A stretch of 56,514 nt of DNA, filler included, from Sluysia triapertura (taxonomy: Eukaryota): assembly GCA_046118255.1 (NCBI GenBank). It is 4 parts of 4 records of this genome, joined end to end, with 100 filler letters (N's around TTAATTAATTAA, not from the genome) between each part and the next. Parts side by side here need not be neighbours in the genome. Positions count along the whole stretch, not along the records: positions 11,931 to 33,392 come from JBJNIA010255077.1; 3 more parts are not named here. One strand, written 5' to 3'. Below are positions 1 to 56,514 of the stretch, in pieces. Each line of letters starts with the position of its first letter. Positions within the stretch are counted from its first letter, which is position 1. The notes under the pieces were generated by a model. That model saw only the letters and a program-made list of their open reading frames with translations, had not been told where the DNA came from and ran no database searches. The position numbers and the translations under genes are program-made.

Positions 1-234
1 TTTCATCAGTTATTTTAATCTCGAAAATCACAGTAAAATTGAAATGGGACTCTTATTTTCGGACAGAGGGAGTATTAATTAAAGAAAAAAGTTTTTGCAT
101 CAAGATTAGGAAATTTTTTGTGTCAGGATTTGATTAATAAACCTGAGACAGTCTTAGGATATAAAACATTGATTTCAGGCGGATCCAGAATTAAAATAAA
201 AATCAAATTTCTAGATTCGAGAAGAAATCGCAGC

Positions 235-558
235 ATATGGTACTTCAAACTTTACAAGTGAAGTCTTTGAATTGGTAGCCAATATCTTTAATATATTGAG
301 AATCTATACTTCCTCTTATAACCCTCAAACAGGTGGTCTTGTTGAGAGATTTAATATAACTTGTTACAATATTATGTAAATGATAGACAAACTAAATGGG
401 ATTTATATACGGCAGCGTATAATTTTACACCTTTCTACTTAATGTTAGGAAGACATACTGACATGCCTGTAGATTTTGACTGGATTCCAGCGACTTCGCA
501 ATACTTAGAAATTCCAGAATGTCACATTAATGAGCAAAAATTTACAAAGTACCTATAA
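235..558 (+). pseudogene. Ty3/Gypsy integrase remnant (same family as the 10.8-16.8 kb element)
   Basis: Translates to ..NFTSEVF..LRIYTSSYNPQTGGLVERFN..YVNDRQTKWDLY..FTPFYLMLGRHTDMPVDFDWIP, closely matching ORF 12091..13074; has internal deletions. Confidence 0.85.
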
Positions 559-3419
559 ACGCACGAGTTTAAAGTGAGATGTTTTCGAAATTGACGGTCA
601 TAAGGGTTCCGATGAAGTACTTCATAATAAATTTCGCAATCAGTACTTAATTACTTGCTAACTGACGTATTAAATTTTAATAAGTTATCCTGATGGATAA
701 ACATTTATGTTTTGAAATTTTTTATTGACAACATTCATGCATTTTAAAATAATAATTTTTGTACAATCTTAAAATAAATAATAAATAAATAAATAGTAAA
801 CTTTATTGGTTTATATACATATTTCAATAAATAACAAATGATGATAAAGCAAGTAAAATAAACTTTAACTAATTCTTTATTTGAAAATTTACAATCAAAA
901 TGATAAATAAATTCATATACAATATTAATTAAAGGTTAAAAACAAAATAAAATTGAATCTTGCATTTATTATCTACAATAGTAAGTTTCTCTTCAAAAGA
1001 CATTTGATCCAACATTTATATTTCGCTTTTCTATTTTGAATCCTATAAACTCAGTACGTAATTTATTTTGTAACAATTGTAAAATAAGTCATTTCATGTT
1101 TTGAATTATGTATTGTTGATACATTAATAATACAGACTTATATCTCGCGCTTAATTTCATATTTGTTTTAAAATTGGGCGCATTTAGATTCAAATATATT
1201 ATCAATAGATAATTTACAAAATTAAAATATAAATGTTTCATGCAAGACTCAATATGGTTTGAATAATCTTCAGAATTTGAAAAATTAACATGCTTTAAAA
1301 TATTATTTTCACTGACACAAACATAAAATAAAATTCGATAATCGTTTCAACCATACATGATATTTGAAGTTGTTCTGGTAGACATTGTTTTGAAAACGTA
1401 GATAAATAAAATTTACCTATTGTGTTTACAATTAGTGTGTTTAAATTTTGAGTTCACTACATTTACAAATAAGATATTCTCAAGAATTACATAAAGATGC
1501 ACAAAAAAGCTAAGTAACACAATTTTGAAATAGGAGATAAAGTTCTAATAGATTATCCATTAACAAGACATGGTCAGTCTCATAAATTACACAAGCCTTT
1601 TAAAGAACGTTATGAAGTTATGAAAACTACCTTAACTAATTTATTTATTAAGGATTAAGGTTAACATGTAAGTTGGCACCAAAAAATGAATATAATTTGA
1701 GAAATATTCCTAAAACTGCATTAAAAATAATACCTAAAAAGATAGAGACAAACTGTACGTAATCTCTTCAGCTGTTGACAAGCAAATAATAATGATGTTG
1801 AATTCTTAAATTTGATTAACCAAGTACAAATAAATCAAAGGTGGATAAAAGCCTTGATTGAGAAAGGCACGAGTAATTCTATTGTCCAATAAAATATATC
1901 AGATACTCTAGAAATTGCTATGAGACAGCAGCCTGTGTTAAATGTTTACAGTGTCATTTATTTATGTAAATGGAATTTTTGTAATGTCAAATTACAATTT
2001 CGAAAAACAATGTTTGTTGTTCAATACTAGTGTGGGACAAAAGTCCCTATGAAGAAATAATAGGATTAGACGTGATTAAATATTTAGAGGACATAGTAAT
2101 TCGTAGTAGGCACGGTTATGTACACCTTTATAGATTTCAATAGCTCAACCAAATCCGATGCAACAAGTTTTCGTACATGGTTAAGTAGCGCCACACATAA
2201 CTCCACATTATCCAAACACAAGAAATGACATCGGAATCATCATCTATTAATGTGGATAACTCAGACATAACATCAGTCTCTTCAGGAATTGAACTGGACC
2301 GTCCAGATATTAGTGCTATCAACTCTTCGAAAATTAACTGTATTTTTATACTTTTAAAGATTCAATATATAACTATATGTAACAATATAACAATACCCAA
2401 TAATATGTAAAAATGGATTCAGTCGACTAATAATACGTAATGAAAAATTCACTAATACTAAATACGTAATTAAATATTTACTAATATTAATTAACTTCTC
2501 CAATATGAGAATATATCTTAAACTACTAAAGAATTAAAATTGATTTTGTTATTATCATCGCACAATAATCGTATAGTAGATTAGGTAATAATATGATGTC
2601 AATTTAGATATGATTTTATTACTATCATATTAAGATAGCGCAATATTACTAAAAGATTTTTATGGATTTTAACATTTACACGTAAGAAAGGTAAAAAATT
2701 ATGCATAATAATAAACTTATGGATTTTTACAAATGAGAATAACTCCATCGTTAATTGATTTAGTTATTCATTAGCACGAGTAAATACTGGAGCACTAAGA
2801 AGCAATAGTCAAAATGACGTGAATAATAATACCAAGTAATAATTGAACAGTACCGAATAGCGTTTTATTATTATTTACTTTAATTTTAATTTCAGATACC
2901 GACAAATATTACTACGTAGTCATATTGGATCAGCTGATTAAGTGTTACTCAACTACAAGATTTACTAAACATTAGCTTATAACTTATTTTTCAATATCTG
3001 TGATGCAGCTTGCTAATATTTATTTTAACTTATCTAATATGCCCAGCAAAATATACATTCTTAATTGGGTCACTTGCGTCAATATTTCATATCAATTTAG
3101 AAGATGTCACAAGATTTAACTAAATATAACCTAAGTTTAACACAGATTTTCTACATATCTTCAGGTGTTAGCATATAACGCACTTAAAGCATTTTTGATT
3201 TATAATAGAAATAGAATCAAATAGAATAAAATAGGAATAGAATAAAATCACGAATTTTCTTTATAAAAATTAATCCTTTTGTCATTTAATTTAATAGCTA
3301 AAACAAAAATTGTTGTTAGGCAAAAAAATAATTATACTTTAATAATTATAAAAATATTCATTCCATTAAAAGATGGTAAAATAAAAAATAAAATATTCTT
3401 TAATTAAAAGGAACTTTCC

Positions 3420-3905
3420 CAAAGGCTCTGATCAAAAATTTCTTCAATATGCGCAAAATATGCGGTACAATTTTCAGTAGATATATCAAAAGAAGAAGAA
3501 GAAAATGCTATTTTGTAGTTTTTCTTCTGTTCTACAATTTCTAAATTTAATCGAATTTTTTCATTTTGAAAAAAACTTCTTCAATTGGGTTTAATTGAAG
3601 CGTCTAAGGAGGTAAAAACAATCTGTAAACCTCTATATGTGCAAAATTCCGGGACCTGAGTTAATTTATGAATCGAAGCATTATCCATTATAAGAATTCT
3701 ACCGCTCTGAAGAAGTTTTTCAATAGTCTCTTGGAAAGCAGAAAAGTATGATTCCCCAGTAAAAGCCTAATCTGAAATTTTAAATTGAATTAGTGATGTT
3801 TTCGACATCGCTGCACAAATTGAAAATTTTTTATTCCTTATGGATGCGACAGTTTTGGTGGAAGTTGTCCCTTTTAAATTTCGCCCATAGCTTTTCCTTC
3901 TTATG
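3420..3905 (-). pseudogene. Tc1/IS630-like DDE transposase catalytic region, degraded
   Basis: Manual translation RKSYGR..FSICAAMS..ILIMDNASIH..(fs)..PQLNPIEEVFSK, typical DDE_3 motifs; has stops and a frameshift. Confidence 0.85.
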
Positions 3906-4547
3906 CAATATGGGATTATGTTATTTTACAGAGATTCAAATTATATAATTTGTTAAACATTGAACTCTAATTTATGTATTGAACTTTGATTTATTGGCGA
4001 ACATTTGATATATAGTTTTATATTACATTTATTTTCATGAATTATTTATGAGATTTTGGATTTTTATATTATTTTATTTTTAATCATTTAAATATTTCAT
4101 TTTGGATTTTTATAAATTTTATTGAAAAATCAAGAGTTACCGAGTTTATATTTAAACTTTATAAAATTTATTGATGTTAAAATAAACATAAATTATTGAA
4201 CATTCATTAATAACATTTACTAAAAACACCTAAAATTTTTTTTATTGTTACTTGAACATACTATGCTCCGTCCTTCATAGAATCCTGTAAATCAAATTAT
4301 GAAATTGTTAAAATCAAAATCGAGAATCATAAAATGTTTAAAAAAATTTACTTTATTAAAGTTATTATTGAGATAATAAAAAGACCCTCATGATTTCTCT
4401 TTGCATTGATCAGACTGTGAACATAATTTTTCTTCATACATTCCAAAAATTGGTTTCAGCTCGTTCAATCCATATGCATACAGACAAAGATATGCATATT
4501 CGACACATTAACCCGATGATCTGGTTTGATAAGGGCAAAATGCACAT

Positions 4548-4877
4548 TTAAAAAAAACTTACTGTTTTATCTGTAAAATTGTTGACTTGTTGATAAGACG
4601 TTAGTAACCTCAAACTCGAATTAATTGTATTTGGAGCATCATTATAATCGTTCATGTTATACTTTATAAGGTTCGTAAACGATATAGATTCATTTTGTTT
4701 GATTTCACATTTAGCTGTTTTTGAGACGAATTTATCAAATGGATCTTTGGAAGATGAAAATTTATTTAAAATATTTTGTGAACTTATGAAACGGGTTATC
4801 TTTTTATTACACTGATTACGTAATAAATCATTGTACTTAATTTCATCATAATCATTTGGTATCACTTTAACAGGCAT
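4548..4877 (-). CDS. Orphan ORF downstream of repeat copy A (probable cargo fragment)
   Basis: 109-aa ATG-initiated ORF with no recognisable domain. Confidence 0.25.
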   Translation of the reverse strand: MPVKVIPNDYDEIKYNDLLRNQCNKKITRFISSQNILNKFSSSKDPFDKFVSKTAKCEIKQNESISFTNLIKYNMNDYNDAPNTINSSLRLLTSYQQVNNFTDKTVSFF

Positions 4878-5349
4878 TTGAAGATTTTAAAATCTGGTAA
4901 ATTGACACTTTACATAGATTTTTCTAAGAATGTAGATTTCACGTAAAATAATCTTTGTTTTTGTTAATGATTTAGATAAACTGTTTTTGAATAATCAGTT
5001 ATCGAAACATTAATAAAATTGATTTGTACAGCAAAAAATATGATTATCAAAAAGTTCTTAATTGATATATATGATTTTCTAAAGTTAAATCAAAATAACT
5101 AATTGTGGTGCTTACAAAATTTTCTAAATATTTAATTATTAATCAACTCTACATTTATTGAACCACAATTTTAGTTAAATTTAGGTTAATTGAGCACAAA
5201 ATTTGTATGCTGATTTATATGCTTACATCAATTTTACATCAATCTTTTTGTTGACGAATAAAAGAAGAGCATAAATTAAAGGTCATATTTTGTTTCCACA
5301 CAAATACAAATTATACGAGTTAAACCGACTGTCATCTGTTAATTTTAAT

Positions 5350-6756
5350 GAGTAAACTGTCAAAGTTGGCAGTAGTAACCAAAATGATGATAATAATGAA
5401 AATAATAATCAAAAATAATAAAATTAATAATAATAATGGTTAATAATAATAATAATAACAATTAATAAAAATCATAATAAATAAAACACATGAATCTTTT
5501 ACATATATTCTTCTTTTTTTATTAAAGTTGGAAATATTGAAAAAAATTCCATTTTGATTATAATGATGTTTTGAATTAACTTTGAAATGTAAATTTGATG
5601 ATTTTGATGTTATGAAATTGTGAACTTAAAATGTGTTGAAATGTCTAAAATTTTAAAGGTTTTGAAGTAATATGTGAAATGTTATGAAATGTAGTTTTTA
5701 GTTCTAATAGTGACATTTGAAATTAACCAATTTCTACTAAAATTCTAATAACTTTTCTGTTCTTTTCCTTTCTTTTATTTTTTGGGCACTATTTAAAATA
5801 TGCCTGTTGATTGGCACATCAATAAAATTTTTTACACTTTTATAATTATAAGATTTTTTAATATTAATAATAACAATAATGTTTCTGTTATTATTAACAC
5901 TAACTGAATGCGAAATACATAAATTCTTTATGTAATCCACTAAACTTTCTTTCTTTTATTACTTTCTGTTTAACATATTATAAATTAAAATGGAATGGTA
6001 AAAACGATAAAATTGAATTCAATAACAATAACAAGATGCACGATATTCAAGTTATTGTTGCTACTGCATTGCATGAACTTGAATTCTTTAAAACTGCACA
6101 CGATCTTCCTTTGATTTTTCGGAATTTATTGACATATTGTAATAAATTTAAAATATGTTTGGAACTAAAGTTTCTGAGTAGAAATTGCTTTGGATGAATT
6201 GGTAAGTTAGGGTTTCAAGGTATGATAGTTGATTTAAATCGTGACATGAAATAGAAAATGTTAGAATGAGTTCTTAGATGGTGATTAAAGTTCATACTTG
6301 AAAACGACATTTAAGTATTGGAAGATCGAGGATAAAAGACCTATTGAGAAGATTGTAATTTGGTAAATGTAAAAAGGCAACTACAATACAAATCTTGGTA
6401 TATTTAAAATTTATTGTGCCGTGTTTTATTGTTTTTTTTAAAAAAGGTATTGTCTTGTGTTGTTGGTGATTATGCAGAGACGAATGGTAAATTTAAGGTG
6501 TTGTTATTGATTCGGAGGTGTAAAGTAAATAATTTTAAATGTGGATATTATTTGGTTGTTAAGGGTGTTGAGTTTTAGATAAATTTGTTGGTAAAAGTTG
6601 ATGGTATTAGATGTAACTGTGGTTTGTATAGTATGAGCTTGTGAATGTAGCTTAGTTTAGGCAAATGAACTATTTTGTAATTGTGTAAATATTAAAGTGT
6701 TGAAAGTTTAATTAATTTTTTTATAATTTTAGCGGTTATAAAGGTTGTCCACCACA
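5350..6756 (-). repeat. TGTGGTGG-initiated CA-rich dispersed repeat, copy A
   Basis: Starts TGTGGTGGACAACCTTTATAACC on minus; aligns by eye over several hundred nt with 20507-21700; hairpin at ~6024-6059. Confidence 0.8.
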
Positions 6757-6759
6757 CTG

Positions 6760-7046
6760 TTAATTATTGAAATAGAACAATTTGAAGATAGTTTTTACTT
6801 TATTCTTTCCAATGTTATTGAAACATCATCTTCAATGGTACTTTTTATATAATTTATTTGATTTTCTCCGATTTTCGTCGTTCTAGTTGCACGAATGCCA
6901 GGTTTGTCAGTTCTTCCAAACTTTTTAAAAACACTAATTACAGAATACATTGTTTTAGAATTTATATTAAAATCTAAAGATATTTCCTTTATTGTTTTTC
7001 CGTTTTCAAACCTTCTAATTTCATTATTAACTGCTGAGTTTTTCAT
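6760..7046 (-). pseudogene. Tc1-like transposase N-terminal HTH DNA-binding region
   Basis: RRFENGKTIKEISLDFNINSKTMYSVISVFKKFG..SITLERIK..ISIITV, paired-HTH pattern of IS630/Tc1 transposases. Confidence 0.7.
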
Positions 7047-7750
7047 TTATAACTTATAGCCTAAAAATCCGGATTAAATTAATTGACAAAGGATTAAATT
7101 AAATGACAAGAGCTTAAATTAAATGAAAAACCCTATATCTATGAAATATGTTAATTAATTAAATTAGAAATCCTTATCGAGACTGCGTAAATAAAAAAGG
7201 AATTTGGAAAATAAATTCTTTTAATATGCAATATTGTTTGTTACTGGATACTGAAATAAATAGTAGATTTGTTATTTTGAGCTTTGCTTTGATTGGGCAT
7301 TTGATTGTCAAAGTCACTTTTACTTAAGAATCTCTTCCATTTTCATATATAATTATGAATTAATAAACCTATTTCAATAATAAATTCTACTTATATGGTT
7401 GGTTTAGATTTAAATTTAAGTCAAAATAAACTAAACTGAACTATATTTAAGTGCTATGCATACATAATCATTAAAATAAGTTTAATTTCAATTATTGAAA
7501 GATTGTAAATTCTTTTTTACTTCAAAAGTACATTTTAAAACCAAATAAAAATAATTTATGATATGAGCTTTACTATAGTTGATTGATTGTATTTTTTATT
7601 GGACAATTACTTAATTATAAATTAAACATACTAATTTTATAGTAGCATAATAATACTAATTTTTAAAGAGTCAATATATTAAAATTTTTTGATGATTTAC
7701 GAGTTTGAAACAAATTAAATGAGTTAAAAGTATCATTATACTTTCAATTT

Positions 7751-7978
7751 ATGATGAATCTATATGTTTTATTATTATGGTTCATCCAGTTTCAAATTTA
7801 CATTTACAATGTCTTAGCAGAATGTATCGTTACTTCAGGTAACAAAAGTAGAATATATCAAATTCATGAATCATGGAATAATGAACAAAATTGTGCTTGC
7901 AAATGTGTTCTTATCCAGGAAAATAAATACGTTGTTATGTGCGATTGTCCAGATCAAAATCCGAGTAAGAATGGTTAG
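7751..7978 (+). CDS. Small secreted Cys-rich protein (VWC/SVWC-like spacing); possibly a first exon
   Basis: Hydrophobic N-terminus ending VLA-E, then C..G..Y...ESW....C.C.C.........C.C. Confidence 0.4.
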   Translation: MMNLYVLLLWFIQFQIYIYNVLAECIVTSGNKSRIYQIHESWNNEQNCACKCVLIQENKYVVMCDCPDQNPSKNG

Positions 7979-9317
7979 AATTAATAATTTTTGATGTAAT
8001 ATTTATTTAATTCTTCAATTAAGTATAAATAAATTTTATTTCAATGATGGAAAAAATACGGATTGAATGGAAACACCATAAAAGCACGTAACGTTAATAA
8101 AATAAAAATGAATACTAATATAAAATAAATCATACATAATAATTAGATTAAGTTACCAAAATTATAATATAGAATAAAATAACTATTGTGTAGAAATAGT
8201 ATGAAATTAACTATTTTGAGCCATAAAATCACAAAAAACAGAAAGAGATCATTCGAGTACATTTAATAGAATAAAATTGGCTAGAGTGAAATTGACTAAC
8301 TATAAAATATTTATTATAAAAGGCAATTATTGGCTATGGAATAATATTAGTGAAGACAGTATATAATACGTCATTGATAAAATTACAATTTTGATTTATT
8401 GTTGTAAAACTAAAATTTTGTTAGGCTTTTACGCATAAATACATTATCTTTAGATAAAATACTTTTCAAAAGGTATAAAAAAATTATAGATATAATTAAG
8501 TCTGCTCTTTTAAGAAATGGTAAATTTTTTAATTATTTGTATTGCTTAACAGCAATTTGGTAAAATATTTTAGTGATCTTATTTGAAACTATTATAGCAC
8601 ATCATCTCTATCAACAAAGAGGAGTTAAACGAACGTTAACTTAAAAGTGATTTGATGACCTACAGTTTTAAACTTATAATTTGACTTATCTTTTTAGAAA
8701 TAAGTAGGATAATTGAAAACAATTTATGAATAACTTTAATAATAGAAATTGAATAAAACTTATTGTCTCTAGTTACTAATTATTGACAAAGATCATGTAA
8801 AAGAAAATAAAATTCACGAGACTTTATCACCATTTTAAATAAAGTATACCTTTTTTAGTTTATGCCATATTTGGTGGTGTGTTATTTGCATCTTAATTTA
8901 TGAAATCATGCAAAAATTAAGTTGCCATGTTTTATGTTCATTGATATTTTCATTTACATTAATTATACATTACACACTGTATGCTCGTGGATTGCAGATG
9001 TTGGGAAGAACTCGATATCAAAATAATTGTAAAGTCTGTTAAGAAATGACATTTTCAAACACCATGCGTGGAGACACTGCAACAGAGAACTCTGTTAATG
9101 AAGAATTTCATTTATTATATTAATGAGCAAGGATGTCATTAGGTGCTCAAAATATTTCCGAAATATAGTGACGGAAAAGAACTTGAATAAATACTCCTGA
9201 TATATCTTAATAATTTTATGAAATACCAAGTGTTATAAAGTAAATTAATTCACGTAATAATTAAAATGAAATGAGGTATAATATATACAATCGGATAAGT
9301 TTTTTTTTAAATTAACT

Positions 9318-10060
9318 TAGCCCATTCGCCTAATATCCAGGCTTTATACCAATTCTGGAGACGTGCTATTAGGATTTAAACTTATCAAAGAAAACTTAAG
9401 TTTAAACTAAACTTAAAGTGAGTGTATTAACTCTTCACAAATTTAATGTTAAATTACGCTAATTTTATATTATGTCACACTAGCCTTAAAGTCTAGTTTA
9501 AAAAATTATAAATAACACAAGCCTTTTTAAGGACTTGTACAAAACAATTTAATGATTTTAAATAATTACTCTAGCCTTATTAAGGTCTAGTGTTCCGGAA
9601 AATGATTTTATCGTAATCAATAATAAGAAAGATTTCAACCAACGTATATTCTAAAAACTAAAGATTACAACTATTATGTCAAACGATATAATAATAAAAT
9701 TTAAAAGATCCATTCAATTCCTGTTGTTGATATTAAAATTTAAACTTAATTATGCAAGCCGTATGAAGGTCTAGCTTTTAAAAAATAAATTAAATCGTTT
9801 AAGTCAAGATTTTTTATTCATATTTATAGTTAATTACAACAACTTGTAAAATAAAAATTACGTTTGCACGGAAAATAATTTTTATTTAAAATCTGTTTTT
9901 CCTTGCTACTAAAATTGTTGTCTTCCTTGGAAAAATTTGTAATCTAAATTTATTCTGCAACCTTGTCAAAATTTATTGTATTGTTTCATGCTAAAATCCT
10001 AATTACTTACCTTACCTCCATATTGAATTTTATTTCATTAATGCAGTGAAACAATTAAAA
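9318..10060 (-). repeat. Non-autonomous TIR-type repeat family (TAGAGG/TAGGG terminus, hAT-like) with internal GACCGTAAAAAGGCT-like motifs
   Basis: Reverse-complement similarity to 37130-37715 and 40900-41425; terminal GTCAGTTCGCCTAATA..TATACCAA also at 33342-33392. Confidence 0.6.
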
Positions 10061-10813
10061 TTTAAAGCAAAGAAAAATTAAAATATTTTTTCTTTTAAAA
10101 TTTATTACAGATATTTATTTTTTGAAATTTTATAAAAATTTTATTCTTATTAAAAATTTAATTTAATATTTTATTAATTTGTTTTATGTTAAAAATATTT
10201 AATTTAATATTTTATTAATATTTATTAATATTTTATTTAATATTTTATTACTATTTTATATTTTTATAATAAAAATAATTTTTTTACAAAATGTATAAAT
10301 ATAAAATATAGAAAACAAAATTTCAACCTGACAATAGTAATGTGAAGTTAAACGGAAGTTCTCGTATTTTACATTAAATATCTATACTGGTGGTGTTTTA
10401 GGGATACTGGGTTATGTGTTTTTTGTAGTTGAATATAATATTTTAATTGTGGACACTAATTGTTGTTGAATTCGGACACTTGTTCATTATTATGTAAGTG
10501 TTGTTAAATTCAGTAATATTAAATTAGAAGCGTCTGACTTAAATAATGCAAAGCTTATTAAGAATGTCGTGGTTAAGTTTCATATTACTGAATTTTTATA
10601 ATCTACGACGCATGGTAAAATTTGAAAATGGTGAATATATTAATTTTGATTTCTTCCATATTGATTATAGACTATCTTTCTTGCGGATAGTCAGTATCAA
10701 TGAAAGGGCGTGTGCCCAAATAATGATTGAATATTCACCTAATTCACCTACTTTGGTAAAATTTAACTCAATTAAAAATTAAGTTCGTTATTTAATCGTT
10801 ATAATTATGGTTC

Positions 10814-11131
10814 TGTAACTCTATAGGTGTTACCGATACTAACTTATTTAAGTTGTTTACAAATTAATTTAATCGAAAATATTTCATGTCGCGGGTCGCA
10901 TACTTGTCTCAGTTCGAGGTAGAAGTGCTTTATAACTAATTTATTCTTTAAAATCGTATCTAGTTAAACTCCTGCTATGGTCTGAGTATGTCTTGATCAG
11001 CTTTGCTTTGTTATGCTTTATTTTAATCCTATTCTACGAAATTTTGTTATACTTTTAAAATAATCGTAATCTATCGTAAGGGAATTTTTATTTTGTATTT
11101 TTTACTTGTAAAACTTTGACCTTATCTTACA
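10814..11131 (-). repeat. Candidate 3' LTR
   Basis: Minus strand TGTAAG...GTTACA (TGTAA/TTACA inverted ends), preceded by purine-rich AAAGAAGGGATTGGG; internal AATAAA; no second copy in the window. Confidence 0.4.
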
Positions 11132-11743
11132 GATCTATACCCAATCCCTTCTTTATTGTTACTCAAAGAAACGAAGTGAGACTACAAACAATTTATTTCA
11201 AATAAAATAATTGAGATAAAACCATTTTAATGATATAATGCTATTACAATGTAATTCAATTAAAATAATTATTATAATTATAAAATATAGTTAAACTTTT
11301 CAATTTTCAGTTGGTCATTAAGATCAATTATAAAATACCACCAAACTGTAAAATAACTATTATTTCTATTGTTCCTTAAGATCAATAATACAATATTGTC
11401 AAATATATTGAGCCTTCGGACTAGATCGAATTAAAATATTATTGCTATTATTATTATTATATAATTTTGTTTACATTATTAAACTGTTTGTTTTTTACTA
11501 CTCTATGTATTTATCGTAATTTTTGGCAACATATTTTGACATTCTTGATAATAAACTTTTGGTAACGTTTGTTGTTATTTATAATTTGATATAAGCGTAT
11601 AATTAACATTTGCGTTGTTCTTAGAACCTACATATTTAAGGTTGTTTGACATTACTATCTAAGATAAAATTATACGAGTTTTGACATATCGTTATTCTTT
11701 AGGCATACTTTCACGTTATTTACAGATACGTCATTGGTAAGTA

Positions 11744-12087
11744 TGTTGTGTCTTTTAATATTTTTCTCTTCCCAAATTATTAAATCAAAAATCAACCATT
11801 GAATAAACTCAAAACCTCAGTGTATTTGGTNNNNNNNNNNNNNNNNNNNNNNNNNNNNNNNNNNNNNNNNNNNNTTAATTAATTAANNNNNNNNNNNNNN
11901 NNNNNNNNNNNNNNNNNNNNNNNNNNNNNNTATCGTCATTTTTATAGAGACAATTCGTATTATTATAATTTATATAATCTGATTGTAGTTTTGATATTAT
12001 ATCAAATATACTGAGGTTTTGAGTTTATTCAATTATTGATTTTTGATTTAATAATTTGGGAAGATAAAAATATTAAAAGACACAACA
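11744..12087. mobile_element. TIR element (TGTTGTGTC... termini, TIR at least ~85 nt) inserted 3' of the Gypsy ORF; interior lies in the assembly gap
   Basis: 11744-11830 is the near-perfect reverse complement of ~12001-12087; flanked by direct GTA(T); an uninterrupted paralogous site is at ~44592-44635. Confidence 0.65.
11831..11930. other. Assembly spacer (N44 TTAATTAATTAA N44; six-frame stop linker)
   Basis: Identical artificial 100-nt block occurs three times. Confidence 0.97.
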
Positions 12088-12090
12088 GTA

Positions 12091-12432
12091 TCATAATTTC
12101 GAAATTCGAGATATTCGGTTTTGTAGGTTTGGACTTATGTATTTATCGAGTATATCCAAGTCTATTATTAAATCAAAAGGTGATTCTTTCCAAACATAGA
12201 TATATTCGTTTATTTGCTTATCTAATATATTCAGGTGTGCATGTATTGTTCCATCTATATTTATTGGCGTCCGTTGCACGTTATAAATTATTGTTGGCGG
12301 TGGGTCCAAGAACACAGTTTCCCAAGTAGTTAAAAAGTTGTAATGTATCACCGATGTGGTTGCTCCTGTATCTATAACCGCTTGAATCCATCTACCATTA
12401 AATCGTACGTTTTGGAAAATGTGTGTACGTAT
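12091..12432 (-). CDS. Second retropepsin-like aspartic protease (PR2), fused in frame C-terminal to integrase
   Basis: VRFNGRWIQAVIDTGATTSVI...DLIIDLDIL in ORF 12091..13074; DTG at ~12364-12372. Confidence 0.85.
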   Translation of the reverse strand: MRTHIFQNVRFNGRWIQAVIDTGATTSVIHYNFLTTWETVFLDPPPTIIYNVQRTPINIDGTIHAHLNILDKQINEYIYVWKESPFDLIIDLDILDKYISPNLQNRISRISKL

Positions 12433-12585
12433 TCCAGTTGATACGTGGTATATCATTATTACTTGTTTATCGACCAGTGACTGAACTGAGGATGGTAGTT
12501 CATCGCGATCTTTTGTTCTAGGTTTAATCTTTAATTTACATTTTTTAACAATTATATTTCTTAACCTATACTCATCTGTTGGTGC

Positions 12586-13510
12586 GATCTTACATCTGTT
12601 CGCATGTACTACAAAGGTTTCGGAATCTATTTTAGTAGTGTCCTTAACGAATAAATTAGTATCAGTGACTCTCATTACTTCGTACGGTCCCTTGAATGGT
12701 TTGTGTAACTTCGGTGATTGTCCTGGTTTAGTTAGCGGATATTCAACGAGTACTTTATCACCAATTTGAAAGTTGTGTTCTTTAGCTTTCTTATCATATG
12801 CATCCTTATGTGCCTCTTGTGAAAATTTTATTTGTAAACCAGCACGCTTCCACGCATCTTGTAGTCTTTCGTGCATTATTATTACATATTCTGGCATGTC
12901 CATATATTGTGATGTAGGTGGTATCCATTCTAAATCCATTGGCATATTTGAATGACGCCCGTACATTAAGTAAAATGGAGTAAAATTTGTTGCTGAACTT
13001 CTGTATGCGAATAAGCATGGTGCTATATATAAGTCCCAATTTGACTGTCTGTCGTTGACATAAGACTGAAGCATGTTTATCTCTCAACTAATCAACCAGT
13101 TTGTGGATGTTGAGGTGATGTATAAATTCTGAGAATATCAAATATTTTGACCTTGATCAGTTAATAGTTTCCGTGGTGTACCGTATCTGTATATTATTTT
13201 TTCAACAAGTATTTGTGCAACTGTTTCGGCTTTTTGATTTGGCATTGGGTATGCTTCAAGCCATTTAGTCAAATAATCATCGAATACAATAATGTATTTC
13301 CATTAATAGTTTTCGGTACCATAGGTTTGAGTGGTACCTTTGTTTTTATTCCCGTGTTTTTTCTTCCACAACAAATTGAACAATTCTTACACCATTTTCT
13401 AATATCTTCCATGTCCTCCCAATAATATTTATCTTTTATACGCAATAATGTTTTCCTCAAAGATAGATGTCCGCCTAGTTGACCATCATGAAATTGTATT
13501 AATATTGGCG
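12586..13510 (-). pseudogene. Integrase (HHCC, rve core, GPY/F module), frameshifted
   Basis: FHDGQLGGHL..YYW..CSIC; DYLTKWLEAYP..TDQG; HPQTG.LVER; TPFYLMYGR; KLHKPFKGPYEV..VHANRCK. Confidence 0.93.
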
Positions 13511-13671
13511 TTATTAATGATTTGGGGACTATCGTTTTCCAGTCTTCCTTCGAATCTCTAAATCGAAGGATTCCATCCGTAATTGCTAATCTCTTTGTCT
13601 GATTTTATATTAGTGTTCCCTTTGCTAGTGAATTGATAATAGATGAAATCTCTTCGTCTTCCCTTTGATGT

Positions 13672-14090
13672 TTAATAATTTCCTTTATCATCTACATTAG
13701 TTAATCGTGACATACAATCAGCGCCATTATTTTGTGAACCTGGTTTGTAAATAACTTCTAAATCAAATTCGGATAGTTTGTTGAACCATCTATTCAATCT
13801 ACTCACTTCGTCTCTATGATTATACAAGTAGGTTAGTGGTTTGTGGTCTGTATACAAATAAACTTTTTGTCCTAACAGATAATGCCGAAATAGCTTACAT
13901 GCATATACTATTGCTAAACATTCCTTTTCTATCGTCGAATAGTTCATTTCAGATTTATTCAATCTTCGACTAGCATATGCAATTACTGCTTCTAAGTTTT
14001 TATCTTTTTGTCCTAAAATTGCTCCTATGGCATAATTACTAGCATCTGTGGTGAGTATAAATGGTTTATTGACATCAGGGAATATTAATA
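13672..14090 (-). pseudogene. RNase H of Gypsy pol
   Basis: FILTTDASNYAIGAILGQ..IAYASRRLNKSEMNYSTIEKECLAIV..YTDHKPL..ADCMSR. Confidence 0.95.
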
Positions 14091-14099
14091 TTGGTGTCG

Positions 14100-15010
14100 T
14101 TAATCGTTCTTTTAATTCGTTAAAAGCTTTTGTTTGTTCTTCCGTCCATCTAAACTCGACATCGTTTTTAGTTAATTTTCAGAGGGGTTGTGTTATTTTA
14201 GCGAAATTTTGAACAAATCTCCTATAGTAATTAGCTAGTCCTAAAAACTTTGAACCTTTTTTACGTTATCAGGTTGTGGGAATTTTACCACTTTTTCTAC
14301 ATTTCTCGGATTGGGTTTTATTCCAGCTTTTGGTACTATGTGTCCTAAAAATTCGCCTTTTTCTTCAGCCCAAACACATTTGGTTGGTTTAATTTTCAAC
14401 CGAGCTATTTCTAATCTGTTTAACATATTATCAATGTCTTTTATATGTGTTTCAAAATCTTTAGAAAATATTATTATGTCATCTATATATATACCATGAC
14501 ATTTTTGCATCCTGATAATACAAAATTCATGCATCTTTGAAACGTTGCAGGTACGCTTTTTCTCACATTCGTATAATTCATCACCATAAGTGAATGCGAT
14601 TTTATGTTTATCTTTTTCGGCAATTTCGATTTGCCAATAACCGCTGTAAATCAAGAGTTGTAAAATATGTGGCATTTCCTAGTTTGTCCAGCATTTCATC
14701 TATTCGTGGTAAGGGAAATACGTCTTTTCTTGTTATCTTATGTAATTCTCTAAAATCTATACAAAATCTCATTGTACCATCTTTCTTTTTAACCAGTAAA
14801 ACTGGAGATGAGAAAGTTGAGAAGCTTGGTCTTATTACTCCGGCCTTTTTCATTGTGTCTATTTGTTCTTGCATCTCCTTTTGTTTACATATTGGTATTA
14901 TGTACGGCTTTTTTCGGATTACCTTATCTATTATTAGCGGTATCTCGTGTTTTATTATTACGGAATCTCCAATGTCGTATTTTTTTGCTATTGCTCTGGG
15001 ATATCGGTAA
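14100..15010 (-). pseudogene. Reverse transcriptase of Gypsy pol, frameshifted
   Basis: SSPVLLVKKKDGTMRFCIDFRELHK..FPLPRIDEML..YFTTLDL; GYWQI; YIDDIIIFS; FLGHIV. Confidence 0.96.
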
Positions 15011-15149
15011 ATAACATCATATAATTGTTTTATTTGTTTGTTGGTTAGATTTTTATTAGTAATTTGAATTTCACCACAATCCTCATATTGTATTTCACGC
15101 TGCAATTTTATATTATTTTTGGTTTTGTTTATCAATATTATTGTATTTA

Positions 15150-15410
15150 TATGAGCAGGTATTATTTACTTTCCCTAATTTAGTACCAGTATAAAGCCAT
15201 TTATTATTGTTAGTGTAATTTATAATTCGTACCGGTATTCTTCCTTCACAATTATTACATACTGCATTAGCTATTCCGATGTCCAACTTTTCTTGATTAT
15301 TTTCTGATGCAATAAACATAATGTTTTCGTTTAATAAACTATTTGTCTTGGCCGACATTATATATTTACTTCTTTTAACTAGCCATACTGGTTCATCAAC
15401 GTATACGTCA
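15150..15410 (-). other. dUTPase-like beta-rich spacer domain between PR and RT
   Basis: IGIANAVC..GRIPVRIINYTNNNKWLYTGTKLG resembles the degenerate dUTPase-fold segment seen in many Gypsy pol proteins. Confidence 0.4.
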
Positions 15411-15479
15411 TCATCATCAATAGTTCTCGATCGACTATCCATTAATTTAACTTGGTCAAAATCTAGTGTTACTCCTTTC

Positions 15480-15747
15480 AATTGAGACAATATATCCATC
15501 CCCATTATCATTTCTTCTGGACATTTTTTCATAACTCTTAATTTAATTTCTAGTTTATTTTGTCCTATTTCATTACTCCAGTTATGTTAATAGCATCACC
15601 TGTGACTCCTGATAAGTGGGAGGTATGATTCGCTAAGTTTTTCAATTCATCTTTATTTAAGAAATTTTCATTAATTAAAGAAGCTACCGCTTCTGTATCG
15701 ATTAATGATGTTACTACTCCATTTACTCTAGCGTTAACTATTGGTCT
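15480..15747 (-). pseudogene. Canonical-position aspartic protease (PR1)
   Basis: RPIVNARVNG..SLIDTEAVASLI (DTG mutated to DTE) .. GVTG .. MIMGMDIL. Confidence 0.85.
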
Positions 15748-16009
15748 CTTTGATCCATTATAGTTATTATTTGCGCAAATCATATATATTACGTGTGGCG
15801 GTGACAATGGAGCGTTAGAATGTATCCCTTTATTTTGATTTTCTTTAGCTGTTTTGTCCTCTGTTATTTTATTTCCATAAAATTTCTGATTTTCTATAAT
15901 TTCTTCGTTTTCATTATTCTGTAATGATTGCAGTGTTATATTTAACTGTTGTCTTTCTTGTGATTGATGCCTTTCTTTTCTTAATGCGTTTATCTGCGCA
16001 TTAGCATGA

Positions 16010-16810
16010 TGATGTAATAGATATTTTGCCAAAAAGGGGAAACATCAAATTATCAGTTTCTTATTACCGAAAATGCTTGAGATATTATTAGTGCAATTAC
16101 CTTAATTATTATGTAAATACCTATTAATCCGGAAAATGCCTGTCCTAATATTAAAAATTTTCCCCATATGTGTTTTAGTGTATCCTGCGCTGCTCTTTTA
16201 AAATGGGCAGGTCCTAATAATAATTCAAAATTTATTTGTCCATTCTTCTCTACTGTTGCTTATTTACTATTTCTGTTAATATTTTCGACCTTTTAATTGG
16301 GAACAAGATTTCCCGCCAAGCTGCCTTTAATGTCGTCGTTTGTATACATATCCGAGTTTGGTATATTTTTTGTAGCTAAAAATTTTAATTTTCCTTTTAG
16401 TTCGGTTAATCCTATTATTTCCGGAGTTTTTACTTGACTCCTATGTGGTAAGGATATCCATAGGTTATCATCTATTCTATACTCTGGAGCAATAACAGAA
16501 CAATGCATTAATTTCGGTTTGACTTCATTGTTTGGGAAAATTACTCTAGTTACTGGTTCTAAATGTTTTTATCATACAATATAGGCAATTCGTTTGTGCA
16601 TTCAGTGGTTGATCTTAATTGTACTTCAACGTTTTTACATTTATGTGTATAATACTTCTCCCATTAGTCGACCGAAAACTCCTTCTAATGGTAATAATGG
16701 TGCGACCAAGTCTGGATTTGTGATTACTATTGCTAATTTTGTACGCAAGATTTCCTTATTGATATGGCAATCGCGAATAACCATTATTTGGTAAATTTTT
16801 TCTAAAGATA
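16010..16810 (-). pseudogene. Chuvirus-like (class III/gB-type) envelope glycoprotein, C-terminal half with TM region
   Basis: Frameshift-corrected: IYQIMVIRDCHINKEILRTKLAIVITNPDL..GRLMGEVLYT/KCKNVEVQLRSTTECTNELPI../LEPVTRVI..CSVIAPEYRI..W..P..MYTNDDI/AWREILFPIKR../WGKFLILGQAFSGLIGIYIIIKVI; matches the recalled chuvirus G pattern GEV..KC.PV....CY.ELPV..P.TRI..GIY..D...IMFP..W..F..FG..S.G..G. Confidence 0.8.
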
Positions 16811-16811
16811 T

Positions 16812-17160
16812 TATATCTTTAAAGGTTAATTATATTTATCAATTCTTTCGAAACAAATATTACTCAGAAATTTAGTCCCAAATACATTTTTAATTCATTT
16901 TAATGTTAGAAATCATTAAGAATTTTAGGAAAACCCTATAGAGTTTTAAAGAATTCAATTTTATACAATGAAATAACAACGATAACTCTAGCATAGTGCA
17001 CCCTGTTATCGTTGCTGTTTCACTCAGTTTTGTCAATTTTTATTTTATTTTTATTTTTATATGTAAGAAATAAGTAAGAAAGAAAGATCGTGTGATATAT
17101 CTGAAAGAAAGTTATTGTTATTATTATTATTATCAATTATTAATATTTTAATTTATTAAA
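16812..17160 (+). repeat. Partial copy of the TGTGGTGG repeat family (3' part); truncates the env gene
   Basis: Direct similarity to 21248-21640, including the hairpin at 16969-17022. Confidence 0.85.
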
Positions 17161-17405
17161 ACAATAATTTAAAATTGTATATTTTTTAAAACAACAATTT
17201 AAATTGTTATTTGTTTTGTATTATGATATAATAGTAATATTTAAAATAAATAAAAATAAATAAATAAAATAAAACAAAATATAAAAATAAAAATAAATAA
17301 CTAAAAATATTCAGATGTTTCATTAAATAAAATATCCAATTGTTAAAATAAAATAAAAATCATTTCATTTAATATTATATGTTGATTATTCCAACAGCTT
17401 TTTTT

Positions 17406-18952
17406 CTATATTGTTCGATTCCTAATGCTAACAATGTTTCCCCCAAAGGGAAGATTTGTCCCAAATCTAAAAATCGTCATCAAGATCGACGTCGTGGAAT
17501 AGAGGAGGAGAAGGGGAATCTGTAAAAGCTCCATGGGCGGAGCGAGGTCTTCGACGCGGAGGTGGGAAAGATCGCGGAGCGTGACCTGATTTTTGGGGAG
17601 ATCGGTGATTCGCGGAAAATTGTCGCAATCCGACGATAATGATGGCCTTTTCCGTTTAATGGAAACAGGCTTCTTGAATACTTGAAAGGTAGATGCCGTG
17701 GATGTCGATGGTGATGACGGAAGTTGACTGGTAGTGATAATTGTATTTGATGTTGTAGATGGATATTTTGATGACGGAGTAGAAGAAGTAGGGTGGGAGG
17801 AAGAATGCAAGGAATGTTTGAGTAAAGAAGAACCAGTAATTGCAGAAAAAGAGGAACTAGACTTTTTTGAGAAAAGAGAGGGAGGGTCGTTACAACGAGG
17901 GATAAAGCCTTCATCTTTCTCTGATAAAATCCAGTAGTGTGACTAATTCAGTTGCCGCCTGTAAACAAGAAAACTTTGGACAAATGGGTATAGCAACTTC
18001 CAAGTAAGTCCTCTGTTGGGAAAGAAAGAAGGTTATGGTTAGTCAGGTTCATAATACCGCGTAACCAATGATTGAATGATAAATACAGGGTCAAGTGCCA
18101 CCAATATCTTATTATGGAACAAATTTAGAAAGTAAGGTCTGACGCTATCGATATCCTTAGCGTCCTCGGTGTCTTTTGCTGTTATTAATTGCTTATGTCG
18201 AAGAAAGTTTTTAATTCTAGCGCGTGGTTTAATGTGTGACTCTGAGTGAGACTGCTTACTACATGGAATAGAGGCTATTCCTGTTAATTGATACTGGTTG
18301 TTAAAATTAATAGCCTAGTAACAGGCTACGAAAAGTAGCAGTTCCTCATCGAAGATAGACAGGGAGGAACATGGGTGTAGGAAGTCCCACTGTTCCAACG
18401 GCCCAAGTTATCTGTATCAGAGGCGAAAAGGTTATCGAGTTTTGAAGGGAAATATGGGGGTACGAGAACATAAAGTAGAGAAATAGACATAGGGAATTCA
18501 AGGGCTTCGAGGAAAATCCCACAAGAGCGGGTTAAGGCTGAAAAGTGAATAGTCGAAGGGCCTTCAATTCTTAACAAAAGAGGGTTATTATTCACAGTAA
18601 GGGTTATTCTGACTGTTCCACGTGCTACTGCGATGTAAAGTGTATCAAACTCTTCAGGGGCATTAGCCATTCCACGTAAAGTAATCTGTGAATGGTCAGG
18701 GGTTAAAGGGAAAAAATGTGAGGCTAAGTTCTCATTTAGCTCACTCTTTAATTTACGGTCTTTTGAGAAAGAATCAGGGAAGAAAACAGGAGATGATAAA
18801 GTAGCACAAAATCGGTCTACGGAGATATAGAAGGATTTTAGCTCTGGGATGAACTTTTGATTTAGTTTGTTCTTGAGTATTGATAGATTTTCTATAGATA
18901 CATAGTACAAAGAATAAGAAAGGTAAAATGTAATATACAAAAAAATATTCAT
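17406..18952 (-). pseudogene. Degraded ~500-codon orphan ORF with Ser/Thr/Pro-rich C-terminal part
   Basis: ORF 18326..18952, a long open stretch ~18315-18045 and ORF 17406..17810 are collinear, joined by stops/frameshifts; GC visibly higher than background. Confidence 0.45.
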
Positions 18953-19263
18953 AGGTAAAAATTTTTTAATTCGTATTTTGAATACTATAATAATAAATAA
19001 TATTTAAGTAACAATTTTTATTATTTTTTAATAAAGGGGTTATTAACTAAATGTTTATTTAATTTATAAAATTTTCTTAATTAACGTCGTCGATAATTAT
19101 GCTTTTGTGACTTAGTTAAACCTGGTGAATAATCATGTTTTGGTACCTGAAATCCATTATACGAAAAACGAACTTTTGATAAATCAGAAGGTTGTAAAAT
19201 GTCAATACTAGAATCTTCCCTGAGCCCATTGATAGCTACAACAGGAAATGAATCTGGTTTGAC

Positions 19264-19584
19264 TTATTTTACTGTGAATTCGTAAGATCTTCTAAACTTT
19301 TTTCTATAATATACCTCACATTCCTTAACTGTGACACGACACATAGGGCAAGAAGGAAAAGGAGTTGGGGCAGATTCGAACAGAAAATAGAGACAACGGA
19401 AATGAAAACGGTGTTTACAGGGAATAGTCACGGAGTAGTATTTTCTAATTGGTTGACGACAAATTGCACAGATGGTAAAACGTATTTGGGTAGACATTAT
19501 CGACTGGAACAAAGATACAATATAGTATACAGTATTATTAATAAAAAATATTATAGAAGCAAATAAGTTAAATATCGATACCAT
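19264..19584 (-). CDS. Small intronless RING-H2 zinc-finger protein (putative E3 ligase)
   Basis: CAIC-x13-CKHRFHFRC-x14-CPMC, i.e. C3H2C3; frame intact. Confidence 0.85.
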   Translation of the reverse strand: MVSIFNLFASIIFFINNTVYYIVSLFQSIMSTQIRFTICAICRQPIRKYYSVTIPCKHRFHFRCLYFLFESAPTPFPSCPMCRVTVKECEVYYRKKFRRSYEFTVK

Positions 19585-19746
19585 ATATTACATATTGACC
19601 TAACTAGACAAACTAAAATATGAGTTATTCAACATCACCTTCTCATGATCGATAATGGATAGTTAACAGCCATCACATATGGTCAGCAAGCAGGGAGTGT
19701 CTTTACTCATACTTTATGTTCTAATTATTAATTTTAAGTGAGTATT

Positions 19747-20361
19747 TCATGCTTTAATAAAAAGATGATTCCTGTACCTAATGAACAAATAGAACTTATG
19801 AATTTGACAAACAATATGTATTACTGATGTAGTTAGAAAAAGACATGTTATAACATGGTAAAAGAGTATAGATTGGTAGAGATTTAATATAGTGTCCTCT
19901 GTGGAATTTCTATTCGAGTAGTTCTGACATTGTGAGCTTAAGTTTTTACTTAACTTAGTGGTATAGTTTAGATTTTTAATATTTCGTACTGTACTTTTAG
20001 TACTTGCAGTAGTAGTGGTAGTAATAATGGTTTGTGTTGAAGTAGTGACAATATCCTGTTCTTTTAGTATTTGTACCATTAGATCACACACTATACTCTG
20101 GCCAAAATCCACGTGATCAAGAATTTCATTATAACGTAAAATCCACACTTCAATAAATTTAAGATTAGGCTCTGGTGCAAAATATAGATTAACGCCAGTG
20201 TTTGGAAGGATTAAGGCATAGTGTTGTTCCTTGTTAAATAATTCGTCAAAATTTTTCTTAGGTATATCCTTTTTATCTCTTTCGTGACCAATTATAATAG
20301 CGTTTTCTAATACCGGATTTGTTATCCGTACAAAGTTATTACCTTCCCTATATAATAACAT
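19747..20361 (-). CDS. Orphan protein with Thr-rich linker and C-terminal hydrophobic (TM-like) segment
   Basis: 204-aa open frame in AT-rich DNA; TTSTQTIITTTTTAST followed by ILFYHVITCLFLTTSVIHIVC. Confidence 0.5.
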   Translation of the reverse strand: MLLYREGNNFVRITNPVLENAIIIGHERDKKDIPKKNFDELFNKEQHYALILPNTGVNLYFAPEPNLKFIEVWILRYNEILDHVDFGQSIVCDLMVQILKEQDIVTTSTQTIITTTTTASTKSTVRNIKNLNYTTKLSKNLSSQCQNYSNRNSTEDTILNLYQSILFYHVITCLFLTTSVIHIVCQIHKFYLFIRYRNHLFIKA

Positions 20362-20506
20362 TAAAAACTTAATAGTTATTGATAAGTGATTAAAAGCGTA
20401 AGGTTGTGTCCTAACTTTATAATTATGTATTGATATAACTTTCGAGTTTTGTTTTAGTTCATATTCAAATTCTAACTTAAGAGTAATATTAAATAGCTGA
20501 TTTTCT

Positions 20507-21710
20507 TCTAGTGACCAACCTTAATAACCACTAAAATTTTATTGAAAATTAATTTTTTTTCTTCATTTCATACATCTCAACAGCTGTATATCCATTTATT
20601 ACATTCTTTAAAATCAAATTATATTCACAATTCCACAGCATCTAAATTATAATTACATTCAACATTATCAATTTATGTTAACTAATTCACCAGAAACATT
20701 ACTCGACATTCACAATAATCCAACAACAAATACATTCGAAGTAATCCAATTAATACTTTCGAACCCTTTATTTTATACTACATTTTAACAATCAATACCC
20801 AATAATTAATAACATTTATTCAATAGTTTATTTGCTGCAACTAAATCACAATCATAAACTCATAACACATAAACCACAATTACAATTAACACCATTCCAC
20901 AACACTAATAAATCTACTCGAAACGCATAAATACCCACTTCACACCCTTGAATCAATTACAACGTTTCAAATGCACTATTCATCTATGCATAATCATCAT
21001 TAACACAAAACTACAACACCAAAAACATCAAACAAATTAATTACACAAAACATAGTATAACAACACCTTAAATATGCAAGGAGTTGTATTACATTGTTTT
21101 TAGATTCATTAAATTACAATCTTCCCAGTAAACCTTTTTATCCACGATATTTCAATACTTAGATCTTATTTTCAATTTTAACTTCAATCAATATTTAAGA
21201 ACTTATTCTAACATCATTTATTTCATTTTTGACTCAATTCATTCATCATATCTTTAAAGGTTAAATACAGTTATCAAATCTTTCAAAACAATCCTTACTC
21301 AGAAAGTTAGTTTCAAATACATTTTAACTTACTTCAACACGTTAAACATTTCTAGAATTTAAGCTAAATCTAATACAGTTTTAAAGAATTCAATTTTATA
21401 CAGTGGGATAGCAACGATAACTCCAGCATCATACACCCTGTTATCGTTGCTATTTCAATCATTTCCATCAATTTTTATTCAGTTTCTTTTGTTACCTTTT
21501 TATATGTCAAGAACTAAGATATAAAAGAAAGAAAAGATCGTGTTATTTTCTCGTAAAAAGAAATTTTATGCATTAATTGTATATTTTCGTTTTATCAATA
21601 ATAATAATAACAATATTGTTATTGTTATTATTATCAATAACTAAATTAATTATTACTAAAATTTTATATAATCCATAAATTTGTTACTACCACCACCAGT
21701 GTTGACGTTT
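20507..21710 (+). repeat. TGTGGTGG repeat family, copy B
   Basis: Starts TCTAGTGACCAACCTTAATAACCACTAAAATT (variant of the copy A start); aligns with A and D; ends at TTACTACCACCACCAGTG box. Confidence 0.8.
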
Positions 21711-21800
21711 TTAATCATGCCTATCAGTATCTTTTCAACACTGATGATGGCTGTCCACATCTGATTTACATTTGTGTTGTCTTCAATTGCTTTTTTACTT

Positions 21801-21860
21801 GTCATCCAATCAGACTGAATTTTAATCAATGATAAACTAGAGAGGCACTGATTGGATGAC
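21801..21860. promoter_or_regulatory. Inverted pair of CCAAT boxes (13-bp perfect inverted repeat) upstream of ORF 21960
   Basis: GTCATCCAATCAG-34nt-CTGATTGGATGAC; a CCAAT pair also lies at 50302/50351 upstream of ORF 50166. Confidence 0.45.
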
Positions 21861-21959
21861 CAACAAAAACAAGATTAAAAATAGATGTACTGTAAAAAGA
21901 TTAAAAAATGAAAAGAACGTGATTAATAATTTGTAGTAACAAGTGAAAAACACAAAAAA

Positions 21960-22538
21960 ATGAAGCAGAACAAAACTTGTAAAAACTTTAAAAGTCAGCA
22001 AAATCTCATGATAAATCATGGTTACATTCAAACAGAAATGTACTATAATAACCGAAATTGGCAACCTCACCAATTGATCCCAGCTATCATCTCAAGAAGT
22101 TATGAATTACCACAATTAATGTCTCATGTGAATCAACCAACGTTTTATAAATCCCAGAATAAATCTGGATGGTTTTACAATTCCATGGGAGAGATTATAA
22201 TCAATGCAGATATTGAAGAATTGTTAAATTATGTTCAATCATTGAATTCACAATTAAATAAAATGAACATATCGACAAGTTTTCATAGCGAACTTTTCTA
22301 TTTTACCGCATATGTATGTGATCTTTCAATCTTAGTTAGTTTACGTAAACAGATATATGGAGAAATAATTATGCAAGAGTCAGAAAGAGAAATTCTCAAT
22401 GCAGATGATCTACAAAAGTATCAACTACAAACTTCCAGCTTTCAACAAAAACAACCCATTGTTTGTTCGAATGTCACTCTTAAAAACAAAGCAATTCTTT
22501 GTCGAGATTCGTTGTTTTATTTTAAAAATACCTCCTAG
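21960..22538 (+). CDS. Orphan 192-aa ORF downstream of repeat copy B
   Basis: ATG-initiated long ORF with no recognised domain. Confidence 0.4.
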   Translation: MKQNKTCKNFKSQQNLMINHGYIQTEMYYNNRNWQPHQLIPAIISRSYELPQLMSHVNQPTFYKSQNKSGWFYNSMGEIIINADIEELLNYVQSLNSQLNKMNISTSFHSELFYFTAYVCDLSILVSLRKQIYGEIIMQESEREILNADDLQKYQLQTSSFQQKQPIVCSNVTLKNKAILCRDSLFYFKNTS

Positions 22539-24719
22539 TTACTACGACAGTATTAGCTAATACAAGTAAAATTATGTCAAAAGCACTATTAATAGTATTG
22601 GCCACAGTTTGTTGTAGATGATTTTAGCTTTGCTTCATTCATCATTACTCAGAAGCAACTCGTTATACTGAAAAATTTGGATGTGAAATCATCGGGAGTT
22701 ATGCAATTCAGCTACATTCATTCTCGTTCGAGTAAATTACCATATTTAGTGTTCAAACACATTGAATTGATATTTTCTTTTTTTGCCATCCATTTTTGCA
22801 AGTAAAATTGATGAGTACCTTTCTATTCGAAGATTATTCAAATATATTCTAACTACTTATCCGGTTTACAATGGTTTATTAATTCGCCACTTAAGTAATA
22901 TTAGTGTCCTGATTCGATCTTTATGAAGTCATTCGGTAAAATTTTATTTTTCATATACAATTGATAATTGCAACATATTTTATTTTTTAGATTAAAGGAT
23001 CATGGAACTACAATGGGATGTTATCATTATGTAATTGTTATTATATCAAAAAGAAATAACAAAAATATGTTCATTGATCAGTTTATGTCTAATAAAGTTT
23101 TCTTTTTTAGTCTTTATAAGAATTTTTATAATATGACAAAAGATATAAGATTATTGTTAAAGCAAATGAAAATTAAAAATTATAACATAAAAAATGGTAA
23201 AAAGTGTTATACGAATAAAACATTAGTTATCCTTAGGTCAGTTAATATAAAAAATGAATATAATAATCTTGTACGGTCAACTTGTTCCCTTACTTCATCA
23301 AAATTTAAAGATATCTATCCGAAGGGTTTAACATATAGTAAAACATGTTCATTACATTTGAATTTTAGTAACCTGTCAATTTTATTACTCTGTCAAACCA
23401 TCACATTAATAAATGTCTGTCAAGTTAGTACTATGTTTAAAGTTCCTACTTTGGATAAATTTGCAAACAATATAAAACACCTAAATTGGTATCAGCTTAT
23501 CAGCACTACAGTACATATAAAAAGGCATACCACACAAAAATATCTTATAATTCCAAGTTGTTACAATCCATTATATAATAACAAAACTCCAAATTTTAAA
23601 ACTCCAAAACAATAACTCAATAAGTTAATTTAATCTGAAATCTGGAAGAATCTAATATTCACCAAATCACATCAATTTTTATTTGAACAATGATATAAGT
23701 CAATTTGTTACTTCTTTAGTAATTCCTTATCACTATAAGGTCTATTTTAATTCAACGCAAAAATTTAAAACTTAATAAAAAGATACGAATCCTAATACAT
23801 TAAATATAATGTACACATAACAATAGGACAATTATAAGTTATTACCAAATTAAACAAAGAATAGTTAACATAAATAAAATAATAACCAAGGGTCACACAA
23901 AACAAAACTTAAATTATGTACTTTCTAAAAATACTCCAAAATTTTACATATAAATAAAGAGGAGCTTCCTCAAAAATTAACTAAATTAACTTTAAATCAC
24001 AAGAAAGATTATCCAAAATTAATTATAAATTTTTCTAAAATTACAAAAAAATTATTAACTAAATTAATGTTAAAAAGGGGGATTCCACAAAAATTATATA
24101 AATAATATATTTTATAAAATTAAAAAAATACTAAAAAAGTTACTATGTCATGGATTTTAATGATACTGGAACACCATGATTTTTACATCATTTTGTTATA
24201 AAATTTTTCGACGATTCCCTTTTATACTTTCTGACCATCCAACCACTATTGATTTAACAAATTATGAGAACATTCTTTGGGAATTAAACCAATAATAATA
24301 ACTTTGACAGTTACATGGTATGCCCTGCGAAAGTGTATTAGGTATAGAACACAAAAATTTGATTACTGATCAACCATTATTTTCATTTAATCTACTCGAT
24401 CTTTTTCATTTAAATTACTTCTCAAATTAACATAACAATCATAAAATAAAATAATGAATTTAATTTTAGAATTCAATTGATTTTCGGTTTTTCACACAAA
24501 ATGTTCTAATGGAAAATGTTTGAGGTTCTTATTCTCAAACAAACGACTCTACAAATATTTCAAACTCACTTCTATATACTTCTCTTTCATAGCAATCATC
24601 TCATATTCAATTATCTTTTGAACATTCCCTAAATAATTAATTAAAATTTAACTCTGCTCAATATTAAGGCCTTCATTTCATGAACTCAAACCATAACTTC
24701 ATCGAAAGGTCTTTATATA

Positions 24720-25110
24720 CATAATACACAATTTCAACTTTGGTAGCATTCCGCATTCACATGTCTAAAGGTTTTATTAAGATTCTAAAGTTATTTAGTA
24801 CTTTGTAAGTTAAAGGAATCTAGATGCTTTCGTTTACACCACTCTGATGCCTTTTCTACTTCTTTACGTTAATTATCAATGCATCAAACTTACTTTTAAT
24901 GTTAGCAACAATGATTTTATTTCTCAAATGTTCTAAAGATTTCAACTGCTTATCAAGGTCTCAAAGACTCCTAAAGGTCAATGAAATCTCAGATGATCTC
25001 AAAGTTCACAAGTCAAAGGTACTCTAATGCATCTAAAAGTTTTCCAAACTAATCTAAAGCTTCAACAAGGTCTCAACGTCTTCGGAAATCCAAAGTATTC
25101 TTCAGCTTTT
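24720..25110 (-). repeat. Dispersed repeat family (3 copies: here, ~32610-32900 +, ~35965-36335 +)
   Basis: Shared GAGAAATAAAATCATTGTT.CTAA.ATTAAA..AAAGAAGT..AAAAGG block and short-period internal repeats. Confidence 0.75.
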
Positions 25111-26984
25111 AAGGTTACTGTAGATGTTTTCATCCAACAATATTTATTATCAATTCCTCATGCACTTTGTAATTCCATGTATTTCTTACCCATCTCCTGT
25201 TCCACAGTGGGACAATCCCAACAATACAAAGAACCACATTTTACTATTATTCAGGCATGGAAAAATTATTGCAGCAGCTGTAAGGCTGATTCAATACAGT
25301 AATAGCAAACACTGACTGAATCTGACAGATTTTTAGAAATCTAACTAAATTTTATCTTTAAGTCAACTTATTTGTGGTTCTTGAGCTTTATTGTAATTTT
25401 GATACTAACATTTACATGTGTTGTGTAAACCCTGAGATTGAGTATTAAAATCAATTTTTATTTATAGAATTATTTTGAAACTGATTTATAATAAATTGTC
25501 GTAAACAGACCAAATTAACGAATATTTGATTTTTATTGTGATATAGTTATTATGTATTTGTATTTTATAATTAATGTTAATTATTATAATTTAAAAAATA
25601 TTTTCTATAAAATTGATCTGATTGGCAATTTATTTGCTAAATTCTAGCACTTCATTTTATTTTACAAATAAGATTGCTTTGGTCAAATATATTATTTGTT
25701 CATTCAATGATAGTAAATGATACTTGTTTTAGATGTCTTGACATTGTGTCAGAATGCATTAAATATGTTCAGATTTTATTAAAACTTTAACTGGACAATT
25801 ATGAATATCTTACTGGGTTCGCCTATAATCTAAGATTTGCATCTCACGGAAGACTTAGTTATGGGATTTCAATGAGTCAATACTTCGAAAGAGTCCTTAA
25901 TCTAAATGTAATAGTCCTTTTATTATAATGGAGGGTCTGTAAAGAATTTATCTTTTCGTATAAACAAATCAATTTTATGATGTAATAAAACTCGAGTAAG
26001 TCTCTAATATATATTCCAGAAGAAAAGTTAAGTAGTGTATTAAAATTTTGAGTACAAATATATATAATATGAACAAAAATAAATTCAAATGATATACAAA
26101 TATATACTAGGATTTTGTCCTAAGTTATTTTATTACAACGAAAATTTAGATAAGATTTTAACCCAGGTGAATACTGGGGCGTTGAAAGTTAAAAATATAT
26201 TAAGTGTATTTAACACAAACTTATTTTTGTGAATAGCTTAATATAAGTAGTTTACGGTTTTACAAATATATATTCTCGATCCGAAGAATTTCCAAATATA
26301 AGATTTAGGTACGAATTCCAAATACTCCGTATGTAAACCAATTGTGTCGCCAACCAAGTAGAAATCCAACTGAATTTGATAATATCGACCACGAATAAAA
26401 ATTATCCTTGTACTTCACGTAAAACTTCTTGAAATCGTAAAACGAACAACTTGTATAAGAAAAGTGAATAACCAAATTGATTCAAATAATTGCGTTTGTT
26501 ATCGAAAACCGTGAACTATTTATACTAAGCAAAATTTTTTGAAGTCTACCGACAAGCTTTAATATGTACCGGCTATTTTCTTTCGGTAGATATTATTTTA
26601 TTTATTTTGCAAGAAAATATGATTAAAATTATTTGGTAAATTATATCTTTTTGATAAAAATTAATTAATTAGTACAAAACTTCTTTTTTGTTTTCAGACA
26701 AAATTAATTAATTTGTACTTTTAAATTATAATTTTTTAACCAAAAATGTTTTTTCAAATTACTAAAATTATTCAAAAATTGTTTAAATTATTAAAAATAA
26801 TTAAATTAACTAATCATATTTTCACTAATTAAATTATATTTTTACTAATTAAATTTTATTTACAGTACTAGTCAACTTTCCTAGTAACGGATAAGTCCAC
26901 ATTTGATAATAGTGTTTTTTATAATGTAAATTTCAAAATTAAAACAATTCTACAATTTAAACTAAACCAACTATCCCAGCCATC

Positions 26985-27500
26985 ACACTATATTCCTGGG
27001 CCATTAGGTTTGAATACTGTAGAAGTTTGGGTTTTACTTTGTCACTTGGAAATATTACTCTAGTTACAAATTCTAAATATGGTTGTGTTTTATCGTATAA
27101 TATTGGTAGTTCATTGATACATTCTGTCTCTCATCTTATATTTGTACCTTTTTGCATTTAATGAATATAACATTTCTCCCGTTGGTTTGCCGAAAACTTC
27201 TTCTGGGTTTGTAATAGTTAACACCAATTTTATGCTTAGTAATTATGCTTAGTAATTAATTATAAATTTTTCTAAGGACGTCAATCCTAGATGGTAATAG
27301 AAATCTATCTTATTATTAAAATGCGTATTTAATTTTATGTTTTTTGCAACGATCCCTACTTTAGCGTTTAATGTTATTTATTTTGACAGAAAAATACTCT
27401 TGTAATATCAGAGTGATACTAATATCAGTCCATCTTCTTCCTTACTTTCGGTATTTCCACTTCATTTACTTTTTTCCTCTGTAAGAAGTCTGTATTTTCA
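26985..27500 (-). pseudogene. Second remnant of the chuvirus-like glycoprotein
   Basis: KNIKLNTHFNNKIDFYYHLGLTSLEK..ITNP..VFG..GE..ETECINELPILYDKTQPYLEFVTRVIFPSDKVKPKL; aligns with ~16480-16810 and extends it N-terminally. Confidence 0.85.
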
Positions 27501-27550
27501 TTATTCATTTGTTTTAGGTTTATTTCTTTTATTAGAAATTTATTATTATC

Positions 27551-27697
27551 TTAGTAAACAAATTCCCAAGAATTCAAAAAAATTCGGCGAACAACAGAAA
27601 TAGTAACACCATTGTCAATCGCGGCTTTTAACCAGACACTGTTGAAATTAATATTTTGAATAATATGTCCCTGAGTACGAGGTACATAATTATTCAT
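27551..27697 (-). pseudogene. Remnant of the post-integrase protease (PR2 paralogue)
   Basis: GHIIQNINFNSVWLKAAIDNGVTISVVRRIFLNSWEFVY vs THIFQNVRFNGRWIQAVIDTGATTSVIHYNFLTTWETVF. Confidence 0.8.
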
Positions 27698-28129
27698 AAT
27701 TATTCATCATTTAATTATTCGAAACTGAATTTTACTTGTTTTAAAAATATCAGAATATATTGATATTTGTTCAATTCATAAATTAAGGTAGATTTGATCG
27801 ATTCTACCAAATAAACGTGACATTATAGTTCTTTTTCTATATCATAACTTTCGATAAATGATTTCAAAGTTACAACATATGTTTCTTGTGCTAGGTTAAT
27901 CTTTATTTCATATTCCATAGATTCCTGTTCGTATGCCCTGTCTAGCAGTTTTAATATTATAAATTATTTTTTCGTTACCTTTATTTATGTAAAAGGTCTC
28001 CAGGGCACCTCTGCAGTTATTAGTTAATATTTAAAAAGTTTTAAAACTTTTGACAGTTCCATTATTGAGGAGTGGCTATCGTGTCCATAATACCATATTG
28101 CCACCGATCTCTTAACTTCTTGGTAGATG

Positions 28130-28380
28130 TTTTGAATGTTAAGAAACCTGCTCCAGTGATTGGCTGTTGCACTGAAATGGCTAAGTTTAAAATGACGTTT
28201 TCTGGAGCCATTTGCTGATGTGAGGAAAGAGCGCGTCTAGGAAGTTTTTATGATCATTTTGTGTAGAATGACAGACATGGCAGCTCTAGTATCAACCAGA
28301 AAATCCAAGATGTTAAATTTGAATTTCAAGAATGTGAACGGCAGAGTAAAAATATTATTTATCTTCAGGTGGTTTGGTCT
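28130..28380 (-). pseudogene. Retropepsin remnant of a different Gypsy family
   Basis: FLVDTRAAMSVI..LTSANGS..VQQPITGAGFL. Confidence 0.65.
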
Positions 28381-29390
28381 TGCCGCAATGACGGCTGGCA
28401 TATTTAGTTTTTTGGGATTGTATTGAAATTTTTATAATAATGATTGATCATTAATCAAGTTTTTGTTTTGTACTTAGTAAAGTCTGACAATCATTACTAT
28501 GTAATTGTTAGAGCTGCCATTGTTGGTTCGATTGTGACATGATGTTCAAACGATTTGTGTAAGAAAATGTTTGATTGCAAAACTCAAGATTGATTGGATA
28601 ATGAGAAAGTGCAAAAAAAGTACGAAACTCCAGGATGATTGGAAAATGAAAATTTATAGAACAAAGTTTAAAAAATGAAATTTATAAAATTTATAAAATG
28701 AAGTTTGACTTATATTTAATCAGTGGATTTATATTTTAAATAATTCACTTACTAATTAATTTTATTTTTCTTTTAAATTACTTGATGTATGGCTAGGAGT
28801 TATTTTAATTTTATTTGTAAAATTGTGAAACGTGTAAATTTCGTGAAATAAAAAAACCTAATAAAAGTTGAAAATGCAAAATCAGAAAAATCTTGACTAG
28901 CATTTAATAACTTTAGCTAATGAATTGTAAGGTACCGAAATGGCAAGAAAATTTTAGGACACAGACTTTAATTTAACAATTAACTATTAATATCTCTGTA
29001 TATAATTTTAGATTTTTTACAATTCCACAAAATTACGTGTTCAAAAATGCGATTACTTTTATTTTAACTTCGACTTATTTTGAACAATATTTTCAACCAA
29101 AAATTAAAAATTTTATAAATTTCGTTCAAAATACGTAATTAGACATAATTATAATTAGGTAAAATTAAACTAATATATAAGATATAAAAATATATTAAAA
29201 ATGTATTGTCATTTTTAAACATATTCCTGAAAGTAATTTTAAAAATCGTTTGCATTATTTTATTTAAATGGATGATAATTGAAAACATGATTTCATAGAT
29301 TTTATTATATAATTTAAAATTAATTTTAAAATTGTTTATTTATATTTTGTTTAAATAATTATAGTTAATAAAAAACTAATAATTTAAATA

Positions 29391-30320
29391 ATGGCCGTAA
29401 GTAAACTTATAAAGAATAGTGTATATTTCAAAAGGTTGCAAACTAAGTTTAGAAGGCGAAGAAGTGCGTTTTATTGATAATAAATTGATTATTTAAATTA
29501 AGGTGGTCAAACTGATTATTACGCCAGAAAACGTTTAATACACCAAGATAAAAATAAATATGGTACGCCAAAATATAGAATGGTAGTACGATTTACCAAC
29601 AAATGTGTCATTTGTCAAATTGTTTCTGCAGAAATAATTGGTGATAAAGTTTTTTGCTCGGCTTATTCGACGGAGTTACCAAAATATGGTTTAAATGTAG
29701 GATTAACCAACTATTCTGCTGCATATTGTACTGGTTACCTATTAGCTAGAAGAACATTAAAGAAACTAGGTATGGATGATCTCTATAAAGGTACAACAGA
29801 ATTTGGGGGTAAAGATAATGAAATCCAAGAAAATCCCGACAGAAGACCATTCACAGCTCATTTGGATGTAGGTTTAAGACGTACAACAACTGGTGCTAAC
29901 CTTTTCGGGGCTCTTAAAGGTGCAGTTGATGGCGATCTTAATGTGCCACACAAAACAACTAGATTTCCGGGAGCTAAGAAAGACAAATACGATGAAAGCG
30001 TTCATACGGATAGGATTTTTGGTAATCACATTAGTGAATACATGCGTTACTTGCTTAACGAAGATGAGGAAAAGTACAATAAAACCTTTTCGGAATACAT
30101 TAAAAATGGCGTTGATGCCGATAATTACAAGGATAAAATCACTGAATGTTTAGAAAAAATTAGAAGTAATCCTGAAGCTAAAGAAAAACGAGATGGAGAA
30201 TACACTGGTAAGAAAATAATTCTGAAACAAAAGCGCAATTTGAAACAGCGCAAAGATAGAATAAAGCAAATTAAAGAAAGTATCTTAGATCAGTTGAGAC
30301 TTGAATGTGCAGAATCATAA
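29391..30320 (+). CDS. RPL5: 60S ribosomal protein L5 (uL18); exons 29391-29463 and 29503-30320, 39-nt intron
   Basis: Spliced MAVSKLIKNSVYFKRLQTKFRRRRS/GQTDYYARKRLIHQDKNKYGTPKYRMVVRFTN..GLTNYSAAYCTGYLLARR..LDVGLRRTTTGANLFGALKGAVDG; the GT..AG intron contains an in-frame stop. Confidence 0.97.
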
Positions 30321-32609
30321 AATATATTTTTGCTTGGAATTTTTACGTATCTTACTTTAATTTATGAGATTTTAGTCACGAAGGTAATATTTAACTCCGT
30401 TTATTTTTGAAACGCTTTATAGGTTTGTTTTAGTGAACGATAATGTTCAAACATAAATTATGATAATGTATAACGCATATTTAAGGTCTATATTTTATTT
30501 TCCTGAGCAAAGTATAACATTAAGATTTTTCATGGAGTTTTGTGTATCCTAAAATTTAAGATTGCTATTAAGGATTTATCATTAACAGAACATATTTTAT
30601 AACGAAACTTTAAACTCATGCATAACTAACCAAAGTTTTTACACCAGTGGTTAAAATGATATTTATAAATTTGATAGTTTGTATTAGATGTTGCCTCTAT
30701 TTAAAGTGGGAGTTAATTATTAATGTAAATATTTAAATTAATATTTTCAACAATTAATTGTTGTCAGTTTATAGACTTAAAATAAATGTAAGGGTGTTAG
30801 TAATGTTTTACCACGAGTTTTAAAAAGTTAACAAGAAGTTTGCTTTTTATTACGCAATTTAAAATGTCTACAAGTTATAAAAATGTTGATTTGCCAGGTC
30901 CCACGACCTAAAATATAAAATTAATATTAACTGAACGCCTTTAGTTTTTGTTTAATATGTCCTTATGAATTTTATATTGAATTAAACAAAAAATGAGGTT
31001 TATAGGTACCGGTCAAATGAGATGTGATGGTGTGTTTACTATTAATAAATTTTTGAGAGCTAAAACATAACTCAAAAATTATGAGGTAAGCACTACTAAA
31101 TTTATCTTTTACAACAATATTCAACAAAAATTTATACTTCATGAAACAAAAAACTCGAATTCATCTTATACATTTTACAATTTAACAGTACATCTTTAAA
31201 ATCAGCTTATTATACATACGGTAAGGTAGCTAAAAGATAATTACAATAATCATGGAATTATCATAATAAAGCCATTCTTTGAAATTTCCTACAATTAAAA
31301 AGATTATAAAAAAATTAACAAATGGTTAAAGTACTCTATATAAGAATCAAGTACCTATAAACAATAAAATAAATTATAGATAAATTAAAAATTCGATAGG
31401 AAGTGCATTAAGTATAATTAAAAATACATAAATTCAATTTATTAATTTTATTGAAAACTGATATATGAGTATATAAAGAAAACTCATTTACATAAAAACT
31501 CACAAGCTTGATTCACTTGAATCAAGAGAACAGTTGGTTTGGATGCAGAATATTAATTGCTGTCCCGGAATTCGATTACAAAAAATAGCTGTCGCAGAAC
31601 TATTGGCGGATTCGTATATTTTATTGAATACGAGACTTCGTAAGTTTTTTAATTGTAAGGTCTTCTCTATTTTAAGTAGAGACAATTTCGTACTTAAAAT
31701 CACTTCACAAAATGACTATTTAAAATATCATTTAAATTTCGTTAAATAAGCAATAATCTTAAGGGACCCGAATATCACATATTTAACATCACCACTTACT
31801 TCAACAAGCTAGTAAGCACACTTTACAATTCTACATTTTAAATCATCAGTTGACCCTCAAACATCTTATACGTCTTACTGAAACATCTTTCAAATTTTAT
31901 TCTAATTTACAACCGATTTATACATTGAGACAACGATTAAATTTTTCATGTCAATGTTCAAAGTTCGTGATATGGACCAAAATAATTATTCATGACGATT
32001 TGTTCTATTTAAAAGTCGAACAAACAAAATGTAAAATTGATTTTAAAAGTGTTTCAGATGTACTATTTCAAGATGCAAAATGTACAAGTTATTCAAAAAA
32101 ATGAAAATTTTGATAACAATAAAAATTTAGAAAGAGTTTATAATTATAATAAGCAAAATTTGATTTCCGATTTTAAAAAAGATAATTTAAATCGGAAGAA
32201 TACAACAGAAAACAAAGTTCTTAACTAGAAGTGATTGAAAAAATTTAGTAAACAAGAATTTTGGAATGTCAGAACTGAATAAGGAGAATGTGTCTTTAAT
32301 AAATCATGATGATGAAATGAATGTTGAAACTTGAGAAGGACGTCAAAAAATCAGCAGTTGGATCAATAATTTGATCAAGTTGTTACTGAATTTCATCTTC
32401 ATTTTCATCTTCTGCATAATTACAAAAATATTTGTTGTCATTATCATCGCAATATCCACAACCACCAGTAGAATTGTCATTGTCGCAACATTAAAGTCCA
32501 ATCGTACTTCTTAAACAGCTGCAACTCCATAATGGGAAAATTATGATTGATTCAACATTACAAACAACAAATTGTCAAGAAATTAATACTACCAAATCAC
32601 CAAAAAAGT

Positions 32610-32900
32610 AATTGGTTTGAAAAACTTCAGAATCAATAAAGTATCCTTTAACTTATGAATCTTGGGATCATTTAGAGCCTTATTAACCTTTATGTATTTT
32701 CGAAACCTTGATTAGAACTTTGGATAACCTTGTAAAGTACTTGAGAAATAAAATATTGGAGAAATAAAATCATTGTTACTAATATTAAAGATAAATGTGA
32801 TGCAGTAGTAATTAATATAAAGAAGTGAAAAAGGAAACGGAGAGGTGAAGGTGAAAACGTCTTATGAAGTACTAAATGGTGTTAGAACCATAATGTTGCA
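32610..32900 (+). repeat. Copy of the 24.7/36 kb dispersed repeat
   Basis: Direct similarity to 36040-36300 and to the reverse complement of 24780-25030. Confidence 0.75.
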
Positions 32901-33392
32901 TTTTATTATTATTAAGCTATATATTCAAAAATTATTCATAGATCAATATTGTAAGTTATGTTGTATGTATAAATTAACATTGTGTAGTATCATTAATCAA
33001 TGTTTGAATAATATTAGTATTTAAATAGTATTTAAATTCATTTAATGTGTTTCATAATGTTATTAAATCAATATTTAAATTTAGTGTGTTTTTCATAAAT
33101 CGATTAAATTTATAAATTATTGTACAAATCTTTAGGATTAATACTTTAAGTAAGATTTTATTTTTTAAATAAATTTTAATTTTTAAAAATACCAAATTTT
33201 TTTAAAATAATTTTAATACAATTACATAATTTTAACACAATTATAATTTTTATTAAAAGATTTCTTTTTAACGTAAAGGAACATATTTGTTTTAATTTTA
33301 ATGATGTGTTGGAAATTTCCTTATTCCTAACAAATTATCTGTAGGGTCAGTTCGCTTAGTATATACGCTTTATACCAAACTTGGAGACGTAT

Positions 33393-33492
33393 NNNNNNNN
33401 NNNNNNNNNNNNNNNNNNNNNNNNNNNNNNNNNNNNTTAATTAATTAANNNNNNNNNNNNNNNNNNNNNNNNNNNNNNNNNNNNNNNNNNNN
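33393..33492. other. Assembly spacer
   Basis: N44 TTAATTAATTAA N44. Confidence 0.97.
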
Positions 33493-35964
33493 TGGTTTAA
33501 AAATAGAAGAATTCGTATGAAAAGTAACAAAAAAATAAACAAAAAGAGTTTAAAATGAAAATCTATAAAGAATATATAATAATAAAAGATAATCATGAAC
33601 AATAGTAAAATATATCTTAAAAATCTGAAATAGAATTCGTTGATGATACATATAACATGAATTAAAGTGTGTGGTATATTAATAAATGATAGAAATAACA
33701 CGACTTTATTTGTTTTTTATTATAGAATAATTATCTATCCGCTTAATTTGGTTGGGGTTCGAATTTTAGAAATTAATAATATATATTGATTATCCATTGT
33801 GTAATAATTAATTACTTAAAATAACCATAAATTCCTTTCTCGATTTTGGATATCCTTCTAAAACAGCATCCATCATTTCCTTTGCCTAAATAAAATAATC
33901 CACTTTTAAACAAAATTGTTAAATAAATATAATTTGTTTATTAAAATTAATTTCGTGATAAAAAAATTCAACAAATGAAACAATAAATTTGCAGTTTCTC
34001 TGAAATATCAAAACTAACTTAAACAATTTTTCTATAATTTAACTGTTTTATGTTTCATTTCTTATTTGAAATTTTCTTCAACTATACAAATTCGTACCAC
34101 TTCTTGCATTCACCTTACAAGTTAATTTTATTTAGAATTTCCTATTAAACTTGTAAATAATATAAAAGTAAACACATCGAAAAAATTAAAGATTAATCAT
34201 GACCATTCTTTTACGTTTACGCCATTCTTTGATTGACTTTTCTCGTTTTTGGAATTTTAATGTCGTTTCTTCATACCTAATTTGAATTTCGTAATCTTCT
34301 AATTTCGTAGATTTTATTGATATATTAACTAAAGAGATTAAAATTATCACATTTATATAAAATTCAAAAAATGAAAAGTTTTACATATGAAATTCAACTT
34401 ACGTCGTTATTTAGTATTTCCAATAACCTTCAGAAATTTAATATACTTAATATATTATTATACACAGTCCTTTGATAATATTTTACGATCTAATTCATTT
34501 GATAATGCTTCGAAATCGTGTAATTTTTATAGCAATTCACTTAACTCAATATAAATTAGACAAGATAAATCGTTTTATATAATTTTCTTAAGTAAAATTA
34601 TTAATTGATTTATAAGGGATATTTTTTATGTTCAAATGATTTTTCGACACTTTCTTCATCAATTTAACAGCTACTAATAACCTGAAAAAATCAAATTAGT
34701 TACACAATTTTAATAAACATTTAACCTATTCAAGAAAAATTACATTAGTTCTAACCAGTATTAAAATTTATTCATCACTATACTTCAAAAGTACAAGATG
34801 ATATATACGCGTTAAACTCAAAAAATTTTAAACTAAAAATATGAAAATTATACACTTTTATTAATACATTTATGAAAATTCGAGAAAACATAATTGACAC
34901 GAAATTCTACCTATATTGCAATGAATTACATTAGCATTTCTATGAATTCATAATAAATATTAAATGCACAAATTTAATATACATAAGGCAAATAAAAGAA
35001 TATTTTCTATTTTATTGTTATTATTTTTTGCTAATAATACGTTATAATAACACGCTTATTAAATGAATTATATATATGAATGTATTACGCATTTGAATAT
35101 TAAAACAAATTCTTTCAATCTTCAATAAATTATGTTTATTGAGAATTAATCCTTAATTTTCTTCTAATTTATTATCGAGTATTTTAATTTTATTTACAAA
35201 AGGGTGTAATTTTTTATGCATAAATTATGCTTTATTGAAATTATAAAATTCGAAACATTTAAAATAATCGCGCCACTACATTTTTTTCATGTAATATTTG
35301 AACATTTTTAAATTTTTAAATGTACAATCAACATTCATATCACAACCAAAATTTTGAATTAAATATTCAATACTCTGGACATTTTAAATTCAACATTTTG
35401 AATTTATTTATTAAATATTTGAAACGCAAAAAATTAGATATTATAATATTATTTATAGCATTTGTACTTAACATTTAATTTCTCTTAAATAGTTTTGTCA
35501 TATGTATTTTACTTAAATATTTAGCAAAATCAATTTTCCAATAGTAAAAATTGTTTATTGATTAATCTTTTGAATATCTTTTTAAATGAGTTTTAGGTTG
35601 ACCATGTACTTTTTATTTTGTCGAATACTTCACAGTATACTACAATAGGTTATTAGAAAAATATTAATTTTTTTAGAGATATTTATACAACTTATGCATA
35701 TTTAATCACTTTATTTTTGGATTATTTCTAAATTTATTGTGGATTTTCTTAATTCATTTGTATGTTAATTTGTTACATCGTGATATATATAAAGTTAACA
35801 TAGGTCGGAGTTTAACCAAGTACTTCGTATTTCGTATGCACACATAGGACATGATTATTTAAATAGTTGAGTGATTTTGAATTAGATTTTTATTTATACT
35901 AGACTAAATAATCTTTAGCGGGACGAGATATAAAATATTTCCAGAGCAAGAGTAAAGAATAATC

Positions 35965-36335
35965 ATTTTGAAACCGAAAAACCTTGGAGTTCCAGAGACC
36001 TATGAATGATTAAAAACGGTTTGGAAGGATGTCTTGAAGTATGAAGACACCTTTGAACTTCTGAACATTGGGATTATTTGAGACCTTGTTGATCTTTTGG
36101 AATCTTTGAAGACATTTAAGGCCTTCGAGTAACCTTGTAAAATGTTTAGAACCTTTGAAATGTTCAAGAATTAAAATCATGGTTCATAATATCAATGATA
36201 AATTTAATAGACTAATAATTGAAATAAAAAAGTAAAAAAGAAATCAGAATGGTGAAGGTGAAAACATATAGAGCCTCCTCAGTACCTTACATAGTATTTA
36301 ACAACTTTATAACGATAATAAGACCTTTAAACGTA
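35965..36335 (+). repeat. Copy of the 24.7/32.6 kb dispersed repeat
   Basis: Same conserved blocks as the other two copies. Confidence 0.75.
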
Positions 36336-37715
36336 GAATAAAATAAGTTAAAATAATTAATTAATTAAAATCTTAATTAACTTAATTAATATAAATTATT
36401 AACTTAATTTAATTAAGATAAATTACCTTAATTAAGATAAATAATAATAGTTCTCAATTAAGTACCTCAAAAATGTGAGAAACGTGAGTGAAGCTAGTAG
36501 AATAAAATAAGTCAAAGATGTGAGTCCACCAATGTACTGGACTTAGCTGCTACGGCCAGCCGTTGCATTTTATAAGATAACTCATAAGAAAAATAAGCTA
36601 ATGCAATACTCTTTATCTAGAGGTGTATATTTTTACTGTTTTTATAAAATCTCTGTATCTTTGTTTACAAAATTAAATGAATCAAATTTAATTATATATT
36701 TTTCGCAGGATTCCTTTATATGGAATGAAAAATAGAATTTTGCCTGCTGGAATTAAATTCTAGTCTCTTGAAAACTATAAAGATATCTGATTTTAACTGA
36801 TTTTACAAATATGTAATTTATGGATCAAAAATTGTAAAGAAAAATTCTTTTCTGGTATGGTAGACAGTAAGTGTATCCAGTCATAAACTTTGATCATAAA
36901 CTTATTGGAAAACTACATTTATTTATATTTAGGTGATGATAATTTGTATTATATTTAATATTTGATTTTGATATATTTATCGGAAAATTACATTTATTTA
37001 TATTTTGATTATGATAATTTGTAGAATTATACTTTTTATAATTTTAAAATAGATTTTTTTATTATAAAATAAATTAATAAAATAAAACAAATTAATAATA
37101 TTAGTGATTTTAAAAAATAAAAGACATAATTGATTTTAAAAAGAAAAATGAAAATTTTTGTTTTACTAAACTAAAAAGGAACAAATATGGAGGTAGGTAA
37201 ATTTTATATATACAGTGACAATTTTAGTTTATGCTAACACAAGAAAAATTTTAGTTTATTCTTCACTAGAAAATAGTAACACAAGCATAGTAGAAGATAA
37301 TAAATTAAATGCAGAGTTCAAAACCAAATTCCATGCAAAAGTAATTTTGTTTATTAAGTTATTTAAATCTTAATTGTAACTAATAGGATACTAAAATCCA
37401 TACTTAAAATATAATTTTATTTGACAGACTGTACAAAGTCTGTCTTAACTTTAATCTAAAATTCTAACTTAGGTTAAGGAAAAATCCTTAAGTCCTTAAT
37501 ATCATTATTTTTATTATAATTTAGTTAACTTGTATAATTTTTCTTTTGAAATTTATTGCATATAATACATTATTCTCGTATCCATACTTTGTTCTTTACT
37601 AAAATCATTCGTTCATAATCAGACCGTAAAAAGGCTGATTCAACATTTAAAATATTTTATTCATTTGACAGACCGTAAAAGGCTACCTCAAATTATCAGA
37701 TTTTTTATTGCTACT

Positions 37716-37960
37716 TGTGGTGGCCCAACCTACACCTACTTATACATCACACCAACCACAACATTCATCTACACAAATCCCATGACAAAAAATTACACAT
37801 AAAAAGCTTCACCTATATTATTCACAACATTACAACACTCACCCTTATAAAATCTCACATACTTAATAAAATCATTTTACTAACACTATTTCATCAAAGT
37901 AAAGCACAACGCATTGCCGTTTTGCCATCATTATGATACAATATTTTTCTATCTGCATAT
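37716..37960 (+). repeat. TGTGGTGG repeat family, short copy C
   Basis: Starts TGTGGTGGCCCAACCT; CA-rich strand bias as in A/B/D. Confidence 0.55.
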
Positions 37961-38478
37961 TATAACTTCTTTATGTTATATTCCTATGTGTTTAACAACT
38001 TTTATACATTTTTATAATCTAAGTGAGAAATTTTAATCAATTTCTTTACGGTTTTTTACCAATTCAATTACTGGCTCATTCCATTAATGAATTTTATTAG
38101 AATTTTTTACCTTTAACATTATACAACATTGCAAGTGTTGATCATGAATATTAGTAATGAGTCTGTGAACAATTTTTCGCAAGTGCCAGTTTCGAGGTCC
38201 AGTCATCACGGCTTCAACTTAAACACATTCGCAGAGTTACTTAACAAAATTCAATTATTACGAAAATATACAACTGGAATTGAAAATGCAAACCCAAAAT
38301 CTTTAACTTCTAAGAAAAGGAAAGCAGAAGACATTCTAGAATATTATTTCAATAATTCATTAAGAAATATTGGGACTGTCGATTTGTCATCAAATTTTCA
38401 GCGTACTCAAGCTCCGCTAAGTGGTATGACAAATTCAAAGAAATTAAATGAAATTGCAGAAAAATTTAAATATGAAAT

Positions 38479-38775
38479 AATAACGACTGAATGGAAAACT
38501 ATTTGTGGAGGTAAGAAAACTACACAAAGTCAAAAGTACCACCGGCAACCTTTCAATTATTGCTCTTTAAAATACGTACCTACGAAATAACCTTGTTGCA
38601 CCAAAGAATGAATTGTATTTGATTATGAAAACATTTTAAATTTTTTAAAGGAAAAAGAAAAATAAAATTAATCCAATAACAAAAAAATTAAAAGTAAAAG
38701 ACTTAATTAGAATAAAGTTTTTTAAAAAACCTTAAAGATGAATTTCACTGTCCTGTTACATGCAAACTTTTTGTT
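38479..38775 (+). pseudogene. PPIL2: Fragment of PPIL2/Cyp60 N-terminal U-box region
   Basis: ITTEWKTICGGKK..YHRQPFNYCSL..P.*PCCTKE*IVFDYENILNFLK..NPIT..LKVKDLIRIKF..DEFHCPVTCKLF, parallel to PPIL2 IT..E....GGKK..FRRLPF..CSL..P..PVCT..G.VFD..NI..NP..KL..LI.L.F..HCPV; has stops and frameshifts. Confidence 0.8.
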
Positions 38776-39434
38776 TTAATATTAAAATTTTTACAAATCT
38801 TCCAATTATTTTGAATCTTAAAAAAAATTTTTCATGCAATATTGTTATGAATTCGAAAGAACCTTTTCATTTTAAAAGCGAAAGAGGGACAAATAATGCT
38901 TTTAAATACTCTCTGTACAGCGATCATTTATCACAAGAACTTCAATATAAAATGTCAAAGAGAATAGGTCAATCAAAAAAGGTTATTTATGCCTTATATA
39001 CAAAAAATGATGATCACGATTATAAATGATTTAGAGGTAAAATATAAAAAGAAGTTAAATGAAATTGCAGCAAAATTCAAATATGAAATCGACCAATTAG
39101 AAAATCAAATTAATGATATTGAACAAAAAAAGAATCCATTAGACCACGACACAAATCTGATTAGTTTTAAATATAAAGATATAGCCAAGGAATATAGAAT
39201 ATAGAAATAGAATCAAAGTTTGAAAGTCAAAACTCACATCACGTAGAACAACTATCTCAGTTGAATAAGCAACTTTCTTCATTGAGATTTTCTTATGAAG
39301 ATTTATGGAAAAATTTCCAATTTTTAGAAACCAACTTTAATCACCAGAATAGAAAACTACAAACAGAATTTGATACTAAACATCAAACAGAGTTGAAACC
39401 ATTAATTGATGAATATCGACAAAAAGAGAAACAA

Positions 39435-39530
39435 TTAAGAGTGTCGATAACGAGTGATTCCAAAGCTGGGAAAACATCAATTGTAAACCGTTATGTTCAT
39501 CATGCTTTTGAAGATCGTTATAAAGTAACA
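39435..39530 (+). pseudogene. Rab-like small GTPase P-loop fragment (Rab32/38-like) following a coiled-coil segment
   Basis: LRVSITSDSKAGKTSIVNRYVHHAFEDRYKVT; downstream G3/G4/G5 motifs absent. Confidence 0.65.
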
Positions 39531-39966
39531 AAATGGAAAAAAGACAATGCAGTGCCAACCAGCAAAACGAAAAACGATATACACAGGATGACTAAAGAGA
39601 CTTTAGAAATCGTTGCAGTATCAGCCGAAAATGCTACAGGTCACATCCGGAGAGCAACTTTTATTCATACCATATTGAAATTATCGCATTTTAATATTGT
39701 TACACAATTTTTGATTGAATTGAAGTTTCTACACTTGGTACTGAGCGATGGTATCCCTATTCTAAGGAAAAGCTCACGTTACTTAGCTTTTAAAGTTCAT
39801 AGAAGGTGTAACATTATTTATTTTAGTTTTGTAATCCATTTTCCCACCAACAACCGACTTAGACGGGAATATCGTTTGCTTAGTACCAAGAGCGAGTCCG
39901 AAGGTTTAAGAATTTTAAAATGTTGCTCGATTTTTTATTTTTTGATTTTTATTTTGAAATTGACAT

Positions 39967-40554
39967 ATGATCCTCACCGAAGTATGTTTGTTTGTCGTGT
40001 ATGTTGAGAGTATGATACATTACTGCCATGACAAATTTACTCGTACGATGTATTTTCACGTCAAACTAGATTTTTGGGATGATTCTCTTATTTTTATGCT
40101 TTGTCGTGCATATGCAAGATTCCCTTGCGAATTCAAAATTGAGGCTCACCTTAAGGTTGGAAGTTTAGGTACAATGCATAATTATAACGCGCGCATACTT
40201 AATTGTCTAGATCGACATGAAATTTTAAATAATTTTAAAATCTGTTCTAACTACGTTGTTGTATATCTTTGGTATGAAGTTTTTATCATGTTTGAGCCTG
40301 GTGAGATAAATTTTGCTGTTCATAATGTCGGAAAGAGTGGAAACTTAGGAGCGATATTCTACAGTCCTGCGGTTGATAGTAAATGTAAGTTTCGTACTAT
40401 TATACTTGTTCAATTTTTTAATGTGTCAACAATCTTTTTTTATGTGCGTATAATACAATTTTTTCATGTTATTCTTGTTCAAAAATTGTTCTTTATAAAG
40501 AAATTTTCGAGTGCCTTAAGCACCGATTTTGTCATAATTATAGATTTTATGTAG
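39967..40554 (+). CDS. Orphan 195-aa ORF
   Basis: Long open frame; antisense frames contain many stops; no domain recognised. Confidence 0.3.
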   Translation: MILTEVCLFVVYVESMIHYCHDKFTRTMYFHVKLDFWDDSLIFMLCRAYARFPCEFKIEAHLKVGSLGTMHNYNARILNCLDRHEILNNFKICSNYVVVYLWYEVFIMFEPGEINFAVHNVGKSGNLGAIFYSPAVDSKCKFRTIILVQFFNVSTIFFYVRIIQFFHVILVQKLFFIKKFSSALSTDFVIIIDFM

Positions 40555-42690
40555 ATCAAACCCGTTGTAACAAAAATAACGGTAAACTTAAACTCCCAAA
40601 CGATAAGATCATAACCACAATAAAAATTAAAATGTAAAAATGAATTTTAAAAAATAGAGTAATAAAATTTTAATTTTACTAAATCAAATTTGAATAATTC
40701 GATAAGAAATTGTAAACAAGCAAAATGGCAACCAAAATTGTAGTATATAAGTATTGAATTTTGGAAGCCATATTGCAAAAATAATGCAATTTGATGAGCA
40801 AGGAAAATTTTCAAATCGATCATGTCCATGAAAGTAAGGTCATTTTTATTAACTTTTTCGTCCTCATTTTAATTAGGACTTAATATTTCCCGTAATATAT
40901 TAACATTCATTCTAGATCTTAAGGGCTAGGTTAATTAGTAATTTTTAAAATCTTCAGTACTAAAGAAATTATTAACATTCTTTATGTACAATTTAAAATA
41001 TTGTTATTATATTCTTCGATTTATACATTGTGTTCGACTTGCAATTTGTATCATACTTTAAGTGAATATATTTTGAGTGCAATAAAATATAGATTCTAAT
41101 CTCAGTTACTTTTTAATTGAATAATAACACAATTTCTAAAATATATTATCATTTACTAAACCGTAAAAAGGCTAGCATAGTTTCTAAAATATTTTACTAT
41201 TTACTAGACCTTAAGAAGGCTAGCTCAATCTTTATATTATTCGCTAAACCACACCAAGATTCAAATATAATTTCTAAATATTTAAATTAAGTATTTAACA
41301 TAGTACATAGCGCCAAAGTTACTAACTTTTTTCAGTTGAACATCTGCGTGATAAATTTCGAAAAATCCGAATAGAACGTCATCTTCATTGGTATAATTTG
41401 TGCTTATTAGGCGAACTGACCTCTAGACATTTTGCTAATATAAGTTAACTTCTTTTTATAGAAAAATCTAGCAATATAAATACGTCACTATACCGCGTTA
41501 CGTACAAATCCAACATAAACAATCATAATACAATAAAAATAGTTTAATGGAGTCGCATTGTACGGTGATCCACTTAATTAACTTGTTTTATTGTTACTGC
41601 AGAATTTGTTTTTTGGTAAATTGTTTAATATTGGAATTTTTATGTAAAATTACTAGGACAAACATTAATTTGACGTTTCATAATAAATAAATTCTGCAGC
41701 ATCACGTATTTGATACCCACTGTAAGCGACCCAGTATACAGAAAATTACATTTTACAACCAACTTAAAGTGTATAATGCAACAATGTCTCCATCATTCAT
41801 GGAAATTGATGGAGATAATATAGGGTGAAAATAATTATACATTACCTAGTTATAAAAATTAAAAATTCGTATAATACAAATTCAGTCTAAATCTAAACAT
41901 TGGTAATGCTTAATTTTTTATTTGTTTAAACTCATTGCCATAAGCTTTAAAACAGGAAAATTTCGTACATTTATATTTATTAATAAACTTAATTAAAATA
42001 AATGAAAAACAACTCCACAAATAAATTTGAATATAAAAGACACTTAAGAAATGTGTATCGATTATCATTTTCAAGTAACTTTTATTAGGAACAGAAAACA
42101 TAACATAATTTTGAAGGCATATTTGAACAATATAGTGTCAAGGCGACAACCTGAAAATGAAGCATATATTATTAAATACATAGTATTATAATTAATAATA
42201 CAATCTAAAATATTATATTTCATTTTAGGTTATATACTCAACAGACAAGAAATATTCTAATTAGAAATAATATATGGGGACACGATTTTAATTTTAATGG
42301 CATAAAAAAGTATAAATTAAAGGTTCTATAATTCAAGCAAAAAACAACATAAAGCATATATCACTTCTACTGCAGTAAAGTTTTGTCACATAAATTTGAA
42401 TAATTTATTTCGAATAACTCCTTACGTTAACATTACAACAATAAACTACAATAAAGATTCGTTCCCCAATCCTAAGTACATTACTTGGGATCATTCGTTT
42501 GATTTGTCAGAAATAAGCATTCAATTTGATTGAGATAATTTAGAAAATGTTGGATATAACATAACTTAAAAGTGATAATCGTTATGGATATGCTCAATAA
42601 TAGGTTGACACACAAAACATTAAATATTAATATTTTATTAAATATTTTTAAATTAACTTATTAAGTTGAGTTACTTGATCGATTAATTAT

Positions 42691-43151
42691 TTATAATTCA
42701 CCGTGGATAGTTGCAGCAATACCAAATTTATTTGATATACAATTATTAATACTGTTAACGGAAGCAGGATCATCACATTTCTCAAATTTCTTTTTGTATA
42801 GTTGATATCCAGATGATTCAGTTGATTTCGTAACAGCAAACAAACCACCAGTAAACTTATCCTTCGCTGACAATCCTTCAATTTCAAATGGTATTTCATT
42901 ATTACTCAAATCAATGGAGTAAATACTTAACTGATACTGGTTTCGAAGCACATGAGACATTTGTTTAAGAATTTTTTGGGAAGATTCACACCATTTACAT
43001 TGTTCTGGGAGTAACAAAACCAACAACTTATCATCTGGGTTATCATTTATCAGTTTTTGGAATGTGTCACCAACTACAGTAATTAATGATTGATTTTCGT
43101 TAGGTGATGTTCGTGGAATTATTGATGATTTAAGAACTGGCCATAATTTAT
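42691..43151 (-). CDS. Terminal exon of a protein-disulfide-isomerase/thioredoxin-domain protein
   Basis: After TTTGTAG acceptor: LKSSIIP..ITVVGDTFQKLIND..LVLLLPEQCKWC..IDLSNNEIPFEIEG..HGEL-stop (PDI a'-like domain, KDEL-type C-terminus). Confidence 0.75.
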
Positions 43152-44375
43152 CTACAAATATGTATGTGTTAATATTACAAAATAAATAAAACTCAGATTT
43201 TCAATATGAAAATTAGAGTTTTTCAGTTGTACCTTGATTTTGCAGCAATGTAATTTAAAAAACGTTAAAGAAATTACAACTAACAAAATCTTTTCTCAAA
43301 CATTAAATTATATATAATTTATGATCGAAATTATTAAATAAATTAAATAATATTAAATATATTAAATATGCAATTTACTAATACGATTATTGTATTATTT
43401 AAAAAACATAAAAAACACAATCAAACAGAAATATGTTTATAAATAATTCTTTCATAATGTTAACTTTGTGAGGTTTCACAATTTTACTTAAGTAATTTAT
43501 GAAGGTAATACTGAAGGTAAAAAAAGTAATAGTAAAAGACAGATGTGCACCCCTTCTCTTTCTCTATAATGTAGAATGCTCTTGATATAAATAACTATAC
43601 TGCAGATTATTTAATATCATTTTAGAAAACTTTCATTGAAATTAATAATTTTTTTTCATTTCAAAAAGGTTTATAATGATAGGATTGAATATGTATTAAA
43701 AATATTATTCTTCTGTACTACTTAAATAAAATTAAATCTCTTTATATTTATTGCTTTTAGTACGTCTTGCTTTATAATACGGGTAATTATGTAGTGTGGA
43801 ATTTGTTTATAGTTATTTTTCTATCGCGTGGAGGTTATATCTATACTTTGCTTTGATAGTATAATTATAATAATTCATACAGAGATCCATATAAACACTT
43901 AATCAAAATCATTTATTCACTGGCTCATTTTTAATTTTTACCAGAAAATCAATTTATAACTTTTTGCATAAAGTTTGTAATAAACAGACATACAAATCGA
44001 TATCGGCAAAAACAAGTAATAAAGGATAAAAATTTTAAAGTAACTCACTTTCTAAGATTTGATCAAGAAAGTTTCGAATAAGTTTATTATTAAATTCTTC
44101 CATAGGTTCCATTCTATATTTAGTCATTGATTTCTTCAAACAACCTACAAAATAATTAAGGATAAAATTAATAAAATTAAAAAAATTTCACAAATACTAT
44201 TCTTATTCATTCTTTTTTCCTGCACGTGTATTGGGGGATTCCTTTAGAAAGTAATTCCTTAGGCCATATTTTTCTTTTAAATGTAATAATAAAATTACAA
44301 TTACAACTGTTGGGGTAAAAGGCCTAAAAGTGCCATTTGGGAAAATTGAATATAATACAAATGAAATTGTTAGAC

Positions 44376-44435
44376 GGGGCTGATAGCTCAGTGGTAGAGC
44401 ATTCGCACTGCGCATCGAAGGTCCCGGGTTCGATC
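44376..44435 (+). tRNA. Truncated tRNA or tRNA-like sequence (Cys/Ala-like; anticodon unclear)
   Basis: TAGCTCAGTGGTAGAGC D-arm (A box) and GGTTCGATC T-arm (B box); 3' end lost in the gap. Confidence 0.7.
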
Positions 44436-44535
44436 NNNNNNNNNNNNNNNNNNNNNNNNNNNNNNNNNNNNNNNNNNNNTTAATTAATTAANNNNNNNNN
44501 NNNNNNNNNNNNNNNNNNNNNNNNNNNNNNNNNNN
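44436..44535. other. Assembly spacer
   Basis: N44 TTAATTAATTAA N44. Confidence 0.97.
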
Positions 44536-45847
44536 ACCTAAAAACTTAACCTACAGCAAAAATAACTAATTATTATGAGTCCGTTTACAGTATACGACTT
44601 ACCAATGGCGTATCTGTAAAAATTACGTGAAAGTAATTATCAAAATTAATCGTCAATAATTAGCAACTAATAACTTAAAAACAATTGAGACCAATGTTAA
44701 TTTAATAAATATTCAAATTAGTATAAAATCTAAAAGAGAATAGTGATATGGAAATGTATCTTTTCTTATATTTTTAAGTTTCGCTCTAATGACGGTCAGA
44801 ATCTTTTTAACTTCTCTCTATTTTGTAAACAGTAACGAAATTATGTTCTTACAATGAAACATGTGTTTAAATATTATTATTAGCACAGTTATAATAAGAG
44901 AAAACTAAGTTTAACAAACTCTCTAATATTTTATTAAAACAATAATATAACCAAATAAAATTATTATAAATATACTAAATTCGATAATATATAAGTATTA
45001 TTATGACAAACACAATATGAAAATATTAAAAATGATAAAATTATAATAATGATAATAATTTAAATATAATAAGGGTCTATCCCAGAAGACTCTACCCTAC
45101 AATATCTATTTTATAAGTGACCTTAAAGGCCAACTAAAGATTCGAGATTTTATATTTTAAATGGATTTTGTGATTGGCCTTAATGACGAACCGTAAAAAA
45201 AGGATATTTTACGTATATTTTATAACTCTATAGAAAGTTGATAACTTATATAATTTAAACTTACGATTAATCAATAAATACGAAAAATTGATGATTGTTT
45301 CTTCTTCTTTGAAATTATTTGTGCTATTGAAAATCGTTCCCTCTAATCGCAGACGCGGACACGATTTAATGTCCTTGATTTATAAATTTGAAATTGAACG
45401 AATTCCTCGAGAAGGACAATCTAATACCACGATGATCGATTTTTACCAATGTGATTGAGTAAAATTGCGGAATGGTTCCTTTGTTTTCCAAATCTTGTGA
45501 CTTGAAATTGAAATTGTGAATTGCAAATGGCTTTGTTTTTTGATGTAATTAAACAAAATTGTTTCTTGATGTTTCTTTCGTAATGTTTTTTAATTCATAA
45601 TAATAATAATTTTAATTTTGATATAAATAAATTAATAATTTTTTAAATAGTATAAATTTTAATAATTTTTATAACATTTTTTAAAATTACAAAAACATAA
45701 AAATTCGAAAACATAAAATAAGAAATACAAAAATTTTGTACACCTTTACATTACAAAAGTTGCCCTCATTAGATCGGTATGTTAAAACTTTCTTAATTAT
45801 TCTAAGTGAATTTTACGATTCTATTCGCTAAAACTGAAATCCCCTTA

Positions 45848-45867
45848 TAATAATAATAATAATAATG

Positions 45868-45907
<40 letters not shown>
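45848..45907. repeat. (AAT)n microsatellite
   Basis: About 20 AAT units. Confidence 0.95.
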
Positions 45908-45909
<2 letters not shown>

Positions 45910-45952
45910 CTCACTAAAATCAAATAAATAATCCTTGATAAATTGGTTTCCA

Positions 45953-46228
45953 TGTTACCTGACTGAACTGAACCAAATAACTCCAGCCACAAAGAATTGT
46001 AAATGAAAAACAAGATGGCGTCAGAAAATTATATAAAAGCACGTGTCCTAAATTGAAATGATGCTCGTTTCTGTACAAGTCATCAGCCACAGAACATTCT
46101 AGAAGCTTCTATTCTATTTTTGGAAAAATAAATATTTCTTGGTGATTTAGGAGCTTCAAAAGATTTTTAAAATGATTTTAGAGTTTTTTTTAGTGTTATT
46201 TTACATACTTTAGAGGGTTATTATGACA
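45953..46228. repeat. LTR-like unit (TGT...ACA) with TATA, AATAAA, YY1-like motif and heat-shock element
   Basis: TGTTAC...ATGACA ends; CAAGATGGCG 46011-46020; TATATAAAAG ~46030; AATAAA ~46127; on minus the unit is followed by TGG (PBS-like). Confidence 0.45.
46091..46110. promoter_or_regulatory. Perfect 4-unit heat shock element
   Basis: aGAAcaTTCtaGAAgcTTCt = nGAAnnTTCnnGAAnnTTCn. Confidence 0.7.
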
Positions 46229-47129
46229 ACCTAACAAATTATTAATTTTACATTTGTAAAACTGCAAGTTAATTAAATCTCACTGTGTTTGGACGCGAAG
46301 AATCAGATAATTGAATACAGAACTAAACAAATAACGCAAATTTGGCTATTAAATTATTATGTTTATTTAATAACGTTTATTTATTAGTTTATTTTAAAAT
46401 TGGTTTATCAACTTATTCGTAAACTCTAATCAATACTAAGTCTTTATTCTGATTTAGTTGTATAATCTATTATTTTTGATTATTCAAATTGTCACAAATT
46501 GACTTATTATTTTTATTTGCTCTATATTACTTAAACATCTATTCTAATTCCAACTCGTGTGATTCGTAAATTAATTGCGAATATTTAGAATTTTTAGGTT
46601 CTAAATTTATAGAACCACACTTTATGTCTTTTATCATTGAAAAAAGATTTTCTTATTTGCATTTACCAATGGTAACATTTTAAAAGAACACCATTCAGAA
46701 ACATATTTATTATTTTAATAAATCTTCTTTTGTATTATAACTATTTAATATATTATCCAAACTTATATTTTCGTTCAATTTTATCCTATTAAATGTTTCT
46801 AATTTATGTTCTTTTGATTCATGACTTTATAATAATAGTGGTGGCCAAATTATTAGACGAAATACCATTGTTCAAGGATACCAAAAAAACTATTAATCAA
46901 ATGCGTATAAATACATGCTATTTACCGACAGTTGTCACGGAAAATGTCTCCAAAAAATTCTGGTGAAAGTAAAATAATAGATCAAAATACTGAGATCCAA
47001 AACATACAGAAATTTTATTCATGTAGAATGATAACACAATTTACTACAAATTAAATATGTACAAACTGTTGTATCTATACTTTGTTTGCCCTTCTTTGTT
47101 ATTCAATAATTTCCTGATCCTTAAAGACG

Positions 47130-47222
47130 GATGAGCTTAGTGCACAAGTCTTTGATCTCGTCATCGTGATGTCATACTTGACAATATCCCACAGATTTTC
47201 TATGGAATTCATGTCTGGCAGG
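47130..47222 (-). pseudogene. Short Tc1 transposase remnant
   Basis: PDMNSIENLWDIVK resembles the SPDLNPIENLW motif. Confidence 0.6.
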
Positions 47223-47844
47223 TTTAAAATAAATTAGGAAATTATTTCAGATAATCAAAATATAAATTTCGAATATTTACATCGATTTACTTTTGTAACA
47301 GAAAATAACAGAATGTATTTCCAATTTCTTATTGGTTTAGATGTTTTATTCAACAAAAACGCAAATAAAAATAGACAATAACAACAATAAATAGTAAAAT
47401 ATGTAATAAAACTACAAAGAAAGTATAACTAAAAACGAGAGACTATAATAGTAGTGTTAGTCATAGTTTTTTTAGTTGGAAACAATAAAATCATATAGAT
47501 AATGAAACCCATAATATTATAAATCAATATAGACAAATTTCTATTACTTATTCACCACTTTAATCTTTACCGCTTAATTTAATGAACCTTGGAGTGTCTT
47601 TTTTTGTTGTTATTTAAATATAGATTTTTATGTTTCGTTCACTAATTTTAAATTTTTAGAAAATGTTTCACATGTTTTATGTTTAATTTAATTTTGACAA
47701 ATAATCGGTGTTATTTCCATTGTTTAATAATAACATTTTATAAATTTATTCTTTTTTGGTTATTAAAACAAATTTACCATTTTAATTTTATTACATGATA
47801 TAAATCGATTAATCATAATTTATTTAATAATGAGTACTAATTTA

Positions 47845-47876
<32 letters not shown>

Positions 47877-48249
47877 ATATTTATTTTAAAATATTAACGT
47901 TAAATGAAATATGAAGAAATAATTCTATTTTATTGATCATAAAACATTCAAATGAATTGCTCATCATAATTTATATAGTTATTATCATTATTATTATTGT
48001 TAAATTATAAAAAAGAAAATTATAGGGTTTTAGCATTGATAACGTAAACCTTGCAATAAATTAAGTAATATGAATAGATTTAAAAAATAAAAATATTGAA
48101 ATAGTTAAACATTTTATAAAAAAATGACTAAATTCTTTTAATTTCAATTGATTTTCATTTTTAGCTGCAAAATCTAATTAAATGAAATAAAGTTAATAGC
48201 GAAACTAAAACTACGAAATATGGATTCAAAAATGAACATGGAAGTACAT

Positions 48250-48670
48250 TTAAAGTTCTTTAAAATTAAATATATAAAAATAAAATCCTTTTTTATGCTT
48301 TTTGAAATATTAGTTGTGATTCTGAAATTATGGATTAAAATGTGTTTACTGAAATTTAATGTGTGTTAATGCTTTGTGAATGTAGAAATGATTTTAGTGT
48401 TGTAAAATTGTAAATTAAAAAATGTTTCAAAATTAGTGGATCTAAGAAAATAAAATATGAAAAAGGTTTCAATAGAAAAGTGGGTAAAATTTTATAGAAT
48501 GTGCAATATGTTGAATTAATTTTAAAATGTTTTAATTTGATGATTTTCGATGTCGAATATGATTTTGCTGTTGTGAAATTTTATGTTTAATAGCAATTAT
48601 GAAATATTCTGAAGGGTGATTTGTTATATTTTTGTGCTATAAAATTTCAAATTATTGGGTTGACCAAGTG
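48250..48670 (-). repeat. CA-rich repeat family, copy E, directly after the orphan ORF
   Basis: Similar to the reverse complement of 5560-5700; degenerate start TTGGTCAACCCAATAA. Confidence 0.5.
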
Positions 48671-50166
48671 GTTGAGTGGTTTTTATAACATTTAAAATTA
48701 TTATATTATTCAATACAAAATTTAGAATGTATCTTTTATTTGTGGTTTTAAAAATAGTTACTTTAACATTAAATTTTATACAGTTTATTAACACATTTTG
48801 ATTTAAAACTTTAAGATTAATGATGTGAAATCTAAAAACACTAAAGATCTTATTGAACATAAAATTTACTAAATTATCATTATACCATTTATATCTAATG
48901 TCTTCTTTATTGTCAGTCGTCCTTACTTCCATACCTAAACCAAAATCAATAGTTAAGTTATCATTATAATAAAAATAAATGAAATTTACATTTGTAAAGT
49001 CACAATGGTTGATATTATTCGGCTGGATAGGAATATTAAGCGATCGCATTAAATCTGTGAGTCTGGAAAGATGATCCACGTTGTCTTGATGCAAATATGG
49101 ATCCGCCATTTGACCAACAGTGTGAACATGTAGTCAACTGCTTCCATATGGGTATAATGCCATTCCAACACGCCGATTAGGAATTGGTACACGTTTAATT
49201 GTATTATGATAAAGATACAATTGACTAGGAGAATTACTTTTTGATTGTGCATTATCTTCGTATGATTTGTAGTAAGAACTGTGAGAAATATTCTCGTTAT
49301 TCACTTTGATCTTTGAAGTATCATAATTCTGTGAAATTGCTTGACAATGTTTTATATCGATTATAGGCTTGAATTCCGAAATATTATCATTTACCTCTGC
49401 CATAGTATTGACAAGAATTAGAGGTTGCAAACTATACTCATCATCACTATTAAGATCTTTGAACGAATAAGTGGAGTTCTTACCCAAATCAAAGTCAACT
49501 AGAACATTCAATTGTAGTTTACCAAAACATCTGTCATCATAAAAAAAACAAATATGACTGTACTAAAACCTCATATTTGTATTTGCAAGAGAATAACAAC
49601 TTATCGTAAAATGTGCCGTGCTTGCCATGGGGATGATAATCCTTAGTTTCAACTCCAAATCTGAAAGATGTATCTTTATTTGTTTTACTAGAACCTAATC
49701 CATGTTTGCTTTTACATACGGTTTCTATTCTATATTTCGAAACGGTCAATTATCTCTTCGATCTTATATTTAACTTGATTGATTCTGTACGTTTCGATCG
49801 CATTGTTCTGTGTCTCAACAAGATATCCAAAATCTCTACTTTTACATTGGTACCTTATTATTTTACATTCTATTTCATTTTTAGCAATTACATTAGTATG
49901 TCGTTATGTTCAGTACTGATATGATGATCATATTTTTTAATTTCTTGTAAAAGAAATGTAAACTTCAAATTCTTTCTATCAAAAGGTTCTTTCCTGGGAA
50001 TAGGTTGATCAATTTTCAATGGGTTTCCAAAAAACTGACTATGATTAACGACACGATCGTATTCAGAAATTGAATTTAATAGCTTTACTTCAAATGTATC
50101 TATCTCATCATCATTTAAAATTATTATATCTTCACAAATAAGTTCACATTCAAAAGTTTCAGTCAT
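48624..50166 (-). pseudogene. Degraded ~500-codon orphan gene between repeat copies D and E
   Basis: ORFs 49888..50166, 49537..49749, 49134..49511 and 48624..49109 are collinear, separated by stops/frameshifts. Confidence 0.55.
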
Positions 50167-50449
50167 TTCTTTAATTTTATCTTGAAAATTTTTTAGTGCT
50201 AACTTTTTGAAAATTCTTCTTTTTTAATCATATACAAATTTTTGATAAATATTACTACAATAATAATTTTTGCAGTGAATTGTAATTTTTTACTTTGTCT
50301 GGATTGGTTGTCATATTTTAAACCATACAATTAATGCACATTGTCAATTTGATTGGTTGTCCAACCAGAGATATATAAGAATAATGATGAGATTCACTTT
50401 GGTTGAACAACCAGCAAGAAATTGATTGATAAGCAATGAAAATTAATGC

Positions 50450-51584
50450 AGTTACCACTAGTAGTGGTAGTTACTAAATTAATTAATTAAATGGACAAAA
50501 TGATAACAATAATGATAACAATGTTATTGGTATTATTATTAAAATTGCATAAATTCTTTAAATTCTTTGAAACATGAACTTTTCTTATATTCTTTAACAT
50601 TTCTTACATATTTAAAATGCAGTTGTTATCATGTGATGTGAGGTATTTCTAATTTGAAATGTTTTAAATCAATTTTAAATGTATGGTTGATGTTTTACCG
50701 TGTGATTTTAGTTATAATGCTGTATGATAAGGTGTAGAATGTTTACAATGAATTTTTAGATGCTAATTAAGGTGTCTAACTGAAGGTGAGATTGAGCAAT
50801 GAAAAGTTACAATTTAATTATTTTGAAATAGCATGAGTGTTTAAAATGAATGATAAATGTACAATGGAGTTTTAAATGAAAGTAATGTTTAGCTGTTAGG
50901 ATTGTGACTTGAAACTGCATTGAAAAGAGTGTAGTTTGGTGTATGAAAAGTAGATAAGTTATAGTCTAGCTTTTGGTATGTTCGCAAGGTACATTATACA
51001 ATGTTAAAAATATAATTTATTTTTCTGATATGTTTAAGTAATATTGTCTTTCTGTGCTGTTGGGGATTGATTGATAACAGATCATGAATTTAGAATGTTT
51101 GAATTAATTTGAAGGTGTCTAGTAGTTTATTTCGAATGTGGTTGTAGTTGGATTGTTATGACATGACGAATAAAATATTTTAGATGTATTTTTTAAATGT
51201 AAATTGATGGTTTTGGATGTCATTGTGGTTTGTATGTTACGAGATTGTAGATTTAAAATGTTTTGAAAAATGGGAGTTGATTTTGGTGGATCTGAAACGA
51301 AATAAGATATGGAAACGGTTTTGACGAATTCTAAAAGGTTGTTGTGTGGTGTAGTTATGTTTGTATTGAACTGTGAATTTAAAAATGTGAGTTGTAGATT
51401 TTGAGGGTGAGTGTGATATTGAAACATATGATCTTGATTATATTGACATGGAACTATGTATAAAATGTATTTTAATGAATTTTAAAATGTACATTGCATA
51501 TATTTTGAAAGTGTGTGTGGTTTTGTAATGCTTAAAGTAAAATTTTTAATAAAATTTGCTAAATGCAATAGGTCGGCCACCACA
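50450..51584 (-). repeat. TGTGGTGG repeat family, copy D
   Basis: Starts TGTGGTGGCCGACCT; shares the CAATCCAAC.ACA..ACATTCGAA block with B; ends at TAACTACCACTACTAGTG box. Confidence 0.7.

Positions 51585-56514: not shown

Follow-up and report, generated by a model that had tools for sequence, protein, structure and literature searches.

A retropepsin fused behind the integrase of an env-before-pol Gypsy element in Sluysia triapertura, an optional trait of its lineage

The stretch of DNA analysed here, which we call the window, comprises 56,514 nucleotides from assembly GCA_046118255.1 of Sluysia triapertura, in four parts joined by filler. It is AT-rich (18-37% GC in 1-kb bins), contains gaps, and carries the remains of a Gypsy element on the minus strand. 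One frame of 330 aa without any stop (12091-13083, minus strand) encodes the C-terminal part of an integrase (12574-13083, with the GPY motif at 12682-12690), a linker of 50 aa (12424-12573) and a retropepsin, PR2 (12118-12423). In the translation the GPY motif is found at aa 132-134, the integrase tail reaches to about aa 170, the linker takes up aa 171-220 and the retropepsin aa 221-322. The catalytic D[TS]G is present as DTGA (aa 238-241; 12361-12372), and the linker ends with the hydrophobic QVIMIY (12448-12465), a candidate cut site. An earlier note on this DNA had described a retropepsin C-terminal to the integrase in the same ORF, after a linker of about 50 aa and with an intact DTGA, and both the stop-free translation and the fold model bear this out. 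It had also called the protease complete, with an intact C-terminal motif, and this was wrong: in the motif IIDLD (12154-12168) the aspartate stands where 27 of 28 aligned proteases have glycine, and the PR2 of the present copy is not intact. The glycine motif is kept in a second copy in the window and in the accessory domains of the relatives.

An HMM check, which had been proposed in the earlier note, gives a divided answer, as four aspartyl-protease models of Pfam match PR2, the best being PF09668 (E 1.5e-4), but all of them below the curated cut-offs (22.3 against 26 bits for PF09668). Profiles made from the proteases of the relatives, with the window sequences excluded, score PR2 at iE 1.4e-17 and 7.7e-16. 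AlphaFold, run on a 28-row alignment, gives PR2 a single-lobe retropepsin fold with a pLDDT of 88.5, and the best fold matches in Foldseek are the retropepsins of Ddi1, EIAV and HIV (E 3.6e-6 and up). Searching P0001 against the PDB sequences with phmmer gave no match, only a profile search did, and a word-based search with the PR2 region, which is a weak method, gave none either. Judging from sequence and modelled fold, PR2 is a genuine retropepsin domain (clan AA, family A2-like), which would act as a homodimer.

The Pol of the window element has the order of Metaviridae (Ty3/Gypsy), with protease, reverse transcriptase (RT) and RNase H, followed by an integrase with the GPY/F module. The zinc domain and broken core of the integrase lie at 13084-13604, RNase H at 13672-14178, and RT in pieces in two frames at 14241-15000, all on the minus strand like the rest of the element. 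The canonical protease, PR1, is frameshifted (15461-15747, minus strand), with its catalytic motif DTEA split over two frames, and the stretch HVIYMI lies upstream of it (15778-15795); both this and QVIMIY are present as the earlier note had said. Next to PR1, and with its tail in frame with it, is the broken C-terminal third of a chuvirus/gB-type envelope gene (15943-16829, minus strand), where PF24664 matches on three pieces. The gag gene and the other two thirds of env are missing, and a dispersed repeat starts at 16810; copies of its family, 67-78% identical, lie at 5859-6642, 16810-17096, 20602-21633 and 51042-51272, and one of them interrupts env. No chromodomain was matched by Pfam in P0001. 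The copy is dead, with stops and frameshifts, and truncated at both ends. An unrelated and far more abundant repeat (11931-12087, minus strand), interrupted by a gap, begins with TGTTGTG four bases past the stop codon of PR2; there is a second copy of it at 11744, and its summed depth in run X1 is far higher. Together, repeat and gap hide the sequence originally 3' of PR2, and with them directly beyond PR2 no membrane tail is seen in this copy.

Two more copies of PR2 are found in the window. One, more decayed, carries the integrase tail and the linker, followed by PR2 in both its halves, glycine motif included (1463-2113, plus strand; an integrase piece also at 245-528), and the other is a remnant with the end of the linker and the N-terminal half of PR2 (27491-27700, minus strand), in a scrambled context with an env remnant adjoining (26975-27449). 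Beyond the former there is an open stretch (2200-2400, plus strand) with a short hydrophobic run at its end, suggestive of a decayed signal segment. Run X1 is possibly the source of the window itself; 5,549 of its contigs match 11931-14200 at 80% or more, and among the eight pieces listed, record 1 (12220-12564, 58 differing letters) and record 3 (12407-12665, 44 differing letters) both bridge linker and PR2. When other copies were checked for an end after the integrase, the second window copy and the run contigs were thus found to continue into PR2. The differences between window and run contigs are synonymous in 6 of 8 cases in PR2, 6 of 12 in the integrase and 1 of 4 in the linker, counted on 40 listed of 404 differences.

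Some other features of the window were noted. An ORF with an ectodomain-like part, a threonine-rich stalk and a C-terminal hydrophobic segment (19747-20520, minus strand) is followed by a RING-finger ORF (19264-19587, minus strand); the ORFs between 17406 and 20520 gave no convincing match to the tails and accessory ORFs of the lineage, and are not counted as parts of the element. By eye, a remnant of another Gypsy-type protease can be seen in the translation of 28200-28400 (minus strand). A single frame of 272 aa (29502-30320, plus strand) encodes ribosomal protein L5, which shares about 52-56% identity with the proteins of many named animals, while one unnamed protein reaches 64%; this would mean a fast-evolving host or a retrocopy. 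An ORF of 269 aa (39198-40007, plus strand) begins with a coiled coil and weakly matches a P-loop domain (Roc/Ras).

Relatives were sought among 1.84 billion representative proteins, and in four of the best 150 matches (P0003, P0004, P0006 and P0008, all in the top six) a protease lies no more than about 45 aa from the integrase match. A metagenome scan gave 80 loci, with a post-integrase protease in L001, L003 and L009 and none in L002, L004, L005, L006 or L007, and a profile search added six members, P0273 with and five without one. Counting P0008 once with L003 (99.8% identical), seven of 22 relatives from metagenome assemblies carry the post-integrase protease, or eight of 23 lineage members with the window included; among the profile-search matches, none of 32 other Gypsy proteins has it. 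The protease begins 35-60 aa beyond the integrase match, with no gag in between. Four proteins were set aside as tandem or chimeric models: P0116, P0072 and P0071, where the second protease lies more than 300 aa past the integrase and gag features recur, and P0112 on distance alone (908 aa). Viral contigs were scanned twice and no relatives were found in either scan. A single assembly accounts for six of the eight loci, and as P0008 is also the same as L003, the number of independent hosts is small. P0010 and P0276 are polyproteins of eukaryotic retroelements whose records bear the names of bacterial MAGs (Flavobacteriaceae and Turicibacter), which is probably binning contamination.

In a 39-row tree of RNase H and integrase, the window falls inside a group of 17 members (SH 94; 95 and starred with P0018), seven of which carry the post-integrase protease, and at least four gains or losses are needed; the six proteins added later are in the count of eight in 23 and not on this tree. 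The element belongs to an env-before-pol lineage of Gypsy, like the GAG-ENV-POL errantiviruses of flatworms and Burro. The two-protease layout, which the earlier note had proposed for a single polyprotein, recurs in the second window copy, in the run contigs and in the seven relatives, and by these comparisons the fusion of integrase and PR2 is real and a trait of the family. It is also optional within the lineage, since 15 of the 23 members do without it.

Each intact relative is a single ORF, reaching 3,703 aa in the longest, and has one to three retropepsins. The order begins with gag and an Env that has transmembrane segments; between one and three proteases come next, then RT, RNase H and the integrase, and optionally a protease behind it. 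Beyond Pol there is usually a type-I membrane protein, with a hydrophobic signal-like segment, an ectodomain and a transmembrane segment, and a hydropathy scan predicts a transmembrane segment after the integrase in 18 of the 22 relatives, the remaining four ending early. We found no description of such a post-integrase membrane protein in those parts of the literature that were compared. In L002 (10069-10731), as in the tails of most relatives, Pol runs in frame into this protein, and the tail ectodomain of L002 is modelled, with moderate confidence, as two beta-sandwiches resembling fibronectin type III pairs (pLDDT 63.8, TM about 0.3). The one ORF of L002 runs from a zinc-knuckle gag through a weak ubiquitin-like domain to Env and two proteases, and on to RT, RNase H, integrase and the membrane protein, and a whole gB/chuvirus-type env is found in P0004, P0010, L002 and L004. 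A conserved module of 80 aa lies between protease and RT, has no Pfam name, and is labelled dUTPase-like from its position and from published papers. Of nine cases scanned, five have an ORF of its own downstream of the polyprotein that matches the exonuclease family RNase T (DEDDh) (L001:8592-9920, L002:12085-13470, L003:9043-10371, L004:10617-12104 and L006:3712-5556), and by eye some elements have two of them. No long terminal direct repeat was found in any of the seven lineage contigs scanned, which are partial, and the window copy is cut at both ends.

The number and the place of the proteases vary. P0004 has three, one after Env, one before RT and one after the integrase, L004 has three and P0005 two, all before RT, while P0006 has two after the integrase. 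L001 and L003 have one after the integrase and then, in tandem with it, a conserved protease-like domain altered to EVG (L001:3715-4053, L003:4131-4460), followed by ankyrin repeats, and P0010 has a single protease in its whole gag-env-pol-tail ORF of 2,627 aa. All 15 accessory domains of the relatives occupy one of two places, the interval from the Env tail to the main protease or the region behind the integrase, and no accessory protease was found at the gag-Env hinge of L002 and P0010. In L004 a unit of protease and membrane protein is located between Env and the main protease, with 73 aa from the protease to the hydrophobic segment, and as this resembles the post-integrase units of P0004 (78 aa) and L009 (42 aa), protease and membrane protein seem to move together; in L001 and L003 the two lie about 527 aa apart, with ankyrin repeats in the interval. 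Relatives with up to three proteases in movable positions, and with a second membrane anchor after the integrase, go beyond what the earlier note had described.

The phylogenetic analyses of the protease domains place 14 accessory domains of the relatives in a group apart from the main proteases (76/98 and 91/85, not starred). Their subtypes keep their identity across positions, as P0004's domain behind Env forms a pair with the first of the two that follow the integrase in P0006 (100/98), and several subtypes that are only 26-37% identical coexist in one element. The accessory domains vary faster than the core enzymes, with 57% identity against 88-96%, and in a second comparison 36% against 49% for the main protease. 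Between L001 and L003, with dS near saturation, dN and dS are 0.28 and 1.11 for the protease, 0.52 and 1.32 for the linker, and 0.06 and 1.83 for RT.

When one ORF combines an internal signal and a fusogen with a cytosolic Pol and then another protein that has signal and anchor, Pol stays bound to membranes at either end, and the cuts of signal peptidase are made on the luminal side only. The explanation we favour, with a probability of roughly 0.45, is that PR2 is an optional accessory retropepsin that cuts the hinge of the polyprotein between the integrase and the membrane anchor that follows, which would free both PR2 itself and the replication enzymes. The polyprotein would thread the ER membrane, the Env tail holding Pol at its start and the internal signal peptide holding it at its end, and a cytosolic cut would be needed at both hinges. 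The extra proteases could have come from an old duplication of the main protease, followed by divergence and by shuffling between the two hinges, and where there is none the main protease would make the cut. We favour this role because all 15 accessory domains are placed in these two hinges and because the L004 unit has moved together. It also agrees with D[TS]G being kept in most accessory domains, with the dN and dS of the post-integrase protease in L001 and L003, and with the mostly synonymous differences in PR2. Against it stand the long ankyrin interval of L001 and L003, the gag-Env hinge of L002 and P0010, where no accessory protease was found, and the window copy, where no membrane tail is seen behind PR2. 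The motif [VI]xM[ILVM], picked after the sequences had been seen, precedes eight of 22 proteases against 250 of 4,418 background windows (5.7%), and one of 20 outgroup proteases, which lends some support to HVIYMI and QVIMIY as candidate cleavage sites. A role in processing an Env-Pol precursor, as the earlier note had suggested, agrees with the single frame of Env tail and PR1 and with the membrane-threaded Env-Pol of the intact relatives, but the second protease is not a necessity for it: P0010 has one protease only, and 15 of the 23 lack the post-integrase protease although most of them have a membrane tail.

The faster evolution of the accessory domains would also fit a conflict with the host. 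The accessory proteases could excise themselves and then attack host proteins, such as antiviral, cell-death or silencing factors, as a cargo like the other modules of the lineage; this is the main rival reading, and we regard it as possible but less likely. The slots of these proteases are also used by zinc fingers, ankyrin repeats, the ubiquitin-like domain and the downstream DEDDh exonuclease ORFs, the proteases have been gained or lost at least four times on the tree, subtypes of 26-37% identity are found together in one element, and the reading fits such a patchy, fast-evolving and cargo-like behaviour. However, we know of no host substrate, and the coupling to the following signal-like segment in three elements is not predicted. 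There are parallels in the apoptosis and ubiquitin cargo described for Burro (PMC6431247) and in the self-cleaving leader proteases of plant RNA viruses, which have host-related roles (PMC5967125). Cutting of host proteins and cutting of the hinge are not mutually exclusive, and we tentatively suggest that this retrovirus-like lineage may have evolved accessory retropepsins as a separate class that moves about, with a maximum of two in a polyprotein in addition to the main one and with specificities of their own, which would process a multi-pass Gag-Env-Pol-receptor polyprotein and also cut host defence proteins, in parallel to the accessory proteases of RNA viruses.

It is also conceivable, if unlikely, that the PR2 of the window is a lineage-local duplicate of its own PR1, a nearly neutral or back-up passenger that is convergent with the accessory class of the relatives. 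The two are distinct, as the earlier note had claimed, with 30% identity over 97 columns, and yet this is the highest value for PR2 against any whole domain, the others giving 17-25%. The phylogeny of PR1 and PR2, likewise proposed in the earlier note, gives PR2 no firm place: its branch is long and falls outside the accessory group in two trees, inside it at SH 90 in another, and neither a tree with PR1 and the PR2 copies together (p-AU 0.636, 2.6 log units above the free quick tree) nor one with PR2 in the accessory class (p-AU 0.405) is rejected. On the other hand, the accessory profile gives each of the three PR2 copies a better score than the main profile does (52.6 against 47.2 bits for PR2), with the reverse for PR1, the position of PR2 agrees with that in the relatives, and there is a synonymous excess. 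A shared AT-rich composition and decay can also draw the window sequences together.

Since retropepsins act as dimers, the extra domains might instead tune the main protease by pairing with it, either in timing or as inhibitors. The second post-integrase domain retained in L001 and L003, which reads EVG (dN 0.43 against dS 1.97), is in line with this, as are L002 and P0005 with two proteases about 80 aa apart, but the catalytic motif D[TS]G is kept in 13 of the 15 accessory domains and their C-terminal strands are unlike those of the main protease, and we hold pairing to be quite improbable. An origin of PR2 in some unrelated element, through an accidental in-frame junction, or in a chimera of assembly or gene model, is refuted, in spite of a window rich in nested fragments, a gap 160 bases away and chimeras among the matches (P0116, P0072 and P0071), by the same linker and PR2 after the integrase in the diverged second window copy, by run X1 contigs that bridge linker and PR2 with 44-58 differences, and by seven relatives with this layout in uninterrupted ORFs.

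Gypsy pol has one protease, N-terminal to RT, and the usual addition after the integrase is a chromodomain. To our knowledge, LTR retroelements have been described with one protease, and our literature search, with Repbase outside it, gave no report of several retropepsins in one LTR element, so that an earlier description is possible. A lineage with one to three movable proteases is a natural series for studying how an element with capsid, fusogen, enzymes and a second surface protein in one ORF frees its enzymes from membranes, and the same series lets one ask whether retropepsins became host-directed effectors. For annotators there is a caution that a protease 3' of an integrase need not signal a nested element.

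Several known systems share some part of this layout. In chromoviruses there is also an additional domain past the GPY/F module (PMC12440569), but there it is a chromodomain, whereas in the window element it is an enzyme and there is no chromodomain; nothing further on proteases was found in the parts of PMC12440569 and PMC11410931 that were compared. The leader proteases L1 and L2 of closteroviruses, and P1 and HC of potyviruses, offer an analogy as extra cis-acting polyprotein proteases that accompany the main one or replace it, with host-related roles in the sections compared (PMC5967125), but they are papain-like and chymotrypsin-like monomers, not dimeric aspartic proteases, and do not belong to retroelements. 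Anakin is likewise an LTR element with a chuvirus-type env, but according to the text compared it is BEL/Pao. In arthropods no clear capture of a chuvirus glycoprotein by Gypsy is reported in the portion compared (PMC10084718). Troyka was dropped as a comparison, the part of its description at hand giving neither env nor extra domains. The bdelloid LTR elements Juno, Vesta and TelKA (Rodriguez 2017, PMC5408684) have extra ORFs after pol with a DEDD exonuclease and with transmembrane segments, and a module between protease and RT that is described as a dUTPase. They differ in that the extra genes are separate ORF3s, the env is of the paramyxovirus F type, and one protease is given in the sections compared.

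The closest likenesses are with elements where env stands in frame between gag and pol. This is the case in the HSV/gB errantiviruses of flatworm, nematode and bryozoan, among them the flatworm GAG-ENV-POL elements Smed_errantivirus_1-6 (Chary and Hayashi 2026, PMC13524379), which, as in the window element, have a Gypsy pol with a chuvirus/gB-type env ahead of it; the Env of Smed_errantivirus_1 resembles that of P0004 motif by motif, though by eye only. They differ in that one protease is drawn, the word protease occurring once in the main text and not in the supplements, and the portions compared describe neither extra retropepsins nor a post-integrase membrane protein. That study required intact continuous ORFs for inclusion, which the relatives have and the window copy has not. 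Burro (GYPSM1; Arkhipova and Yushenova 2019, PMC6431247), a giant planarian Gypsy element whose env likewise stands in frame between gag and pol, has a single polyprotein with a mononegavirus-like fusion protein and with ankyrin and ubiquitin-like cargo, as found here. It is larger, more than 30 kb with an ORF of 4,873 aa that includes MATH, BIR and BCL2 domains, and one protease is listed in the parts compared; in the relatives scanned, with ORFs reaching 3,703 aa, Pfam matched none of these three domains. The arrangement of gag, env and pol in one ORF, as in Burro, is found complete in the 3,703 aa of L002, and the window preserves its env-pol part.

Follow-up and report, generated by a model that had tools for sequence, protein, structure and literature searches.

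Ty3/Gypsy elements that carry a viral-type fusion glycoprotein upstream of pol are already on record, as far as the accessible parts of two accounts go. The planarian Burro elements (Arkhipova and Yushenova, 2019; PMC6431247) have env in frame between gag and pol and a dUTPase-like domain located between PR and RT. GAG-ENV-POL gypsy elements with a gB-type ENV have since been reported from Nematoda, Bryozoa and Platyhelminthes (Chary and Hayashi, 2026; PMC13524379); they include six Schmidtea elements of 14.5-18 kb, are not monophyletic, and for those of nematodes the authors cite Sacco et al. (2022). From what is accessible on them, the nematode endogenous retroviruses (NERV) are, like the locus described below, metaviruses with an RNA-virus glycoprotein and a flipped ENV-POL order, and differ from it in that their hosts are nematodes. 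The NERV of Sacco et al. 2022 reportedly have a continuous gag-env-pro-pol frame. Anakin, a mosquito BEL/Pao element with a chuvirus G, shares the Pfam glycoprotein family of the present locus, again judging from a partial account, and differs from it in its BEL/Pao pol and in falling on the other side of our Env tree. The Anakin glycoprotein of Dezordi 2020 is said to lie behind integrase, and P0071, one of the proteins collected here, fits that arrangement. Troyka (PMC12440569), considered as a further related system, was set aside as not relevant on the accessible part of its description.

The window analyzed here is a 56,514-nt stretch of Sluysia triapertura DNA, joined from four parts of the assembly GCA_046118255.1. 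Its minus strand holds what is very probably a 5′-truncated, dead Ty3/Gypsy copy (hereafter the main copy), with a chuvirus-type Env directly before PR-RT-RH-IN and most likely of Burro type. The Env-before-pol layout is real, and it is already described.

The region 16056..16829 (−) corresponds to the C-terminal half of a gB-like (class III) glycoprotein of Monjiviricetes/chuvirus type. Read with ORF 16293..16568 setting the frame and X standing for stops, this remnant (16829-16056) matched Pfam PF24664 (Monjiviricetes_fusion) over profile positions 326-570 of 653 with an E-value of 2.7e-21 and a score of 75.7 bits versus a cut-off of 27, and matched our own env profile over positions 332-593 of 626 with E 3.6e-67. 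Its alignment with the relative P0002 scored 474, versus a maximum of 55 among 300 shuffles, and its identity to the 13 nearest relatives was 33-40%. All four Cys conserved among 13 relatives in this half of Env are kept, two of them from a short segment read in a different frame, and C-terminal to these lie an amphipathic stretch and then a single hydrophobic (TM) helix, so that the Cys-patterned ectodomain, amphipathic segment and TM helix read by the first-pass annotation are all recovered. The remnant is interrupted by stops and frame changes, and the front half of Env is missing. Judged by its sequence, the PF24664-type class III fusogen of the main copy appears to be real.

Downstream of the TM helix, the stop-free ORF 15565..16044 (−) comprises the Env tail motif, a linker and the N-half of the pol protease with a degenerate catalytic motif, as read from its sequence and its collinearity with P0023. 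As the natural tail motif of Env, FPFLAKYLLHHH recurs in P0002, P0005, P0023 and the contig L001, and in the main copy no stop separates it from the N-half of the retropepsin, which is in the same frame; the alignment with P0023 runs from the tail motif into the protease (E 8e-9), and Pfam RVP matched the ORF at E 0.023 only. The tail motif is not in frame with the TM helix, stops lie between the two, and the link joining them is shorter than that of the relatives. The earlier claim that the glycoprotein continues without a stop into the retropepsin thus holds from the tail to the protease and fails from the ectodomain to the protease, a continuity not demonstrable from the main copy alone because of this frame change and these stops. 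The protease itself is split across two frames. About 157 codons separate the pre-TM motif from the catalytic Asp in the main copy, and 132-215 aa separate them in the 10 of 14 relatives that were measurable.

The C-half of the protease and the PR-RT spacer (15113..15586, −) were 24-29% identical to the corresponding spacer of 6 of 8 relatives, and searches of Pfam and PDB returned no dUTPase match in it. They are followed on the same strand by a reverse transcriptase in two frames (14244..15165; RVT_1 E 5e-12; 33-53% identity to 8 of 8 relatives), connection/RNase H (13675..14178; PF17917 E 2e-39, PF17919 E 2e-37), for which Ty3 was the best of seven PDB matches (E 9e-23), and a broken integrase (12505..13604; Integrase_H2C2, PF17921, E 3e-17), supported by tblastn to L001 and P0006. 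These Pfam matches place RT-RH-IN behind the retropepsin as had been proposed, and the resulting PR-RT-RH-IN order is that of Ty3/Gypsy; RT and RNase H are Gypsy-type and the integrase is of the H2C2 kind, not of the BEL/Pao type. Sharing a frame with the integrase C-terminus, a second retropepsin-like domain (12175..12456, −; Asp_protease E 4e-5, under the curated cut-off) occupies the same place as in P0006 and P0010. Beyond it the sequence has a hydrophobic signal-like stretch (12050..12094, −), whose position fits the relatives and which is possibly the start of their post-integrase membrane protein; no sequence match to the post-integrase units of the relatives was found at this stretch. 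An assembly gap at 11831-11930 follows on this 3′ side. Across the gap, 11744-11828 and 12003-12087 form an 85-nt inverted duplication (95%), likely an assembly artefact.

When aligned to the intact frame of L001, the main copy breaks up into 9 pieces, with at least 7 changes of frame and 16 in-frame stops; about 5 kb of the element is left. No flanking pair of direct repeats (two LTRs) was found. A search with 21 parts of relatives, which gave three matches in the window, detected no remains of Gag, the Bcl-2-like domain or the Env front upstream of the main copy; a weak env-front match lies elsewhere, at 28131-27994 (E 0.04). The place of the Env front and Gag is taken by a shortened copy of a dispersed repeat (16810..17160, −; 78% to 21245-21546 and 70% to 5948-6205), which adjoins the Env remnant at ~16810, where Env ends and the alignment of the repeat stops. 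On this sequence, the main copy is dead and encodes nothing functional. Run X1 placed 3,250 contigs on 15650-16950, mostly <95% alike, and the summed contig depth was 1.6e4-2.8e5 over the element versus 58-87 at 17132-18112. Depth and divergence together indicate a large, diverged family, the depth not being a copy number.

We searched proteins with an env profile, which returned 1,896 at E ≤0.001, and examined the best 150 of them; the profile was built from polyprotein-type rows, which are therefore favoured among the matches. Among these best 150, at least 150 aa followed Env in 19, a protease motif was present there in 14 of the 19, RT was reached after Env in 6, and probes for PR, RT, RH or IN matched ahead of Env in none. 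The adjacency of Env to PR hence extends well beyond this locus. The independent contig L001 has one stop-free frame of 3,426 aa ordered Env-PR-PR-PR-RT-RH-IN, with Env at aa 470-1109, and P0006 one frame of 4,844 aa with Env, several proteases, ankyrin, PR, RT, RH, IN and two more proteases; both are collinear with the main copy and bear out the earlier reading of a class III-type fusogen upstream of Pol in one Ty3/Gypsy polyprotein. Whole polyprotein frames were found in L001, P0006, P0010, P0012, P0020, P0024 and P0159. The initial protein search had yielded four longer relatives, two of them with proteases behind Env, and P0006 as a cluster member. Proteases between Env and RT number one to five across the relatives, and P0012, P0015, P0020 and P0024 have the compact form of the main copy, with a single protease directly after Env. 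Pattern searches returned relatives in 0 of 76 matches from viral contigs and 1 of 108 from metagenome contigs. P0012 (Env-PR-RT-RH-IN) is labelled in NCBI as a hypothetical protein of a Flavobacteriaceae MAG, probably misbinned animal DNA.

Gag motifs precede Env in P0011, P0018, P0021 and P0024, and in P0021 a CCHC knuckle is followed by ubiquitin-like and Bcl-2-like domains and then Env, at weak scores, in the same order as in the Burro account; the ubiquitin-like and Bcl-2-like matches in P0002, P0003 and P0021 have E-values of 0.001-0.2, below cut-off. In the relatives, Env thus does not take the place of Gag. A hydrophobic segment stands immediately ahead of Env in all 13 aligned relatives, and most relatives have one TM at the Env end. 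In intact members of the Burro-type group a single long reading frame covers Gag, a class III fusogen and Pol, and Env-before-Pol polyproteins form a coherent, varied clade in public assemblies. Behind the polyprotein of L001, at 10617-12107, a separate ORF carries an RNase_T/DEDD exonuclease domain (E 1.4e-5); rotifer LTR elements have comparable extra ORFs.

An Env tree was computed from 77 Env C-halves of 133 qualifying ones, with 57 of the 102 stand-alone rows left out. This quick tree grouped the main copy with 14 of 14 polyprotein-type rows and separated it from 45 stand-alone glycoproteins, with an SH-aLRT support of 94. The Env of the main copy is 19-29% identical to stand-alone glycoproteins versus 33-40% to polyprotein types. 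An RNase H tree of 10 rows, without named references, put the main copy outside the six closest rows (support 83/80), and Env and RNase H both group it with the same relatives. As for the class III nature of the fusogen, proposed earlier, the PF24664 match is joined by weak matches of a 120-sequence family profile to PDB, of which all 33 with E ≤1 were herpesvirus gB (best E 8e-4); they cover the central-helix region, which the main copy retains. The five-sequence profile A1 gave no glycoprotein match in PDB. The AlphaFold model of P0003 (mean pLDDT 81.7) shows a front rich in beta structure and, at 444-491, a helix of 48 residues, and the Env of the main copy corresponds to residues 460-712 of this model; a single-sequence structure model was uninformative (pLDDT 33). 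Such proteins have been modelled as gB-like trimers, according to the accessible text of Chary and Hayashi (2026; PMC13524379).

Comparison with the accessible account of Burro/GYPSM1 (PMC6431247) revealed an Env that, like the one found here, is homologous to mononegavirus fusion glycoproteins and lies in frame between Gag and PR; in our material, the tail-to-protease frame of the main copy and the whole frames of the relatives show this placement. Burro also resembles the present elements in its PR-RT spacer, in the ankyrin and the weakly matched Bcl-2-like and ubiquitin-like domains of relatives of the main copy, and in the decayed fragments with stops and frameshifts recorded for one planarian species. 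Unlike what that account gives for Burro, the main copy has no visible Gag, Bcl-2, BIR, ankyrin or LTR pair, and against the Burro hallmarks of long LTRs and a length over 25-30 kb it has ~5 kb; the extra proteases and the post-integrase FN3-like membrane protein of the relatives find no mention in the accessible part of PMC6431247. The "ancient errantiviruses" of PMC13524379 have the same Ty3/gypsy pol and a gB-type Env upstream of pol and, unlike the main copy, are intact; a common frame of the three parts is not stated in the accessible text. By eye, the Env fronts of the Schmidtea elements in the supplement of PMC13524379, as far as accessible, resemble those of P0002-P0006. Since the main copy has lost its Env front, its link to these rows runs only via P0002-P0006, and its Burro membership is read from the layout and from the by-eye likeness of its relatives to those rows. 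The first-pass annotation had suggested a possible new architecture arising from a separate capture. An Env between gag and pol was already present in PMC6431247 and PMC13524379, and GAG-ENV-POL elements with gB-type ENV are known in flatworms (PMC13524379), so that, on the accessible parts of these accounts, novelty falls away and a separate capture is not supported. With the layout published since 2019 and the copy decayed, this single copy adds little.

A separate capture could still be read as an undescribed Gypsy lineage in which, independently of Burro, a class III fusogen was acquired and came to lie before pol. The 33-40% Env identity to even the nearest full-length relatives, the RNase H placement outside the six closest rows (83/80, in the 10-row tree) and the non-monophyly of GAG-ENV-POL elements (PMC13524379, in its accessible part) would suit it. 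We nevertheless consider such a lineage quite unlikely: Env and RNase H agree on the same relatives, these relatives show the Burro-type extras (Bcl-2-like, ubiquitin-like, ankyrin), decay lengthens the branch of the main copy, and identity among the six Schmidtea Env rows is itself mostly 31-38% (10 pairs compared, from the accessible material). A landing by chance of a chuvirus endogenous viral element, or of an Anakin-type BEL/Pao env, beside a Gypsy pol is extremely improbable. It draws on the Pfam family common to chuvirus and BEL/Pao glycoproteins and on the presence among the Env profile matches of P0071, which has DUF5641 before Env, while the stand-alone glycoproteins including P0071 fall on the opposite side of the Env tree, identity favours the polyprotein types, and the pol domains are Gypsy-type. 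Membership in the Anakin type proper, with a BEL/Pao pol and the glycoprotein behind integrase, is at odds with the Gypsy-type pol and the Env tree.

The junction could also be a local rearrangement in which a deletion brought the 3′ env of one copy with canonical pol-env order up against the pol of its neighbour. Contig cover in run X1 falls to 119 at 15826-15869, between the Env tail and the protease, versus 1e4-5e5 in the bins on either side, and none of the run X1 contigs listed crosses the entire junction. Besides this low cover, a deletion-join would find some backing in the signal-like stretch behind the post-integrase protease and in a second, more decayed env fragment with a shortened post-integrase-type protease in front of it (26975..27690, −). 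The env part of that fragment (26975-27449) matched env profile positions 296-457 with E 3e-9 and 1e-8, and its protease scored 116 against the post-integrase protease and at most 50 against the other 12; this protease-then-env order indicates that scrambled copies exist. At the main junction, the tail motif is in frame with the protease, the Env-to-protease spacing is inside the range of the intact relatives, ORF 15565..16044 is collinear with P0023, and the closest env relatives are of the polyprotein type. As a weak addition, two single run X1 contigs carry both protease-side and tail-side pieces with undetermined letters between them (2 joints among the 15 shown out of 76). We regard a rearrangement as very unlikely, and the Burro-type reading is kept below.

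With domain order, homology, the single frames of the relatives and the decay of the main copy observed directly, we infer how intact members may work, from topology and cutting to packaging, particles and infection. By analogy with viral polyproteins, which are cut by signal peptidase, an internal signal sequence would direct Env into the ER, and signal peptidase would sever it from Gag. The TM helix would then halt transfer and leave the Env tail and Pol cytoplasmic, so that a cytoplasmic Gag and a luminal Env would be the simplest topology. Pol, detached from Gag, would ride the Env tail to budding sites until the protease of the element releases it, and a trimeric Env, like herpes gB, would merge the membrane of the particle with that of the cell. 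In P0015 the Env end contains two hydrophobic segments, and a second TM pass there would place the protease in the lumen, inverting the topology.

Behind integrase, a signal-like segment and a later TM were found in all six relatives with a complete integrase end. These post-integrase units hardly align with one another and share a short motif, which we take to be characteristic of FN3. The profile built from six units chosen for this motif, and for that reason partly circular, matched mostly FN3-bearing receptors in PDB (best E 1e-3); Pfam fn3 was found in none of the six units, and the atlas listed fn3 clusters in 9 of 10 rows, every score being <0.9. L001 has two FN3-like membrane units in one frame, at 4740-5320 (aa 1580-1772, between Env and Pol) and at 9050-10050 (aa 3015-3350, post-integrase). 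From the post-integrase region, the main copy retains only the extra protease and the signal-like stretch. No published mention of FN3 domains or additional proteases in elements of this kind was found in the accessible literature, and the original Burro description or Repbase may cover them. A tentative and rather doubtful interpretation is a two-part entry machine within one polyprotein, in which the gB-type fusogen before Pol would be complemented by a separate post-integrase FN3-like type I attachment or host-modulating protein, located where env usually stands, with the duplicated retropepsins cutting membrane-tethered pieces and Pol packaged via the Env tail, not Gag. If the second protein were an attachment factor, it would parallel herpesviruses, where binding is separate from fusion, and would raise the testable question of how Pol is packaged with a membrane protein between Pol and Gag.

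The dispersed repeat adjoining the Env remnant measures up to ~1 kb and recurs at 16810-17160, ~20600-21660, 5859-6640 (opposite strand) and ~51040-51270; its hairpin is conserved, the third copy showing one compensatory pair. At 245-1886 (+) are integrase fragments that belong to a related copy and have 64-72% identity to the main copy. Downstream of integrase fragments, ~4 kb away and in the same sense, is one copy of the repeat, which may therefore be part of an LTR. Between two copies of the repeat, 17406-20520 (−) has low contig cover and contains orphan ORFs of 257, 225 and 178 aa, the sole domain recognised being the RING finger of ORF 19264..19587 (−; zf-RING_2 E 1.5e-8); a reading of these ORFs as accessory genes of the element is not supported. 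An RPL5 gene at 29391-30320 (+), divergent, with one short intron and with vertebrate proteins as its best PDB matches, indicates that the host is an AT-rich animal. Another dispersed repeat family, with copies 69-74% alike, occupies 24763-25053, 32611-32858 and 36049-36332.
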